Assembly (NCBI GenBank): GCA_041649115.1
Contig: JBAZNT010000003.1
Location: forward strand, 13,274 to 77,273
Direction of reading: 5' to 3'
Length of the DNA: 64,000 nt
From: Candidatus Omnitrophota bacterium
GTDB taxonomy: Bacteria; Omnitrophota; Gorgyraeia; Gygaellales; Profunditerraquicolaceae
Of the stretch, positions 1-64,000 are shown in pieces. The notes beneath the pieces were generated by a model, which was not told the origin of the DNA, made no database searches, and saw only the letters and a list, made by a program, of their open reading frames with translations. Numbering within the stretch: position 1 is the stretch's first letter; each line of letters starts with the position of its first letter. Both the position numbers and the translations under genes were made by a program.

Positions 1-374
1 GCAAAGAGACGCTGGCAGAGGGCCTGCATTACCTGAAGATGCGCGGCAACGAACTCTTTAAGGTTGCGGTAAAGCATATGGCAGATGCCGCCCGGATTGC
101 AGTGGAGCGGGCGGGGCTGGAGTGCAAGGATATTGACGTTGTCATACCCCACCAGGCAAACATCCGCATTATTATGGCGGTTGCCAAAAAGCTGGGTTTT
201 AAGGAGGAGAGTATTTACCTTAATATCAGTAAATACGGGAATATGTCCTCTGCCTCTACCGTGGTTGCCCTCTGCGAAGCAGTAAAGGAAGGCCGCGTCA
301 AGAAAGGAGATACCGTTCTCCTTGATGCCTTTGGCGCCGGTCTGGTCTGGGGAGCATGCGTAATAAAGTGGTAG
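1..374 (+). CDS. fabH: 3-oxoacyl-ACP synthase III (FabH), C-terminal part; 5' end upstream of window
   Basis: Frame of ORF 39..374 stays open to the window edge. The C-terminal sequence is FabH-like (HQANIRI, FGAGLVWGACVIKW). It heads the fabD-fabG-acpP-fabF cluster. Confidence 0.8.
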   Translation, partial: KETLAEGLHYLKMRGNELFKVAVKHMADAARIAVERAGLECKDIDVVIPHQANIRIIMAVAKKLGFKEESIYLNISKYGNMSSASTVVALCEAVKEGRVKKGDTVLLDAFGAGLVWGACVIKW

Positions 375-2119
375 GACGCGGCGGTCCTATTCTTTTGATA
401 ACAGCAGTGGTTTTTATAGTCTGGGCAGGCGCCCTGTCCGGCAGTTTCATTTACGACGATTTTTCCCTCATCGTTGACAATCCCTTTGTAAAATCATTCC
501 GTAATATCCCTCGCCTCTTTAGCGATAATTATATTGCCAGCCCGGTAAAGGACTATTTTTATAGCGGCACATATAACTTAGGCAGCGGGGAATCCAGTTA
601 TAGGCCCGCAGCAACCCTGACATACATGCTCAATTACGCTCTTTTCGGCTTAAGGCCCTGGGGTTGGCGCCTCGTCAATATCTTATTGCATATCGCCGCA
701 GCCGTTTTATTGTATATTCTTCTCTTGCGGCTATTCGCCCGGCCTGAACTTTCGCTTCTGGGGGCCCTTTTGTTCGGCGTGCACCCCATAAGCGCCGAGG
801 TTATTGCCTGTACGGGATTCAGGACTAACATCCTGCTCATGATATTCTCGCTGCTTGCGGTCATCTGTTATTTTAAATCCCGGGATAGCCTCCGGTTCAG
901 GCGTTTCTTTTATCTCCTGTTTTCGCTGGTCTGTTTTTCTATAGCGCTTTTCTCCAAGGAAACGGCGGTATTATTGCCCATGGTGCTTTTTGTCTGCGAG
1001 TATTACCGGCAGGGGGGCAGCCTCAAAAAGGCATTGGCAGGATGGAGGGGTTATCTGGTTTATCTGGCGGTAGCGTTGGCATACCTGTGGATTTATTTCT
1101 TCCTGAGGCGGCCGACCCAGCATATCTTTGATTTCGGCGCAGGGTTTGGGAATATCGTGCGCACGAACGATGTCCTTGGCTCATACCTGAGAGATCTGCT
1201 GTTTCCGCGGGACCTCGTAATGGTGCCGCCCCTTAAGATGCATATCTCTTACCTTAATATTGCGGTTGGCGCAGTTTTTATAATCGGCTCTATTTATGCA
1301 GTGCTTAGAAGAAAAAGGCTGCCGGCAGCGCTCTCTTTCGGGGTGCTCTGGTTTTTGATCTGGCTGCTTCCGATGAATAACCCTTTCAATAACTTCAGGA
1401 TATTGCTGGCTAACCGCTTTATGTATTTGCCGCTGGCGGGGTTCGCCGTTATTATTGCGGCGCTTTTGACCATGCCGGATAATGACGGAAGCAGCTTTGG
1501 TTTGCGTCTCCCCTTGCTAAAGAAGGTCTTGCCATTGGCCTGCCTGGCGTATTTTTCAATCTTTACCTTGACGGGCAATCCCCTCTGGAAAGACGAGCTT
1601 TCGGTTTGTATGGCAGTTGCCGAGAAGTATCCTTATGCTGCCACCAGCCACGTTGACCTGGGAGAGGCCTGGTTTAAGCGCGGCAACTATCCGGAGGCGC
1701 TTAAGGAATTCGATGCCGCGGTTTCGCGCTCCGGTAATAAGTTAAGCGTTTTTGATTTTACCAGGATATATTCGGATGCCGGCATGATTTACATGTCCCG
1801 CGGAGATTATAAAAAAGCAGAAGAGAAGTACCGGGAGGCAATCGCCAATGAGCCCCGGATGCCGTATTTTTATGTTGCCCTGGCTGTCTGTTATGCCAGG
1901 CAGGGGCTTTATGAGATGGCCTTAAAGGAGCTGGGTGCGGCTAAAAGGTTGAACCCTTCCTACGTACCTGCTTACATCAAGAGCGGAGATGTTTACTCCC
2001 TTATGGGGCGCCGTAAGGATGCCGGGCAGGAATTTGAGAAGGCGCTTGAGATTGATCCCGGCTCCAGGGAGGCATTTAGTAAGCTTAAGGGGCTTTTGGA
2101 TAACAGGCGCGGGGGGTGA
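356..2119 (+). CDS. Polytopic membrane protein with C-terminal TPR repeats, TMTC/PMT-like (GT-C fold) glycosyltransferase candidate
   Basis: 587 aa with about 10 hydrophobic helices, an N-terminal FIYDDFSLIVDNP motif (compare the F-x-DD..N motif of TMTC/DUF1736 proteins) and a C-terminal TPR region. It is a paralog of 27734..29695. Confidence 0.55.
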   Translation: MRNKVVGRGGPILLITAVVFIVWAGALSGSFIYDDFSLIVDNPFVKSFRNIPRLFSDNYIASPVKDYFYSGTYNLGSGESSYRPAATLTYMLNYALFGLRPWGWRLVNILLHIAAAVLLYILLLRLFARPELSLLGALLFGVHPISAEVIACTGFRTNILLMIFSLLAVICYFKSRDSLRFRRFFYLLFSLVCFSIALFSKETAVLLPMVLFVCEYYRQGGSLKKALAGWRGYLVYLAVALAYLWIYFFLRRPTQHIFDFGAGFGNIVRTNDVLGSYLRDLLFPRDLVMVPPLKMHISYLNIAVGAVFIIGSIYAVLRRKRLPAALSFGVLWFLIWLLPMNNPFNNFRILLANRFMYLPLAGFAVIIAALLTMPDNDGSSFGLRLPLLKKVLPLACLAYFSIFTLTGNPLWKDELSVCMAVAEKYPYAATSHVDLGEAWFKRGNYPEALKEFDAAVSRSGNKLSVFDFTRIYSDAGMIYMSRGDYKKAEEKYREAIANEPRMPYFYVALAVCYARQGLYEMALKELGAAKRLNPSYVPAYIKSGDVYSLMGRRKDAGQEFEKALEIDPGSREAFSKLKGLLDNRRGG

Positions 2120-2122
2120 GAG

Positions 2123-3070
2123 ATGAATGCAGTAAAGGCCTTGCTTTTTGCCGGGCAGGGGGCGCAGTATGTCGGGATGGGTAAAGATTTATTCGCAGAA
2201 TTCACTGAAAGCAGGGAGGTTTTCGCAAAGGCAGACCGTGCCCTGGGGTTTTCTCTTTCCGGCATTTGTTTTGAAGGCCCCCCCGAAGAGCTCCTGAAGA
2301 CCAATAATTGCCAGCCTGCAATACTCACCGTAAGCATCGCTGCCTTGCGGGCGTTTGAATCAAGGTGCCCTGCGGCGGCCGGGCCTAACTATGTCGCGGG
2401 CCTAAGCCTGGGGGAGTATTCGGCTCTGGTAGCGGCAGGGGCATTGTCTTTTAAGGATGCGGTTTATCTGGTGCGTAAACGCGGAGAGTTTATGGAAGAG
2501 GAAGCAGCTAAGAAGCCCGGCAGGATGCTTTCTGTCATCGGCATGGAGCGGGAGGCAGTCAAGAGCCTTTGCGCTGATACCCATACCGAAATCGCCAACC
2601 TTAACTGCCCGGGGCAGATAGTTATTTCAGGAGGGGCAAAGGAGATTGGCGAAGCAGAGATATTAGCTAAAGAGAGAGGGGCCAAGATGGCGGTGGCTTT
2701 GGAGGTAAGCGGCGCATTCCACTCTTCCTTTATGAAAGGCGCCTCGGATAGATTGGCCCGGGAGCTTGAGAATGTCGAAATCCATAAACCCAGGATACCG
2801 GTTATCAGTAACGTTACTGCCCGGCCGGCAACCACGCCCGATGAAATCAAGGCTAACCTTATTAGGCAGGTTGCCTCCAGCGTACTCTGGGAGGATTCAA
2901 TGCGTCTTATCCTTTCGGCCGGGGTATCTGATTTTCTGGAATTCGGACCAGGCAAGGTCCTCAAAGGCCTGATGCGGCGCATTGACAGCAAGGCCACGGT
3001 CGTAAATGTTGAGAAAAAGGACGATATTATAGGGTGTATGGGAGAGTTAAAAGGAGAGGGATCAAGATGA
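2123..3070 (+). CDS. fabD: Malonyl-CoA:ACP transacylase
   Basis: 315 aa with FAGQGAQYVGMG and GLSLGEYSAL (active-site Ser) motifs, in fab cluster context. Confidence 0.9.
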   Translation: MNAVKALLFAGQGAQYVGMGKDLFAEFTESREVFAKADRALGFSLSGICFEGPPEELLKTNNCQPAILTVSIAALRAFESRCPAAAGPNYVAGLSLGEYSALVAAGALSFKDAVYLVRKRGEFMEEEAAKKPGRMLSVIGMEREAVKSLCADTHTEIANLNCPGQIVISGGAKEIGEAEILAKERGAKMAVALEVSGAFHSSFMKGASDRLARELENVEIHKPRIPVISNVTARPATTPDEIKANLIRQVASSVLWEDSMRLILSAGVSDFLEFGPGKVLKGLMRRIDSKATVVNVEKKDDIIGCMGELKGEGSR

Positions 3071-3810
3071 GACTTAAAGACAAGTTAGCTTTGGTTACCG
3101 GTGGTGCACAAGGAATAGGCAGGGATATCGCTTTGCTTTTTGCCAAGGAAGGCGCTGACGTGGTGATAGGGGATGTTAACCTTGCGAAGGCCGAGGCGAC
3201 CCAGAAGGAGATCGAGGCGCTCGGGAGGCGCTCATTAGCGGTAGAACTTGATGTTACGGCCTATTCTAAGGTCGGGGAAGCAATAAACAAAATCCTTGAC
3301 AAATTTACAAAGATTGATATATTAGTTAACAACGCTGGAATCACCAAGGACAATCTTTTGCTGCGCATGAACGAATCGGACTGGGATGCGGTGATCCAGG
3401 TTAATCTCAAGGGTACATTTAACTGTACCAAGGCAGTATCCCGGCCCATGATTAAGCAGAGAAGCGGCAGGATTGTCAATATTGCCTCGATAATTGGCAT
3501 TATAGGCAACCCCGGACAGGCGAATTATTCGGCCTCCAAGGCCGGGATAATTGCCCTGACCAAAACGACTGCCAAGGAGCTGGCCAGCCGTAATATTACG
3601 GCGAATGCGGTAGCGCCCGGGTTCATCCAGACCGAGATGACGGCAAGGCTCCCTGAGGAATTAAAACAGAAGATGCTGGCAGTGATACCGCTTGCCAGGT
3701 TTGGCGCTCCGCTTGACGTAGCAAGGGTGTGTTTGTTCTTGGCCTCGGAAGAGGCAGGTTACATTACCGGCCAGACTATTGTAGTGGACGGCGGCATGGT
3801 AATGGCGTGA
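3067..3810 (+). CDS. fabG: 3-oxoacyl-ACP reductase
   Basis: SDR protein with TGGAQGIG Rossmann motif and YSASKAG catalytic motif. ATG 3067 follows GGAGAGGG and overlaps the fabD stop as ATGA. The track ORF starts at 3034. Confidence 0.9.
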
Positions 3811-3841
3811 TGTAAGTGTTGACACAAAGGAGGAAAGAAGG

Positions 3842-4081
3842 ATGCCGGTTCAAGATAAGGTAAAGTCTATTATTGCAGAGCAGCTAGGAGTGAAGCCCGA
3901 AGAGGTAACCCCGGAGGCTTCTTTTGTGGATGACCTTGGTGCCGATTCCCTGGATACGGTAGAGCTTGTTATGGCGCTGGAAGAGGAGTTCGGTATCGAG
4001 ATATCCGACGAAGACGCCGAGAAGATTACCACTGTCGGTGACGCCGTCAAGTATATCGAAGAAAAGTCCGGAAACAAATAA
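3842..4081 (+). CDS. acpP: Acyl carrier protein
   Basis: 79 aa with [12 protein letters not shown] phosphopantetheine-Ser motif. Confidence 0.95.
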
Positions 4082-4110
4082 TTGCAGATAGAGATAGATT
4101 TTTAATCATT

Positions 4111-4146
4111 ACCCCGCCCGTAAGTTTCTGGCGGGGTAAATTTTGT
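4111..4146 (+). terminator. Hairpin plus T-rich tail after acpP
   Basis: ACCCCGCC (4111-4118) pairs with GGCGGGGT (4130-4137) and is followed by AAATTTTGT. Confidence 0.5.
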
Positions 4147-4159
4147 ATAGGCCAGAAGC

Positions 4160-5410
4160 ATGATTAAGGAAAAGAGGGTTGCGATTGTTGGCTTGGGTGT
4201 TGTCTCTCCCGTTGGCAACGATATTGCTTCTTTCTGGAAGTCTTTAAGGGAAGGGGAGGGTGGCATAGGCCCGATTACCCAGTTTGACGCCTCTGCCTAC
4301 AATTCCCGCATCGCAGGCGAGGTCAAGGGTTTTGACCACAGCCTCTACGGGATTTCCAACAAAGACGCCAAGCATATGGCTAAGTTTGTTCAGTATGCCA
4401 TTGCCGCCTCCAGGCAGGCAATCGAAGACTCGGGGCTGGACCTTGCCAAAGAGGACCTAAACAGGGCAGGGGCTATCATCGGCTCGGGTATCGGCAGCCT
4501 GCAAACCATGGAGGAGGAGCATAATATCCTGCTTGCCAAAGGCCCTTCCAGGCTGTCGCCTTTTCTGATACCTAAACTTATCGTTAATGAAGCCGCGGGG
4601 CAGGTAGGGATTGTCTTTGGCCTTAAAGGGCACAATTCCTGCGTGACTACCGCTTGCGCTTCAGGCTCGCATTCCATCGGAGACGCCTTCAGGATACTGC
4701 AGCGCGGGGATGCCGATATTATGTTAGCCGGAGGCACCGAGGCCTGCGTAATGACGCTGGGGGTGGGAGGGTTTTGTGCGCTCAGGGCGCTGTCTACCCG
4801 TAACGATGCCCCGGAAAAAGCCAGCCGGCCGTTTGAGCGCGACCGCGACGGATTTGTGATTGCCGAAGGCTGCGGGATTGTAGTAATGGAGGAGCTCGAG
4901 CATGCCAGGAAGAGGGGCGCGCGCATCTACGCCGAGATAGCCGGTTACGGCGCTACCTGCGACGCATATCATATTACTGCCCCTGATCCTGACGGAGACG
5001 GAGCGTCGCGTTCCATGAAGATGGCGCTGGATGATGCCGGATTAAACCCTCAGGATATCGCTTACATTAATGCCCACGGCACCTCCACCAAGCTTAACGA
5101 TAAGATCGAGACCTTGGCAGTAAAGAGGGCATTTGGCGCAAGCGCCAAGACAGTGATGGTTTCTTCCACCAAGTCCATGACCGGGCATCTTCTCGGAGCT
5201 GCCGGAGGGGTGGAGTTCATCGTCTGCTGCCTGGCGGTCAAGGAGAATATTGTTCCTCCCACCATCAACTATGAAAACCCTGACCCGGAATGCGACCTGG
5301 ATTACGTGCCTAATACTGCGCGCAAGGTTGAGGTCCGGGCCTGCATCTCAAATTCCCTGGGGTTTGGCGGACATAATGCCAGCCTTCTGGTAAAGAAGTT
5401 TCAGGACTAA
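4160..5410 (+). CDS. fabF: 3-oxoacyl-ACP synthase II
   Basis: 416 aa with the KAS I/II active-site context TACASGSHSIG and the HGTSTKLND and GFGGHNASL motifs. Confidence 0.9.
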   Translation: MIKEKRVAIVGLGVVSPVGNDIASFWKSLREGEGGIGPITQFDASAYNSRIAGEVKGFDHSLYGISNKDAKHMAKFVQYAIAASRQAIEDSGLDLAKEDLNRAGAIIGSGIGSLQTMEEEHNILLAKGPSRLSPFLIPKLIVNEAAGQVGIVFGLKGHNSCVTTACASGSHSIGDAFRILQRGDADIMLAGGTEACVMTLGVGGFCALRALSTRNDAPEKASRPFERDRDGFVIAEGCGIVVMEELEHARKRGARIYAEIAGYGATCDAYHITAPDPDGDGASRSMKMALDDAGLNPQDIAYINAHGTSTKLNDKIETLAVKRAFGASAKTVMVSSTKSMTGHLLGAAGGVEFIVCCLAVKENIVPPTINYENPDPECDLDYVPNTARKVEVRACISNSLGFGGHNASLLVKKFQD

Positions 5411-5428
5411 TAATTTAAACTTATTCAG

Positions 5429-6685
5429 ATGGGCCATACTATTGCGGAAAAGATACTAGCAGCGCATGCCGGTAAAAAGGAAGTCCGCGCAGGCGATTTC
5501 ATCGAGGCCGGGGTTGATGTTGCCCTGGGTAACGATATTACCGCGCCTATCGCGATCTCGGAGTTTAGAAGGTCCGGATGCCCGAAGGTTTTTGACAACA
5601 AGAAAATCGTCCTGGTCCCTGACCATTTTGCCCCGGCAAAGGACCTGCGCAGCGCCAATCAATGCAAGGTGCTTTCGGAGTTTGCCGGGGAACAGGATAT
5701 CAAGAATTATTTTGAGGTAGGGTGTATGGGGATTGAGCACGCCCTCCTGCCGGAGCAGAAGCTGGTGCTTCCCGGAGACCTGGTCATTGGCGCGGATTCG
5801 CATACTACCACATACGGCGCCCTGGGGTGTTATTCTACGGGGGTGGGCTCTACCGACCTGGCGCGCGCTTTTATTGACGGTAAATGCTGGTTTAAGGTGC
5901 CGCCGACTATTAAGTTCATTTATAAAGGAAGGCCCGGGAGATGGATCGGGGGCAAGGACCTTATCCTCTATACCATCGGCAATATCGGGGTGGACGGGGC
6001 ACTTTATAGGGTAATGGAATTTGCAGGACCCTTGATAAAGAAGCTTGAAATGGACGCAAGGCTTACCATGTCCAACATGGCTATTGAGGCCGGGGGGAGG
6101 GCAGGGATTATCGAGCCCGACGCCCTGACCTTAAAGTACGTCAGGGGCGCCAGGCGTAAATATAAGATATATAAGAGCGACAGCGATGCGCAATACGAGA
6201 AGGTTTACGAGTATGACGTCTCTAGTCTTGAACCGCAGGTAGCCTGCCCGCACCTGCCCAGTAACGTCAAGCCTGTCAGCGCATTAAAGGATGTTGTCAT
6301 TGACCAGGTTGTCATCGGCTCCTGCACTAACGGCAGGATTTCGGACCTGAGCCTGGCAGCTAAATTGTTGAAGGGCAGGAAGGTCAGCCCAGGGCTTAAA
6401 CTAATCGTTATCCCCGCTACGCAGAAGATATATTTGGAGGCGGTAAAAGAGGGGCTGGCAGAGGTATTTGTCAGGGCCGGAGGGGTGTTTTCTACCCCTA
6501 CCTGCGGCCCATGCCTGGGCGGGCATGTCGGTATCCTTGCTGACGGCGAACGCTGCCTGGCGACTACCAACCGCAATTTTATCGGGCGCATGGGGAGTCC
6601 GAAATCCGAGGTTTATCTGGCAGGTCCTGCGGTTGCGGCAGCATCCGCGATTGCCGGAAGGATTACCCACCCCGGAAACATATAG
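5429..6685 (+). CDS. leuC: 3-isopropylmalate (or homoaconitate) dehydratase large subunit
   Basis: 418 aa aconitase-family protein with GADSHTTT, GSCTNGR and CGPCLG Fe-S ligand motifs, followed by a small subunit and a dehydrogenase. Confidence 0.85.
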   Translation: MGHTIAEKILAAHAGKKEVRAGDFIEAGVDVALGNDITAPIAISEFRRSGCPKVFDNKKIVLVPDHFAPAKDLRSANQCKVLSEFAGEQDIKNYFEVGCMGIEHALLPEQKLVLPGDLVIGADSHTTTYGALGCYSTGVGSTDLARAFIDGKCWFKVPPTIKFIYKGRPGRWIGGKDLILYTIGNIGVDGALYRVMEFAGPLIKKLEMDARLTMSNMAIEAGGRAGIIEPDALTLKYVRGARRKYKIYKSDSDAQYEKVYEYDVSSLEPQVACPHLPSNVKPVSALKDVVIDQVVIGSCTNGRISDLSLAAKLLKGRKVSPGLKLIVIPATQKIYLEAVKEGLAEVFVRAGGVFSTPTCGPCLGGHVGILADGERCLATTNRNFIGRMGSPKSEVYLAGPAVAAASAIAGRITHPGNI

Positions 6686-6728
6686 GGACGGTTCTGAGGT
6701 CAAGGCAAAAGTGTCCCCTCTAAGGGGA
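6684..6728. repeat. Half-copy of a palindromic intergenic repeat (AGGGACGGTTCTGAG...GTGTCCCCT)
   Basis: Shares AGGGACGGTTCTGAG and AAAAGTGTCCCCT blocks with both arms of the 18935..19008 palindrome. Confidence 0.6.
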
Positions 6729-6736
6729 GGAAAACG

Positions 6737-7237
6737 ATGATTATCAAGGGTAAGGTCCATAAATTCGGCGATGACGTTAATACCGACGACATCATTGCCG
6801 CAAAATACCTTGTCAGCACCGACGCCAAGGAACTCGGCAGCCATTGCATGGAGACGGTTGCCCCGGATTTTGCCAAAAAGGTATCGGCCGGGGACATCGT
6901 AGTAGCCGGAAAGAATTTCGGTTGCGGTTCTTCGCGCGAGCATGCCCCGCTGGCCTTAAAAGGCGCCGGCATCTCGGCGGTGATTGCCAAGAGTTTTGCC
7001 GGCATATTCTACCGCAACGCCATTAATATCGGCCTGCCGTTTTTAGAGATGCAGGATGCCGGAGATATCGCGGAGGGCGAGATCCTGGAGATAGACCTGG
7101 CAGGAGGGGTTATTAAGAACTCCTCCAGCGGCAAGGTTTATAAGACGCAGGCATTTCCGGAGTTTTTGCAGGAGATAGTCCGAAAAGGCGGGTTGATTAA
7201 CTATGTTAAGAGCAAAGGACATTGTAAAAATGCATAA
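6737..7237 (+). CDS. leuD: 3-isopropylmalate dehydratase small subunit
   Basis: 166 aa with the GKNFGCGSSREHA motif typical of LeuD/aconitase swivel domains. Confidence 0.85.
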   Translation: MIIKGKVHKFGDDVNTDDIIAAKYLVSTDAKELGSHCMETVAPDFAKKVSAGDIVVAGKNFGCGSSREHAPLALKGAGISAVIAKSFAGIFYRNAINIGLPFLEMQDAGDIAEGEILEIDLAGGVIKNSSSGKVYKTQAFPEFLQEIVRKGGLINYVKSKGHCKNA

Positions 7238-8279
7238 GATTGCGGTAATACCCGGTGACGGCACCGGTCCGGAGGTTGTCAGGGAAGGGCTTAAGGTTTT
7301 GGAGGCAGCCGCAGGGAAATTCGGCTTTGGCTATGAGATAAAAGAGTTTGACTTCAGCGGCGAGCGCTACCTTAAGACCGGCAAGACCGTTGATGATTCC
7401 GACGTTGAAGAGTTAAGGAAATATTGCGCAATTTACCTCGGTGCAGTCGGCCATCCGGGGGTTAAGCCCGGCATCATCGAGACGGGGGTTCTTCTGAAAT
7501 TAAGGTTTGCGCTGGATGAGTATATCAACCTGCGGCCGGTGAAGCTCTACGATAGGCGCTTCTGCCCGTTAAAGGACAAGAACCCGCAAGACGTCGACTT
7601 CGTGGTAGTGCGCGAGAATTCCGAAGGGCTCTATAAAGGGATGGGGGAGTTTAAGGATAAGGGGACAGCCGCGGAGGTAGCAATCCAGCTTTCCTATAAT
7701 ACCCGCAAAGGGGTAGAGCGCTGCATCCGTTATGCCTTTGAATACACCCGTCAGCGCAACAAGAGGAAAAAGCTTACCCTCTGCGGCAAGACTAATGTCC
7801 TGACCTATGCCTGGGACCTTTGGATGCGCACCTTCCAGGAGGTGGCCAAGGAATATCCCGATATCGCCACCGATTATGCGCACGTGGACGCCACTACCAT
7901 GTGGTTCGTGAAGAACCCGGAGTGGTTTGACGTTATTGTTACCGACAATATGTTCGGGGATATCATTACGGACCTGGGGGCGATGATCCAGGGCGGGATG
8001 GGGATTGCCGCCGGAGGAAATATCAACCCGCAGGGTGTTTCTATGTTTGAGCCCATCGGCGGGAGCGCTCCGAAATATACCGGAAAGAACATTATCAACC
8101 CGCTGGCTGCGATATGCGCCCTCGGGATGATGCTTGAGAATCTTAAGGAATACGAGGCAGCCGGGGCGATTGAGGATGCGGTAATCAAGGTCGCCACTAA
8201 AAAATTGAAGTCCCTGGCAGCCGGTAAGATGGGGTATAATACCCGGCAGGTGGGCGACCTGGTAGTAAAATATCTTTAA
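7230..8279 (+). CDS. leuB: 3-isopropylmalate dehydrogenase (isocitrate/isopropylmalate DH family)
   Basis: IAVIPGDGTGPEV N-terminus and NMFGDIITDLGA motif. I chose ATG 7230; the track ORF starts at 7203. Confidence 0.8.
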   Translation: MHKIAVIPGDGTGPEVVREGLKVLEAAAGKFGFGYEIKEFDFSGERYLKTGKTVDDSDVEELRKYCAIYLGAVGHPGVKPGIIETGVLLKLRFALDEYINLRPVKLYDRRFCPLKDKNPQDVDFVVVRENSEGLYKGMGEFKDKGTAAEVAIQLSYNTRKGVERCIRYAFEYTRQRNKRKKLTLCGKTNVLTYAWDLWMRTFQEVAKEYPDIATDYAHVDATTMWFVKNPEWFDVIVTDNMFGDIITDLGAMIQGGMGIAAGGNINPQGVSMFEPIGGSAPKYTGKNIINPLAAICALGMMLENLKEYEAAGAIEDAVIKVATKKLKSLAAGKMGYNTRQVGDLVVKYL

Positions 8280-8281
8280 AG

Positions 8282-8319
8282 CAGAAACACTTTCCGAGCC
8301 AATCGGGAAAGTGTTTCTG
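8282..8319 (+). terminator. 14-bp perfect hairpin between leuB and asd (no U-tract)
   Basis: CAGAAACACTTTCC (8282-8295) pairs with GGAAAGTGTTTCTG (8306-8319). Confidence 0.35.
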
Positions 8320-8338
8320 GAGGAGTTAAGGAATCCAG

Positions 8339-9364
8339 ATGAAGAAATATAATGTGGCAGTAGTGGGGGTGGGGGCGGTCGGTATCGAGATGCTGCGGGT
8401 CATCAAACGCCGCAAATTCCCGGTCGCAGAACTGCGGGTTTTTGCGCGTTCCAGCCGCAATATCGAAGTGGACAGAGATAGTTATTCAGTAGAGTCTATT
8501 TCTCCCGAAGGGTTTAACGGTATTGACATCGCTTTATTCGCCGGCACCGAAGGAGAAAAAGGGGCAGCCGTTACCTTCGCCTCCGAGGCGGTAAAAAGAG
8601 GGGCAGTGGTAATCGATAACGGCGCTGATTTCCGCATGGACCGCCGCGTCCCACTGGTAGTGCCGGAGGTAAACTCCAAGGACATAAAAAGACACCGCGG
8701 CATTATCGCCAATCCCAATTGTTCTACCATCCAGATGGTAGTAGCTCTTTGGCCGATTTATAAGAAGGCAGGCATTAAGAGAGCAGTGGTAACTACCTTA
8801 CAGGCTTCCTCGGGAGCGGGGCGCGCAGCAGTCGAGCAGTTAAGGGAAGAGAATCAGATGATTGCCGCCAGCGGCTTCCAGAATGTCCAGGCTGTTGCAG
8901 CCACCAAGGCCTTGCCGCATCAGCTGGCATACAATGTTTTTCCGCAAATCGGGGGTTTCAGCGATAACGATTACACCAGCGAGGAATGGAAGCTGGTGCG
9001 CGAGACCCGCAAGATTATGCATGACGAAAGGCTCAGGGTTTCGGCGACCACCGTGCGGGTACCCGTAAGGACCGGCCATTCCGAGGCAATTTACCTTGAA
9101 ACCAAAAGATACCTTTCCGTTGAGAAGGCCAGGGCAATCCTCGAAAAATCCCCGGGCATCATCGTTGTTGATGACCCTAAGAATAACCTCTATCCCATGC
9201 CTCAGGATGCAGAGGGCAGGGACGAGGTCTTTGTCGGCCGCATCCGCCGTGACCCGTTTGTCAAAAACGGTATCTGGCTGTGGGTGGTTGCCGATAATCT
9301 TCTTAAAGGTGCCGCTACCAATGCAGTGCAGATTGCGGAATGCCTAATCTCAAGCTCCAGATAG
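8339..9364 (+). CDS. asd: Aspartate-semialdehyde dehydrogenase
   Basis: 341 aa with NPNCSTI active-site Cys motif and C-terminal DNLLKGAA. Confidence 0.9.
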   Translation: MKKYNVAVVGVGAVGIEMLRVIKRRKFPVAELRVFARSSRNIEVDRDSYSVESISPEGFNGIDIALFAGTEGEKGAAVTFASEAVKRGAVVIDNGADFRMDRRVPLVVPEVNSKDIKRHRGIIANPNCSTIQMVVALWPIYKKAGIKRAVVTTLQASSGAGRAAVEQLREENQMIAASGFQNVQAVAATKALPHQLAYNVFPQIGGFSDNDYTSEEWKLVRETRKIMHDERLRVSATTVRVPVRTGHSEAIYLETKRYLSVEKARAILEKSPGIIVVDDPKNNLYPMPQDAEGRDEVFVGRIRRDPFVKNGIWLWVVADNLLKGAATNAVQIAECLISSSR

Positions 9365-10083
9365 AATATGACGGGACCGCTTATGCCGGCTGGCAGAAGC
9401 AGCATCCCCGAAAGAAGCAAAATACCCTTCAGGATGTTATCGAGCGCGCCCTCAGGCAGATACTAAACGAGCGTATTAGGGTCACCGTAGCCGGGCGCAC
9501 GGATGCCGGGGTGCATGCCCTTGCCCAGGTGGCGAATTTTCATACCCGCTCCTCCATCCCCCTTAAGAAAATCCAGCAGGGATTGAATTCTCTCCTTCCG
9601 CAGGACATCGCGGTTAAAAGGATAGAAAAGGTAGGCCCGGATTTTCACAGCCGCTTCTCGGCTAAATCCAAGGTTTACCGCTATACCATACTAAACCGTC
9701 CCCATCGGGAAGCATTATCCAGGCATTTTGTCTGCCACTGCCGTTTTCCCTTAGACCTGAGGCTGATGCGTAAAGAATCAAAGGCGCTTCTGGGGCGCCA
9801 TGATTTTACTTCCTTTGCCGCTTCGGCAGCCAAGGAAAGGAATCCCTTAAAAGAGGTCAAGCGTGTCAGGCTCTCGGCCAGAGGCGATTACATAAATATC
9901 GAGATAGAGGCGGACGGGTTTTTATACAATATGGTCAGGAATATCGTAGGTACGCTTATCGACATCGGCAGGGGGAGGTTTCCCGCCGGCAGCATGAAGA
10001 AAATCCTTGAAAGCCGCGATAGAAAATCAGCCGGGACAACCGCACCCGCGCGCGGTCTCTGCCTCGTTAAGGTAAAATATTAA
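9340..10083 (+). CDS. truA: tRNA pseudouridine(38-40) synthase
   Basis: 247 aa with GRTDAGVHA catalytic Asp motif. Confidence 0.9.
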   Translation: MPNLKLQIEYDGTAYAGWQKQHPRKKQNTLQDVIERALRQILNERIRVTVAGRTDAGVHALAQVANFHTRSSIPLKKIQQGLNSLLPQDIAVKRIEKVGPDFHSRFSAKSKVYRYTILNRPHREALSRHFVCHCRFPLDLRLMRKESKALLGRHDFTSFAASAAKERNPLKEVKRVRLSARGDYINIEIEADGFLYNMVRNIVGTLIDIGRGRFPAGSMKKILESRDRKSAGTTAPARGLCLVKVKY

Positions 10084-10090
10084 TTTTAAT

Positions 10091-11578
10091 ATGCCCTGGA
10101 ACCTTCTGTCTTTGAGCATTATACTTTCTTTTCTGACGCTGGGCATTATCAGGCTCGGATCGCTGCCGCAATTTGCGGATACCTATTATCATCTCCTGAC
10201 TGCCTGGGGATTTCTCGAGGCCGGAGGTTACAGCGGCTGGGATTTCTGGCAGTATGCGCCGTTAGGCAGGGTTCATATTTACCCTCCGCTTTTGCATATC
10301 GTTATGGCTTCTTTCATGAAGCTAGGCCTGTTGCCGGCAGTAACCGGAAAGATATTCGAGTTTATCCTCCCGCCGCTGCTGCTGTTTAGCCTCTGGTATT
10401 TTTTAAAGCGCGCCTTCAATGAGAGGATCGCTTTTTTTAGCCTGGCATTATCCGCATCCTCATTCGGTTTTTACGTAAATCTCGCCGCTCATCCTGCCTC
10501 TACGCTGGCAGCGGTGTTTGGCTTATTGGCAACGGATAACCTCTTAAGGGGCAGGAAGGTAGAAGCGGCTCTTTTGTTGACGTTATGTTTTTATACTCAT
10601 ATAGCAGTGCCCTGGTTTTTTGCAATAGTTTTCTTAAGCTGCTTTTGGTTCCGCCGGCAAGACTGTAAAGGGGCCATCCTGGTCCTGGCAGCGGCACTGT
10701 TATTTTCTTGCCCGCAGCTGGTTAAGCAATTCTTTAGCGCAACCGGTGCTTTATCCGTAGGGATGAGGCTTCAGGAGAAATACCTCTCCTGTTTTAAGCC
10801 GCTCGAGTATCTATTTGCGGCAGCAGGCATATGGGCGGCCTTAAGGGATAAGAAGGGGTATCTTGCTTTAAGTTTCATGCTGGGGAGCCTGGTATTTATA
10901 TTCTATCCCTACCGTTTTTTTGTCGCAGAGGGTTATCTGGCTGTTGTATTGCTGGCAGCATTGGGATTTGATTATTTATATTGCCGTTTCACCAGGCGCA
11001 GCCTGAGGATGGTGTTGAGCCTGGCGTTATTTTTTATTTTCCTGGGCTCTCCTTCCGTAGCTATCCGCAGGAGCGCTGATACCGGAAATCTCCGCTTCGG
11101 TTTATTAGGCATGGACAGCGCTTTCACGCGCCTGGCCCTTGCCGAGGAGTACTCCGGTGAAGCAGGATTGCGTTTTCCCGATGATTTTTCCTTTGCAGCG
11201 GCATTTATCAGGCGTAACTCCGGGGAAAGGGATATTGTATATTCCAACCTTGATGTTGCAGGGGTAGCCCTGGCAGCTCTTAGCGGCCGGGCCACTTCCA
11301 ATGCCCTTTTGCCGGAAATCAAGCCATCCGGCGGATTTGACCCTTTCAGGTCTTCTGCCGTGATTGCGTTGACCAGGGATGAAAAAGAGGCGGTATTGGC
11401 TGAATCCGCAAAGCGTTACGGCCTTGAGAAAATCAGAGAGGAGCGCCTTTTTTATTTTTATCATAACCCTAGCGCCGCCAGCCTGATGCATCCGAAGCTG
11501 GCAACGGTTCCCTGGCCGGCAATCGGAATTATCGCGGCATTAGCGGCAGCAGTTCTTTTAAAAAAATATTTGACTTAA
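10091..11578 (+). CDS. Polytopic membrane protein, function unknown (possibly GT-C-like)
   Basis: 495 aa with many hydrophobic helices. The first-loop sequence ADTYYHLL is weakly reminiscent of GT-C enzymes. No firm motif found. Confidence 0.3.
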   Translation: MPWNLLSLSIILSFLTLGIIRLGSLPQFADTYYHLLTAWGFLEAGGYSGWDFWQYAPLGRVHIYPPLLHIVMASFMKLGLLPAVTGKIFEFILPPLLLFSLWYFLKRAFNERIAFFSLALSASSFGFYVNLAAHPASTLAAVFGLLATDNLLRGRKVEAALLLTLCFYTHIAVPWFFAIVFLSCFWFRRQDCKGAILVLAAALLFSCPQLVKQFFSATGALSVGMRLQEKYLSCFKPLEYLFAAAGIWAALRDKKGYLALSFMLGSLVFIFYPYRFFVAEGYLAVVLLAALGFDYLYCRFTRRSLRMVLSLALFFIFLGSPSVAIRRSADTGNLRFGLLGMDSAFTRLALAEEYSGEAGLRFPDDFSFAAAFIRRNSGERDIVYSNLDVAGVALAALSGRATSNALLPEIKPSGGFDPFRSSAVIALTRDEKEAVLAESAKRYGLEKIREERLFYFYHNPSAASLMHPKLATVPWPAIGIIAALAAAVLLKKYLT

Positions 11579-11597
11579 AATAAAAATATGTTATACT
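11570..11597 (+). promoter_or_regulatory. Sigma70-like promoter for rplM-rpsI
   Basis: TTGACT (11570-11575), 16-nt spacer, TATACT (11592-11597). The ATG at 11607 lies only about 10 nt downstream with no SD, so the leader is very short or absent. Confidence 0.5.
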
Positions 11598-11606
11598 TGG
11601 GATTCT

Positions 11607-12038
11607 ATGCGTAAAACATACATACCTAAAAAAGACGCTCTTAAGCATAACTGGTATCTGGTAGATGCCAAGGGTAAGATACTGGGAAGGCTGGCGAGCA
11701 GGGTTGCGGCGGTCTTAAGAGGCAAGCACAAGCCGGAGTTCAGCCCGCACATGGATACCGGAGACAGCGTAATAGTAATCAATGCCGCTGGTATCAAGGT
11801 TACCGGCAGGAAGATGAAGCAAAAGATTTACCGACGTTATTCCGGATACCCCGGGGGGCTGCGTGAGGTACCGCTGGAGGATATGCTTAAGAAAAACCCC
11901 GTCAGGGTAATCAGGCTGGCGGTAGAGCGCATGCTTCCGCATGGCGCCCTGGCAAGCGACCTCATCAAAAAACTCAGGGTTTATTCCGATGAGAAACACC
12001 CGCATAAATCACAGAATCCTCTGCCTTTGGAGGTATAA
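11607..12038 (+). CDS. rplM: 50S ribosomal protein L13
   Basis: 143 aa with the canonical L13 N-terminus (WYLVDAKGKILGRLAS). Confidence 0.95.
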   Translation: MRKTYIPKKDALKHNWYLVDAKGKILGRLASRVAAVLRGKHKPEFSPHMDTGDSVIVINAAGIKVTGRKMKQKIYRRYSGYPGGLREVPLEDMLKKNPVRVIRLAVERMLPHGALASDLIKKLRVYSDEKHPHKSQNPLPLEV

Positions 12039-12044
12039 GGACAA

Positions 12045-12452
12045 ATGGAACAGGACTTAAAAGCTACTGATAAATTTACTGCAATCGGCAGGCGCAAGGA
12101 GGCGGTTGCCAGGGTTAAACTTACGCCCGGCAGCGGAGCTATCAGCATTAACGCTATGCCCTTGGAGAAATATTTTATACGCGAGACAGACCGGCTTATC
12201 ATAAGGCAGCCGCTGGGGATTACCTCCAGCAGCGATAAATACGATATCGACGCTACCTTAAGTGGCGGGGGGCTTTCCGGACAGGCCGAGGCGCTGCGGC
12301 TGGGTATTGCACGCGCCCTGGTGCAGGCAGACGATACCCTAAAGGACGCCTTGCGTAAGAGCGGTTTTCTGACGCGCGACCCGCGTGCCAAGGAGCGCAA
12401 GAAATTCGGCCAGAAGGGCGCACGCAAGCGCTTCCAGTGGACTAAGAGGTAG
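12045..12452 (+). CDS. rpsI: 30S ribosomal protein S9
   Basis: 135 aa with GRRKEAVARV start region and C-terminal KFGQKGARKRFQWTKR. Confidence 0.95.
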   Translation: MEQDLKATDKFTAIGRRKEAVARVKLTPGSGAISINAMPLEKYFIRETDRLIIRQPLGITSSSDKYDIDATLSGGGLSGQAEALRLGIARALVQADDTLKDALRKSGFLTRDPRAKERKKFGQKGARKRFQWTKR

Positions 12453-12493
12453 GAGGAAGAGTCAGGTTTTAGAGAAAGACAGGTTTCTTAGGT

Positions 12494-12525
12494 AATCCCG
12501 CTGGAAGGCGGGATTTTTTATTTTC
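12494..12525 (+). terminator. Rho-independent terminator after rpsI
   Basis: AATCCCGC (12494-12501) pairs with GCGGGATT (12508-12515), followed by TTTTTATTTTC. Confidence 0.7.
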
Positions 12526-12542
12526 TTCGACGAGAAAAACAC

Positions 12543-12571
12543 TTGACGCAGGATGGTTTTTATCCTAATAT
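12543..12571 (+). promoter_or_regulatory. Sigma70-like promoter for the arg operon
   Basis: TTGACG (12543-12548), 17-nt spacer, TAATAT (12566-12571). Confidence 0.5.
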
Positions 12572-12578
12572 GAGTCCT

Positions 12579-13619
12579 ATGATTAAGAAAACCACCATAA
12601 TCAACGTCGGCATTGCGGGAGCTACCGGTCTGGCCGGAGAGGAACTTATCAAGCTTCTCCTTGGGCATCCAGGGGTGAGGATTACGCATCTGTGCGCCAA
12701 GATAGATAAGCCCCGCCACATCGCAGAGATATTCCCGGCGTTGAAGGGAAGGTTGGACCTCGTATGCTATCAGCCTAACGCCAAAGAGCTAGCCTCCAAA
12801 TGCGACCTGGTATTCCTGGCCCTGCCGCATACCGTCTCTATGACAATGGCCCCGGCGTTATTAAAGGCAGGCAGGCCTGTGATTGACCTAAGCGCAGATT
12901 ATCGCTTAAGAGATCCGCGGGTTTACCGGAAGTTTTATAACGCAGAGCACAAGGATAAAAACAACCTTAAGCGAGCGGTTTACGGCTTATGCGAGCTCAA
13001 CCGTAACAAAATCAGGTCAGCCGGTTTTATTGCCAATCCGGGATGCTATCCCACGGCGGCAATATTGGCCCTTGCGCCTCTTACGGCATTAAACCTGGCG
13101 GAGCCGGATTCCATTATCATTGACGCCAAATCAGGCGCAAGCGGCGCCGGGCGGAAAGTCTCTGAGGCCCTATTATTCGGCGAGGTCAATGAGGATTTCA
13201 AGGCCTACAAGGTTAATGTCCATCAGCATATGCCGGAGATTAACCAGGAGCTTTCGGGTCTGGCAGGGGAGAAGATAAAGGTTATTTTTATACCGCACCT
13301 CCTGCCGCTGGAACGGGGGATATTAGAGACCATTTACGCGAAAAAAGGGAAGCGTTTGTTATCCAAAAAGCGCGACCTGCATAAACTCTATAAGAATTTC
13401 TACAAGAAGGAGCCTTTTATCCGCATCAAAGAGGAAGGGGAATTCCCGCGTTTAAAGGACGTCTCCCATACCAACTTCTGCGATATCGCCATCAAGGACG
13501 ACGGTGACAGTATCATAATTATCGCCGCCATTGATAATCTCCTTAAGGGTGCGGCAGGACAGGCAGTGCAGAATATGAATATTATGTACAACTTCCCGGA
13601 ACACCTGGGGTTGCTATGA
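12579..13619 (+). CDS. argC: N-acetyl-gamma-glutamyl-phosphate reductase
   Basis: GIAGATGLAGEELIKLL N-terminus, NPGCYPTA active-site Cys, DNLLKGAAGQAVQNMN C-terminus. The start is ambiguous (12570 or 12579); the track start 12543 overlaps the promoter. Confidence 0.85.
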   Translation: MIKKTTIINVGIAGATGLAGEELIKLLLGHPGVRITHLCAKIDKPRHIAEIFPALKGRLDLVCYQPNAKELASKCDLVFLALPHTVSMTMAPALLKAGRPVIDLSADYRLRDPRVYRKFYNAEHKDKNNLKRAVYGLCELNRNKIRSAGFIANPGCYPTAAILALAPLTALNLAEPDSIIIDAKSGASGAGRKVSEALLFGEVNEDFKAYKVNVHQHMPEINQELSGLAGEKIKVIFIPHLLPLERGILETIYAKKGKRLLSKKRDLHKLYKNFYKKEPFIRIKEEGEFPRLKDVSHTNFCDIAIKDDGDSIIIIAAIDNLLKGAAGQAVQNMNIMYNFPEHLGLL

Positions 13620-14755
13620 AATCTTCTCCGGTAAAAGGCTTGCCCCGCGGCTTTCAGGCTAACGGCGTTGCAGCGGGGATTAAAAGGTCAGGCAGGCCTG
13701 ACCTGGCGTTGTTTTATTCCCAGGCCCCTGCCAAGGTCGCCGCAGTTTTTACGTCTAACAGCATCAAGGCCGCGCCTCTTAAGGTATCCCAGTCGTATCT
13801 CAGCCGTAACGAATATTTTCAGGCCCTGATCGTAAACAGCGGTAATGCCAACTGTTTTACCGGCAATGCCGGTCTGGCCGATGCCAGAAAGATGAGCCTG
13901 CTGGCTGCCCGCGGTTTAGGCATCAGGAAGGAAGCGGTATTAGTAGCTTCTACCGGGATTATCGCAAGGCGCATGCCGCTCGGAAAGATTGAGAATGCTA
14001 TCCCTTTGCTTGTTGAGGGGTTGTCTGCCAAGGGGATTGGGATGGCCGGTAAGGCCATAATGACTACCGACACCTTTGCGAAGAAGGCGCATGCCAGGGT
14101 AAAGGTAGGCAAACAGTCCGTTACTATTTATGGCGTGGCCAAAGGCGCGGGGATGATCGGGCCGAAGGTAGCCACGATGCTTTGTTTTTTATTTACCGAC
14201 GCCAATATCGCGCGGGGCGCCCTGGATAAGGCGCTCAAGGCAGCGGCGGATAATTCCTTTAACTGCATTACCGTAGACGGCTGCATGAGCACTAACGATA
14301 TGGTGACCCTGTTTGCAAACGGCCTGGCCAAGAATACCGCCATTGAGTCCGGCCGTAACTTCAGGAGTTTCAGCCGTGCCCTAAGCAGCGTATGCCTGGA
14401 ATTGGCCAGGATGCTCGTACGCGATGCAGAGGGGGCAACTAAATTCATTACCGTCAAGGTCAGCGGCGCCAGGAGCGCCTCTGAAGCCAGGCGTGCGGCG
14501 CTGGCTGTTGCAAATTCCAATCTTTTTAAGACTGCGATGTTTGCCTCCAGCCCCAATGTCTTAGGCAGGATTGTAGCTGCGGTAGGCGCCAGCGGGGCAA
14601 AGGTCAAAGAAGAGAAGCTGAATATTTCCTTAGGCGATCTCAAAGGGAAGGAAGTAAAGGTGGAGCTCTCGCTCGGTTGCGGAAGGCAGGAGGCCGTGGT
14701 GTATACCTCGGACCTCACCTATAAATACATTAAGATTAACGCCGGATATAATTAG
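13616..14755 (+). CDS. argJ: Bifunctional glutamate N-acetyltransferase / amino-acid acetyltransferase
   Basis: 379 aa with the ATML autoprocessing site (KVATMLCFLFTDA). Confidence 0.9.
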   Translation: MKSSPVKGLPRGFQANGVAAGIKRSGRPDLALFYSQAPAKVAAVFTSNSIKAAPLKVSQSYLSRNEYFQALIVNSGNANCFTGNAGLADARKMSLLAARGLGIRKEAVLVASTGIIARRMPLGKIENAIPLLVEGLSAKGIGMAGKAIMTTDTFAKKAHARVKVGKQSVTIYGVAKGAGMIGPKVATMLCFLFTDANIARGALDKALKAAADNSFNCITVDGCMSTNDMVTLFANGLAKNTAIESGRNFRSFSRALSSVCLELARMLVRDAEGATKFITVKVSGARSASEARRAALAVANSNLFKTAMFASSPNVLGRIVAAVGASGAKVKEEKLNISLGDLKGKEVKVELSLGCGRQEAVVYTSDLTYKYIKINAGYN

Positions 14756-14781
14756 TTTGCGAGGATAAGGTAAGGCATGCT

Positions 14782-15639
14782 ATGGAAGAGGCAATTAAAA
14801 AAGCGCACGTATTGATTGAGGCGCTTCCTTATATCAAGAACTTCCATAAGAAGGTTGTTGTCATCAAGTACGGCGGCAGCATCCTTGCGGAGGAAAAGAT
14901 CCGCCGGGGAGTCCTGGAGGATATTGTATTTTTGAGTTTTATGGGTATCAGGCCGGTATTGGTTCACGGCGGGGGGCCGCATATCAGCGACCGCATGCGC
15001 AATAAGGGGATGAAGACGGAGTTTGTAGACGGTATGCGGGTTACCGATAAAGAGACGCTGGCAGTGGTGGAAGAGGAACTGAAGAAACTCAACGCCCTGA
15101 TTGTCAAGGAGATAACCGAATTGGGAGCGCAGGCAGTGGGGCTAAACGGCAAGGACAGGAAAATCATCCAGGCTGCCAAGAAAAAAGCCCGGGTTGACCT
15201 GGGGCTGGTGGGGCATGCCACCGCAGTCAATGCCGAGCCGCTCCTGGAGGCCTCCAGGAAGGGGCAGGTAGTGGCGATAATCCCTCTGGCAAAAGGCAAT
15301 GACAAAAATACGTATAATATCAACGCCGATGAGGCCGCCTCTTTTATCGCCGGAGGCCTCAAGGCCGAAAAACTGGTTCTCCTTACTAATGTCAAGGGGA
15401 TTATGCGCCGCAGCGATGACCAGAATTCATTTATCTCTACCCTCACTATCCAAGAGGCGAAGGGCTTGATCAGAGATAATATCATTCAGCACGGCATGAT
15501 CCCAAAGGTGAATGCCTGCATTGACGCCTTGGGCAAGGGAGTCAAGAAGACGCATATTATTGACGCGCGCATCCCGCACGCGTTATTGCTTGAGATTTTT
15601 ACGGACCAGGGCATCGGTACCGAGATCGTGAAGGGGTAG
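14782..15639 (+). CDS. argB: Acetylglutamate kinase
   Basis: 285 aa with VIKYGGS and HGGGP motifs. Confidence 0.9.
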   Translation: MEEAIKKAHVLIEALPYIKNFHKKVVVIKYGGSILAEEKIRRGVLEDIVFLSFMGIRPVLVHGGGPHISDRMRNKGMKTEFVDGMRVTDKETLAVVEEELKKLNALIVKEITELGAQAVGLNGKDRKIIQAAKKKARVDLGLVGHATAVNAEPLLEASRKGQVVAIIPLAKGNDKNTYNINADEAASFIAGGLKAEKLVLLTNVKGIMRRSDDQNSFISTLTIQEAKGLIRDNIIQHGMIPKVNACIDALGKGVKKTHIIDARIPHALLLEIFTDQGIGTEIVKG

Positions 15640-15642
15640 GTT

Positions 15643-16827
15643 ATGAAACTAAACGAGGTCTTTGACAGTTACGGGGATTTTATCATGCCTACCTACGCCA
15701 AGATTCCGCTGGTTTTTGTCAAAGGCAAGGGGTCTTGCCTCTGTGATATCAACGGAAGGCCGTACCTGGATTTTTTTCCGGGCTGGGGCGTATGCAACGT
15801 AGGGCATTGTCATCCCAAGGTGATGCGAGCTATACGCGAGCAGGCGGGCAAGCTGATATTCATACCTAACAACTATTACCACATTGCCCAGGCAAAGCTG
15901 GCATCTGAGCTTGCGCGTCTTTCGTTTCCCTCCAAGGTATTTTTCTGTAATTCCGGGGCAGAGGCAAACGAGGCGGCGATAAAATTCAGCCGCAAGTTCG
16001 GTAAGGGCCAGAGGCACGAGATTATTACCTTTCAGAATTCCTTTCACGGTCGCACCCTGGCTGCGCTTTCGGCTACCGGACAGAAGAAATACCAGAACGG
16101 ATTTGAGCCGCTGGTCGAGGGGTTTAAGACCGTGAGGTTCAATGACCTTGAGGCGGTAAAGAAGGCGGCCGGTGATAAGACCGTAGCGGTGATGCTGGAA
16201 CTGGTGCAGGGGGAGGGGGGCGTTAATATCGCTGAGAAGGATTTTGTCCAGGGGCTGCGTAAGCTCTGCGACGAAAAGAACATGCTTTTGATAATAGATG
16301 AGGTACAAACCGGTATCGGCAGGACAGGTAAATATTTCTGTTATCAGAACTACAACGTAACCCCTGACGTAGTGACGCTTGCCAAGGCGCTGGGGGGCGG
16401 GCTTCCCATTGGAACAATGCTTGTCAAGAAGGATGTCGCTGATATCCTTCAGCCAGGCACGCACGCCTCTACTTTTGGCGGGGGGCCGGTAGTCTGCCGC
16501 GCGGCATTAGCGGTCCTGGCTGCAATAGAGAAGGAAAAAATGCTGGATAATGCCGGGGCGATGGGGGAATTTCTTGCAGCGAGGCTAAACGCCTTAAAGG
16601 AGAAGTACCCCGTGATAAAAGAGGTGAGGGGCCTGGGCCTGATGTGGGGGGCCGAGCTTGAGATTGAGGGCAAGAAAATAGCAGAGAGGTGTTTAGAAAA
16701 AGGGCTATTGATTAATTGTACCCACGAGCGCGTCCTCCGTTTTATGCCGGCGCTCACCGTTACCCGTAAAGAGATAGAACGGGCTACGGAGATATTGGAA
16801 GAAACGCTGAAAGGTGTTCCGAAATGA
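15643..16827 (+). CDS. argD: Acetylornithine aminotransferase
   Basis: 394 aa class-III aminotransferase with DEVQTGIGRTG and TLAKALGGG (PLP Lys) motifs. Confidence 0.9.
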   Translation: MKLNEVFDSYGDFIMPTYAKIPLVFVKGKGSCLCDINGRPYLDFFPGWGVCNVGHCHPKVMRAIREQAGKLIFIPNNYYHIAQAKLASELARLSFPSKVFFCNSGAEANEAAIKFSRKFGKGQRHEIITFQNSFHGRTLAALSATGQKKYQNGFEPLVEGFKTVRFNDLEAVKKAAGDKTVAVMLELVQGEGGVNIAEKDFVQGLRKLCDEKNMLLIIDEVQTGIGRTGKYFCYQNYNVTPDVVTLAKALGGGLPIGTMLVKKDVADILQPGTHASTFGGGPVVCRAALAVLAAIEKEKMLDNAGAMGEFLAARLNALKEKYPVIKEVRGLGLMWGAELEIEGKKIAERCLEKGLLINCTHERVLRFMPALTVTRKEIERATEILEETLKGVPK

Positions 16828-17753
16828 AAAAGGATTTAATTTCCATAGGGGATTTAAGCACTAAGGACATCAATGAGGTATTTGAGCTTACCGCTAAGGT
16901 TAAGAAGGATAGCGTTAAATTCGCGAAGGCCCTCTCAGGCAAAAGCCTGGCTTTGGTTTTTCAGAAGCCTTCTAACCGCACCAGGGTTTCCTTCGAGGTG
17001 GGGATATACCAGCTGGGGGGGAATTCCATATATCTTGGTCCCGGCGAGATAAACCTCGGGGTGCGCGAGTCCATCGGCGACGTTGCGATGACCATCTCGC
17101 GCTATGTGGACGGGATAGTGTTGCGTACCTTCGCGCATAAGAATGTCCTGGAGATGGCGGAAGCCGCAGTGGTGCCGGTAATCAACGGCCTTTCGGATTT
17201 TTCGCACCCCTGCCAGGCATTAGCCGACCTCTATACGATAAAGGAAAAGTTCAAGGATTTCAGGAAAGTAACCATGGTTTATGTCGGGGACGGCAACAAT
17301 GTCTGCAATTCACTTTTGTATGCCTCTGCCAAAGTAGGAATGAACATGAACGCGGCCTGTCCAAAAGGCTATGAGCCTGACAGCGCGGTTTTGAAAGAGG
17401 CCAAGGCGACCGCCGCCTCCAATAAGAGCAGCATCAATGTCTTTCATGATGCCGCAGAGGCGGTCGATGGCGCTGATGTTGTCTATACCGATGTCTGGGC
17501 GAGCATGGGGCAGGAGTCAGAGAGCGAGGTACGCAAGAATATATTCCGGGATTTTCAGTTGAACGCCGGGCTTTTGGCGAAGGCAAACAAGGGCGCTTTG
17601 GTCATGCATTGCCTGCCGGCGCACCGGGGGTTAGAAATAACCGACGAGGTCATGGACAGTAAGAATTCGGTTGTCTTTGACCAGGCCGAGAACCGCATGC
17701 ATGTCCAGAAGGCCATCTTGATTAAACTATTAGCAACGGGGAAGGACAAATGA
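16824..17753 (+). CDS. argF: Ornithine carbamoyltransferase
   Basis: 309 aa with SNRTR, HPCQALAD and HCLPA motifs. Confidence 0.9.
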   Translation: MKKDLISIGDLSTKDINEVFELTAKVKKDSVKFAKALSGKSLALVFQKPSNRTRVSFEVGIYQLGGNSIYLGPGEINLGVRESIGDVAMTISRYVDGIVLRTFAHKNVLEMAEAAVVPVINGLSDFSHPCQALADLYTIKEKFKDFRKVTMVYVGDGNNVCNSLLYASAKVGMNMNAACPKGYEPDSAVLKEAKATAASNKSSINVFHDAAEAVDGADVVYTDVWASMGQESESEVRKNIFRDFQLNAGLLAKANKGALVMHCLPAHRGLEITDEVMDSKNSVVFDQAENRMHVQKAILIKLLATGKDK

Positions 17754-18931
17754 AGAAAGTAGTCTTGGCTTATTCGGGAGGGCTGGATACTTCCTGCGCC
17801 GTAAGGTGGCTTCAAGAGCAGGGGTATGACGTTATATGTTTTGTAGCTGACCTCGGACAGGGCCTGGGGAAGGGGGAGGATTTTAAGCAGATTGAAGAGC
17901 GCGCGTTGGCTGCCGGGGCCTCCAAGGTTTACGTAAAAGACCTCCAGGCGGAATTCGTAGATGATTTTGTCCTGCCGGCGTTAAAGGCCAATGCCATATA
18001 TGAAGGCAAATACCTTTTGGCTACGGCCCTGGGCAGGCCCTTGATTGCCAAGTGCCTGGTGGACATTGCGCATCGCGAGAAGGCGACTGCAGTAGCTCAC
18101 GGCTGTACCGGTAAAGGCAATGACCAGGTCAGGTTTGAAGTCAGTATCGGGATACTGGACCCGCGCCTTGAGATTATCGCTCCGGTGAGGGAATGGGAGT
18201 TTAAGTCGCGGGAAGATGAAATCGAATACGCCAGGATTTATAACATTCCGGTTGATGTCACGAAGAAAAAGCCTTACAGCATTGACAGGAATCTCTGGGG
18301 TATCAGCATTGAAGCCGGGATATTGGAGGATCTGAAGCAGGAGCCGCCCGAGGACGCCTATATGATTACCCGCAGCCCCACCGCCATCTCCAGTTATCCG
18401 AAATATCTGGAAATATCTTTTGAGAAAGGGCTGCCCCATAAGCTTGACGGCAAGGCCTATAATCCCAAGAACCTGATTATGCATTTGAACGAGGTCGGGG
18501 GATTTTACGGGGTAGGCAGGAGCGACCTGGTTGAGAACCGCCTGGTGGGGATTAAGTCGCGCGAAATTTACGAGGCTCCTGCAGCTACCATTCTTTATGC
18601 GGCGCACAAGGAATTGGAGAGCCTTGTCCTTGACCGGGAGTTGGCGCATTTTAAGGAATTGGTATCGCTGAAGTATTCCGAACTGGTTTATTACGGGCTT
18701 TGGCATTCCCCGTTAAAGAAGGCGCTTGATTCTTTTGTGGAAGAAACGCAGAAGCGTGTAAGCGGGGTGATCCGTTTGAAGCTCTTTAAGGGGAATTGCA
18801 CGGCAGTAGGCCGCACCTCCGCGCACTCGCTTTACAAGAAGGAATTAAGCACCTACGGCAAAGAGGATAAATTCGACCAGAAGTTAGCGGAGGGCTTTAT
18901 CAGGCTTTGGGGCCTTCCCTATCAAAAATAA
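17750..18931 (+). CDS. argG: Argininosuccinate synthase
   Basis: 393 aa with the AYSGGLDTS N-terminal ATP-PPase motif. Confidence 0.95.
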   Translation: MKKVVLAYSGGLDTSCAVRWLQEQGYDVICFVADLGQGLGKGEDFKQIEERALAAGASKVYVKDLQAEFVDDFVLPALKANAIYEGKYLLATALGRPLIAKCLVDIAHREKATAVAHGCTGKGNDQVRFEVSIGILDPRLEIIAPVREWEFKSREDEIEYARIYNIPVDVTKKKPYSIDRNLWGISIEAGILEDLKQEPPEDAYMITRSPTAISSYPKYLEISFEKGLPHKLDGKAYNPKNLIMHLNEVGGFYGVGRSDLVENRLVGIKSREIYEAPAATILYAAHKELESLVLDRELAHFKELVSLKYSELVYYGLWHSPLKKALDSFVEETQKRVSGVIRLKLFKGNCTAVGRTSAHSLYKKELSTYGKEDKFDQKLAEGFIRLWGLPYQK

Positions 18932-18934
18932 TTT

Positions 18935-19008
18935 AGGGACGGTTCTCGACTACGGTTAAAACTGTCCCTATTAGGGGACACTTTTAACCGCGACTCAGAA
19001 CCGTCCCT
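18935..19008. repeat. 74-nt intergenic palindromic element (two inverted half-copies)
   Basis: AGGGACGGTTCT...GGTTAAAACTGTCCC is mirrored by GGGGACACTTTTAACC...AGAACCGTCCCT. The half-unit recurs at 6684..6728. Confidence 0.7.
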
Positions 19009-19023
19009 GGCAGAGGAGAGAAG

Positions 19024-20409
19024 ATGGCGAAGAAATTATGGGGAACGAGGTTTGCTAAAGGTCCGTCTGCCTTAGCCGAAAAGTTTACCTCCAGCATTTC
19101 TTTTGACCAGCGCCTTGCGCGCTATGATGTGATGGGGAGCATTGCGCATGCCAAGATGCTGGGAAAGAAAAAGATAATCACGGCTGGGGAGTCCGGGCGT
19201 ATCGTAAGCGGCCTGCGTTCCATTCTGAAGGATATCGACTCGGGACGCTTCAGATTCAACCCGCGCTCCGAAGACATACATTCAAATGTGCAGGAGATAC
19301 TTTTTAAGAAAATCGGAGAACCGGCCAACCGTCTGCACACCGGGCGTTCCCGTAACGACCAGGTAGCCCTGGATATACGCATGTACCTGAAGGATGAAAT
19401 CAAGCAGATAAACAGGTTGATCAAGAGGCTGGAGGCGTCGCTGGTGAAGTTTGCCAGGGCTAACGCCAAGGTGATTATACCAGGCTATACCCATTTGCAG
19501 GTAGCGCAGTGCGTTTTGTTGGCCCACCATGTCCTGGCTTATGTCGAGGCGCTGGAAAGGGACAAGTCCAGGCTTTCCGATACGGCGCAGCGCGCTGACC
19601 AGATGCCTCTGGGCAGCTGCGCCTTCTCCGGGACCGGCCTGCCCATTGACCGCGAATATGTCAGGAAAGAGCTGGGTTTTGCCGGTCTTACCGAAAATAG
19701 CGTTGACAGCGTCAGCGACAGGGATTTTATCATCGAGATGCTGGCAGGGCTGGCCATATTATCGGTCCATCTCTCGCGCATCGCCGAAGACCTCATCATC
19801 TGGTCCACCAGGGAATTTAACTTTATTGATATAGACTTTTCTTTCTGCACCGGCTCCAGCATTATGCCTCACAAGAAGAACCCTGATGTACTGGAGCTGA
19901 TCCGCGGTTCGGTAGGCAGGATAAACGGAGACCTATCGAGCATTCTTATTTTAATGAAAGGTCTGCCTTTTTCCTATAACCGTGACCTGCAACTGGATAA
20001 ACCTCCGCTCTTTGACGCCATCGATACCGTAAAAGGAATCCTGGAGGTGTTTGTTGAGTTGCCCGCAAATATCCGCATCAACAAAGGGGCGGTTGCCGCA
20101 AGGTTGATGGATGAGTCTTTGTTTTCAGTGGATATCGTAGAATACCTTATTAATAAAGGCATATCGTACCGCCAGGCCCACGACATTGTAGGCAGGATGG
20201 TGAGGGATTGCCTTGACCGCGGACGCAACATCTCAAGTTTGAGCGTATCCGAGCTTAAAAGGTATTCGCCGAAATTGGGTCCGGACGTAAAGGTAATCCT
20301 TAACGCCTGGGCCTCGGTTAATCTCAAGTCGTCCTACGGCAGCACCAACCCCCGCCTGGTAGCGCGCCAGATTGCAAAGTGGGAGAAAAAACTTAATGCA
20401 CGAGTTTAG
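19024..20409 (+). CDS. argH: Argininosuccinate lyase
   Basis: 461 aa fumarate-lyase family protein with the GSSIMPHKKNP signature. Confidence 0.95.
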   Translation: MAKKLWGTRFAKGPSALAEKFTSSISFDQRLARYDVMGSIAHAKMLGKKKIITAGESGRIVSGLRSILKDIDSGRFRFNPRSEDIHSNVQEILFKKIGEPANRLHTGRSRNDQVALDIRMYLKDEIKQINRLIKRLEASLVKFARANAKVIIPGYTHLQVAQCVLLAHHVLAYVEALERDKSRLSDTAQRADQMPLGSCAFSGTGLPIDREYVRKELGFAGLTENSVDSVSDRDFIIEMLAGLAILSVHLSRIAEDLIIWSTREFNFIDIDFSFCTGSSIMPHKKNPDVLELIRGSVGRINGDLSSILILMKGLPFSYNRDLQLDKPPLFDAIDTVKGILEVFVELPANIRINKGAVAARLMDESLFSVDIVEYLINKGISYRQAHDIVGRMVRDCLDRGRNISSLSVSELKRYSPKLGPDVKVILNAWASVNLKSSYGSTNPRLVARQIAKWEKKLNARV

Positions 20410-21667
20410 ATATATAGGCAAACACCTTTATTGCGAGAAGGTCAGGGTAGAGGATTTGGCGCGCAGGTTCGCTACGCCCCTCTATGTCTACAGTTACCAT
20501 ACGCTGATAGGCCACTACCTTAAGCTTAAAGAGGCATTCTCCGCCATAGAGCCTTTAATATGTTATTCCGTAAAGGCCAATTCAAACCTTGCGATATTAA
20601 AGGCGCTGGTAGATAAAGGGGCGGGATTGGATATTGTTTCCGGAGGGGAGTTGTTCAGGGCGCTTAAGGTCGGCTGCCCCACTGAGCGAATAGTCTATGC
20701 CTCGGTAGGCAAGACAGATGACGAGATCAAAGAGGCTATCAGCAAGAGGATACTCTTTTTTAACGCCGAGTCGTTCCCGGAGCTTGAAAACATCAATCGC
20801 ATTGCCAGGGGCCTCAACCGCAGGGTAAACGTAGCCATACGCATTAACCCCGACGTGGAGCCCCGCACCCATAAGTTTATTACCACGGGTAAACTCACCA
20901 ATAAGTTCGGGATTGATTTCAAGAGCGCCGAGAGGATACTCCTGCGTTGTTACAGTTTCCCCAACCTCAACATCAGGGGGCTGCATATCCATATAGGGTC
21001 GCAGATTACCGAAAGCGCGCCGTACGTGGCTGCGCTTGGGAAGGTAGTTGATTTTATCGGCCGGCTCCGTAAAAAAGGATTCGGCCTGGAGTATCTTAAT
21101 ATCGGAGGGGGGCTGGGCATTATTTATGACCGCGAGACCCCGCAGACCGCCAGGAAATTCTCCCGGAGGGTTTCGCCTCTCTTGAAAAAGACGGGTTTGA
21201 AAATAATACTTGAACCGGGCAGGTTCATTGTCGGCAATGCCGGTATACTGGTGAGCAAGGTTTTATATCTTAAGTCCACTCCGAAGAAGAAATTCGTGAT
21301 TGTCGACGCAGGCATGAATGACCTTGTCAGGCCCGCCCTTTATGACGCCTACCATAATATTGCGCCCCTCTGCCTGAATGAGAGCGGCAGGCGCCTGCCA
21401 GAGAAAGTGGATGTGGTGGGTCCGATATGCGAGAGCGCGGATTTCTTTGCCAAATCCCGCAGCCTGCCTGCGCTGAGGGAGGGCGATTATCTGGCGGTAA
21501 TGAGTGCCGGCGCATATGGCTTTACCATGTCTTCTAATTATAATTCCCGTTGCAGGCCTGCCGAGGTTCTTGTTATTAAGGACCGCGCCTTTGTTATTCG
21601 CAAGAGGGAAAACTTAAACGAGCTGGTGCACAACGAGAGCATCCCGGCGTTCCTGTTCGGTTTATAG
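20396..21667 (+). CDS. lysA: Diaminopimelate decarboxylase
   Basis: Orn/DAP/Arg decarboxylase fold with YSVKAN (PLP Lys), GGGLGI and ESAD motifs. ATG 20396 follows GGGAG; the track start is 20372. Confidence 0.9.
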   Translation: MHEFRYIGKHLYCEKVRVEDLARRFATPLYVYSYHTLIGHYLKLKEAFSAIEPLICYSVKANSNLAILKALVDKGAGLDIVSGGELFRALKVGCPTERIVYASVGKTDDEIKEAISKRILFFNAESFPELENINRIARGLNRRVNVAIRINPDVEPRTHKFITTGKLTNKFGIDFKSAERILLRCYSFPNLNIRGLHIHIGSQITESAPYVAALGKVVDFIGRLRKKGFGLEYLNIGGGLGIIYDRETPQTARKFSRRVSPLLKKTGLKIILEPGRFIVGNAGILVSKVLYLKSTPKKKFVIVDAGMNDLVRPALYDAYHNIAPLCLNESGRRLPEKVDVVGPICESADFFAKSRSLPALREGDYLAVMSAGAYGFTMSSNYNSRCRPAEVLVIKDRAFVIRKRENLNELVHNESIPAFLFGL

Positions 21668-21668
21668 C

Positions 21669-22475
21669 ATGCAGAGGATAAATTTTACCAAGATGGTGGC
21701 TTCGGGAAACGATTTCGTAATCTTGAACCGCAAGCCGCGCGGCCCCCTGGCTTCTTTTGCAAGATCGATATGCGACCGTAGATTCGGCGCAGGCGCGGAC
21801 GGCTTGCTCCTCTTGGAGAAAGTCCGCCAGGAGCAGATAGCGATGCGTATATTTAATGCCGACGGCTCAGAGGCCCAGATGTGCGGAAACGGCGCGCGTT
21901 GCGCTGCCCTCTGGGCAAAAAAAACCGGGGTTAGCGTAAAATCGCCAGTCCGTATAAAGACTAAAGCCGGCATTATCGAGTCGCTCGTCATGCGCGATAC
22001 CGTGCGCATTAAATTGACCGACCCGCGCAATTTAAGGCTGAATCTCAGTCTTAAGATTAACGGCCGCGCATTAGGATTGAGTTTTATCAATACCGGCGTC
22101 CCGCATGCGGTCCTGTTTGCCGATAAGGTTGACGGTATTGACGTAGTCGGACTGGGCAGGCAGGTTCGAAACCACAGGTTTTTTCAACCCCGCGGCACTA
22201 ATGTAGATTTTGTGCAGGTAGAGGGTCCGGATTCGGTAAGGCTGCGTACCTACGAGAGAGGCGTGGAAGATGAGACCCTTGCCTGCGGTACCGGCAGCGT
22301 GGCGGCCGCCCTGGTCTTTGCCTTAAAAGGGGGCGGCAGGGACGGAGTTGTCAATGTCCAAACCCAGAGCCGAGAGGCCCTTAAGGTTTATTTTGAGAGG
22401 GCAACCCGCACCTTTAAAAATGTCTGGCTGGAAGGCAAGGCCAGGATAGTTTACCAAGGAGCGTATTATGTATAA
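21669..22475 (+). CDS. dapF: Diaminopimelate epimerase
   Basis: 268 aa with both catalytic Cys motifs (MCGNGARC, ACGTGS). Confidence 0.9.
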   Translation: MQRINFTKMVASGNDFVILNRKPRGPLASFARSICDRRFGAGADGLLLLEKVRQEQIAMRIFNADGSEAQMCGNGARCAALWAKKTGVSVKSPVRIKTKAGIIESLVMRDTVRIKLTDPRNLRLNLSLKINGRALGLSFINTGVPHAVLFADKVDGIDVVGLGRQVRNHRFFQPRGTNVDFVQVEGPDSVRLRTYERGVEDETLACGTGSVAAALVFALKGGGRDGVVNVQTQSREALKVYFERATRTFKNVWLEGKARIVYQGAYYV

Positions 22476-23343
22476 AGGCTCAATCGTGGCAATCGTTACG
22501 CCTTTTAAAAAAGGTAAATTAGACGAGGAGAAATTCAGGAAGCTCATAGATTTTCAGATCAAAAACGGCACCAGCGGCATTGTCCCTTGCGGCACTACCG
22601 GTGAATCCGCGACCCTATCTTTTGATGAACATGAGCGCGTTATCGAGATTGCCATCGAGCAGGTAGGGGGGAGGATCCCGGTGATTGCCGGTACCGGCTC
22701 TAACTCCACCGAAGAAGCTATTATGCTGACCAGGCACGCTGCCAAGGCAGGCGCAGAGGCATCGCTGCAGGTTTCCCCTTATTATAACCGGCCTACGCAG
22801 AGAGGGCTTTACGAGCACTTCAAGGCTATTGCCGAGGCGGTAGATATTAAGATTATTCTTTACAATATCGCTTCGCGCACCGGGGTCAATATTGAGCCGG
22901 AGACCATTGCCCGCCTGGCCCGCGATTGCAAAAACATCGTAGGAGTAAAGGAGGCCTCCGGCAACCTGGAGCAGATGGCGCGCATAAAAGCGCTATGCCC
23001 GGATGGGTTCGATTTAATCTCCGGCGATGACAGCCTGACGCTTCCGGTACTGTCTCTGGGGGGCACCGGCGTGATATCGGTAGTTGCCAATATCGTGCCC
23101 AGGGAAGTAGCAGATATGATCGGTTTCTTCCAGCAGGCAGATATAGAGAAGGCGCGCAGCCTATACTACAGGCTTCTGCCGCTGGTTAAGTCCATGTTTA
23201 TCGAAACCAACCCTATACCGGTCAAGGCCGCCATGGGGATTTTGGGGATGTGTGAGCCGGAGGTCAGGTTACCGCTGTATGCAATGTCGGATGAAAACCG
23301 CAGTAAACTCCAGGATAGTCTGCGTCTATACGGATTATTATAA
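22468..23343 (+). CDS. dapA: 4-hydroxy-tetrahydrodipicolinate synthase
   Basis: 291 aa with GTTGES and VGVKEASG (Schiff-base Lys) motifs. Confidence 0.9.
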   Translation: MYKGSIVAIVTPFKKGKLDEEKFRKLIDFQIKNGTSGIVPCGTTGESATLSFDEHERVIEIAIEQVGGRIPVIAGTGSNSTEEAIMLTRHAAKAGAEASLQVSPYYNRPTQRGLYEHFKAIAEAVDIKIILYNIASRTGVNIEPETIARLARDCKNIVGVKEASGNLEQMARIKALCPDGFDLISGDDSLTLPVLSLGGTGVISVVANIVPREVADMIGFFQQADIEKARSLYYRLLPLVKSMFIETNPIPVKAAMGILGMCEPEVRLPLYAMSDENRSKLQDSLRLYGLL

Positions 23344-23358
23344 AGAGGAGCGGCGATC

Positions 23359-24075
23359 ATGATTAAATTAGGAGTAGCGGGAGCGTGCGGCAGGATGGGC
23401 AGGAGGATTATGGAATTGGCTTCTTGCGATAAGGAGCTTGAGGTTTCTCTTGCCCTTGAGAAAAAAGGCACGCCTGTCATCGGCAGGGAATGGGGAAAGA
23501 TCAAGATATCCTCCAGCCCCGACGGCATCTTCCTGGTAGACGTATTTGTGGATTTTACCTTCCCCGATGCAAGCGAGGCAAACCTTGATTATGTTGCTAA
23601 GTATAAAAAAGCGCTGGTGCTCGGGACCACAGGGTTCGGGGAGGCGCAGCTAAGAAAAATAGAGGAGATAAGCCGCCTTGTGCCGATCGTGTTTTCTCCG
23701 AATATGTCTGTAGGGGTAAATGTCCTTTTCTCAATTCTCCCCGAGTTGGCCCGCAGGCTCGGACCGGATTACGGCATTGAGATAGTTGAGGCGCACCACC
23801 AGGCGAAGAAGGACGCTCCTTCCGGCACTGCCAGGAGGTTTGCCGAGCTTCTGGCCGAGGTTGCGCATAAAAAGATACCTGCCCATTCCGTCAGACTCGG
23901 CGATATTGTCGGAGACCATAGCATTATCTTCTGCGGGAATTCCGAGCGCATCGAAGTAAAACACCAGGCCCACAGCCGCGACCTCTTTGCGCTGGGAGCG
24001 CTAAAGGCTGCAAGATGGGTTTATAATAAACCTGCAGGGTTGTATTCCATGCAGGACGTATTAAAGTTAAAGTAA
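23359..24075 (+). CDS. dapB: 4-hydroxy-tetrahydrodipicolinate reductase
   Basis: 238 aa with GACGRMG N-terminus and EAHHQAKKDAPSGTA motif. Confidence 0.9.
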   Translation: MIKLGVAGACGRMGRRIMELASCDKELEVSLALEKKGTPVIGREWGKIKISSSPDGIFLVDVFVDFTFPDASEANLDYVAKYKKALVLGTTGFGEAQLRKIEEISRLVPIVFSPNMSVGVNVLFSILPELARRLGPDYGIEIVEAHHQAKKDAPSGTARRFAELLAEVAHKKIPAHSVRLGDIVGDHSIIFCGNSERIEVKHQAHSRDLFALGALKAARWVYNKPAGLYSMQDVLKLK

Positions 24076-24090
24076 AAGAACAGGAGAGCA

Positions 24091-25287
24091 ATGTTTGAAT
24101 CTTCCCGGAAACTAGCTTCCTTGCCGCCTTACCTGTTTCTTGAGATTGATAAGGCTAAAAGAAGGGCGCGCTCAGAAGGCAGGGATATTATTGACTTAGG
24201 CATCGGAGACCCTGACCGGCCAACCCCCGGGCACATCGTTGAAGCGCTCTGCAAGGCAGCATTAAATCCTTATAACCACCGTTATGCCCTTGACCAGGGT
24301 ATGCCGGCATTGCGCAAAGCCATCGCCAGATGGCATAAGAGGCGTTTTAACGTTAGGCTTGACCCTGATTCAGAGATCCTGCCGTTGCTGGGCTCCAAAG
24401 AAGGGATTGCGCATCTGCCCCTGGCATTCCTGAATCGCGGAGATTATTCCCTGGTGCCTGATCCCTGCTACCCGCCTTATAAAGGGGGGACTATCCTGGC
24501 CGGAGGCAGGCCTTACGTCATGCCCCTTTTAGAGGATAATGATTTCCTCCCCGACCTTAAAAAAATACCTTCCGGCGTCCGCCGCAAGGCAAAGCTTCTT
24601 TATGTAAATTATCCTAATAATCCTACTTCCGCCGTTTGCGGGAGGTCATTCTACGAAGAGGTAAGCGATTTTGCCGCAAGCAACAAACTTATCGTGGTTT
24701 CGGACCTCGCTTATTCCGAGGTCAGCTACGGAGATTACCGGCCTTGCAGTTTCTTGGAGGCAAGGGGGGCCAGGAAGGTAGGCATTGAATTCCATTCGCT
24801 TTCCAAGACTTATAATATGACAGGTTGGAGGGTAGGATGGGCCTGCGGAAACCCCGCATTGATATCGGCCCTGGCAAAGGTCAAGTCTAATATTGATTCC
24901 GGAATTTTTTCTGCTGTTCAGGAGGCGGCTGTTGCTGCGCTTGACGGGCCCCGGGATGCGCTTCGTGATATCCGAAAGACTTATCAGTCCAGGCGCGATA
25001 TCCTTATCCAGGGTCTTAAGGGATTGGGCTGGGAGGTCAAGCCCCCCAAGGCTACTTTTTATGTCTGGCTTAAAGTCCCCTCAATTTCCGGTTTCAGGAA
25101 AGCGTCGCGCAGCAAGGTCAGCCACAGCTCCGTAGCTTTTGCCTCGTTCTTATTAGAGAGGGCGGATATCGTTGTCACGCCGGGGGTAGGGTTCGGAAGC
25201 TACGGCGAGGGATATATCCGTATGGCGCTTACGGTTGACGAAGAAAGGATGCGTCAGGCCATTGCCCGCCTTAAAAAGATTGTTTAG
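24091..25287 (+). CDS. dapL: Class I aminotransferase, probable LL-diaminopimelate aminotransferase
   Basis: 398 aa with LPPYLF...GIGDPD N-terminus and SLSKTYNMTGWR PLP-Lys motif. It follows dapF-dapA-dapB, and no dapD/C/E is present in the window. Confidence 0.65.
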   Translation: MFESSRKLASLPPYLFLEIDKAKRRARSEGRDIIDLGIGDPDRPTPGHIVEALCKAALNPYNHRYALDQGMPALRKAIARWHKRRFNVRLDPDSEILPLLGSKEGIAHLPLAFLNRGDYSLVPDPCYPPYKGGTILAGGRPYVMPLLEDNDFLPDLKKIPSGVRRKAKLLYVNYPNNPTSAVCGRSFYEEVSDFAASNKLIVVSDLAYSEVSYGDYRPCSFLEARGARKVGIEFHSLSKTYNMTGWRVGWACGNPALISALAKVKSNIDSGIFSAVQEAAVAALDGPRDALRDIRKTYQSRRDILIQGLKGLGWEVKPPKATFYVWLKVPSISGFRKASRSKVSHSSVAFASFLLERADIVVTPGVGFGSYGEGYIRMALTVDEERMRQAIARLKKIV

Positions 25288-25291
25288 CAGT

Positions 25292-25693
25292 ATGGTAACT
25301 TGCTATCTGGGTATCGGCTCTAATATCGGAGACAGGCGCAGGTATATAAGTTTGGCGATTAAAAAACTCAAGGGTTTAAAAAATACCAGGATAATCAAGG
25401 TGTCCCGCCTTTATGAAACCGAGCCTTTCGGAGGCCCTTGCGGACAACGCAGATACCTTAATGCCGCCGTCAGGATTAAAACCTCAGTTACGCCGCCGGC
25501 ACTACTAAGAAAAATCAAAGAAATCGAAAATCTCCTCGGGAGAAACAGGTCCAGGCGCTGGGGGCCGCGCAGGATCGACCTGGATATACTTTTTTACGGC
25601 GATAGGAATATCGATAGCAGCGTTTTAAAGGTCCCGCATCCCGGAGTCTTCCGCCGGGGGTTCGTGATGCGGCCGCTGATGGAAGTGCTGTGA
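25292..25693 (+). CDS. folK: 6-hydroxymethyl-dihydropterin pyrophosphokinase (HPPK)
   Basis: LGIGSNIGDR N-terminus, RWGPRRIDLDIL and VPHP motifs. I chose ATG 25292; the track start is 25235. Confidence 0.85.
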   Translation: MVTCYLGIGSNIGDRRRYISLAIKKLKGLKNTRIIKVSRLYETEPFGGPCGQRRYLNAAVRIKTSVTPPALLRKIKEIENLLGRNRSRRWGPRRIDLDILFYGDRNIDSSVLKVPHPGVFRRGFVMRPLMEVL

Positions 25694-26556
25694 GGATTAT
25701 AAGAGATATAAAAAAGATGCAGCGGATTGCGGGAGGCTGGAGGAGGAACGGCCAGCGCATCGGATTTGTCCCGACAATGGGGGCCTTGCACGAGGGGCAT
25801 TTAAGCCTGGTCCGGCGGGCACGCAGGGATAACGAGAAGGTAGTCGTTAGCATATTTGTCAACCCTGCCCAGTTCGCTGCGGGGGAGGATTTTAAGAGAT
25901 ATCCCCGGGATTTATCAGGAGATGCTGCCTCCTGCCGCAAGGAGGGCGTAGATGTAGTTTTTTATCCCCAGGCCAGGCAGATGTACCCTCCCGATTATAA
26001 GACCTATGTCGAGGTTCGGGATTTAAGCAATGTTCTTTGCGGCAAGTTTCGTCCAGGACATTTCCGGGGGGTAGCTACGGTAGTAACCAAATTGTTTAAT
26101 ATCGTGCAGCCGGATAGCGCTTATTTTGGGCAAAAGGATGCCCAGCAGGCAGTTATTATCAGGCATATGAGCCGCGATTTAAATATGCCTCTTAGTATTG
26201 AGGTTATTCCTACCATGCGCGATAAGGACGGCCTGGCCATGAGTTCGCGCAACAGCTATCTGAGCCCGCAGGAAAGAAGCAATGCCATTGCCTTAAACCA
26301 GGCCTTGAGATTGGCAGAGGGGCTTGTCAGATTCGGCAGGCGCGATGCCAGGGGCATTATCGCTGAACTTGAGGATTTCATCAGGCGCATTCCCGGGACA
26401 AAGATCCAGTACCTGCGGATCGTGGACCCGGATACCCTAGCGCCTTTAGCTAAAATAAAGACGAGGGCGTTGGTTGTGCTGGCGGTGTATCTAGGAAAGA
26501 CGCGTCTGATAGACAATACTATCGTAAAGGCTAAAAGGTTATGCCGCGGAGATTAA
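25690..26556 (+). CDS. panC: Pantoate--beta-alanine ligase
   Basis: 288 aa with the PTMGALHEGHLSL HIGH-type motif. Confidence 0.9.
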   Translation: MRIIRDIKKMQRIAGGWRRNGQRIGFVPTMGALHEGHLSLVRRARRDNEKVVVSIFVNPAQFAAGEDFKRYPRDLSGDAASCRKEGVDVVFYPQARQMYPPDYKTYVEVRDLSNVLCGKFRPGHFRGVATVVTKLFNIVQPDSAYFGQKDAQQAVIIRHMSRDLNMPLSIEVIPTMRDKDGLAMSSRNSYLSPQERSNAIALNQALRLAEGLVRFGRRDARGIIAELEDFIRRIPGTKIQYLRIVDPDTLAPLAKIKTRALVVLAVYLGKTRLIDNTIVKAKRLCRGD

Positions 26557-27362
26557 GGATTTCAATTATAGGCTGCGGGGCGATCGGCAGTTCTTTAGCC
26601 AGGGGAATCAAGTCGCGGTTTCTAAGCCGCGCCGTATTATCCGGACTTTATGATATTGACAGGCAGAGATCCCTGCGTCTGGCGAGGCAGCTTAGATCTC
26701 CCGGCCTGGCAGTCAAGGATTTAGAAACTGCCATCAGGAAAGCAGATTTGTTAATTGAGGCTGCCGCTGCCGGCGCCTCATTTGGAATTGCCATGAAAGC
26801 GGTTTCAGCCGGCCGCGATATTATGGTGATGAGCGTAGGCGGTTTATTGCAAGGGCGGCGTAAATTAGAGAACAAGGCTTCCAGGAGCGGCTCGCGCGTA
26901 TTTATACCTTCAGGGGCAATATCCGGCATCGATGCCTTAAGGGCGTCCAGGTTTTCCGGGATCAAAAAGGTAACCCTTATTACTGCCAAACCTCCCCAGG
27001 CATTCAGCGGCGTCCCGTATATCCTAAGGAGAGGGATAATCCTTTCGAAAATCAAGAAAGACAAGGTTATTTTCGAGGGGAGCGCTTTAAGGGCTACCCG
27101 TGCATTTAAGCAGAATGTAAACGTGGCGGCAACATTAAGCCTGGCAGGGATAGGACCGCAGAAGACAAGGGTGCGCATTGTGGCCTCTCCCGGACTCAAA
27201 CGCAATACGCACCGTATCGAGATTGAGTCGGGCTCGGGCAGGATAGTTACCTTGACCGAAAACGTTATCCATCCCGCCAATCCCAAGACGAGTTATCTGG
27301 CGGTCCTTGCGGCGCTGGCAACGCTGGAAGGAATCCTCGAGCCGTTTAAGATTGGCAATTAA
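26541..27362 (+). CDS. Aspartate dehydrogenase-like NAD(P)-binding protein
   Basis: 273 aa with IIGCGAIGS Rossmann start. Overall length and layout fit the NadX family, but the assignment is from memory only. Confidence 0.55.
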   Translation: MPRRLRISIIGCGAIGSSLARGIKSRFLSRAVLSGLYDIDRQRSLRLARQLRSPGLAVKDLETAIRKADLLIEAAAAGASFGIAMKAVSAGRDIMVMSVGGLLQGRRKLENKASRSGSRVFIPSGAISGIDALRASRFSGIKKVTLITAKPPQAFSGVPYILRRGIILSKIKKDKVIFEGSALRATRAFKQNVNVAATLSLAGIGPQKTRVRIVASPGLKRNTHRIEIESGSGRIVTLTENVIHPANPKTSYLAVLAALATLEGILEPFKIGN

Positions 27363-27393
27363 ATCTTAAAAAGAAAGGAGGTGAAGACGCAAT

Positions 27394-27636
27394 ATGGCAC
27401 AGAAACTGATGAAATTGAAAATCAAGAGACAGAAGGGTTACCTCTACTATATCGACAAAAAAGGCGACGTCTCCTGCGCGAAGATGGCCAGGGGAGCCAA
27501 AAAGGGAGGCAATCCCAAGAAGGTAGCAAAATGCGGCATCAAGAGAAAAGAGGGGTACCTCTATTTTCTTGACAAGCAAGGCGATGTATCTTGCGCCAAG
27601 ATGAAAAGAGGCGGCAAGAAGAAAAAGAGACGTTAG
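27394..27636 (+). CDS. Small lysine-rich protein with internal tandem repeat
   Basis: 80 aa built from two units, K-x-KGYLYYIDKKGDVSCAKM-RG-KKGG and KEGYLYFLDKQGDVSCAKMKRGGKKKK. An AGGAGG RBS lies upstream. Confidence 0.7.
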   Translation: MAQKLMKLKIKRQKGYLYYIDKKGDVSCAKMARGAKKGGNPKKVAKCGIKRKEGYLYFLDKQGDVSCAKMKRGGKKKKRR

Positions 27637-27646
27637 CAGTAAGGGC

Positions 27647-27712
27647 GCCCCGCATCCTTTTTCCTTAAGACGGACGGATTCATCTTAAAGATGCGGGGCT
27701 TCCTTTATTATT
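27647..27712 (+). terminator. Long-loop hairpin plus T-rich tail after the small basic gene
   Basis: GCCCCGCATC (27647-27656) pairs with GATGCGGGGC (27690-27699), followed by TTCCTTTATTATT. Confidence 0.3.
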
Positions 27713-27733
27713 AAGATACCCGAAAGAGGGGCA

Positions 27734-29695
27734 ATGAAGTCCAGGTACGCCATTCTCATTATTATCGTTGCGGCAGCCGCGGTTTACCTTAACTCGCTCG
27801 GCAACGCCTTTGTCTGGGATGACATCGCGCTGGTAGTGAACAACGATTTTATCAAGGGGCCTGCCCTTATCAAGGAAGCGCTTCTTAGCCCCCTTTATTA
27901 TTTCGGGCAAGAGCCGAATTTTTATTACCGCCCCCTGCAGACCCTGTCTTATCTTTTTGATTATTCCCTCTGGGGGCTTAACCCCTTCGGTTTCCACCTG
28001 GTTAATCTCATCCTGCATGCCTTGCTCGCCTTTTTAGCCTACCGTTTTATAGACCTTATAACCGCTAACCGCGAAATCGCATTTTTAAGCGCCGTATTAT
28101 TCGCAATACATCCGCTAAATTCCTCTGTCGTAAATTATGTTTCCAGCAGGGCGGATATACTGCTGGCCATATTTTCGCTCTCGGCACTGCTTTTGTTCAT
28201 TAAGGGCGGCGGCAGGCGTCGCCTCTTTTCCCTATTATTTTTTATCATGGCTTTGTTATCAAAGGAAGCCGCGGTAATCTTTCCGTTGGTGATTATTTTT
28301 ACCCAGGAGGCGTATTTTAGAATCAAGGGGATTAGGCAAGGGAGGGCAAAGATACGCCTATGGTATGCGGCTTTTATTTTAATCTCTCTGGGCTACCTGC
28401 TCTTGAGAATCGGGATTGTCAGGATAGGCACAGGCATCCTCCCTCCCCCGGGCACCGACCCCTGGGGCACGATATTCACCTTCATTAATATAAACATAAA
28501 ATATATCAGCCTGGTATGCGCGCCTTTGGGATTGCACATGCTTCGCAATATACCCGTTGCGGTTCCTCTGGCGCCCGCCTTTATCTTCTACGGCCTGCTT
28601 GTCTTGGCTTTTTTGGCTGTCTCGGTTATCGTTTACTATTTTAATAAACGGGCATTTTTATTATTAGGATTGTCTTTTCTCTGGCTATTGCCGACGGCAA
28701 CGCTTTTTTTCAGATACCCCGAGTATTACGTTCAGGGCAGGGCAATTATGCCGGAGAACTGGTTTTACCTTCCGTTGATCGGGATATTGGCAGCCGGGGT
28801 CTGGTTTTTAAAAATGATTACGGCAAGGGCGCGGCCGGTATTTTATGTTATCGTATGGTGTCTGGCGATTTACTTCTCGGCTATAACCTTCAGAGCGAAT
28901 TCATCCTGGCGTAATAATTACGCCCTTTTCAGCCGTATCCTGGAATATGTTGATAACAGCGCGACCGCTTACCGCAATATGGCATTGCTTTATTTAGGAA
29001 GGGCGGAGAATGAAAAGGCAATCGAATCTTATCGGAATGCGCTCTCCTTAAGACAGGAGGACAAGAAAAAAGCGGTTTTCTACAGCGGCATTGCCATGGC
29101 ATACCTGGCGGACAAAAAAATGAAGGACGCCTACGATAGCGCCAAAAAGGCAGTTGCCATGGATGGAGGCAATGCCGATGCCAGGGCATCTCTCGGGGTG
29201 GTTTATGCCGCAAGAGGCGATGCCAGAAAGGCAAGGGAGGAGTGGCTCGAGGGCCTGGAGATTGACCCTTTCAACAGGTTGGCCTTTGACCGCCTGGCGT
29301 CGCTGTCCCTTAAAGACTCCGGCCTGCGCGAATATTTGATTGAAAAATACCGGGGGATGATTGAGAAGGGAGGAGCCTTTGGCAACTACAGGGCCTACCG
29401 CGGACTGGGGATAATCTACCTTTACAACAATATGGATTCCCACGCCTTCCTTAATTTCGCCAAGTCTCTTGAGCTTGACCCGTATGAGCCTAAGTCCAAT
29501 AACGGGATGGCAATCTGTTATGTGCGCTCAGGGGATTTTGTAAGGGCGGCCATTTTTTTTAAAAGGTCTATCAGACTGAACCCCTTTGACCCCGAGCCTT
29601 ACCGAAACCTAAGCCTTCTTTACCGGCAATTGAATATGACTAAGCAATCCGCCCGTTTATTAGAACAGGCCGCATCGTTGAACCTATTACAATAA
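27734..29695 (+). CDS. TMTC/PMT-like polytopic membrane glycosyltransferase candidate with C-terminal TPR repeats
   Basis: 653 aa with the [13 protein letters not shown] motif after the first helix, many TM helices and a C-terminal TPR block. It is a paralog of 356..2119. Confidence 0.55.
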
Positions 29696-29699
29696 AAAT

Positions 29700-32513
29700 A
29701 TGAGCGAAGGCAATATCGTAATCCGCGGCGCGCGCGAACACAACCTTAAGAATGTCAATCTTGACATCCCGCGCAATAAGCTTATCGTGGTTACCGGCCT
29801 TTCCGGTTCCGGCAAATCCAGCCTTGCCTTTGATACCATTTACGCCGAGGGGCAGCGCCGTTATGTAGAGAGCCTTTCGAGCTATGCCCGGCAGTTTCTG
29901 GAACAGCTCCAGAAGCCCAGCGTCGAGCATATTGAAGGCCTTTCCCCGGCTATTGCCATTGAGCAACGTACCGCAGGAGGCAATCCCCGTTCTACCGTAG
30001 GCACCCAGACGGAAATATACGATTATCTGAGGGTTCTTTTTGCGCGTATCGGCAGGGTGAGGTGTTACCGCTGCGGACACGCCATCGAAAGGCAGAGTTC
30101 GCAGGAAATAACGGAGGCCATCCTGCGCCTGCCGGCAGGTTCCGAGATCCAGATACTGGCGCCGTTGGTAAAAGGCAGGAAAGGGCAATACCGCCAGGTG
30201 CTTTTAGAGGTGCAAAAGGCGGGATTCGTACGGGTGCGCATTGACAAAAAATTGTACGAATTGCCATTGAGGATCCAGCTGCCTAAATACAAGATACACG
30301 CCATTGAGGTGGTGGTGGACAGGCTGGTACTGGAGCCCGGGGTTAAACAACGGCTTAATGATTCCGTGGAAACGGCCCTTAAGGTAGGCAAGGGAATGGT
30401 TGTCATAGCGCGCCCGGCTAAAGGAGACCTTGTATTTAGCGAGCAGTTCGCCTGTCCCGAATGCGGGATCAGTTATGCGGAGGTAGAGCCGCGCATATTC
30501 TCCTTTAATTCCCCTTACGGCGCCTGCCCTGCCTGCAATGGATTAGGCACCAAGATGGAATTTGACGCCGATTTAATCATTCCGGATAAAAACAAATCTA
30601 TCAATGACGGTGCCATCGAGCCCTGGAAAAGAGGAGGCCACGGGTATATCCTTTATTACCGCTGGCTGGTCCGCGAACTTTCGCGCCGGCTTGATTTTTC
30701 GCTTGATACACCATTTAGAAAATTAAACAGGGGCATTAGGCAGGCGATACTCTACGGGAGCCCGGAGGAGGTCGCAGGCAAGCCGTTTGAAGGCGTTATA
30801 CCGCACCTTGAGAGGCTCTTCAGGCAGACAGAGAGCGATTATCTAAAAGGCGAGATATCGCGTTTTATGTCTACCCTTGCATGCCCTGCCTGCGACGGCG
30901 CCCGGCTTAAAAAAGAAAGCCTGGCTATCAGCGTTGACGGCAGGAATATCCGGGAAGTTACCGCTATGCCGATAAATGAGGCGCATCGTTTCTTTAAGGA
31001 ATTAACTCTCAGCGAGAAAGAAAGGATCATCGCCAGGGACGCCCTGAAGGAAATAACCCGCAGGCTTGGTTTCTGCATCGATGTGGGCTTAGATTACCTG
31101 ACGCTTGAAAGAAAGAGCTCGACCCTTTCCGGAGGGGAGGCGCAGCGTATCCGGCTGGCTACCCAGGTAGGTTCGGGGCTGGTAGGCGTATTGTATATAC
31201 TCGATGAACCCAGCATCGGCCTGCACCAGAAGGATAACGCCAAGCTTATCACCACCCTTAAAGCCTTAAGGGACCTCGGCAATACCCTGATCGTAGTCGA
31301 ACACGATGAGTATACCATCCGGGATGCGGATTATATCGTTGACCTTGGCCCGGGAGCGGGCAGGCAGGGCGGGGAAGTGGTTTTCTCTGGCACCTCCGGG
31401 GAATTATTAAAATGCCGCGATTCGCTTACCGCGAAGTATCTTAGGCAGGAGCTTAAGATAGAGATGCCCCAGAAGAGGCGCCCGCTGTCTCCTGAAAGGA
31501 TATTGGAGATTAAAGGAGCCAGGGAGCATAATCTCAAGAATATCGACGTGAGATTTCCCCTGGGGACCTTTATCTGTATTACCGGGGTTTCCGGTTCCGG
31601 TAAATCCACGCTTATCGATGATATCCTTTACCGCGCCCTGGCTAAGAAAATATACAAGAGCAGGGAGAGGCCGGGCCTTCACAGCAAGATCACGGGATAT
31701 GAACATATCGATAAGGTGATAGTGGTTGACCAGTCTCCTATCGGAAGAACCCCCCGCTCCAACCCCGCTACCTATACCGGGCTATTCGGACCCATACGGG
31801 AATTATTCAGCCTGCTTCCGGAGGCTCGCCTGCGCGGGTATAAACCCGGCAGGTTTTCTTTTAATGTCAAGGGCGGCCGTTGCGAGGCCTGCCAGGGGGA
31901 CGGCATCAAGAAAATCGAGATGCATTTTTTATCAGACGTCTACGTCAAATGCGATGTCTGTAAGGGGAGGCGTTTTAACGAGGCGACTCTTGAGGTAAAA
32001 TATAAAGGAAGATCGATTGCCGATGTCCTCGGGATGACGGTTGAGGAGGCCCTGCCTCTTTTTGAAAACATCCCGCGTATCAAGACCGCACTGGAGACCC
32101 TTTACGACGTAGGGTTGGGATACATACAGCTGGGGCAGGCTGCTACCACCCTTTCCGGAGGGGAGGCGCAGCGTCTTAAGCTGACTGCGGAATTAAGCAA
32201 GCGCTCCACCGAAAATACCCTCTATATCCTGGATGAGCCTACCACCGGCCTGCATTTCGCGGATGTCGAAAAATTAATCGCGGTATTGCAGAGACTGGTT
32301 GAGAAGGGCAGCACGGTTATCGTAGTAGAACACAACCTGGAGGTAATCAAGTGCGCGGATTATATCATTGACCTTGGCCCTGACGGAGGGGAAAGAGGGG
32401 GCAGGGTAGTCGGTTGCGGCATGCCGGAGGAGCTCGTCCGCAATAAAAATTCCTACACCGCGCAGTTTTTAACAAAGGTATTGTCGAAGCCCAAAAGAGA
32501 TGTTATAGTCTAA
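29700..32513 (+). CDS. uvrA: Excinuclease ABC subunit A
   Basis: 937 aa with two ABC ATPase modules ([26 protein letters not shown] twice) and zinc-finger Cys clusters. Confidence 0.95.
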
Positions 32514-32517
32514 GGAA

Positions 32518-35013
32518 ATGCCTAAGCGCCATTGGATAATAAAGAGGTTTTCGTCTCTGGCCGTTTTGATGGCGGCATATCTGGCCGCCGGAGCCTGCCT
32601 TTTGCCTTTTTCCTTGCATGCCGTCGAAGATAATTCCAGGGAAGAGGAATCATTCTTTGTAGCCAAAAAGGCTTTCGAGGACGGTTTTTACGAGGTCAGC
32701 CTCGGGCTCCTGGAAAGGTTTCTTAAAAACTATCCTGACTCCAAGAGGTCCGCCGACGCCGAACTCCTGATGGGGGAATGTTATTTCCATCAGAACAAAT
32801 ACATGGAGGCCCTTAAAAAATTTGAAGAACTGCTTAACCAGCCCAAGGCCGGCGCCATCAAGGACGCGGTTCTTTACTGGACAGCCGAGGTGCATTTTAA
32901 GGGGAACGGTTTCAGCAGGGCTGCTTCATACTACCAGGCTATTATCGAGGGTTTCCCAAAATCCTCTTATCTGGTGCATGCCTATTATTCGCTGGGGTGG
33001 TGTTTATTCCAGGAGGGAAATTACCAGGAGGCCCTGAAGTATTTTAAGATAGTTGAGGAGCGTTATCCGCGGGAACCCCTGGCGCAGGACGCTTCGCTGA
33101 AAATCATAGAGAGCCTTTATAACCTAAAGGATTACCAGGCCCTGAAAGAGAAGCTCGGTTCTTATGCCGGCTCGCGCTCCAATAACAGCGACAGGCTCCC
33201 CTACCTTTATTTCTACCTGGCAGAGGCGGATTATTATCTCAATAATTTTAGCGGGGCGATAGAGGAATATAAAAGGGGCATTTCCTCTACCAGCGACGCA
33301 AAAATACAGGACCTTTCCAGGCTTGGGATGGGCTGGGCATTCCTTAAGCTGAAGCGCTACGATGATGCAGAAAAGGTTTTTAGAGAGATAAACGGCGATA
33401 ACCTTGAAAAGAAAAACCAAGAGATACTTTTGTTGGGGAGGGCCGTATTATTGTTTGAGACCAAAAGGCTCCTGGAGGCCAAGGGCGTTTACGAAAAGCT
33501 TCTCTCAGAGAGCCGCGACCCGCTGATTTCAGTGCAGGCATACCTGGGTGAGGCAGATACCCTTTACAGCCTTTCGGAATACCGGCAGGCGATAACGCTA
33601 TATAAAGAGGCCTTAGGCAGGAACCTCCAGAGCGATATACCCCAAGAATACCTGGATAAACTGCATTACGGCCTGGCCTGGTCGCTGCTTAAGGAGGGTG
33701 AATTCAAGGCGGCGATCGAGGAATTCCAAAAGATCGTTCAACGCACCGAGGACAAGACCGTAAAGGTAGCCACTCTCTGCCAGATCGGGGACGCCTATCA
33801 GGACTCCGGAGATTACCGTAAGGCGAAGGAGGCCTACGATACTATCCTGAAGGACTACCCCGACAGCTTCTATAATGATTACGTCCAATACCAGCTGGGA
33901 AGCGTTCTCTTGAAGATCTCCAATTACGACGGAGCCATCATGGCTTTCCAGAATATCCGCAATAATTTTTCCAATTCCAAGATTGCTGATGATGCGACAT
34001 ACGCCCTGGCGCTTTCGTATTTCCAGAAGGAAGATTATAACTCCGCCAAGGACGTGCTGGAAAAGTTTCGCAGGGAGTTCAAGGATACCGGCCTTAAACC
34101 GCAGGCCGCCTATCTTTTAGGAACCAGTCTTTATAATCTCGGTAAGTTTGGCGAGGCCATCGAGGTTTTCCGGGAGGTTGCCAGGGATTACGGCCAGGAT
34201 AAGGACCTGGCGCAGAAGGCGGAATACGAAATAGCCGATTGTTATTATCAGATGGGAAACGAAAAAGAAGCGGTAGCAAGGTTTAAGGTGCTGCGTTCCA
34301 GATACCCCGATTCCAAGCTTAATCCAGAGATCATCTGGTGGCTGGGAGAGTATTATTACCGCCAGAACGACCTGGTAATGGCGCAGCGGTATTTTCTGTC
34401 TATTATCAATGATTTTTCAAGCAGCAATATCGTTGCCGACGCCTATTATATGCTGGGGGCAATCTCGCAGGAAAAAGGAGATTATGAAAATGCCATAAGC
34501 AATTTCAGTAAAGTTGAGCAACTTACGAAAAGCGACCTTGCCGGCCAGGCAGCTATCGCTGTTGCCGATATCCAGGCAAAAGAGGACAGGCCCGAGGCCG
34601 CCCTGGCCAGCTACCGGCAGACGAGCGTTAAGTATCCTAACCTAGCAGCGGCGGTATATCCGAAGATTGCCGAGATATACCATAGGCTCGGAGATTACGA
34701 TGAGGCGGTAGAATTTTACCGAAAAAGCCTCAATGTGGCGCCGTTAAGGCAGTTGGCGGATTTGCAGTTTAAGATCGCGGAAGCCATGGAGACGCGGGGT
34801 AGATTCAACGAGGCGATAGAGGAGTATCTGAAGGTAGCATATATATATCACGACAACGCCCAGCTCGTAGTTAAGGCATTGCTTAGGGTGGCCGCCATTT
34901 ACGAGAACCAGGGAAGGAAGGCCGAGGCAGTCAAGATCTATAGAAGGATTATTGCGATGGATGTCGAGGAAGCCAAGTATGCGCAGGAGCGCATTAACGC
35001 CGTTAAAAAATAA
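32518..35013 (+). CDS. Secreted or periplasmic multi-TPR protein (YbgF/CpoB-like repeats)
   Basis: 831 aa with an N-terminal hydrophobic signal-like segment followed by repeated TPR units of about 34 aa throughout. Confidence 0.6.
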   Translation: MPKRHWIIKRFSSLAVLMAAYLAAGACLLPFSLHAVEDNSREEESFFVAKKAFEDGFYEVSLGLLERFLKNYPDSKRSADAELLMGECYFHQNKYMEALKKFEELLNQPKAGAIKDAVLYWTAEVHFKGNGFSRAASYYQAIIEGFPKSSYLVHAYYSLGWCLFQEGNYQEALKYFKIVEERYPREPLAQDASLKIIESLYNLKDYQALKEKLGSYAGSRSNNSDRLPYLYFYLAEADYYLNNFSGAIEEYKRGISSTSDAKIQDLSRLGMGWAFLKLKRYDDAEKVFREINGDNLEKKNQEILLLGRAVLLFETKRLLEAKGVYEKLLSESRDPLISVQAYLGEADTLYSLSEYRQAITLYKEALGRNLQSDIPQEYLDKLHYGLAWSLLKEGEFKAAIEEFQKIVQRTEDKTVKVATLCQIGDAYQDSGDYRKAKEAYDTILKDYPDSFYNDYVQYQLGSVLLKISNYDGAIMAFQNIRNNFSNSKIADDATYALALSYFQKEDYNSAKDVLEKFRREFKDTGLKPQAAYLLGTSLYNLGKFGEAIEVFREVARDYGQDKDLAQKAEYEIADCYYQMGNEKEAVARFKVLRSRYPDSKLNPEIIWWLGEYYYRQNDLVMAQRYFLSIINDFSSSNIVADAYYMLGAISQEKGDYENAISNFSKVEQLTKSDLAGQAAIAVADIQAKEDRPEAALASYRQTSVKYPNLAAAVYPKIAEIYHRLGDYDEAVEFYRKSLNVAPLRQLADLQFKIAEAMETRGRFNEAIEEYLKVAYIYHDNAQLVVKALLRVAAIYENQGRKAEAVKIYRRIIAMDVEEAKYAQERINAVKK

Positions 35014-35025
35014 AAGGAGGCAGCG

Positions 35026-35658
35026 ATGGACCTTTACCGCATGAGTTTTTGGCAGTTTTTTTTAGCCGGGGGGCCGGTGATGTGGCCGATACTGTTCTGT
35101 TCTATTTTTGCCCTGGCTATTATCATCGAGAAGTTCTGGTATCTGCATAAAATCAGGATCGACAGCCAGGAGTTCCTAAACGATATACTGGATAAGATGA
35201 AGCACCATCAGATAAAGGAGGCCCTGGCGCTTTGCGATGCTACCAATAGCCCTATCTCCAGGATCCTCAAGGTGGGGATACTTAAAAACGACCGCCCCCG
35301 CCCCCAGATCAAGGAAGCGATTGAAGACGCGTCTCTCTACGAGATACCAAAATTGGAAAAAAACCTTTCTATACTTGCCACCATTGCCCATATCTCTCCT
35401 CTTTTAGGTTTGCTCGGAACGGTTACGGGGATGGTAAGGTGTTTTCAGACTATCCAGGCGAAGACCGTTTCTTTCCATCCCGTTTCCCCCGGCGACCTTG
35501 CCGGAGGCATCTGGGAGGCCCTGCTTACTACCGTAGCGGGATTGATAGTGGCTATTCCGGTATTCGTAGCATATAATTATTTAGTCAGCCGGGTTAACAG
35601 CGTGATACTGGAGATGGAAAAATCCGCTACGGAATTCGTTAATTTCCTTACCGAATAG
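35026..35658 (+). CDS. MotA/TolQ/ExbB-family proton channel
   Basis: 210 aa with 3 TM helices and the SPLLGLLGTVTGM motif. Confidence 0.85.
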   Translation: MDLYRMSFWQFFLAGGPVMWPILFCSIFALAIIIEKFWYLHKIRIDSQEFLNDILDKMKHHQIKEALALCDATNSPISRILKVGILKNDRPRPQIKEAIEDASLYEIPKLEKNLSILATIAHISPLLGLLGTVTGMVRCFQTIQAKTVSFHPVSPGDLAGGIWEALLTTVAGLIVAIPVFVAYNYLVSRVNSVILEMEKSATEFVNFLTE

Positions 35659-35670
35659 GGGGGGCCTGCG

Positions 35671-36075
35671 ATGAAATTCAGAAGGCATATGGAGTTGGAA
35701 CACGGTTTACGTCAGATTGACATCGCGCCGTTAATAGATATGATATTTCAGCTTCTGATATTCTTTATGCTTACCTCCAGTTTTGTGATGCAACAGGGGA
35801 TTAAGATAAACCTGCCCAAGGCCGTTACCAGCGAAGAGGTTAAATACGAGAATATCGAGATTGCGATATCTGGCGAGAACGTTATTTATCTAAATGGAAA
35901 GGTCGTGACCCTCTCGGAGCTCAAGAACTTATTCAAACAGCTTCCCCGCGGGAGGCAGTCGATTATGATTAAGGCCGACCGTCGCTCTTCCCTGGGGCGG
36001 GTCGTGGAGATATGGGATATGTGCCGTGAGGCAGGAGTAAATCAGATTAATATTGCTACCGACCAGGAGCGATGA
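35671..36075 (+). CDS. ExbD/TolR-family protein
   Basis: 134 aa with the IDIAPLIDMIFQLLIFFM TM motif. Confidence 0.85.
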   Translation: MKFRRHMELEHGLRQIDIAPLIDMIFQLLIFFMLTSSFVMQQGIKINLPKAVTSEEVKYENIEIAISGENVIYLNGKVVTLSELKNLFKQLPRGRQSIMIKADRRSSLGRVVEIWDMCREAGVNQINIATDQER

Positions 36076-36698
36076 CCGCGATTCTCAGGAACGCCATTTT
36101 TATTTCCTTGGTGGGGCATTTTGCGCTTTTCGGACTCTTTAGTTTTTCATTTAGCAAGATACCCGAGGCATCCTGCCGGGGGATTTATTTCTGGGGGGAT
36201 TTCTTAGCGTCAGTAAAAAACAGGGGGCAGATTCCATTTTCCGGCAATATCACTCCTATCCGCCTGAGCCGTTATAATATAAATATAAAGGTAAGAGATA
36301 GCTTGATGGGGTTGCCTCACCCGTATTCTAAACCGGCGTTGCCCCTGGCATTAGAGCAGGATAAATTGAGCTATCGGCCGGCAATAACAGGGGCTTACCA
36401 GGCGCAGGACAGGAAGGCGGGGCCTTTGGTGTTTTATCCCGAATTACCGTATTATTTCAGTCTTTACTTTCAGGACAGGCAGGTGGCCCATATTGAGCTC
36501 GCTTTTAATATTATGACCGCGGACGGCAGGTCAGAGGTGGATATCAAAAGAAAAATTTCCTCCGGTAACCTTGAAGCGGACCTCCTGAGCATGCGTTACA
36601 TCAACCACTACCTTTTTATTCAGAAGGAAAGGTTTGTCCCGGGCGTCTGGCAGAAGGTCAAGATCGAACTGGAAGCCAAAAACGATGATTACCGTTAA
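36072..36698 (+). CDS. TonB-like energy transducer (divergent)
   Basis: 208 aa with an N-terminal TM carrying an S-x3-H motif (SLVGH) and a C-terminal region with an SSGN..D..L pattern resembling the TonB C-domain. It sits directly after ExbB/ExbD. Confidence 0.5.
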   Translation: MTAILRNAIFISLVGHFALFGLFSFSFSKIPEASCRGIYFWGDFLASVKNRGQIPFSGNITPIRLSRYNINIKVRDSLMGLPHPYSKPALPLALEQDKLSYRPAITGAYQAQDRKAGPLVFYPELPYYFSLYFQDRQVAHIELAFNIMTADGRSEVDIKRKISSGNLEADLLSMRYINHYLFIQKERFVPGVWQKVKIELEAKNDDYR

Positions 36699-36906
36699 TT
36701 TTTATTTGGCGGTATCAGTCTACCTTACCCTTCTTATCGGTATCCTGCTTTTATTATGGTTTCTGGGGGCTAAGGAAAAGGGCAAATGGATCTCGGTAGA
36801 TGAGCGTTTTATCTGGTTTTGCGAAGTCTGTTCATACACCTACGTCAACACAAAAGAAGAACATTTCTCGGTATGCCCGCGCTGCGGAAGTTACAATAAA
36901 AAATAA
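36685..36906 (+). CDS. Small membrane-anchored zinc-ribbon protein
   Basis: 73 aa from ATG 36685, with one TM helix followed by CEVC...CPRC. Confidence 0.5.
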   Translation: MITVNFYLAVSVYLTLLIGILLLLWFLGAKEKGKWISVDERFIWFCEVCSYTYVNTKEEHFSVCPRCGSYNKK

Positions 36907-36907
36907 G

Positions 36908-36936
36908 TTGACCCCCCCGCCGTTTGTGTCTATAAT
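36908..36936 (+). promoter_or_regulatory. Near-consensus sigma70 promoter
   Basis: TTGACC (36908-36913), 17-nt spacer, TATAAT (36931-36936). An AGAGGAGG SD precedes GTG 36975. Confidence 0.6.
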
Positions 36937-36974
36937 AAAATCGGTTTATTAAAATTTTAAAGAGGAGGTAAGAA

Positions 36975-37181
36975 GTGATTACCGAGATAGGCATTGTTGC
37001 AGGCGACATCTGGCATTATCTGGACCAGCACGGAGAGGCAAATCTGGCGGATTTAGTGCGTGGTATCGATAAGCCCCGCGATAATGTGCTGATGAGCCTG
37101 GGGTGGTTAGCCCGCGAGGGACATGTTGTAGTAAGCCAGGCAGATGCCGACTACCGCGTAAACCTTAGAAGAAATCCTTAG
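36975..37181 (+). CDS. Small winged-helix protein (DUF2582-like)
   Basis: 68 aa; the pattern IWHYL...LADLVRGI...MSLGWLAREGHV fits a wHTH fold. Confidence 0.5.
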   Translation: MITEIGIVAGDIWHYLDQHGEANLADLVRGIDKPRDNVLMSLGWLAREGHVVVSQADADYRVNLRRNP

Positions 37182-37187
37182 AGCCCC

Positions 37188-37559
37188 ATGTCCCGAAGCG
37201 AAAAAGGCATGGCTTTGTTCCTGGTTCTATCAGTGATTATGGTAGCTGCGGTTTTGGCGGGGATTGTTATGAACTTTACCCTTAACCAGATTGAGCTGAC
37301 CAGGCACAAGGCCCAGCGTATTAAGGCCTATTATGCCGCCCTGGCAGGTATGAACCTGGCCTTTGAAAAAATAAGGACTAATGCCGATGGTTGGAATGTT
37401 ACTTCTGTCCACTATCTCGGTCCCGGCCTTGAAGTTTCCGATCCCGATATACCCTACCCCGTTACCATAGATGTTGTTCAACAGCCAGACGGAATCAACT
37501 ACAACCTAAGTATTACCGTTAATTATACCTCAACCTTGCCATCCTTGCGCGGCCGTTAA
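37188..37559 (+). CDS. PilX/GspK-like minor pilin-type protein
   Basis: 123 aa with the N-terminal EKGMALFLVLSVIMV hydrophobic segment typical of PilX_N-type proteins, and 4 N-X-S/T sequons. Confidence 0.45.
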   Translation: MSRSEKGMALFLVLSVIMVAAVLAGIVMNFTLNQIELTRHKAQRIKAYYAALAGMNLAFEKIRTNADGWNVTSVHYLGPGLEVSDPDIPYPVTIDVVQQPDGINYNLSITVNYTSTLPSLRGR

Positions 37560-37613
37560 ATCATTTTAAATAGACCAAATTTATCGACCTCTCCTGTAAA
37601 CCCTACCGTTATA

Positions 37614-37633
37614 ATCTAAGTAAATCTAAGTAA
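37614..37633. repeat. Tandem 10-bp direct repeat ATCTAAGTAA x2 in an AT-rich regulatory region
   Basis: Read directly from the sequence. AAGTAAAT recurs at 37718-37725. Confidence 0.6.
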
Positions 37634-37651
37634 ATCCATATAAAAAAATAC

Positions 37652-37680
37652 TTGACAAAATAATTTTTTTATGTTCTAAT
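37652..37680 (+). promoter_or_regulatory. Sigma70-like promoter ahead of the HTH-pilM operon
   Basis: TTGACA (37652-37657), 17-nt spacer, TCTAAT (37675-37680). Confidence 0.45.
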
Positions 37681-37729
37681 GAAGACCATTATATTTTATA
37701 AGATAATGCATAAAAACAAGTAAATTATT

Positions 37730-37912
37730 ATGACCAGGTTAATGGACCTTGATGAATTAGCGGATTACCTGCGGCTTAAGAAACAGACTATTTATAACTG
37801 GCTGCATGAGGGTAAGATATCCGGGATAAAAGTCGGCGGGGTATGGCGGTTTGACCCAAAGGAAATAAATGCCTGGCTTAACAGCAGAAGGCGCGTAAGC
37901 AAAATACAATAA
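37730..37912 (+). CDS. Excisionase-family (MerR-superfamily) helix-turn-helix DNA-binding protein
   Basis: 60 aa. LDELADYLRLKKQTIYNWLHEGKISGIKVGGVWRF matches the excisionase-type HTH pattern. Confidence 0.65.
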   Translation: MTRLMDLDELADYLRLKKQTIYNWLHEGKISGIKVGGVWRFDPKEINAWLNSRRRVSKIQ

Positions 37913-37913
37913 G

Positions 37914-39482
37914 ATGAATAAATTAGGAATATATTTTGGCTCACGGGTAATAAACCTGGCAGAGATAAGCGGCAGGCAGATATTGAATAATATCCAGATA
38001 AACCTGCCTTCAGCGAATTCAGATGCCAGCGCCATAGTCCTGCCGGAGGAAGATAAGATTGTAGCTTTGGTCAGCGAGGAATTAAAGAAGAAAAATATAG
38101 GGACCAGGGAAGCGGCAGTAAGCCTGTCGGGCAAGGATTTGATTATACGTAATTTTGAGATGGCAATATTGCCGCGGGACGAAATAGCCGGTGCGGTGAA
38201 CTTTGAGGTGAGGAAATACATACCGTTTAAGACGGAAGAACTGGTGGCGGATTTTCAATACAAGACAGACAAGGCCGCCCAGAAGAACCGCATTCTTTTT
38301 GTGGCGATTAAGAAAGAGACCATCGAGAGATATGCGTCTATCATCAACAAATTGGGATTAAAAATGATATCCCTGGAATACTCGGCTTTCAGTATCTTGA
38401 GGCTGTTGAAGCTGGGAGGCGTCCCCAGCCAGAGAGGGGTAAGGGGTATTTTTAACGTAGACCTGGCAGAGAACGACGAAGTAAATTTCTTGGTGCTGGA
38501 GGATGGATTCCCGCTTTTTAGCCGCGACGTAATGCTTTTGGGCGCGGCAGCTGTTTCGGAGACCGCTAAGCCCGAGATCCCGGAACCGAATGTGGTTTTG
38601 GAGAAGCTCAAAAGGGAGATACGAATTTCAATGGATTATTACGACCGGACGCTGCCGCTTAAAAACATAGATAAGATTTTCTTCATGATGGACCGTAACT
38701 ATCAGGCTGAGCTGGAGGGTTTTATCAGTTTTATCAGGGATATAGGGTTAAGTTCGCAGTTCGTAGATTTAAAGAGGTGCCTGGGTAAAAACGTTCCTTT
38801 CTCCTTGGCGTTTCTAAAAAGCTACGCCACCGCCCTTACAAATGTTAATATCGGATTAAAACCGAATCTTTTGCAAGCCAGAGAAAAGTCCGAAAAGAAA
38901 GTTGTTGTTTTGGAGCAGCCGAAGACAAAGGCGGGGGCTTTATTGATGCAATTAAGAAGCCAGACCGCCAAGGCGTTAGCGATAGCTATTTTTATCTGCC
39001 TGGGTACTTATTATTTCGGAGCTTCGCGCTTGTTTCCGCTGGGAATGGAAATAAGCAAGATAAAGAAAGCGCGCCCGGCAGTCACCTCGGGCATAAAACC
39101 CAATGCCAGTTATGACGAATTAGTGCGGCTTAATGCTGATTACAGGAAAAAGATAGATGTCCTTGACGGGCTTCTGACAAAAAGGACGTATCTTACCGAA
39201 TTGCTTGACGCCATACCGCGCCTCATCCCCGGCCAGATGCGTCTTAGCGAGCTGTCATTTAAAAAAGAGGCGGGAGGCGAAGTCGTCCTGATGTTGCGCG
39301 GCATGGTTTATATGGGGGATAGCAACCAGGAGATGGACACGGTCAATAGGTTTCTTGCTGTCCTTAAGTCAAACGCCGTATTTTCAAAATATTTCGGGGA
39401 TCTTATCGGAGTGGTTTCGATAAATCACCAGGAGATGTTTGGCAAATCCGTGACAACTTTTGTAATCTCCTGTAGAAAATAG
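37914..39482 (+). CDS. pilM: Type IV pilus assembly PilM-PilN fusion protein
   Basis: 522 aa. It has an N-terminal actin-like PilM region, one TM helix (ALAIAIFICLGTYYFGA, around residue 345) and a C-terminal PilN-like fimbrial-assembly region. Confidence 0.65.
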   Translation: MNKLGIYFGSRVINLAEISGRQILNNIQINLPSANSDASAIVLPEEDKIVALVSEELKKKNIGTREAAVSLSGKDLIIRNFEMAILPRDEIAGAVNFEVRKYIPFKTEELVADFQYKTDKAAQKNRILFVAIKKETIERYASIINKLGLKMISLEYSAFSILRLLKLGGVPSQRGVRGIFNVDLAENDEVNFLVLEDGFPLFSRDVMLLGAAAVSETAKPEIPEPNVVLEKLKREIRISMDYYDRTLPLKNIDKIFFMMDRNYQAELEGFISFIRDIGLSSQFVDLKRCLGKNVPFSLAFLKSYATALTNVNIGLKPNLLQAREKSEKKVVVLEQPKTKAGALLMQLRSQTAKALAIAIFICLGTYYFGASRLFPLGMEISKIKKARPAVTSGIKPNASYDELVRLNADYRKKIDVLDGLLTKRTYLTELLDAIPRLIPGQMRLSELSFKKEAGGEVVLMLRGMVYMGDSNQEMDTVNRFLAVLKSNAVFSKYFGDLIGVVSINHQEMFGKSVTTFVISCRK

Positions 39483-39491
39483 GACAAAAAG

Positions 39492-40016
39492 ATGGAAGTA
39501 ACAAAATTTTTGACCCTTTACCGCGAAAAGACTCTGAGCGTTCTGATAATCGCTGTCTCTTTGATTATCTCATCCAACATCTATAAAGCCCAGACCAATA
39601 AATTCAATTCCCTTAACAGGGCAAAGGAGGAGGAAAGCAGGAAGAATACGGCGATAGGCAAGATCCTGGAGACGCAGAAGGCATTCGATTCTTACCGGAA
39701 GGTCTTTAAAAAGACGGATATCAACGAATCCATTAATACCATCACTACCATTGCCCGCGAGTTCGATATTACCGTTAATTCCATTAAACCGGGAAAAGAG
39801 ATCGCCGAACAGGTCTATATACGTTACCCTTTTGCCCTGGCAATATCCGCCAATAACTACCATAATATCGCCAGGTTTATCAGCAAGCTGGAGAGTTGCG
39901 GCGATGTCTGTTTCGTAGACAGCTTTAATCTTAAGGCCGCAGATACGGCCAGCGCGGCGCGCAGATTTACTGCCGAAATAACGTTGAGTACGTTAGAACT
40001 AAGAGAGACGAAATGA
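39492..40016 (+). CDS. pilO: PilO-like pilus assembly protein
   Basis: 174 aa with an N-terminal TM helix, a coiled-coil segment and a small C-terminal domain. It sits between PilMN and the secretin. Confidence 0.55.
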   Translation: MEVTKFLTLYREKTLSVLIIAVSLIISSNIYKAQTNKFNSLNRAKEEESRKNTAIGKILETQKAFDSYRKVFKKTDINESINTITTIAREFDITVNSIKPGKEIAEQVYIRYPFALAISANNYHNIARFISKLESCGDVCFVDSFNLKAADTASAARRFTAEITLSTLELRETK

Positions 40017-40459
40017 AGATAACCCTTAGGACCGCAATTGCCTTTATATTTTCTGTGCGGCTTCTTATCGCCTATGGCGAGGCCCTCGCCGCCAATCCGC
40101 AACCGCCCTCCGGGGACTCCCAGCTTAAGCCCGGCGTCGAATATAAAGCGGAGAACTTTCCGGATCCGTTTATAGATTTTCAGGCAGAGGAAAAAAAAGA
40201 GGAAACGCGCAAGACCGAAAAACTCAAACCCCTGCCGTCATTAGTGGTGCAGGGCATGATCTGGGGGGGGAATCTCCCGCAGGCCATCATTAATAATAAG
40301 GTTTTAACGATAGGCGATGCCATCGATGGCGTAAAGATAAAATCCATTGACAAAGAAGGCATCTCGGTAATTTTTGAAAACCAACTTTATAAATTAACTT
40401 CTCCGGCAGAAGCCAATTACGGTAATCTTAAGAATATCCAAGAAGGAGGCAAGAAATGA
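40013..40459 (+). CDS. PilP/GspC-like secretin-associated periplasmic protein
   Basis: 148 aa with a signal peptide and a C-terminal beta domain (VVQGMIWGG..AIINNKVLTIGDAIDGVKIKSIDKEGISV), immediately upstream of the secretin. Confidence 0.4.
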   Translation: MKITLRTAIAFIFSVRLLIAYGEALAANPQPPSGDSQLKPGVEYKAENFPDPFIDFQAEEKKEETRKTEKLKPLPSLVVQGMIWGGNLPQAIINNKVLTIGDAIDGVKIKSIDKEGISVIFENQLYKLTSPAEANYGNLKNIQEGGKK

Positions 40460-41922
40460 AGAATACCATCCGCACAATGTTTTTATCCGCTGCTTTAATC
40501 TCCTTGTTTATCATGCCGCAGTTAAATGCCGAGCAGGATTTGTTTTTTCCCGACCCCGATGCCACCATATCAATGGACCTGCAGGATGCCAACCTTAAGG
40601 ACGTGCTTAAGATATTCTCTATACAATCCGGCATGAACTTTATCGCATCAGAGGCCCTGCAGGACAGGAAACTTACCCTTTATCTGGATAAGGTCCCTAT
40701 CCAGGAGGCAATGGACAAGATATTTGCCGCCAATAACCTCTCTTATGAGTTTGACCCGAATTCCAACATCTTTATCGTTAAGGACTACGGGAAGCCGGAG
40801 GTGGAGACCATTACCAAGGTATATTACCTTAAATATGCCAGCGTCTCTACCTCACCGATTACTACCGAGGTATCTTCCCAGCTTAACAGCAAAGCCGGAG
40901 CGGACATCATCAACGCTATCAAGGATGTCTTAAGCCCGAAGGGCAAGGTCTCCGAGAACCTCCGGACCAACAGCCTGATTGTTACGGATATGCCCAGCAA
41001 GTTCCCGGTGATTGAGCACGTTATTTCACACCTCGATGTCTACTCGCCGCAGATACTTATTGAGGTAGAGATGCTTGACGTCAGCAAGAACGTAGTGGAT
41101 AAGCTTGGATTCGAGTTTGGCAACAGCCCTTTTACCCTGGTTGTGCCCGGTTCGCTCCATAATGCAAAGTTCTTTATGGGGGACGTCACATATAAATCCA
41201 TCAGCTCTATTACCTCGGCAACTGCAGGAGCGATTTCCTTCGGCTCTACTTATGCCGAGGTCCTGAATTACCTGCGTACCCAGACCGATACCAGGTATCT
41301 TGCCAGGCCAAAACTCCTGACACTTAACAACGAAACAGCCGAGATCAAGATTACTACCAATGAGTCCATAGGTATTGAGACTACCGAGGTATCGACCTCC
41401 GGTAGCGTTACCGCAGACCCGGAGAGGCAGGAGACCGGCGTATCGTTGAGGGTTACCCCCCAGGCCAATATTGAGACGGGGTTGATTACGATGTTTATCT
41501 ATCCAGAGGTAAGCGAAGCCAAGGAAGGAAATACCCTTACCTCCGGCAACCTTACCTATACCTTCCGTGACCCTGAGGTACGCAGCACTAAGTCCACCGT
41601 ACGCATCAGGGACGGAGAGACCGTTATCGTGGGAGGCCTTATCCGCAATGAATTTACCCAGACGACCAAGAAGCTTCCTATCTTAGGGGATATCCCTATT
41701 ATCGGAATGATGTTTAGGCATAAAGACAAGACCAAGGACACCAACCGCGAGCTCCTGGTTTTCATCACGCCCCGCATCGTAAAAGACTCTTACTACAAAA
41801 AGGCTGCCAAGGTAGCCAAGGGCGAGAGCGTGCCGGCCAGAGAGCAGAGCCCCGCCTCATCTTTGGTGAACCGCCAGGCAATGATAAACGCCAGGCTCAA
41901 CAGTTTGGAGAGGATGGAATAA
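40456..41922 (+). CDS. pilQ: Secretin (PilQ/GspD family)
   Basis: 488 aa with a signal peptide and the C-terminal secretin motif VPILGDIPIIGMMFR...ELLVFITPRIV. Confidence 0.85.
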   Translation: MKNTIRTMFLSAALISLFIMPQLNAEQDLFFPDPDATISMDLQDANLKDVLKIFSIQSGMNFIASEALQDRKLTLYLDKVPIQEAMDKIFAANNLSYEFDPNSNIFIVKDYGKPEVETITKVYYLKYASVSTSPITTEVSSQLNSKAGADIINAIKDVLSPKGKVSENLRTNSLIVTDMPSKFPVIEHVISHLDVYSPQILIEVEMLDVSKNVVDKLGFEFGNSPFTLVVPGSLHNAKFFMGDVTYKSISSITSATAGAISFGSTYAEVLNYLRTQTDTRYLARPKLLTLNNETAEIKITTNESIGIETTEVSTSGSVTADPERQETGVSLRVTPQANIETGLITMFIYPEVSEAKEGNTLTSGNLTYTFRDPEVRSTKSTVRIRDGETVIVGGLIRNEFTQTTKKLPILGDIPIIGMMFRHKDKTKDTNRELLVFITPRIVKDSYYKKAAKVAKGESVPAREQSPASSLVNRQAMINARLNSLERME

Positions 41923-41973
41923 GGTTTCGAGTTATGCTATAATTAACTTGTCGCGCAATAATAATCGCAAGAT

Positions 41974-43683
41974 ATGCCCGCAAAAGAAAAATACCTTAGA
42001 TTAGGGGAGTCCCTTCTCAAAGAAGGAGTTATCACCCAGCAGCAGTTAGAGCAGGCCATAAAGCTCCAGAAGCAGGAGGGGGGCAGGCTAGGCGAGATAC
42101 TTATAAGGCTGGGAATGATTAAAGAAGAACAGCTTGTAATTGCCTTAGGCAAACAGCTTAATATTCCATATTTTTCGCTCGGAAGCGACCTAAACCCGGC
42201 AGCCGAGCAGAACCTCATAGAGCTGGTACCCAAGGAATTCGCTATCCGCAATACGGTATTGCCCTTATCCCGCCATCTGGGTTCGCTGACGGTAGCGATG
42301 TTCGATCCTCTCGACCTTATCCTGATCGACAACCTTAGGAAGCTGACCGGCTGCGAGGTCAACCCTGTGATTGCAGCTAAATCCGATATCAATAAAGCAA
42401 TCGAGAAATTCTACGGCAAGTCCAAGATACTCCAGGATGCCGTAAATGCATCTTATGAGACGGAGAGCGACATTGCCTTTGAGAGCCTGGAATCCAACGA
42501 CCAGGAATTAAGCCTGGACAAGATTATAGCCCGCGCCGAAGAGGCCCCGGTTGTAAAACTGGTAGACCTGATTATCCGCCAGGCCATTGACGAGAGGGCT
42601 TCCGATATCCATATCGAGCCTTTTAAAGACAAGATATCCCTTCGTTACCGTATCGACGGCAAGCTTTATGAAATTCCGCCTCCTGCCAGGCATCTGCATC
42701 TTCCGATTATCTCGCGCATCAAGATTCTCGGGAAGCTTGATATCGCGGAAAAAAGACTTCCTCAGGACGGGGCGTTTCTGGTGAGGATGGAGGACCGGCC
42801 CATTGACATCAGGGTTTCAACCCTTCCTACCATCTATGGAGAGAAGGTGGTTATGAGGATTCTCGACCGCACCAGCGTACCTTTGGATCTCGTCCAGCTG
42901 GGATTTGAGCCTGCGCAGCTGGAACTGATACGCCGCGTTATAAAATCACCTTACGGTTTAATCTTTCTGACCGGTCCGACCGGATGCGGGAAAACAACAA
43001 CCCTGTATGCGATATTGAACGAAATAAAAAGTCCGACCAAGAACATCGTTACCGTAGAGGATCCCGTGGAGTATAAGTTAGACGGCATAAACCAGGTGCA
43101 GGTCAAGCCCGAGATAGGGCTGACCTTCGCTACTGCCCTGCGGCACTTCTTGAGGCAGGACCCCGATATTATGCTTGTCGGAGAAACCAGGGATCTTGAA
43201 ACGGCCCAGATAGGCGTGCGTTCCGCGCTTACGGGGCATCTGGTTTTCAGCACCCTCCATACCAATGATGCGCCTTCGGCTACGGTGCGTTTGGTAGATA
43301 TAGGCATAGAGCCTTACATGGTGGCGCCGTCTCTCTTGGCGGTGATAGGGCAGCGTCTTGTCAGGAAGCTTTGCCCGGACTGCAAGGAGGCATATGAGCC
43401 TACCCTGAAACAACTGGGAAACATTAAGCTTAATGCCGAACTGATATACCGGGCAAAAGGGTGCAATAAATGCGCCCAGATAGGATACCGCGGAAGGGCT
43501 GCCATTGCGGAGGTTATGATAATAGACGAAAGCGTGCGTGAATTAATTAACCAGAGGGCTTCTTACCTGACCGTGAGGGATGCTGCGATGGCGGCGGGGA
43601 TGCAGAGTTTGCGCGACATCGCCATAAAGAAAGTAGAAGCGGGTATTACCTCCCTGGAAGAAGCAATATCGGTTACGATGTAA
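41974..43683 (+). CDS. pilB: Type IV pilus / T2SS assembly ATPase (PilB/GspE/MshE family)
   Basis: 569 aa with Walker A GPTGCGKTTT, Asp/His boxes and a CPDC...CNKC tetracysteine. The N-terminus carries two RLGxxLLxxGxIxxxxLxxAxxxQ repeats. Confidence 0.9.
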   Translation: MPAKEKYLRLGESLLKEGVITQQQLEQAIKLQKQEGGRLGEILIRLGMIKEEQLVIALGKQLNIPYFSLGSDLNPAAEQNLIELVPKEFAIRNTVLPLSRHLGSLTVAMFDPLDLILIDNLRKLTGCEVNPVIAAKSDINKAIEKFYGKSKILQDAVNASYETESDIAFESLESNDQELSLDKIIARAEEAPVVKLVDLIIRQAIDERASDIHIEPFKDKISLRYRIDGKLYEIPPPARHLHLPIISRIKILGKLDIAEKRLPQDGAFLVRMEDRPIDIRVSTLPTIYGEKVVMRILDRTSVPLDLVQLGFEPAQLELIRRVIKSPYGLIFLTGPTGCGKTTTLYAILNEIKSPTKNIVTVEDPVEYKLDGINQVQVKPEIGLTFATALRHFLRQDPDIMLVGETRDLETAQIGVRSALTGHLVFSTLHTNDAPSATVRLVDIGIEPYMVAPSLLAVIGQRLVRKLCPDCKEAYEPTLKQLGNIKLNAELIYRAKGCNKCAQIGYRGRAAIAEVMIIDESVRELINQRASYLTVRDAAMAAGMQSLRDIAIKKVEAGITSLEEAISVTM

Positions 43684-43697
43684 TCCGGTCTTAAGCC

Positions 43698-44939
43698 ATG
43701 CCTAAATTTTTTTATATCGCGCGTGACAGCAAAGGCGCTAAGGTCTCGGGGGCAGAGGAGGCAGTTTCGAGCGACGAGCTTATCAGCCGCCTTCAGTCCA
43801 GGGGGCTGATAGTTATAAATGTAACCCTTGACTACGGCAAGAGCGTCCCCAGCCCAAGAACGGATGCCTTTGGTGCGCGGAGGCGTTTTCAGCACTACGG
43901 CGTTAACAGCCAGGACCTGGTAACCTTCTCCAGGCAGCTCGCTACAATGCTGGGCGCAGCCGTGCCGATACTTAAAAGCCTTGATACTATCGCCAGGCAG
44001 ATTCCAAGCCGCAGGATGTACGCCGTTATCAATGAGATGGTAAAAGATATGGAAGGAGGCTTAAGCCTGCACGAGGCGATGGCAAGGCATCCTAAGTTGT
44101 TTTCGGAGCTCTGGGTTAACCTGGTTGAAACAGGGGAGGCCAGCGGAAACCTGGCACTGGTTTTGGAGCGTTTAGCCAGCTACCTTGAAAGGAACGCGGC
44201 ATTTAAGAAAAAAATAGTCTCCAGCCTTATATATCCCGTGCTTCTTATATGCGCCAGTACCGCAGCGCTGATATTTTTGACCGTTAAGATCATACCGACA
44301 TTCGCCGATCTCTTTAAGGGGTTCAACGTTACGATGCCTACTTTTACGCGCGTACTTATCGACGTGAGTTTCTTTATAAGAAAATACGGCTTGACCGTAA
44401 TAGGCTTGATAGTTGTGGCGTTTTTTTTCGTACTCAGACCTTACCTTAAGACGAAGGAAGGCAGGAGGATACTTGAGAAAATCGAATTCAGTATTCCGGT
44501 ATTCGGAGAATTTTACCGCGGTCTTGTGGTAGAAAGGTTTTCCTCCAGCATGTCTACTTTGGTAGAGAGCGGGGTGCCCATACTTTACGCGCTTGAGATT
44601 GCCGAGCACAGCGTAGGTAATTACACTATGGCTGATATTGTGCGCAAGGTCAAGGAAGAGGTGCGCGAAGGAAAAACCCTGAACCATTCCCTGGAAGAAA
44701 GCGGCTTTTTTGAGCCGATGGTTGTCCAGATGCTGGCGGTCGGAGAGGAAGTAGGGGACTTGCCCCAGATGTTAAAACGCATTACGGTATTCTATCAGGA
44801 ATACGCAGAAACATTTTTAGGCAGGTTTACATCGATGTTTGAGCCGATCATGTTGATATTTATGGGGTTGGTTATCGGCTCGATGGTTGTAGGGATGTTC
44901 CTGCCAATATTCCAGATAGCAAGCATAGGCGGGCATTAG
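43698..44939 (+). CDS. pilC: Type IV pilus / T2SS platform protein (PilC/GspF family)
   Basis: 413 aa with two GspF-type repeats and 3 or more TM segments. Confidence 0.9.
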   Translation: MPKFFYIARDSKGAKVSGAEEAVSSDELISRLQSRGLIVINVTLDYGKSVPSPRTDAFGARRRFQHYGVNSQDLVTFSRQLATMLGAAVPILKSLDTIARQIPSRRMYAVINEMVKDMEGGLSLHEAMARHPKLFSELWVNLVETGEASGNLALVLERLASYLERNAAFKKKIVSSLIYPVLLICASTAALIFLTVKIIPTFADLFKGFNVTMPTFTRVLIDVSFFIRKYGLTVIGLIVVAFFFVLRPYLKTKEGRRILEKIEFSIPVFGEFYRGLVVERFSSSMSTLVESGVPILYALEIAEHSVGNYTMADIVRKVKEEVREGKTLNHSLEESGFFEPMVVQMLAVGEEVGDLPQMLKRITVFYQEYAETFLGRFTSMFEPIMLIFMGLVIGSMVVGMFLPIFQIASIGGH

Positions 44940-44983
44940 AATTTTAACAAGCGTCCGGACTTGCAAATTTACTGATTAGAGAA

Positions 44984-45388
44984 ATGGTTATGATGTCAAA
45001 GGGGCAGAGGCAGGGTTTTACGTTACTCGAGCTCATTATCGTTATCATCATTATCGGCATCCTAGCTACCTTGGGTTTTAGCCAGTACACCCGGTTGGTA
45101 GAGAGAGGCAGGACTGCCGAGGCCAAGAGCATCTTGGGCCAGATCCGCACTGCGCAGGCAGTGTATGAGCTGGAATACGGCGACTACTCCAGCGATATCT
45201 CTAATATCTCGATTGATGCTCCTTCCGGTTGCACAACTACCCATTATTTTTCTTATAGCGGAGACGCTACGGCAGCCACAGCCAGCAGGTGCAGCTCAGG
45301 AGGCAAGACCCCGGATTCATCCGCTGGATATGTCATTACCCTTAATTACAGCACCGGTGCGTTCGGCGGTTCAGCAGGTTATTATTAA
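44984..45388 (+). CDS. Type IV pilin / pseudopilin, copy 1
   Basis: Leader ...QRQG followed by FTLLELIIVIIIIGILA (class III signal, Glu+5). 134 aa. Confidence 0.85.
   Translation: MVMMSKGQRQGFTLLELIIVIIIIGILATLGFSQYTRLVERGRTAEAKSILGQIRTAQAVYELEYGDYSSDISNISIDAPSGCTTTHYFSYSGDATAATASRCSSGGKTPDSSAGYVITLNYSTGAFGGSAGYY
45013..45388 (+). repeat. Pilin tandem duplication, copy 1 (about 376 bp)
   Basis: Near-identical to 45515..45890 with a 502-bp offset. Differences are few and concentrated around 45148-45165. Confidence 0.9.
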
Positions 45389-45421
45389 AGCGGAGGGTGG
45401 CAGCAAACCAGATAAAAATAT

Positions 45422-45449
45422 TTGACAACTCAGGAAAATATGCTAAACT
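45422..45449 (+). promoter_or_regulatory. Sigma70-like promoter for pilin copy 2
   Basis: TTGACA (45422-45427), 16-nt spacer, TAAACT (45444-45449). A GAGGAGGG SD precedes ATG 45498. Confidence 0.5.
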
Positions 45450-45497
45450 AAAAAACAAGGTTTTATTGTCAATGTTTCACGGAAAGAGGAGGGTCTT

Positions 45498-45890
45498 ATG
45501 ATTAGAGGCGCTAGGGGTTTTACGTTACTCGAGCTCATTATCGTTATCATCATTATCGGCATCCTAGCTACCTTGGGTTTTAGCCAGTATACCCGCTTGG
45601 TAGAGAGAGGCAGGACTGCCGAGGCCAAGAGTATCTTGGGCCAGATCCGCACTGCGCAGGAGGCCTATAATCAGGAATACGGCGACTACTCCAGCGATAT
45701 CTCTAATATCTCGGTTGATGCTCCTTCCGGTTGCACAACTACCCATTATTTTTCTTATGGCGGAGACGCTACGGCAGCCACAGCCAGCAGGTGCAGCTCA
45801 GGAGGCAAGACCCCGGATTCATCCGCTGGATATGTCATTACCCTTAATTACAGCACCGGTGCGTTCGGCGGTTCAGCAGGTTATTATTAA
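45498..45890 (+). CDS. Type IV pilin / pseudopilin, copy 2
   Basis: Leader MIRGARG followed by FTLLELIIVIIIIGILA. 130 aa, near-identical to copy 1. Confidence 0.85.
   Translation: MIRGARGFTLLELIIVIIIIGILATLGFSQYTRLVERGRTAEAKSILGQIRTAQEAYNQEYGDYSSDISNISVDAPSGCTTTHYFSYGGDATAATASRCSSGGKTPDSSAGYVITLNYSTGAFGGSAGYY
45515..45890 (+). repeat. Pilin tandem duplication, copy 2
   Basis: See 45013..45388. Confidence 0.9.
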
Positions 45891-45920
45891 TTAATAACAA
45901 CATCCTGCAATTATATTTTT

Positions 45921-46364
45921 GTGAAGCGCCAGTGGCTTAAAAAAACGTACGGGGCTACTTTAATAGAGGTGCTTATTGTAATTCTGGTCATCGCTATTTT
46001 AGTAGCTTTAGCCCTGCCTAATTTTAAAAAATCTCGCGAGTACGCATTCAACAAGGAAGCAAAGGCCAACCTAAAGCTCATCCAGGCGGCAGAGCGCATT
46101 TATTATATTGAGAATGCCTTCTTCATGCCGCCAGGCGAAGATCAGGCCTCCAATTCTACGACTATCAACACCTATTTAAAACTTACCCTTCCGAGCGGCT
46201 CGGATACCAGCAATGTTTGGAATTATACCACTACCTCGCAAGGGACAGCCAATGCCACCCGCTCCGGAAGCGACGAAAGGGTATGGACGCTGCAGAAAGA
46301 CCAGGGGGATCCCCTTTGCTCGTGCCCTCCGGAAGCCAGTGAGTGTTATTGCCCCGCAGATTAA
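45921..46364 (+). CDS. Pilin-like protein with non-canonical +1 residue
   Basis: 147 aa with a GTG start. Leader ...KKTYG followed by ATLIEVLIVILVIAILVALA. It has a C-terminal Cys-rich tail and 3 sequons. Confidence 0.7.
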   Translation: MKRQWLKKTYGATLIEVLIVILVIAILVALALPNFKKSREYAFNKEAKANLKLIQAAERIYYIENAFFMPPGEDQASNSTTINTYLKLTLPSGSDTSNVWNYTTTSQGTANATRSGSDERVWTLQKDQGDPLCSCPPEASECYCPAD

Positions 46365-46368
46365 TACC

Positions 46369-46746
46369 ATGGTAATAATAAAAAAAGCCTTTACTTTAAT
46401 GGAAATTATGATTGTGATTGCGATTATCGGAATCCTCGTTGCCATTAGTCTCCCGAATTACGGCAAGATGAAAGATGCTAGCCTGGGCAAAGAGGCCAAC
46501 CTTACCTTAAAACTTATTCAGGACGCCGAACAGTTTTACCATATTGAACATGAAGCTTATTTGTCTTGCAGCAACTCAACGGCGATAAATTCCGGCCTGA
46601 AGCTTTACATACCTACCGGTTCCCCCAACTGGAACTATACGGTTAGCGTTAACGGCGACACCTTTGTTGCCATGGCCCAGCGCTCCGGCGGCAATACCAC
46701 CTATTGCATCAACCAGTCCAGCGAAGACACCTACGCATGCGAATAG
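46369..46746 (+). CDS. Pilin-like protein
   Basis: 125 aa from ATG 46369. MVIIKKA followed by FTLMEIMIVIAIIGILVA. 5 sequons. Confidence 0.7.
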   Translation: MVIIKKAFTLMEIMIVIAIIGILVAISLPNYGKMKDASLGKEANLTLKLIQDAEQFYHIEHEAYLSCSNSTAINSGLKLYIPTGSPNWNYTVSVNGDTFVAMAQRSGGNTTYCINQSSEDTYACE

Positions 46747-47123
46747 CCAAAGGCAACAAGGGCCTGACCATCCTGGAGATCCTCGTGGCATTGCTTATCC
46801 TGGCGCTGATTATAGGCGGGCTGGCCAATATATTCATTTCCAGCAAATGGTACCTTATCCATGGCCGTTCACTCATGACGGCAGCCGAATTGGCGAGATA
46901 TTTTCTGGACCCCTTGCATGGCAATGTCAGCCAGGAGACCTGGAATACCACCAGCTGGCTGGGGACGGGGGGCAGCTTTAATGATACCTACCAGACAAAG
47001 CACCTGATGGCCGGCAGTTTCTATTACAACTACACTTCAAAGTATAATATTACCGTTGATTCGCCTATCGGAAATTTAACCAAGGTAGTCCTCAATATCA
47101 CCTGGAATGAAGTCACTCCTTAG
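46737..47123 (+). CDS. Minor pseudopilin-like protein
   Basis: 128 aa from ATG 46737. ...GNKG followed by LTILEILVALLILA. 7 N-X-S/T sequons. Confidence 0.65.
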   Translation: MRIAKGNKGLTILEILVALLILALIIGGLANIFISSKWYLIHGRSLMTAAELARYFLDPLHGNVSQETWNTTSWLGTGGSFNDTYQTKHLMAGSFYYNYTSKYNITVDSPIGNLTKVVLNITWNEVTP

Positions 47124-47703
47124 AAACAGCGGGTTGACCCTTTTGGAGTTATTGATTGCCTTAATACTTACCGGTATCGTTGCGCTAAGCATATTCAGCC
47201 TGGATATCTTCGGGCACTACCACATCATCGGCTTAGATAAACGCAGGCGCGTGCAGAATCAGGTGTCCGATGTGCTGGAACATATGTCAAAGAATATCAT
47301 CAATGCCGTCGGTAATACCGCTATCAGCGGCATGAGCCCCGTAAATATTACCGATGGCCCCACCGTAGAGGTTTATCTAGATAAGCCCGGGGAAAGCGAG
47401 ACATCCGGAGACGGCCGTTACGGTACCGGCGGAGACATCTGGGTGGCGTATCGTTATAATAGCAGCGGTTATGAGATGAGATATTGCTCTGATTATGGAA
47501 CGGGTGATTGTAACGCGGATTGGTCGGTGATCGGGAAAAATATCTCGGAATTCTCGCCTACCTATACCCCCCCAGATAATTTTATAACCGTTAATATCAC
47601 CGGGTGCTGGAATTCCAGCGAGGCCAGTACCTGCGGCTCTCCTAATAATCCCGCCGTCAATATGACAACCCGTTTTAATATGCTTTCAGTAGCGCAGAAC
47701 TAG
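47107..47703 (+). CDS. Minor pseudopilin-like protein (PilW/GspJ-like size)
   Basis: 198 aa. ...RNSG followed by LTLLELLIALILTGIVA. 6 sequons. Confidence 0.65.
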   Translation: MKSLLRNSGLTLLELLIALILTGIVALSIFSLDIFGHYHIIGLDKRRRVQNQVSDVLEHMSKNIINAVGNTAISGMSPVNITDGPTVEVYLDKPGESETSGDGRYGTGGDIWVAYRYNSSGYEMRYCSDYGTGDCNADWSVIGKNISEFSPTYTPPDNFITVNITGCWNSSEASTCGSPNNPAVNMTTRFNMLSVAQN

Positions 47704-47762
47704 CTTTTATTTCTATCTTCTTGAGCAGCTTAAAGATGCGGATATTTTTAGCGGAGTTTTTA

Positions 47763-47791
47763 TTGTCAAAGCCTGAAATCTGTGTTAGAGT
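47763..47791 (+). promoter_or_regulatory. Possible extended -10 promoter for the OST/glycosyltransferase genes
   Basis: TTGTCA (47763-47768), 17-nt spacer ending in TGt, then TAGAGT (47786-47791). Confidence 0.35.
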
Positions 47792-47803
47792 ATAAAAACT
47801 GCG

Positions 47804-50308
47804 ATGGGAAAAAAGCGGATTGCGATTTTATCCTTAATACTGGTACTGGCGCTCAATATCTACTACCGTTGTTATCCTGTATTTTTCCCCCAGCTTAAAA
47901 TCCAGGCCCGCAATACCATACACAATAATATCCTTAATGCCGCAAGGGTCCAGGTGGAAAAGGAGTTTCCGGATTACGCCTCTTCCGTAAATGAAGGGCT
48001 CTCCAAGGCGCTGTTTTTAGATTACCTCAAGCATAACAAGGCCGGGGTAAAGGGCGACATCCAGGACGAATACCGGAGGCTGAAATCGAGGTACCAGGAC
48101 CGTGAAGGCCAGACGTATCTTTTGGAACTGGATGGCTGGCACTGGGCCAGGTATGTCGACAATGTTATAAGGCACGGCTACCCCGGAGATGCTATTATAG
48201 GCGGCAGGCAGGTTGATAATTATATGCTTGCGCCCTCGGGGCGTTATTTATCCTGGAATGACTTTTTTTTCTATCTCTCGGCTTTCCTCTATAAGGCATT
48301 TTCTTTATTCCATGCCGCCCCGCTGGCCACCTTCCTTTTTTACCTGCCCTTGTTTTTTATAGCGCTATTGCTTGTCCTCTTATATCTTTTTTGCCTCTCT
48401 GAATGGGACAATATCACTGCTTTTATTGCCTGCCTCTTCGTGGGGTTTTCCCCCGTATTCTTCGCACGCAGCTCGGCAGGGTGGTTTGATACCGATACGC
48501 TGAATCTTATCTTTCCGCTTATTATTATTTGGACATACCTCAAGAATTACAAGGGGGGTTCTTTAAGGAAAGGCCTGCCATGGGTTGCCTTTTCTGCTTT
48601 CTGGGTAGGCCTGTTCTGCTTTAGCTGGGCCAACTGGTGGTTTGTATTCATTGTGCTCGTAGTCTACGAATGCTACTGCGTTATTAATCTGGGTCTGGCG
48701 CGCTGGCAATACAAGGAGGACAATCACGCTTCCGTAAGCAAGCACGCCCTTACCTTATTTCTCTTTTTGCTTTTGAGCGCGATCTGGATTGTTATCTTTA
48801 GCGGGTTAAGCCCCCTGCGGGAACTCTATTATCAGATCAAGGAATCCCTCATCTTAAACAGGGCCCTAACGGATTCCATCTGGCCAAATGTATATAGCAC
48901 GGTAGGGGAGCTGAAAAAAACAACCTTCCCGCAGCTTCTTAATTCCATAGGCGGGATGTCCTTATTTTTATTGGGCATGTTTTCTCTCCTGGGATTATTT
49001 CTGGTTACGGCCCGTAACAAAAAATACACCCTTTTCCAGCGCGAGGCGATTATCATATTGACTTTTTGGTTCATTGCGATGCTTTTTGCATGCAAGAGCG
49101 GAATAAGATTTTCCGTTTTCCTTCTGATACCTCTGGGGGTTGCCTTGGGCTGGGGGGTAAGCGAGGCATACCGTTATTTCAGGGGACGCAAGGCGGCGCC
49201 CTGTCTATTAGCCGTAATCATCATTCTCTTGGGGCTCAAGCTTACTATCAATGCGCGCCATGCCGCAGAGAACACCCTGCCTTTTATGGATGACAACTGG
49301 TACAGCGTGCTTACTACCATAAAAGAGAAAACCCCGAAGGATGCCATCCTGAATTCATGGTGGGATTTCGGCGACTGGTTTAAGGCGGTAGCTGACAGGA
49401 GGGTCATCTTTGACGGACAGAGCCAGAATACGCCCCAGGCCTATTGGATGGCTTCATGTTTAATCAGCGATAACGAAGACAGGGCGATAGCGACGCTTCG
49501 CATGCTCAATAACGGCGGTAACGGGGCATTCGAGATTATTAACAGGAGCTTCCGGGACCCCTTGCGTTCGGTGAATTTCCTTCAGGGCTTGCTGTCTCTT
49601 GATGAGAATTCGGCAAAGAAACTCCTTGATGAGAGTTTCCCTCCAGGCGACGCTGCCGAAATAGCCGGCATCCTTTTCAAGGGCCCCGCGGAGGCCTATT
49701 TTATAGTGGATCAGAGCCTCCCGGATAAGATATCGGCCATATCATTTATCGGAAATTGGGATTTTAACAAGGCCTATATTAAAAACAATTTAACTAAAAA
49801 TAGCAAACAGGATTTAATAGCTTACCTTGTTAAATGCGGAGTGGATAGGAAATCTGCAGAGAGGCTTTATCTGGAAGCCGAATTGCTCCCTGGTCCCGAT
49901 ACCGATGATTGGCTCTCCAGCAGGCTTAAATTCAGGGGGGGGATGGTGAAAGGGTATGCGCAGGGCAAGGATATCCTTTTTAGTAACGGCATGATTTATA
50001 AACCAGGGCAGCAGCGGGTATATATCTATTCCGGATACCAGCGCGAATACAGGCTGCCTAAGAGCCTATTCCTTTTTAACCGCGGCAGATTAAAGGAAAT
50101 CAACTATCCGGATAGCGACCTCGATTATTCGGTTATAGTTTTCAATGACAAAGGGCAGTATTACGCCATCCCCCTTGACCGCAAGCTGGCTGCCAGCATG
50201 TTGGTGCGCCTGTATTTCTTTAACGGCGAAGGCCTCAGGCATTTTGAGCCTTTCCTGGAAAGAAAGGAATACGGCAGGTTAATCCGGGTTTTTAGAATCA
50301 AGTGGTGA
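47804..50308 (+). CDS. STT3/PglB/AglB-family oligosaccharyltransferase (GT-C)
   Basis: 834 aa with about 13 TM helices followed by a soluble C-terminal domain. Motifs are WWDFGDW (49358-49372 encode WWDFG), first-loop ELDGWHWAR (48125-48151, compare eukaryotic EFDPWFNYR) and WFDTDTL (DTD at 48488-48496, compare PglB YYDTDML). Confidence 0.8.
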   Translation: MGKKRIAILSLILVLALNIYYRCYPVFFPQLKIQARNTIHNNILNAARVQVEKEFPDYASSVNEGLSKALFLDYLKHNKAGVKGDIQDEYRRLKSRYQDREGQTYLLELDGWHWARYVDNVIRHGYPGDAIIGGRQVDNYMLAPSGRYLSWNDFFFYLSAFLYKAFSLFHAAPLATFLFYLPLFFIALLLVLLYLFCLSEWDNITAFIACLFVGFSPVFFARSSAGWFDTDTLNLIFPLIIIWTYLKNYKGGSLRKGLPWVAFSAFWVGLFCFSWANWWFVFIVLVVYECYCVINLGLARWQYKEDNHASVSKHALTLFLFLLLSAIWIVIFSGLSPLRELYYQIKESLILNRALTDSIWPNVYSTVGELKKTTFPQLLNSIGGMSLFLLGMFSLLGLFLVTARNKKYTLFQREAIIILTFWFIAMLFACKSGIRFSVFLLIPLGVALGWGVSEAYRYFRGRKAAPCLLAVIIILLGLKLTINARHAAENTLPFMDDNWYSVLTTIKEKTPKDAILNSWWDFGDWFKAVADRRVIFDGQSQNTPQAYWMASCLISDNEDRAIATLRMLNNGGNGAFEIINRSFRDPLRSVNFLQGLLSLDENSAKKLLDESFPPGDAAEIAGILFKGPAEAYFIVDQSLPDKISAISFIGNWDFNKAYIKNNLTKNSKQDLIAYLVKCGVDRKSAERLYLEAELLPGPDTDDWLSSRLKFRGGMVKGYAQGKDILFSNGMIYKPGQQRVYIYSGYQREYRLPKSLFLFNRGRLKEINYPDSDLDYSVIVFNDKGQYYAIPLDRKLAASMLVRLYFFNGEGLRHFEPFLERKEYGRLIRVFRIKW

Positions 50309-50314
50309 CCCCGC

Positions 50315-51472
50315 ATGAAAATCGCCTTTATCTACGATGTAATCTATCCTTACGTGAAAGGCGGCGCAGAGAAGAGGAATTGGGAACTGGCCCGCCGGCT
50401 CGCCGCTAAAGGCCACGAGATACACATCTTCGGGGTAAAGTCCTGGGATGGACCGCGCTGCATCATGGATAGCGGAGTCTATCTTCACGGCGTCTCTCGG
50501 CCAAGAAGCCTCTATCTTGGTAGCGGCAGAAGGAGTATAAGGCAGGTTTTGTTTTTTTCGGTTTCTGTCATAGCCCCTCTTTTGACCTCCCGTTTCGATA
50601 TTATTGATTGCTGTGCCTTTCCTTACCTGCCTTTCTTTGCGGTCAGGATAATATCCTGGTTAAAAAAAATCCCCCTGGTTGTGACCTGGCAGGAGGTCTG
50701 GGGAGATTATTGGTATGACTATCTGGGTTATCTTAAGGGCGTCCCTGCCAGGGGCATCGAGACAGCCGTGATTAAATTCGCTGATAATATCGTCGTGCAT
50801 TCCGGTAAGGTTAGAGACGAACTCGTCGCAAGCGGCGTGAACAGAATGATAAGCGTTATACCGCATGGGGCAGATTTTGAATTGATAGACGATGCTCCTG
50901 CCGCCGCGGAAACGCCGGATTTGATATTCAGCGGCAGGCTGATAAGGGATAAAAATACGGATATATTGGTAAAAGCGGTAGCCAGGATTAAGGAGACCCT
51001 TGCCGGGGTAAAGTGTTTTATTATCGGGGAGGGCCCGGAAAAGAAACGCCTGCTTGAGCTGAGGAACGGGCTTGGACTGGAGAAAAACATAGTTTTTATG
51101 GATTTTCAGCCCTACCGATACCTGATTTCCCTGATGAAAGCCAGCAAAATTTTTATACTCCCTTCCCAACGAGAAGGCTTTGCTATTGCGGTTATTGAGG
51201 CATTGGCATGCGGGCTGCCGGTTATTACCGTAAGGCATCCCATGAACGCCGCGGTAGGGCTTATCAGGGATGGCGAAAACGGATTCATTTCCGATTTAAA
51301 CCCCTACGATATCGCGAACAAATCCCTGGCGTTGCTGCAGGACGTTCACTTAAGGAAGAGGTTTTCCGCGGCCGCTAAAAAGAGCGCGGAGGGGTATGAC
51401 TGGGATAGTATAACGTCCGGGTATGAGGATTTTTATTTCCGCTTACTTAAGCAGGGGAGTATTAAGATATGA
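50315..51472 (+). CDS. GT4-family glycosyltransferase
   Basis: 385 aa GT-B protein with the E-x7-E region REGFAIAVIEALACGLPVI. Confidence 0.8.
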   Translation: MKIAFIYDVIYPYVKGGAEKRNWELARRLAAKGHEIHIFGVKSWDGPRCIMDSGVYLHGVSRPRSLYLGSGRRSIRQVLFFSVSVIAPLLTSRFDIIDCCAFPYLPFFAVRIISWLKKIPLVVTWQEVWGDYWYDYLGYLKGVPARGIETAVIKFADNIVVHSGKVRDELVASGVNRMISVIPHGADFELIDDAPAAAETPDLIFSGRLIRDKNTDILVKAVARIKETLAGVKCFIIGEGPEKKRLLELRNGLGLEKNIVFMDFQPYRYLISLMKASKIFILPSQREGFAIAVIEALACGLPVITVRHPMNAAVGLIRDGENGFISDLNPYDIANKSLALLQDVHLRKRFSAAAKKSAEGYDWDSITSGYEDFYFRLLKQGSIKI

Positions 51473-52584
51473 GGATACTGCAGACGCCGGCAAGGTTTTT
51501 CCCTTATAGCGGAGGAGTGGAGAACTATGTTTATTATTCCTCGCGGGAACTCTCCCGGCGCGGGCACCGCGTAAGTATTGTTTGCGCCGATGAGCCGCCT
51601 GTCGGCAGCGGTAGCGTAGACGACATTAAGGTCAAAAGACTATCCTATCTAGGCAAATTATCCAATACCAATATTACCCCCGCGCTCGCCCCGCTATTGC
51701 TTAGAGAGGACCCCGATATCATACATACCCATCTGCCGACTCCCTGGAGCAGCGATATCAGCGCCGTTGTATCCTTATTGAAGAATAAGCCGCTATTCCT
51801 TACCTATCACAATGATATCAGCGGAAAAGGGCTTTTTGGACTTGCCAGCGGATTATACAACATATCGGCCTTGAAGTTATTGCTTGCGGCAGCGCGGGCA
51901 ATCTTTATTACCCACTCAGGTTATCTAGAGAATTCGCTGTTCTTAAGGGGTTTTAGAGACAAGCTCATAGTCAGCCCGCCGGGAGTAGATTTTGATAAGT
52001 TCAAACCGCTGCATTATGACAGAGAAAAATGCGCTACGCTATTTTTCGTCTCCAGGTTAGACGGGTACCATCATTATAAAGGGCTGGACTTGCTTTTGGA
52101 GAGCGTAGAGAAGATAAGCCGGGATGGCGCAATCCGTTTATATGTCGCAGGAGAGGGAGAACTCTTAGGTTATTACAGGAAGGCTGCCAGAGGCAGGGGG
52201 CTGGAAGGAAAGGTTTGTTTTTTGGGGGCCCTGGACAGTAATCGTTTGGCCGAATATTATAATCGCGCCGATATTACGGTAATGCCGTCTCTTTCGTCGC
52301 GGCAGGAAGGTTTTGGCCTGGCGGCCTTGGAGGCAATGGCCTGTGCCAAGCCGGTGGTAGTCAGTTCTGTCGCAGGAGTGGCTAGAGAGGTAAGGGATAG
52401 AAGGTGCGGATTGGTAGCGGGTGCCGGAAACGTAAGCGAATTAACGCAGGCAATAAGCTATCTATTGAGAAACCCCCAGGCCAGAAGCGAAATGGGCGGT
52501 AATGCCTATGAACTGGTCAGGGGAAAATACAGTTGGAGCAAACACGCTGATATTGTTGAAAAGGAGTATTTAAGGGCAATCTGA
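51469..52584 (+). CDS. GT4-family glycosyltransferase
   Basis: 371 aa with QEGFGLAALEAMACAKPVV. Confidence 0.8.
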   Translation: MRILQTPARFFPYSGGVENYVYYSSRELSRRGHRVSIVCADEPPVGSGSVDDIKVKRLSYLGKLSNTNITPALAPLLLREDPDIIHTHLPTPWSSDISAVVSLLKNKPLFLTYHNDISGKGLFGLASGLYNISALKLLLAAARAIFITHSGYLENSLFLRGFRDKLIVSPPGVDFDKFKPLHYDREKCATLFFVSRLDGYHHYKGLDLLLESVEKISRDGAIRLYVAGEGELLGYYRKAARGRGLEGKVCFLGALDSNRLAEYYNRADITVMPSLSSRQEGFGLAALEAMACAKPVVVSSVAGVAREVRDRRCGLVAGAGNVSELTQAISYLLRNPQARSEMGGNAYELVRGKYSWSKHADIVEKEYLRAI

Positions 52585-53850
52585 ATGAAGGCATGCATTA
52601 TCGCCAATCTTTATCCGCCACACGATATTGGAGGCGCAGAGGTATACCTAGAGAGAATATCCGAGGAGTTGTCGCGGGAATGCAAGGTAATCCTGATTAC
52701 GAGTTCCCCTTACCATGGCCTGCGCTCGTTGCTGCCCAGGGAATCGGCGAGAGGCAATATCAAGATTTATCGCTTTAGCCCCCTTAATATCTACCATAAC
52801 CCGGAAGCGAAAGCCAGGCCGGCGGTCCAGAGGTTCTTATGGCACATCATTGACATTTGGAATTTGCATTCATATCTGGTTATCCGCCTTATCCTCAGGA
52901 AAGAGGAGCCAGACATTGTGCATACTCATAACCTGAGCGGTTTTTCTCTGAGCGCCATCGCGGCGGCAAAGGGCTTGAGGCTCCCGCTCATCCATAGCTG
53001 CCACGATTTTTCTTTACTCTGCCCCTTTGCTACCCTCAAGTGCCGCCGGCAGCGTTATGGTACATGCGTTTCCGCATCGTTTTGCTGCCTCGTTTACCGC
53101 GCCATAAAGCGTTTTATTGTTAACAGGCATAAGCCAGACCTGGCAATCATGCCGTCTCGGCACACGGAAACGGTATTCCTCCAGAAACGATTCTTTACCG
53201 GTATAAAAAGAGAGGTGATTCCTTATTGTATCGATACCCAAACGCATCCCCTGCCGATAGCAAAGCAGGACGGGAATTTCAATGTATTGTATGTGGGGCA
53301 GCTCGTAGAGCATAAGGGAGTCCATCTTTTAATAAAGGCATTCAGCGGTCTGCCTTATCAGCGCATGCGTTTGCATATCGTGGGTGACGGGGATTACGCA
53401 GCCGTGCTCAAGAGGCTCTCCAGAGGAGACGAAAGAATAAAATTTTACGGCAGGGTGGCCAATAGCGAGGTATCCGGGTTTTACCGTTTAGCGGATGTTA
53501 CGGTAGTACCTTCCTTATGGCCGGAATTTCTCGGTATAGTTATTCTGGAAAGTTTCAGTATGTCTACCCCGGTAATCGCCAGCGCAATAGGCGGGATAAC
53601 CGAAATAGTGCGCCAGGGCTATAACGGTTTTTTATTTAAAGCAGGGGATGAAACCCAGCTCAAGGGGTTGATAGAGAAGGTTTTTTTAGAGAGGCCTATC
53701 CTTGATCATCTAAGGGATAATGCCTGGAGGAGTTCGCTCGATTTCGGATGCCCCAGCCACGCCGGCAGGTTAAGATGGATCTACCGGCAGGTAGCCGGAC
53801 TCAAAAATTCCGGCAGTAAGGATGGACTCGATGCGCGTCGCCCTGATTGA
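52585..53850 (+). CDS. GT4-family glycosyltransferase
   Basis: 421 aa with PEFLGIVILESFSMSTPVIAS and an N-terminal GGAEVY motif. Confidence 0.75.
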   Translation: MKACIIANLYPPHDIGGAEVYLERISEELSRECKVILITSSPYHGLRSLLPRESARGNIKIYRFSPLNIYHNPEAKARPAVQRFLWHIIDIWNLHSYLVIRLILRKEEPDIVHTHNLSGFSLSAIAAAKGLRLPLIHSCHDFSLLCPFATLKCRRQRYGTCVSASFCCLVYRAIKRFIVNRHKPDLAIMPSRHTETVFLQKRFFTGIKREVIPYCIDTQTHPLPIAKQDGNFNVLYVGQLVEHKGVHLLIKAFSGLPYQRMRLHIVGDGDYAAVLKRLSRGDERIKFYGRVANSEVSGFYRLADVTVVPSLWPEFLGIVILESFSMSTPVIASAIGGITEIVRQGYNGFLFKAGDETQLKGLIEKVFLERPILDHLRDNAWRSSLDFGCPSHAGRLRWIYRQVAGLKNSGSKDGLDARRPD

Positions 53851-55237
53851 TCCCCCGGGGATAAGCAGGGGTTTGAATATCGGCCTGGCTATGATTGCCG
53901 CCAGCCTCAAACGGCACGGTCACCAGGTAAGAACGGTAGATTTAAACAATAATTACCGCGATGCCGGCGGCAGGATAAAGAAGATCCTTAAATACGATGC
54001 TATCGGAATCTCTGTAAAATCGTTTACCTTTAGAAGCGCCTCCAGGTTTGCGGCTCAATTGGGGAGGGACGATTTAATATGCGGCGGACCGCACGTAACG
54101 CTGGATGCCTCAAACGTACTTGAAGAAAATCGGCATTTTAAGGCAGGGATAGAGGGGGAGGCTGAAGAGGTTTTCCCGGAGCTCCTGGAGGGATGGGGGG
54201 ACGCAAAACGGATTACGGGCCCCAGCGGCGTAGTATTGCGGCGCGACGGCGCTATTTTTTGCGACCGCAGCAGATGCCGTTACAACCTAATCCCCGACCT
54301 GGACGCATTGCCTTTTGCCGACTACGGTTGTTTTGATTCCTTAAACGGTATTCTTTACGACTACCCCGTGATTACTTCCAGGGGGTGCCCGTATTCCTGC
54401 ATCTATTGCTGCGTCGGAAAAATATCGGGTAGAAAGGTAAGATTCAGGAGCGTCGCGGGGGTAGTGGAGGAGATAGCTAATGCGAGGTTAAGATATGGCT
54501 CCGGCTCCTTTCATATCTTAGATGACAATTTTAACTTCGAAACGGGAAGGGCAAAGGAATTTTGCAGGATGCTTATTAAACGCAATATCAGGATGTCCTG
54601 GGCATGCCCTAACGGTATCCGGGCTGACCGGCTGGACGAGGAACTCGTGGGGCTTATGGCGGAATCCGGGTGCAGACAGGCAAGCATAGGCATTGAAAGC
54701 CTGGACGAGGAGGTATTCTTGAATATCAAGAAAGGCGAAGAAATCCGGGATATTAAAAACGCCATCCGTCTTTTTGTCCGGCATGGAATCAGGGTAACCG
54801 GTTTTTTTATGGTTGGCCTGCCCAAGGATAACTTTAGAAAGGGGCTGTCTTCTTTGAGGCAAGCCCTGAAGCTCGGCATTGACAGCTGCCATTGGAATAT
54901 TTTCACCCCCTATCCCGGGACAGAGGCCTGGGAGTGGGTTAATAAGAACGCAAGGGTATTAAAGGACTGGAGGCGGGGGTGTCACTTCGGACCTCGGCCG
55001 GAGACTGTCTTTGAAACCGAGGATTTTAAGCGTGGACAGCGTCTGCATATTTATAAAGTCGCCAATATAAAATGCAGGAATTATTCGGCATTCACCTCGG
55101 GCGGTTCATTATCAATCGGCAGCGCCTTGCGGATACTATTGCTTATACTGCGCTACGATGCATTGCATTTATTAAGCCATCTCCGTTATGTTTTTAATCG
55201 CCGCAGGGATATCAAAAGGTATCTGGAGAATAGCTAG
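53831..55237 (+). CDS. B12-binding-domain radical SAM enzyme
   Basis: N-terminal cobalamin-binding-like domain followed by SRGCPYSCIYCCV (CxxxCxxC). The start is ambiguous (53822 or 53831). Confidence 0.75.
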   Translation: MRVALIDPPGISRGLNIGLAMIAASLKRHGHQVRTVDLNNNYRDAGGRIKKILKYDAIGISVKSFTFRSASRFAAQLGRDDLICGGPHVTLDASNVLEENRHFKAGIEGEAEEVFPELLEGWGDAKRITGPSGVVLRRDGAIFCDRSRCRYNLIPDLDALPFADYGCFDSLNGILYDYPVITSRGCPYSCIYCCVGKISGRKVRFRSVAGVVEEIANARLRYGSGSFHILDDNFNFETGRAKEFCRMLIKRNIRMSWACPNGIRADRLDEELVGLMAESGCRQASIGIESLDEEVFLNIKKGEEIRDIKNAIRLFVRHGIRVTGFFMVGLPKDNFRKGLSSLRQALKLGIDSCHWNIFTPYPGTEAWEWVNKNARVLKDWRRGCHFGPRPETVFETEDFKRGQRLHIYKVANIKCRNYSAFTSGGSLSIGSALRILLLILRYDALHLLSHLRYVFNRRRDIKRYLENS

Positions 55238-55486
55238 CCGCGGCTTTTGGGTGTATACGGAGTTCCGGGGGAGGCTGATATTGTATCTCTTGCTTTTAAA
55301 AGGTTTAACTTTTATAATATAACCCTGAAATTCTTCAATCCCGGCGCTTGCCCTGGGGACCGCATTTGTGGTATTATGCTGTCTTGGGCAGTAGATGGGG
55401 TTGCTAAGCTTGTCATGAAATAAAAATTCTAAGGGGCACTGCTGCGGTAATAAGAAGCAACGCAGCACACCCCTTGGATATAGAAA

Positions 55487-57010
55487 CTATACTCGGGGCT
55501 GTAGCTCAGTTGGGAGAGCGCTTGAATCGCACTCAAGAGGCCGGGGGTTCAACTCCCCCCAGCTCCACCAAGAGTGATATGGTGCTGCTTCAAGGACAGG
55601 ACGGAAGGTACCTTCCGTCGAAAAATTGAGGCGGCGCTCTTTTAAAATACAGTTCGAACCAATCTTTTTCAGAAATTCCTTCTGGGATTCTAAATTTCCC
55701 TCATCGATAGCATAACTTCCCTCATTCAAGGTAGTTACAAAGCGCCTGGCCTGTTCGAACCAATTATTACCCTCATCTGCAAAATCTCCCGCTTTTTCCT
55801 GTAAATCCTTCTTTAAGTTTACTAATTCATTTTTCTTTAGGTTGTATTCCTCAAGAGAAAGGGAGCCTTGAAGGTAGAGGTCAATGAGCTTACTAATCTT
55901 TGCGTCTATCTCGCTAATTCTTGTCTTGAGATTTTGCAGATGAGTAAGTGATGATTGGCTGAATTGAGCCTTGTCTTTATCTAACTCCCTTAAGATATTC
56001 TCCAGCCAATCATCACGTAAAGAAACTTTTTGAATGTAATCTTGAACCTGTTGCGCCAGCGCTTCTCCTCGCACGAACTTCTGGCTTGTGCCTTTGCAGG
56101 GCGCAAGCTTTCTTGTGCAATGGTAATAATGATGACCTTTCTGGATTTCAGCAGTAACCGTTGCGCCGCAGACCCCGCACCGCATCAGTCCCTTAAAAAC
56201 AAAATATTTTGTATTCTTAGTCTGCGGCTTGCCGCGCTGGCGCATGACTAACTGTACTCTATCAAAAAGTTTCTTGGTAATAATGGGTTCATGCTTACCT
56301 TCAAAATGTTCACCCCAATAGGAGAGGAGCCCATAATAGAAAGGATTAGTGAGTATCTGCTGGCACTTACTTATTCGCAAGCGATTTCCCATTTGGGTGG
56401 CAAAGCCGAGGGCGTTCATGGTTTCGGTTAAGCGTTCTAAGGTGTAGTTACCTGTTGAGTATAACTCAAACATCTTTCGAAGTAAGGGAGCCTTATTTTT
56501 ATCTACAACCACAGTTCTTGTCTTGGTGTCGTTCAGATAGCCGACTGGCGCGGGGCCGCAAAAGATACCGTTCCTAATCTTCTGTCTAATCCCACGTTTT
56601 ATATTCTCAGAGAGGTTATCTACATAGTATTTGCTCTGGCTAAAGGCGATAGAGAGCATAAACTTGCCTTGGGCGGTGTTATCAAAGCGGTAAGTAGGAA
56701 ACTTCAAATCTTTAATAACTTCCTTATCAGCCAAGTAAATAATTTTTCCGCCATCCATTGAATTCCGCGCCAGTCGGTCAGGGTGCCAGGCAAGTATGCC
56801 CTCGGCTTTGCCACGTTCTAAAAGAGAGATCATCTCGTTGAATATAGGTCGGCCAGGCGCCTTGGCAGTCCGAGACTCGATAAACTCTCTAACTATCTCT
56901 AACTTTTCCTTCTTGGCGTATTCTATCGTTTCGGTAATCTGGGCTTGAATAGAGAGAATTTGTCTGTCTTCTTCATCGGTAGATTTACGGGCGTAGAGGA
57001 AGTATCTCAT
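55487..57010 (-). CDS. Large serine recombinase (integrase/invertase type)
   Basis: 507 aa with the N-terminal resolvase catalytic motif YARKSTDEEDRQ, a recombinase domain, a zinc ribbon (CGVCG...HCTRKLAPC) and a coiled coil. AAGGAGG SD precedes the start. The last roughly 25 codons run antisense through tRNA-Ala. Confidence 0.85.
   Translation of the reverse strand: MRYFLYARKSTDEEDRQILSIQAQITETIEYAKKEKLEIVREFIESRTAKAPGRPIFNEMISLLERGKAEGILAWHPDRLARNSMDGGKIIYLADKEVIKDLKFPTYRFDNTAQGKFMLSIAFSQSKYYVDNLSENIKRGIRQKIRNGIFCGPAPVGYLNDTKTRTVVVDKNKAPLLRKMFELYSTGNYTLERLTETMNALGFATQMGNRLRISKCQQILTNPFYYGLLSYWGEHFEGKHEPIITKKLFDRVQLVMRQRGKPQTKNTKYFVFKGLMRCGVCGATVTAEIQKGHHYYHCTRKLAPCKGTSQKFVRGEALAQQVQDYIQKVSLRDDWLENILRELDKDKAQFSQSSLTHLQNLKTRISEIDAKISKLIDLYLQGSLSLEEYNLKKNELVNLKKDLQEKAGDFADEGNNWFEQARRFVTTLNEGSYAIDEGNLESQKEFLKKIGSNCILKERRLNFSTEGTFRPVLEAAPYHSWWSWGELNPRPLECDSSALPTELQPRV
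55495..55570 (+). tRNA. tRNA-Ala (anticodon CGC), CCA encoded
   Basis: Hand-folded cloverleaf of 76 nt: acceptor GGGGCUG/CAGCUCC with G3:U70, D arm GCUC/GAGC, anticodon stem CUUGA/UCAAG with loop AUCGCAC, T arm GGGGG/CCCCC with loop UUCAACU, discriminator A, then CCA. Confidence 0.9.
55565..55651. repeat. Left copy of the 87-bp perfect inverted repeat (IR-L)
   Basis: Exact reverse complement of 57106..57192 by base-by-base comparison. It starts with the tRNA 3' CCACCA and contains the palindrome GACGGAAGGTACCTTCCGTC at 55600-55619. Confidence 0.95.
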
Positions 57011-57047
57011 CTTACAACCTCCTTGTGGGGGAAATTTAGAATCCAGC

Positions 57048-57084
57048 CATTTAATTTTGAGCCGCGATTACTCAAAATTAAATG
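57048..57084. promoter_or_regulatory. 14-bp perfect inverted repeat in the recombinase upstream region (operator or hairpin)
   Basis: CATTTAATTTTGAG (57048-57061), 9-nt spacer, CTCAAAATTAAATG (57071-57084). Confidence 0.4.
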
Positions 57085-57105
57085 ACAAAAAGATTGGTGA
57101 AGAAT

Positions 57106-57192
57106 TGTATTTTAAAAGAGCGCCGCCTCAATTTTTCGACGGAAGGTACCTTCCGTCCTGTCCTTGAAGCAGCACCATATCACTCTTGGTGG
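57106..57192. repeat. Right copy of the 87-bp perfect inverted repeat (IR-R)
   Basis: See IR-L. The palindrome lies at 57138-57157. IR-R is embedded in a 54-codon plus-strand ORF (57082..57246) that duplicates the recombinase C-terminal peptide. Confidence 0.95.
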
Positions 57193-57264
57193 TCCTTACT
57201 GGATAAGGTTAGAACCTGTCTCCAGCAGAACCTAAGTAAAATTTAATCTATATCAATAGGCACC

Positions 57265-57570
57265 GCCGCTTGGGCGGCTCCCGTATCTCCCATGCACCGT
57301 TCGCCCCGCTTGGGAGCGGGGCTCACTTGGCGTTCGCTTGACCGCTCACTTCTTGCTAATTTTAAAGCGTGTTCGGTTCGTCTGCGGCTGGCGGCTGGGT
57401 GCGGGCAGCCGCCAGCCGCTTGCGTCCAAATCAAGTATCTAAAAAAGAACGGTTGTCCGCTTAGCGCCTGTGCTACATTAAAAAACTACTCTGGACGGCG
57501 CTATGCCGAGCCTCTCGCGAATAACGCTTGAGGAGCGCAGGCAAAATTTTGGTGCGGGCAAAATTTTGCC
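57265..57570 (+). other. GC-rich structured noncoding region with four hairpins (candidate ncRNA, att/ori-type site or operator array)
   Basis: The four hairpins are at 57265-57278, 57303-57322, 57384-57419 (14-bp stem) and 57540-57570 (11-bp stem). The only ORFs here are low-complexity. Confidence 0.4.
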
Positions 57571-57683
57571 AAAAGAAAACCGATATTTCAAGGGGCAGAA
57601 TTTGGTTTATTTTTGATGAATTTGTTATATAATATAACTTGCAGGTAATTGTTGTATATGGCTATTACTATAATACTATATCT

Positions 57684-57899
57684 ATGAATAAAGTCAAGTC
57701 CCTATTATCTGTAAATATTAAAAAATTAAGAAAACAAAAGAAACTTTCACAGGATAAACTTGCTAGATTAGCAGATATTCCCTACAATACGCTTATAAAA
57801 ATTGAATCGAGCAGGTCAATTAATCCTACTTTTGAAACACTTTCTAAATTGGCTGATGCTTTAGATGTTTCTTTAGACGAATTGACTGGAAGAAGATGA
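57684..57899 (+). CDS. XRE-family helix-turn-helix transcriptional regulator
   Basis: 71 aa from ATG 57684. LRKQKKLSQDKLARLADIPYNTLIKIESSRSINPTFETLSKLADAL is the classic Cro/C1-type HTH. Confidence 0.85.
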   Translation: MNKVKSLLSVNIKKLRKQKKLSQDKLARLADIPYNTLIKIESSRSINPTFETLSKLADALDVSLDELTGRR

Positions 57900-57960
57900 T
57901 AATCTAATGAGTAATAGCCACGAAAGGTGGCAGATGAACGCAAGAATACTTACATTTTAA

Positions 57961-57996
57961 AGGCAACTCTCTAAAAAATAGGAGTTGCCTTTTTTG
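57961..57996 (+). terminator. Rho-independent terminator after the XRE gene
   Basis: AGGCAACTC (57961-57969) pairs with GAGTTGCCT (57982-57990), followed by TTTTTT. Confidence 0.75.
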
Positions 57997-58010
57997 ATTA
58001 AGGAGGATTT

Positions 58011-58199
58011 ATGTTTAGATTAATCTGGGCCATTATATATTTACCCATCGCTTTGTTTAAAACTATATTTCAGTATACAGTTGGTATTACATGCGTTAGA
58101 TGCGGCGCCCACACGAGAGATTTTAGTGTAGCTAGAAATGGTCTCACATATTGTAGAAATTGCTGGATTAAAGAAACAGGCAAGATAACCACAATCTAA
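58011..58199 (+). CDS. Small membrane-anchored zinc-ribbon protein
   Basis: 62 aa with an AAGGAGG SD, an N-terminal TM helix and then CVRC...CRNC. Confidence 0.6.
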   Translation: MFRLIWAIIYLPIALFKTIFQYTVGITCVRCGAHTRDFSVARNGLTYCRNCWIKETGKITTI

Positions 58200-58226
58200 A
58201 AGAGGTTACAACAAGAAGACTCCGAT

Positions 58227-58460
58227 ATGGGTGGTTTGATAAGTCTTATTATTTGTATTGTGGCGGCTAGCAGAGTTTACTCAAAGAGTATTATGATTTT
58301 TTGGATTGCTATTATTGTTGCAATAGCAAATTTTTGGTCTTTTGGAGTGATGTATAATTTCAGAGATAATCCAAATATGGCTCCAGATTTCTGGACAAGA
58401 GTAAACATGATTACGACATTTATTGGTATCGGAGTCCTTATTTTTTCATTTTTTAAATAA
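58227..58460 (+). CDS. Small 2-3 TM membrane protein
   Basis: 77 aa, hydrophobic, in the same operon. Confidence 0.5.
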   Translation: MGGLISLIICIVAASRVYSKSIMIFWIAIIVAIANFWSFGVMYNFRDNPNMAPDFWTRVNMITTFIGIGVLIFSFFK

Positions 58461-58488
58461 GTATAAGGCAAGAAAAGAGGGAGTAATT

Positions 58489-59442
58489 ATGGACGCGAGG
58501 CGCCGTTTTGTAGAAGTTTTATCAAAATTTTGGTGGATTATTGCTATATTGCTCATCGGTGGCGCAATATTTACAAAAGTCGCAATATTTAAATATATAG
58601 TTTTTGTTATAGCAATTCCTTTCTTGATTTTTTTATTTTTACCTTTCTTTATTCAGTTATTTGCGCCTGCATTTTTCTTATTTTCTTCGCTGGTTAGTCA
58701 TTTCAAGGAAGCAAAAAATATGCCGCTTGGGAAGAAATATATCTTTATTCCGATGGCTTTGTTATCAGTGGTTGTTTTTATTCTTGCTCAAACAGTACTT
58801 TCAATATGGGTTTTTATTGTGAGTTTCATTACTTGGGCCGATTTAATAGGAGCCTTTCTAGCTACCTTGCTAATATTTTTCTTTGGTTTAGCACCATTGG
58901 CGATCTTGACAGCGCCATTTGTATTATGGATTAGGGGAGGATTGTCGATTTTTCTGAATATTGGAATCTTCTTTCTAATGGCGCTTTTTTGGTATGGTCT
59001 TTCAAACTTAGCTTTATCAGAAAATTATTATTCTTCTACTCCGGAAGACTATTTAGGATATTCTCCCCAAACTTTTTTGTTAGGCGCACTCGCAACTCAA
59101 GTTCTTGCTTTGCCTCTTTACCAGTTTAAAGCTTTTCGAATAGGTGAATTAATTTCAGAAATAGGCGGATTAATCTTTCTTGGCCTAACAGTAATTGCCG
59201 CAATCAAATGGTTTATTATTAAAAAGGGTTTGGACAAAGATAAAAAACTGAGCCTGTATAAACCTTCAGTATGGGCATATATTTTAGGTTTTTTAATAAC
59301 CGATTTTCTCTATGCAATTTTTAATTCTCATCAAATCAGTACAACAGTTTTAATGTGGTTAAACTTATTTTTTGCATTTGCTTTAATCGGTAGATTTATA
59401 GGTTTTATTCAAAGGAAATTAGTGAGACAAGAAGCCTTATAG
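58489..59442 (+). CDS. Polytopic membrane protein (about 9-10 TM), no recognisable family
   Basis: 317 aa from ATG 58489, which follows GGGAG. The track ORF starts at 58423. Confidence 0.6.
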   Translation: MDARRRFVEVLSKFWWIIAILLIGGAIFTKVAIFKYIVFVIAIPFLIFLFLPFFIQLFAPAFFLFSSLVSHFKEAKNMPLGKKYIFIPMALLSVVVFILAQTVLSIWVFIVSFITWADLIGAFLATLLIFFFGLAPLAILTAPFVLWIRGGLSIFLNIGIFFLMALFWYGLSNLALSENYYSSTPEDYLGYSPQTFLLGALATQVLALPLYQFKAFRIGELISEIGGLIFLGLTVIAAIKWFIIKKGLDKDKKLSLYKPSVWAYILGFLITDFLYAIFNSHQISTTVLMWLNLFFAFALIGRFIGFIQRKLVRQEAL

Positions 59443-59462
59443 TAAAAATGGGAGGGGAATAA

Positions 59463-60419
59463 ATGAAAAATATTCTTCCGGCGCCCCCAATCGAGATAAC
59501 CAGGACGATTAAAGAGAAGATTTTTATTATTTCGTGGACATGGTTTTTACTCATTTTCGTTTATCAAGGAATCTTCTATGGATTTATTGATGAGCTTAAC
59601 CAAAGTGGAAAAATAAATTTTGGGAGTGAATTTAGTCCTTATCATCTAGTTTGGGGAGATCACATTTTCCCGAACATTCTTAAGATTATTATTGATGCTG
59701 CTATTGCTTTGCTTGGAGGAATTACGGTTGGATATTTATTGACTAGAGCAAGGATAACATTTAAATTCTTCTATTCATTCTTTAGCTCTATACTCCAGAT
59801 TTTTTTCTTTGTTTTCATCATGCTATTAATTTTTGCCTTAATTGCAAAAGAGCGCATTGAAGGAAACATGGGGATGGGGTTGTTTTATATTCTTGAATCA
59901 TTTCGCTTGCAGCCTTTTTATGCTACTGTTCTTTTAGTCGGCTTAACTACTATTTTCTTTGGCTATTATTTTGGTATTAATGTAGGTATGCGTCTTAAGG
60001 AAGAAAATTATTTTGATACTGATACTCAAGCCCGCAATACCTTTTTAGATATTAAATGGTATCATTGGCTTTGGTTTTGGATTCCGGTAGGCATATATTT
60101 AAAAATTATTCTATGGATAATCTTTAATTCGATTATCGCAGTTTTTGAAGCAATTAAAAAATGGAAAATACTTGAGATTTTTGGTATTTATACGGCAGAT
60201 AGACTAAAAGAGCCGCCTCGTTCGATTGGAGATATTCTATGGTGGGGATTTTTGTTTGCAATAGCTTTTTTCTTCCAGTTAAAGTTCATATGGGATATAC
60301 TTACCGGAAGAAAAAAATTCAAAAATAAATTTGTTTCTTTTATTCTTGTGTTTCTTTTTAGTTTTATCACGCCATTTATTATTATGCTGATACTTTATTG
60401 GTTAGGGCACAGAAAATGA
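59463..60419 (+). CDS. Polytopic membrane protein (about 8 TM), no recognisable family
   Basis: 318 aa with a GGGAGGGG SD. Its stop overlaps the next start as ATGA. Confidence 0.6.
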   Translation: MKNILPAPPIEITRTIKEKIFIISWTWFLLIFVYQGIFYGFIDELNQSGKINFGSEFSPYHLVWGDHIFPNILKIIIDAAIALLGGITVGYLLTRARITFKFFYSFFSSILQIFFFVFIMLLIFALIAKERIEGNMGMGLFYILESFRLQPFYATVLLVGLTTIFFGYYFGINVGMRLKEENYFDTDTQARNTFLDIKWYHWLWFWIPVGIYLKIILWIIFNSIIAVFEAIKKWKILEIFGIYTADRLKEPPRSIGDILWWGFLFAIAFFFQLKFIWDILTGRKKFKNKFVSFILVFLFSFITPFIIMLILYWLGHRK

Positions 60420-61273
60420 ACACAACAGGCCTGCAGTGTCCATACTGCCATATCCCTCTTTCTGTTACTAGCAAGAGCTTAGAAAATAAGCGAGTATCTT
60501 TGCGTTGTAAATTTTGCTATGGAATTTTTTCTTTCATGCCTTACGATAAACGTATTATTTTCAGCAAAAATAGAAATTACTATGAAGTTTTCGGGTTAGA
60601 TAAAAGTGTAGATCTAGACACCGTAAAGAGTCGTTTTCGAGAATTAGTTTTAAAATTCCACCCAGATAGGCGAAGTGATATAGATTTTGCCACTGAGAAG
60701 ATGAAGCAAATTAATTGCATTTATTCAGTTCTTGGCGATAAAACACTCAGGCAAGAATACGATGCGGCTTTGGGGTTTAAGGAGGAATTCGAAAACGTCT
60801 ATTCAAATTATGAGCCACCGCATTATATCTATCAAGATTCGATAGAGATTATTGATGCTGTAGGATTAAATGTAATTATTAAAATTGGAGAGTACATTTA
60901 TTTTCCAGCTGAACGGTATCTTTCAATATTTGGCAAGAGGTTTAAGCTAAAAGGGAAGGATTACGTAGGGGTAAAAGTACAAAAGATTTTTAACCCTAAA
61001 TACAAAAATGAATATGAAAAAGTATTGCGGAAAAATCTGGAACGGGAACCCCTCTTTAGTATAAATTTTGGAAATGAAGAAATGATTATTTTTAAGGAGG
61101 ATTTTCAAACAATCTGGATTAGCCAGAAATCACTAAACAAAAAAGATATAAAGACAGTTATTATTTCAGTGTCCGTAATCATTCTGCTCATTGTGCTTGG
61201 ATTGGTCCATCTTTATCGAACTTACACTTTGGATATGAATGATAAAGACGAACTCGAAGTTATACGAAAATAA
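60416..61273 (+). CDS. Zinc-ribbon / J-domain / C-terminal TM-anchor protein (DjlC-like architecture)
   Basis: 285 aa. It has CPYC...CKFC, then a J domain NYYEVFGLDKSV...LKFHPDR (HPD at 60659-60667), an unknown beta-rich middle region and a C-terminal helix TVIISVSVIILLIVLGLVHLY. Confidence 0.8.
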   Translation: MNTTGLQCPYCHIPLSVTSKSLENKRVSLRCKFCYGIFSFMPYDKRIIFSKNRNYYEVFGLDKSVDLDTVKSRFRELVLKFHPDRRSDIDFATEKMKQINCIYSVLGDKTLRQEYDAALGFKEEFENVYSNYEPPHYIYQDSIEIIDAVGLNVIIKIGEYIYFPAERYLSIFGKRFKLKGKDYVGVKVQKIFNPKYKNEYEKVLRKNLEREPLFSINFGNEEMIIFKEDFQTIWISQKSLNKKDIKTVIISVSVIILLIVLGLVHLYRTYTLDMNDKDELEVIRK

Positions 61274-61274
61274 A

Positions 61275-61592
61275 ATGAACCAAAGAAAGTCTTTTATGGT
61301 ACCTTTGCTTATCGCAAATATTGTTATGCTATTCTTAGCTCTATTTCCAGGTTGGCCTTATGGATATTATACCCTTTTAAGGCTGGTAGTCTTTGTTACT
61401 AGTTGCTTGATTACTATAGCAGCGTATAAAATGCAGCAACAAGGTTGGGTAGTTGGAGCAGGGATAATTGCCTTATTGTTTAATCCATTTATTCCTGTAC
61501 ATCTGGATAAGGCAACTTGGAGAATTTTAGATCTTATAGTAGCATTTATTTTTGCGATACTCTTATTTAAAATTAAGGCAAAAAATGATTAA
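61275..61592 (+). CDS. Small 3-TM membrane protein
   Basis: 105 aa from ATG 61275. It starts 1 nt after the J-protein stop and overlaps the Hsp70 start by 8 nt. Confidence 0.55.
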   Translation: MNQRKSFMVPLLIANIVMLFLALFPGWPYGYYTLLRLVVFVTSCLITIAAYKMQQQGWVVGAGIIALLFNPFIPVHLDKATWRILDLIVAFIFAILLFKIKAKND

Positions 61593-63249
61593 TTCAATAC
61601 CTATTGGGATTGATCTTGGTACTTCAAATTCTGCAGTTGCATATTTTGATGGTAGCATACCTAAGATTATTCCAAATGCATTCGGTGAAACTACCACCCC
61701 TTCCAAAGTAATTCTTTTGCAAGATGGCAAATATTGCGTAGGTAGGGATGCTGCTAATCACGTAGAACGTTATGAGTGCCAAAATTTTACTACTGGTTCA
61801 GTCAAAAGGCTGATGCATGAATGCTATGGGTTTGTTATAAATAACAAAAGATTCTACCCGCAAGTAATTTCTGCGTTAATTCTAGCAAAGCTAAAACGGC
61901 AAGCCGAGGAATTTCTGAAGACAAAAATAGATGAGGCTGTTATATGTATTCCATGCAATTTTGGAGTGATTCAGAGGTTCGCTACGATAGAGGCGGCTGA
62001 GATGGCTGGCTTTAGAGTCCTTCGCATGGTGAATGAAGCTTCAGCTGCTGCTGTCGCATTCAGTTTCCTATCCCGTGAGGGCTATCAAGAAAAAGAATTA
62101 ATATTCGATTTAGGGGCAGGAACGCTTGACCTATCAATTATAGAATATGCACAGGGAGTTGTTGAAGTAAAAGCAACCGAAGGAATCGAGTTTTTAGGTG
62201 GAGACGATTTTGATAACAGAATAATAAAATACATTATTGAAGAAACCAAGAAATCACAAGGGTTTGATCCGATAGAAGATCAACGATGGGATTGGCATCA
62301 TATAGCCAAGTTACGCCTAAAAGAGGCAGCAGAAAAAGCAAAAATCGATTTATCTTCACAGGACACAGCTAGAATATATGTTCCATATATAAGAAATATT
62401 CTTGGGAAAACCCAACATATTGATTTAGAACTTAGTTACTCTGTTTTTGAGGCGATATGCGGAGATTTAATTAATGATATATTAGAGCAGACTGATAAAG
62501 TATGTAAATCTGGTAGGTTTGATTTTAATAAGTTCGTTTTTACTGGTGGAGCAAGCAAAATTAAATGCTTAAGAGATAAAATTACGACTAGATATAAGGG
62601 TTTGAGATTTTTGAACCGAGAAAAAGAGTTAGTTGCTTTAGGAGCTTCTCTGTGTGCAGCAACAATACGCGGAAACATTAAAGATTTACTCATATTGGAT
62701 TGTACTGGAAAATCTATAGGGATGGGATTGAAAGATGATAAGTATCAAGTAATTATATCTAAGAATAGCACTATTCCTATAAAAAAGAAGGATGTATTCA
62801 CTACGACAGAAGATAATCAAAAATATATAAAAGTCTCTGTGTATGAGGGGGAAAATGGAAAAGCAAGTGCAAATAGAAAAATTATGGATTTGGAGCTTGG
62901 GCCTTTAGATAATGAAAAAGCAGGGGTTCCCAAAGTTGAAGTTACTTTTGATATTGATGCCAATAATGTTTTAAACATTAATGCTGCTCAACTAGAAGGA
63001 GAAACAGAAGTAGAAGAAGAGGTAAATAAAGTTGTTCCAGCAGAGCAGCCTTTTAGGGAAAAATTAAAATTTTGGAAAGAGGCACCAACGAAGGTCGTAA
63101 GAGTTAGAGAGAAAGTTAAACATGCAACTTCTGGTAAAGATTTACAGAAAATTAATTTAGCATCACCTTATATAAACCTCGACTCTAAAGTTAAGGGCAG
63201 AATCAAAGAATTGCTTAATCCCAATATTAATAAATTCCATGAGAATTAA
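61585..63249 (+). CDS. Hsp70-family ATPase with beta-sandwich substrate domain and short lid (HscC-like)
   Basis: 554 aa from ATG 61585. Motifs are IGIDLGTSNSAVA, NEASAAAVAF, DLGAGTLDLSII, GGDDFD, linker LLILDCTG, and the SBD-beta sequences NSTIPIKKKDVFTTTEDNQ and VEVTFDIDANNVLNINA. Only about 90 aa follow the beta domain. Confidence 0.9.
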   Translation: MINSIPIGIDLGTSNSAVAYFDGSIPKIIPNAFGETTTPSKVILLQDGKYCVGRDAANHVERYECQNFTTGSVKRLMHECYGFVINNKRFYPQVISALILAKLKRQAEEFLKTKIDEAVICIPCNFGVIQRFATIEAAEMAGFRVLRMVNEASAAAVAFSFLSREGYQEKELIFDLGAGTLDLSIIEYAQGVVEVKATEGIEFLGGDDFDNRIIKYIIEETKKSQGFDPIEDQRWDWHHIAKLRLKEAAEKAKIDLSSQDTARIYVPYIRNILGKTQHIDLELSYSVFEAICGDLINDILEQTDKVCKSGRFDFNKFVFTGGASKIKCLRDKITTRYKGLRFLNREKELVALGASLCAATIRGNIKDLLILDCTGKSIGMGLKDDKYQVIISKNSTIPIKKKDVFTTTEDNQKYIKVSVYEGENGKASANRKIMDLELGPLDNEKAGVPKVEVTFDIDANNVLNINAAQLEGETEVEEEVNKVVPAEQPFREKLKFWKEAPTKVVRVREKVKHATSGKDLQKINLASPYINLDSKVKGRIKELLNPNINKFHEN

Positions 63250-63291
63250 TTAGAAAATCTACAAGTGCAATAGTTTTGTGGAGAATAGGAA

Positions 63292-64000
63292 ATGAGTAGT
63301 ATATCAAAGACATATCGAGGGTTTGCCGATCAGCCGTTGTCGTCTCAGCAGCTTTTAGATTTATTTGATAAATTATGGGGAGAATCTGCAAGAGGGTTCC
63401 CAAGATATCCACAAGTTATCGGAAGCATAAGTGGTTATTGGCGAAGCGCAGATGGCGTTGAGCACAATGTAAGCAATCTTAATGAAATCTTAAGTGCGTA
63501 TGAGCAAAAGTTAACTAGTGCAATTCAAATTACAGGAAAAATCAACGGAAACCCTAGATGCCTTGTTGATTATATTCCCAGTGAAGCAAAAGTTAGATTT
63601 ACGATAATGGCGGAGAACGAAGAAATTGCAGATCGTTATATAGGTTATGTAAAGGAAATGTTTCCCAATAAAAAGAATCCTATTGTATTTGTAAGTTATG
63701 CTAGGGATGAATTAGCCCTAGCAGATTTTGTGAAGAAGATTTTAATACGTTTTTCAGAAAATAAACTAGACGTATTTGTTGCTACCAGAGATATTCCTCC
63801 GGGAGATAATCCTTTAAGGGTCATGATGGAAGAAAAATTAAAATCTGCTCAAGCCATTATTCCAATTTGTTCCCAATTGGCTAAAGTTTCTTCGTGGGTT
63901 TGGTGGGAAAGTGCTTCGGTTTGGGGCAGAGGATATAAGGTATATCCGTTGTGTACTAATATCTCTCTGGGTGATTTTGGGGCGCCAATGAGTCTTGTAA
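63292..64000 (+). CDS. TIR-domain protein with unknown N-terminal domain; 3' end beyond the window
   Basis: Not in the ORF track because no stop is reached. I translated it by hand. Residues 131-140 are IVFVSYARDE (TIR beta-A pattern). SSWVWWES places a candidate catalytic Glu206 (63907-63909) about 75 residues later. Confidence 0.7.
   Translation, partial: MSSISKTYRGFADQPLSSQQLLDLFDKLWGESARGFPRYPQVIGSISGYWRSADGVEHNVSNLNEILSAYEQKLTSAIQITGKINGNPRCLVDYIPSEAKVRFTIMAENEEIADRYIGYVKEMFPNKKNPIVFVSYARDELALADFVKKILIRFSENKLDVFVATRDIPPGDNPLRVMMEEKLKSAQAIIPICSQLAKVSSWVWWESASVWGRGYKVYPLCTNISLGDFGAPMSLV

What the first reader, a model, noticed from the sequence alone, without database searches (positions are those of the whole stretch)
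44984..50308. STT3/PglB/AglB-type oligosaccharyltransferase directly downstream of sequon-rich type IV pilins: candidate N-glycosylated bacterial pilus
Seen in sequence, oligosaccharyltransferase:
- The 834-aa membrane protein carries WWDFGDW (WWDFG at 49358-49372), ELDGWHWAR in the first loop (48125-48151) and WFDTDTL (DTD at 48488-48496).
- These are the three catalytic or signature regions of STT3-family OSTs.

Seen in sequence, sequon counts by hand:
- The seven pilin-like proteins have 2, 2, 3, 5, 7, 6 and 4 N-X-S/T sequons. The last figure is the PilX-like gene at 37188.
- That is 29 sequons in about 985 aa.
- The 128-aa pseudopilin at 46737 alone has NVS, NTT, NDT, NYT, NIT, NLT and NIT.
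- In the first major-pilin copy both Asn residues are in sequons. In the second copy two of three are.
- For comparison I count 4 in the 488-aa secretin and 1 in the 393-aa ArgG.
- The sequons lack the Asp/Glu at -2 that Campylobacter PglB requires.

Established knowledge:
- Archaeal pilins and archaellins are N-glycosylated by AglB.
- Bacterial type IV pilins are normally O-glycosylated by PilO/PglL-type enzymes.
- Bacterial N-OSTs are known mainly from Campylobacterota and a few Desulfobacterota.

Inference:
- This locus encodes an archaeal or eukaryote-style (short-sequon) N-glycosylation system dedicated to a type IV filament in a bacterium.
Basis: partly seen in the sequence, partly recalled or inferred. 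Interest (0 to 1): 0.8.

Follow-up and report, generated by a model that had tools for sequence, protein, structure and literature searches.

The report
Bacterial pilus genes with N-glycosylation enzyme
An uncultured Omnitrophota bacterium carries an intact asparagine-glycosylating enzyme directly after its type IV pilus genes. The pilus subunits hold about three times more N-X-S/T sites than chance predicts, so this is probably the first bacterial pilus decorated the way archaeal pili are.

Summary
The 834-aa protein (47804-50308) is an STT3-family oligosaccharyltransferase: Pfam E 2.6e-32, and its predicted structure best matches PglB, then AglB and STT3. Every catalytic residue I could map is invariant in 24 homologues.

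The hand-counted sequons (2, 2, 3, 5, 7, 6, 4 = 29) are exact.
- Window pilins: 29 sequons against 9.7 expected from composition.
- The other 50 window ORFs: 68 against 72.5.

The pattern holds in relatives.
- In 22 Omnitrophota loci with the same pilin-STT3 layout, pilins hold 306 sequons against 138.5 expected (z 15). NxT is preferred over NxS, and there is no Asp/Glu excess at -2.
- Four homologous pilus clusters without an adjacent STT3 show 32 against 24.5.
- E. coli pseudopilins show 8 against 8.4.

The enzyme is an orthologue of neither Campylobacter PglB nor the archaeosortase-linked archaeal subfamily (TIGR04154). It belongs to an Omnitrophota-wide STT3 clade.

I found no paper describing it.

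Most likely the enzyme N-glycosylates the pilins at short N-X-S/T sequons in the periplasm before filament assembly. This rests on sequence evidence only. Whether the enzyme serves the pilus exclusively, and what the glycan is, remain untested.

I rate it a new variant of a known kind.

The parts
37188..37559 (+). PilX/GspK-like minor pilin-like protein, 123 aa, with 4 sequons. One of them (NFT at residue 29) lies in the hydrophobic N-terminal segment.
   Evidence: Weak NCBIfam GspK match (28 bits, below cutoff). Sequons 4 against 0.97 expected.
37914..44939 (+). Type IV filament assembly machinery: PilM/N fusion (37914-39482), PilO (39492-40016), PilP/T2SSB-like (40013-40459), secretin (40456-41922), assembly ATPase with an MshE-type c-di-GMP-binding N-terminus (41974-43683), and platform protein PilC/GspF (43698-44939).
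   Evidence: Pfam families. NCBIfam scores fall between PilB and GspE, PilC and GspF, and PilQ and GspD, all below equivalog cutoffs. The secretin has 4 sequons against 4.6 expected.
44993..45388 (+). Major pilin copy 1 (131 aa by the database gene call; the longest ORF starts at 44984). Sequons NIS and NYS, which are both of its Asn.
   Evidence: PF07963 N_methyl 31.4 bits; sequons; 121 of 130 residues identical to copy 2.
45498..45890 (+). Major pilin copy 2 (130 aa). Sequons N70 (NIS) in the alpha-beta loop and N117 (NYS) at the end of a strand.
   Evidence: AF2 model pLDDT 77: helix 10-61, loop 62-84, four strands. More than 100 homologues are at 57-92% identity.
45921..46364 (+). Pilin-like protein, 147 aa, 3 sequons (NST, NYT, NAT).
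   Evidence: N_methyl 21.6 bits; sequons.
46339..46746 (+). Pilin-like protein, 135 aa by the gene call (the longest ORF starts at 46213), 5 sequons (NLT, NST, NYT, NTT, NQS).
   Evidence: Gene call; N_methyl 25.5 bits; sequons.
46737..47123 (+). Minor pilin, 128 aa, 7 sequons in 10 Asn. The C-terminal N-I-T-W site recurs in many orthologues.
   Evidence: 7 against 1.5 expected; 0 of 1000 shuffles reach 7. Orthologue alignment.
47107..47703 (+). Minor pilin, 198 aa, 6 sequons.
   Evidence: N_methyl 23 bits; sequons; orthologue alignment.
47804..50308 (+). STT3-family N-oligosaccharyltransferase, 834 aa. Key residues: D110, D229-x-D231, T366-V-G-E369, R435, W519-W-D-F-G523, D636..K642.
   Evidence: PF02516 113 bits, E 2.6e-32. 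AF2 pLDDT 87.8. Foldseek top hit PglB 5ogl, E 2.4e-21. Invariant residues.
50315..53850 (+). Three GT4-family glycosyltransferases (50315-51472, 51469-52584, 52585-53850). They are presumed to build the lipid-linked glycan on the cytoplasmic side.
   Evidence: Pfam Glyco_transf_4/Glycos_transf_1. Weak NCBIfam similarity to PglJ, PglH and Agl16, all below cutoffs.
53822..55237 (+). B12-binding radical SAM enzyme. It is a candidate sugar-modifying (methylating) enzyme and the last gene of the cluster before the tRNA and integrase.
   Evidence: PF02310 + PF04055. Nearest NCBIfam families are B12-rSAM methyltransferases, below cutoffs. rSAM genes follow STT3 in most relatives.

Best explanation
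The locus is one co-oriented, tightly packed gene string. It encodes a type IV filament machine, two major and four to five minor pilins, an STT3-family N-oligosaccharyltransferase, and glycan-building enzymes.

Proposed mechanism, all steps inferred:
1. The three GT4 enzymes, with the radical-SAM enzyme, assemble and modify an oligosaccharide on a polyprenyl-phosphate carrier at the cytoplasmic face.
2. A flippase moves it to the periplasmic face. Relatives carry a Wzx-type gene here; none is present in this window.
3. The OST has its WWDFG pocket and its D110/D229/D231/E369 metal site in the periplasm. It transfers the glycan en bloc to Asn in short N-X-S/T sequons on the globular domains of pilins. 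At that stage the pilins are still anchored in the inner membrane by their N-terminal helix.
4. PilB/PilC/PilMNOPQ then polymerise the glycosylated subunits.

What is shown:
- the enzyme family and its intact catalytic motifs;
- the gene order and its conservation;
- the strong, composition-controlled, NxT-biased sequon excess, which is specific to pilins and largely confined to clusters with an adjacent STT3.

What is inferred:
- actual glycan transfer, the carrier lipid, the glycan itself, the timing, and the biological role (shielding, solubility or adhesion of the filament of a probably host-dependent nanobacterium).
For: Enzyme:
- Pfam STT3 113 bits against a cutoff of 24.5.
- The AF2 model (pLDDT 87.8) shows 13 helices consistent with 13 transmembrane segments, plus a C-terminal domain.
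- The best structural matches are PglB, AglB and STT3A/B, with E 1e-21 to 1e-11.
- phmmer aligns WFDTDTL with PglB YYDTDML, TVGE with TIME (E319), IRF with LRF (R375), and WWDFG with WWDYG.
- All these residues plus D110 are invariant in 24 homologues at 43-81% identity.

Substrates:
- Window pilins hold 29 sequons against 9.7 expected; 50 other ORFs hold 68 against 72.5.
- 97 pilins in 22 linked loci hold 306 against 138.5 (z 15).
- The reversed motif count is 159, only slightly above that expectation (about 2 SD) against z 15 for the forward motif.
- NxT:NxS is 211:95 although T and S are about equally abundant. Control ORFs show 167:244.
- 20 of 22 loci are above expectation, and 16 are individually at P<=0.05.
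- Several sequon positions recur among orthologues.

Linkage:
- The same pilin-STT3 order is found at 60-81% and at 39-50% STT3 identity.

Negative controls:
- Four homologous clusters without an adjacent STT3 have ratio 1.30, z 1.8.
- E. coli K-12 pseudopilins hold 8 against 8.35.

No O-OTase (Wzy_C) gene is in the locus.
Against: - There is no biochemical or proteomic evidence.
- No initiating phosphoglycosyltransferase, flippase or prepilin peptidase is present in the window.
- Six of 22 linked loci show no significant sequon excess, so adjacency does not always go with enrichment.
- The four 'unlinked' clusters still show a slight excess (1.3x), and one of their major pilins has 3 of 3 Asn in sequons. 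Their genomes may carry STT3 elsewhere, so the contrast is not a clean presence/absence test.
- Loci are phylogenetically related, so z-scores overstate independence.
- Pilins were detected by a regular expression, and control ORFs are longest-ORF calls.
- Many Omnitrophota STT3 genes are not pilus-linked, so the enzyme class is not intrinsically pilus-specific.
Confidence: 0.7

Rival explanations
1. A general periplasmic N-glycosylation system, as in Campylobacter. The OST modifies many exported proteins. The pilins are only conspicuous substrates, and the gene adjacency reflects co-inheritance rather than dedication.
For: - More than half of the Omnitrophota STT3 genes surveyed sit in stand-alone glycosylation clusters (GT2-TM, PMT_2, GT2, rSAM) with no pilin genes nearby.
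- Some genomes carry two paralogues (L018/L061, L045/L055, L021/L033).
- Three loci put STT3 beside a Tad-like cluster instead.
Against: - Other exported proteins of the same locus show no sequon excess: secretin 4 against 4.6, PilO 1 against 2.1, PilP-like 0 against 0.8, TPR protein 4 against 2.9.
- Control ORFs in 22 loci have ratio 0.91.
- The pilin-linked STT3 genes cluster together in the tree, which suggests a specialised paralogue.
Confidence: 0.2
2. The filament is a T2SS-like periplasmic pseudopilus (a secretion piston), not a surface pilus. The glycosylated subunits would then be pseudopilins.
For: - ATPase, platform and secretin score about equally against GspE/GspF/GspD and PilB/PilC/PilQ models.
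- The upstream 123-aa protein resembles GspK.
- No PilT retraction ATPase is in the window.
- Omnitrophota T2SS/T4P-like loci have been proposed as secretion systems for giant proteins (10.1101/2023.11.21.568195).
Against: - PilM/N/O are present rather than GspC/L/M.
- The best, though non-significant, fold matches of the major pilin are type IVa pilins.
- The best NCBIfam match of the major pilins is PilA.
- Heavy glycan decoration makes most sense for an exposed fibre; this last point is inference.
Confidence: 0.15
3. The sequon excess is unrelated to the OST. It would be a structural or compositional property of these Asn/Ser/Thr-rich pilin domains, and the STT3 homologue would act on another acceptor.
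For: - Pilin globular domains are rich in N (7.7%), S and T.
- Six linked loci lack a significant excess.
- Unlinked clusters retain a 1.3x ratio.
Against: - Shuffles preserve composition and still give z 15.
- The reversed motif [ST]-x-N is at most weakly enriched (159 against 138.5, about 2 SD), far below the forward motif.
- The NxT preference is the known OST signature and is absent from control ORFs.
- E. coli pseudopilins show no excess.
- The WWDxG pocket that binds the +2 Ser/Thr is invariant.
Confidence: 0.08

Closest known systems
Archaeal AglB-dependent N-glycosylation of type IV pilins and archaellins (e.g. Methanococcus, Haloferax, Sulfolobus)
   Same: - A single-subunit STT3-family OST.
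- Substrates are type IV filament subunits with class III signal peptides.
- A short N-X-S/T sequon without a -2 acidic residue.
- Many sites per subunit.
- The family profile scores highest against A. fulgidus AglB among solved structures (57 bits).
- A DK-like D..K motif rather than PglB's MI motif (inferred).
   Different: - The host is a bacterium with an outer-membrane secretin, PilMNOPQ and a bacterial-type PilB.
- The protein does not reach the archaeal subfamily model (TIGR04154: 37.5 bits against a cutoff of 450).
- The carrier lipid is presumably undecaprenyl rather than dolichyl phosphate (untested).
- Common descent was not tested.
Campylobacter PglB / pgl general N-glycosylation system (also Helicobacter pullorum and Desulfovibrio PglB homologues)
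   Same: - A bacterial, periplasmic, single-subunit OST with the same fold. It is the best Foldseek match (E 2.4e-21, TM 0.67 on the target).
- D-x-D, T-I/V-x-E, R375 and WWDxG align residue for residue.
- GT4 enzymes weakly similar to PglJ/PglH are encoded next door.
   Different: - 13-14% sequence identity.
- PglB equivalog score 50.5 against a cutoff of 1300.
- No counterpart of Arg331, and no D/E preference at -2.
- An extra ~95-residue N-terminal segment and a larger C-terminal domain.
- Encoded inside a pilus operon. No PglB substrate known to me is a type IV pilin (own knowledge; literature searches returned only O-linked pilin systems in bacteria).
Bacterial O-linked pilin glycosylation (PilO/TfpO, PglL, TfpW, PglS)
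   Same: - An oligosaccharyltransferase gene is placed immediately next to the pilin genes.
- Transfer is en bloc from a lipid carrier in the periplasm.
- One site lies in the alpha-beta loop of the major pilin, as in Neisseria PilE (comparison from own knowledge).
   Different: - A different enzyme superfamily (Wzy_C/O-antigen-ligase-like or TfpW GT-C), and the acceptor is Ser/Thr, not Asn.
- No Wzy_C protein is in this locus.

Membership tests
STT3/AglB/PglB N-oligosaccharyltransferases (Pfam PF02516, CAZy GT66) | Significant match to the STT3 family model above the curated threshold | tested here: met
   PF02516 113.3 bits against a gathering score of 24.5, E 2.6e-32, residues 96-459.
STT3/AglB/PglB N-oligosaccharyltransferases (Pfam PF02516, CAZy GT66) | GT-C fold with 13 transmembrane helices followed by a periplasmic/luminal C-terminal domain | tested here: met
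   AF2 model pLDDT 87.8, pTM 0.83. Its helix pattern is consistent with 13 TM segments, with a mixed alpha/beta domain at 490-834. The top 19 Foldseek PDB hits are all OST catalytic subunits.
STT3/AglB/PglB N-oligosaccharyltransferases (Pfam PF02516, CAZy GT66) | WWDxG motif that binds the +2 Ser/Thr of the sequon | tested here: met
   WWDFG at residues 519-523 aligns with PglB WWDYG, AglB WWDYG and STT3A WWDYG. W519, W520, D521 and G523 are invariant in 24 homologues.
STT3/AglB/PglB N-oligosaccharyltransferases (Pfam PF02516, CAZy GT66) | Catalytic acidic residues: Asp in external loop 1, D-x-D/E, and Glu of the TIXE/SVSE motif in external loop 5; plus the Arg that binds the pyrophosphate | tested here: met
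   D229/D231, E369 (in T-V-G-E) and R435 align with PglB D154/D156, E319 and R375. D110 in L-D-G-W-H-W-A matches the PglB N-D-G-Y-A-F-A motif by inspection only and was not checked by superposition. All are invariant.
STT3/AglB/PglB N-oligosaccharyltransferases (Pfam PF02516, CAZy GT66) | DK or MI motif completing the Ser/Thr pocket | tested here: inconclusive
   A conserved V-D636-x-[ST]-[ML]-x-x-K642-[IM]-x-x-I motif exists and resembles DK-type motifs.
STT3/AglB/PglB N-oligosaccharyltransferases (Pfam PF02516, CAZy GT66) | Transfer of a lipid-linked glycan to Asn demonstrated | not testable with these tools
   Needs biochemistry or glycoproteomics.
PglB sensu stricto (NCBIfam NF050801, Campylobacter-type) | Equivalog-level sequence score | tested here: not met
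   50.5 bits against a cutoff of 1300; 13-14% identity in structural alignments.
PglB sensu stricto (NCBIfam NF050801, Campylobacter-type) | Extended sequon D/E-X-N-X-S/T read by Arg331 | tested here: not met
   Arg331 aligns with I382, and no conserved Arg/Lys occurs at 373-392. D/E at -2 occurs in 25 of 308 pilin sequons (8%) against a 9.6% background. In the window it occurs in 1 of 29.
Archaeal AglB, archaeosortase-associated subfamily (TIGR04154) | Subfamily-level sequence score | tested here: not met
   37.5 bits against a cutoff of 450. The family profile nevertheless gives its best PDB hit to A. fulgidus AglB (57 bits).
Type IV pilins / pseudopilins (prepilin-type N-terminal cleavage/methylation domain) | Class III signal peptide with G/A-[FLM]-T-L-x-E and a hydrophobic helix | tested here: met
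   PF07963 is above its 21.2-bit cutoff for all six proteins at 44984-47703. The 37188 protein has no Glu5 motif and only a sub-threshold GspK match.
Type IV pilins / pseudopilins (prepilin-type N-terminal cleavage/methylation domain) | Cognate assembly machinery (ATPase, platform, alignment complex, secretin) and prepilin peptidase | tested here: inconclusive
   PilM/N, PilO, secretin, T2SSE ATPase and T2SSF platform lie directly upstream. No prepilin peptidase was found in the window.
Bacterial O-oligosaccharyltransferases for pilins (PglL/PilO, Wzy_C PF04932) | Wzy_C-domain membrane protein next to the pilin gene | tested here: not met
   No PF04932 hit among the called genes from 37.9 to 57 kb.

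The most novel reading that the evidence does not exclude
Omnitrophota as a phylum would possess an undescribed, short-sequon, AglB-like N-glycosylation system, possibly acquired from archaea. One paralogue lineage would have become wired into type IV filament operons. These include both the T4aP-like pilus seen here and the Tad-like secretion locus that precedes the giant 'archaeovorin' genes. N-glycosylated filaments would then be part of how these host-dependent nanobacteria contact their prey or hosts. The enzymes would also be a new source of relaxed-specificity bacterial OSTs for glycoengineering.
Probability: 0.35. Interest if true: 0.85.

Novelty: new variant of a known kind. Interest (0 to 1): 0.7.

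Why it matters
**Current picture.** To my knowledge, bacterial type IV pilins have only been shown to carry O-linked glycans. The literature searches here are consistent with that. Bacterial STT3-type N-glycosylation is known essentially from Campylobacterota and some Desulfobacterota, where it needs an extended acidic sequon.

**What this would add.** An N-glycosylated bacterial pilus with the short archaeal/eukaryotic sequon would:
- extend OST-dependent N-glycosylation to a PVC-related candidate phylum;
- show that the pairing of an N-OST with type IV filament subunits exists on both sides of the bacteria-archaea divide;
- offer compact single-subunit bacterial OSTs that may accept plain N-X-S/T sites, which is of practical interest for glycoprotein production in E. 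coli.

**Testability.** The prediction can be tested directly by co-expression and mass spectrometry.

Tried and rejected
- **Fold search of the major pilin.** The best hits were type IVa pilins, but E was 0.25 or worse. This is not usable to decide pilus against pseudopilus.
- **Promoter and terminator scan of 44.8-50.5 kb.** Counts equal the shuffled expectation, so it says nothing about operon structure.
- **Literature searches.**
  - No paper joins Omnitrophota/Omnitrophica with STT3, oligosaccharyltransferase or N-linked glycosylation.
  - The Omnitrophica plus N-glycosylation hits concern a commercial fucosidase.
  - Lombard 2016 (PMC4973528) mentions only 'a few bacterial homologues' nested among euryarchaeal sequences.
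- **Phylogeny.** The relative scores conflict: the fold matches PglB best and the profile matches AglB best.
- **Whole-genome presence/absence of STT3.** This could not be done. Only loci of up to about 22 kb were available, so the four 'unlinked' clusters are an imperfect control.
- **Hypotheses rejected.**
  - Composition artefact: rejected by the shuffles and by the reversed motif.
  - Pseudogene: rejected because the reading frame is intact and the residues are invariant.
  - O-linked system: rejected because no Wzy_C gene is present.

Full report
**1. What is in the window**

From about 35 kb to 55.2 kb all genes lie on the + strand with short gaps or overlaps. In order:
- ExbB, ExbD and a TonB-like protein;
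- a PilX/GspK-like protein (37188-37559);
- a PilM/N fusion, PilO and a PilP/T2SSB-like protein;
- a secretin, a PilB/GspE-type ATPase and PilC/GspF;
- two nearly identical major pilins (121 of 130 residues identical);
- four further pilin-like genes;
- the 834-aa membrane protein;
- three GT4 glycosyltransferases;
- a B12-binding radical SAM enzyme.

Upstream of 32 kb the window holds housekeeping genes for fatty-acid, leucine, arginine and lysine synthesis, plus UvrA. The 834-aa protein is 100% identical to a GenBank entry named 'MAG: STT3 domain-containing protein [Candidatus Omnitrophota bacterium]'.

**2. Check of the observation**

The three motifs translate exactly as quoted at the quoted coordinates. 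The sequon counts are exact, and so are the comparator counts for the secretin and ArgG. One correction: 28 of the 29 sequons, not all, lack Asp/Glu at -2. KEANLT is the exception.

**3. The enzyme**

Family and fold:
- Pfam STT3 matches at 113 bits, E 2.6e-32. The STT3/PglB core domain gives a weak second hit.
- An AlphaFold2 model built on 24 homologues has pLDDT 87.8. Its helix pattern fits 13 transmembrane segments followed by a C-terminal alpha/beta domain.
- Foldseek against the PDB returns only oligosaccharyltransferases at the top: C. lari PglB (E 2.4e-21), A. fulgidus AglB (2.6e-14), and human and yeast STT3 (about 1e-13). Other GT-C enzymes follow far behind.

Catalytic residues:

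| Query | C. lari PglB |
|---|---|
| W-F-D229-T-D231-T-L | Y-Y-D154-T-D156-M-L |
| T366-V-G-E369 | T316-I-M-E319 |
| I-R435-F | L-R375-F |
| W519-W-D-F-G | W457-W-D-Y-G |

These residues are invariant across 24 homologues of 43-81% identity. So is D110, in L-D-G-W-H-W-A. D110 resembles the PglB N-D-G-Y-A-F-A motif holding D56; I matched it by inspection, not by superposition.

Sequon reading and family placement:
- PglB Arg331 reads the -2 acidic residue. It aligns with I382, and no conserved basic residue occurs at 373-392.
- A conserved D636-x-x-[ML]-x-x-K642 motif may be a DK-type motif, but this is unverified.
- The protein is far below the equivalog or subfamily cutoffs for PglB (50.5 against 1300) and for the archaeosortase-linked AglB subfamily (37.5 against 450).
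- A profile of the family scores A. fulgidus AglB highest among solved structures (57 bits), against about 30 for PglB and 31-37 for eukaryotic STT3.
- I conclude it is a separate STT3 clade. Its relation to the three classical groups is unresolved.

**4. Are the pilins really sequon-rich?**

Within the window:

| Set | Observed | Expected from shuffles | Per 1000 aa | Asn in sequons |
|---|---|---|---|---|
| 7 pilin-like proteins | 29 | 9.7 +/- 2.9 (max of 1000 shuffles: 20) | 29 | 49% |
| 50 other ORFs | 68 | 72.5 +/- 8.8 | 3.6 | 9% |

Other exported proteins of the locus are not enriched: secretin 4 against 4.6, PilO 1 against 2.1, PilP-like 0 against 0.8, and the TPR protein 4 against 2.9.

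**5. Relatives**

A scan of one genome per GTDB species found 117 relatives, and 78 loci were kept. Almost all are labelled Omnitrophota.

Gene context:
- Of the 47 loci with at least 2.5 kb upstream (species-representative genomes plus the window), 18 have two or more prepilin genes within 3.5 kb upstream on the same strand.
- With shorter contigs and one locus retrieved separately, 22 loci including the window show the layout.
- In a neighbour-joining tree these lie among the first 34 of 61 tips, and none among the last 27.
- A relative at 64% identity has the full order: PilMN, O, P, Q, B, C, two pilins, four minor pilins, STT3, three GT4, radical SAM enzymes and a Wzx-type flippase.
- The unlinked STT3 genes sit in a conserved module: STT3, a GT2 with a C-terminal TM domain, PMT_2 (GT-C), GT2 and radical SAM.
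- Three loci place STT3 beside a PPIase-RcpC-secretin-TadZ/A cluster.

Sequon statistics across the 22 linked loci:
- The globular parts of 97 pilins hold 306 sequons against 138.5 +/- 10.9 expected (ratio 2.2, z 15), or 27 per 1000 aa.
- The reversed motif [ST]-x-N occurs 159 times, only about 2 SD above expectation.
- NxT outnumbers NxS 211:95, although Thr and Ser are about equally common.
- Control ORFs of the same loci give 411 against 451, with NxT:NxS of 167:244.
- Asp/Glu at -2 occurs in 8% of sequons against a 9.6% background.

Further points:
- Per locus, 20 of 22 exceed expectation and 16 do so at P<=0.05. Six do not, so enrichment is common but not universal.
- Alignments of orthologous minor pilins show recurring sites, such as the C-terminal N-I-T-W, together with much turnover.
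- 116 homologues of the major pilin hold 135 sequons against 70.9. A third have none.

**6. Negative controls**

- Nine E. coli K-12 (pseudo)pilins give 8 against 8.35.
- More telling are four pilus clusters with the same gene order and 65-69% identical major pilins but no STT3 downstream. Their pilin genes are followed by AmmeMemoRadiSam (in two of the four), RsmE and MiaB genes.
- These four give 32 against 24.5 (ratio 1.30, z 1.8, 12 per 1000 aa).
- The contrast with the linked clusters supports a functional tie. However, those genomes could carry STT3 elsewhere, and the sample is small.

**7. Mechanism proposed**

The shown and inferred steps are listed under 'best explanation'. The geometry is favourable. 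Prepilins sit in the inner membrane with their globular domain in the periplasm, where the OST active site lies. In the major pilin model, N70 lies in the low-confidence alpha-beta loop and N117 at the end of a strand.

**8. Open points**

- The machinery scores equally well as T4aP or T2SS, although PilM/N/O favour T4aP.
- No prepilin peptidase, initiating glycosyltransferase or flippase lies in the window.
- The glycan cluster ends at a tRNA-Ala gene, followed by a serine integrase and low-GC DNA. This may have displaced the genes seen in the 64% relative.

**9. Novelty**

No paper in the searchable library links Omnitrophota with STT3, OST or N-linked glycosylation. Every bacterial pilin-glycosylation paper returned by the searches concerns O-linked systems. 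West-Roberts et al. describe the Tad-like secretion locus of Omnitrophota without mentioning STT3. The gene is annotated generically in GenBank.

The kind of system, an N-OST acting on type IV filament subunits, is well known in archaea. Its occurrence in a bacterium with a short sequon is a new variant and is so far only predicted.

Noticed in passing
window 55487-64000: tRNA-Ala(CGC) lies at 55495-55570. The 3' end of a large serine integrase gene (55487-57010, minus strand) overlaps it. A Cro/CI-type HTH follows at 57639-57899. GC then drops from about 0.49 to 0.34. The low-GC stretch holds unknown ORFs, a DnaJ-domain protein (60398-61273), DUF6804 (61239-61592) and an Hsp70-like protein (61552-63249, phrog_22485 E 1e-106). 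This is probably an integrated mobile element carrying a DnaJ/Hsp70 pair. It sits where a 64% relative has further radical SAM genes and a Wzx flippase.
   Followed up: partly
L083/L031 10001-22500; also L063 and L018: In three other Omnitrophota genomes the STT3 gene sits beside a PPIase (Rotamase), RcpC, secretin and TadZ/TadA cluster with small Flp-like pilins. This is the locus type that West-Roberts et al. 2023 report upstream of giant 'archaeovorin' genes. One 55-aa Flp-like pilin has three sequons (NLT, NKT, NVT) in its roughly 25 exposed residues, while two others have none.
   Followed up: partly
L084 and about 30 other loci, downstream of STT3: A conserved module follows STT3: a GT2 with a C-terminal TM domain (polyprenyl-phosphate sugar synthase-like), PMT_2 (GT-C), GT2 and one to three B12-radical SAM enzymes. 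It suggests periplasmic extension of the glycan from lipid-phosphate monosaccharide donors, as in archaea and the eukaryotic ER. The window has three GT4 genes instead.
   Followed up: partly
window 44993-45890 and homologues P0121-P0240: The major pilin is unusually conserved for a pilin: 57-92% identity over its full length in 120 database clusters. Features that are invariant or conserved in at least 90% of homologues are Cys79/Cys99, G-G-K-x-P and a C-terminal G-Y-Y. It is present as two tandem copies, 93% identical at the protein level and 95% at the DNA level here. Relatives have two or three copies.
   Followed up: partly
window 41974-43683: The pilus assembly ATPase carries an N-terminal MshE-type c-di-GMP-binding motif (NF053729: 62.9 bits against a cutoff of 38). 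This suggests c-di-GMP control of filament assembly.
   Followed up: no
window 35026-36698; L087 1-1154: ExbB, ExbD and a TonB-like protein lie directly upstream of the pilus cluster, both in the window and in an STT3-less homologous cluster. This is a conserved association of unknown meaning.
   Followed up: no
window 356-2119: A second GT-C-type glycosyltransferase: a PMT_2 domain fused to TPR repeats, 587 aa. It may be another periplasmic protein or glycan glycosyltransferase.
   Followed up: no
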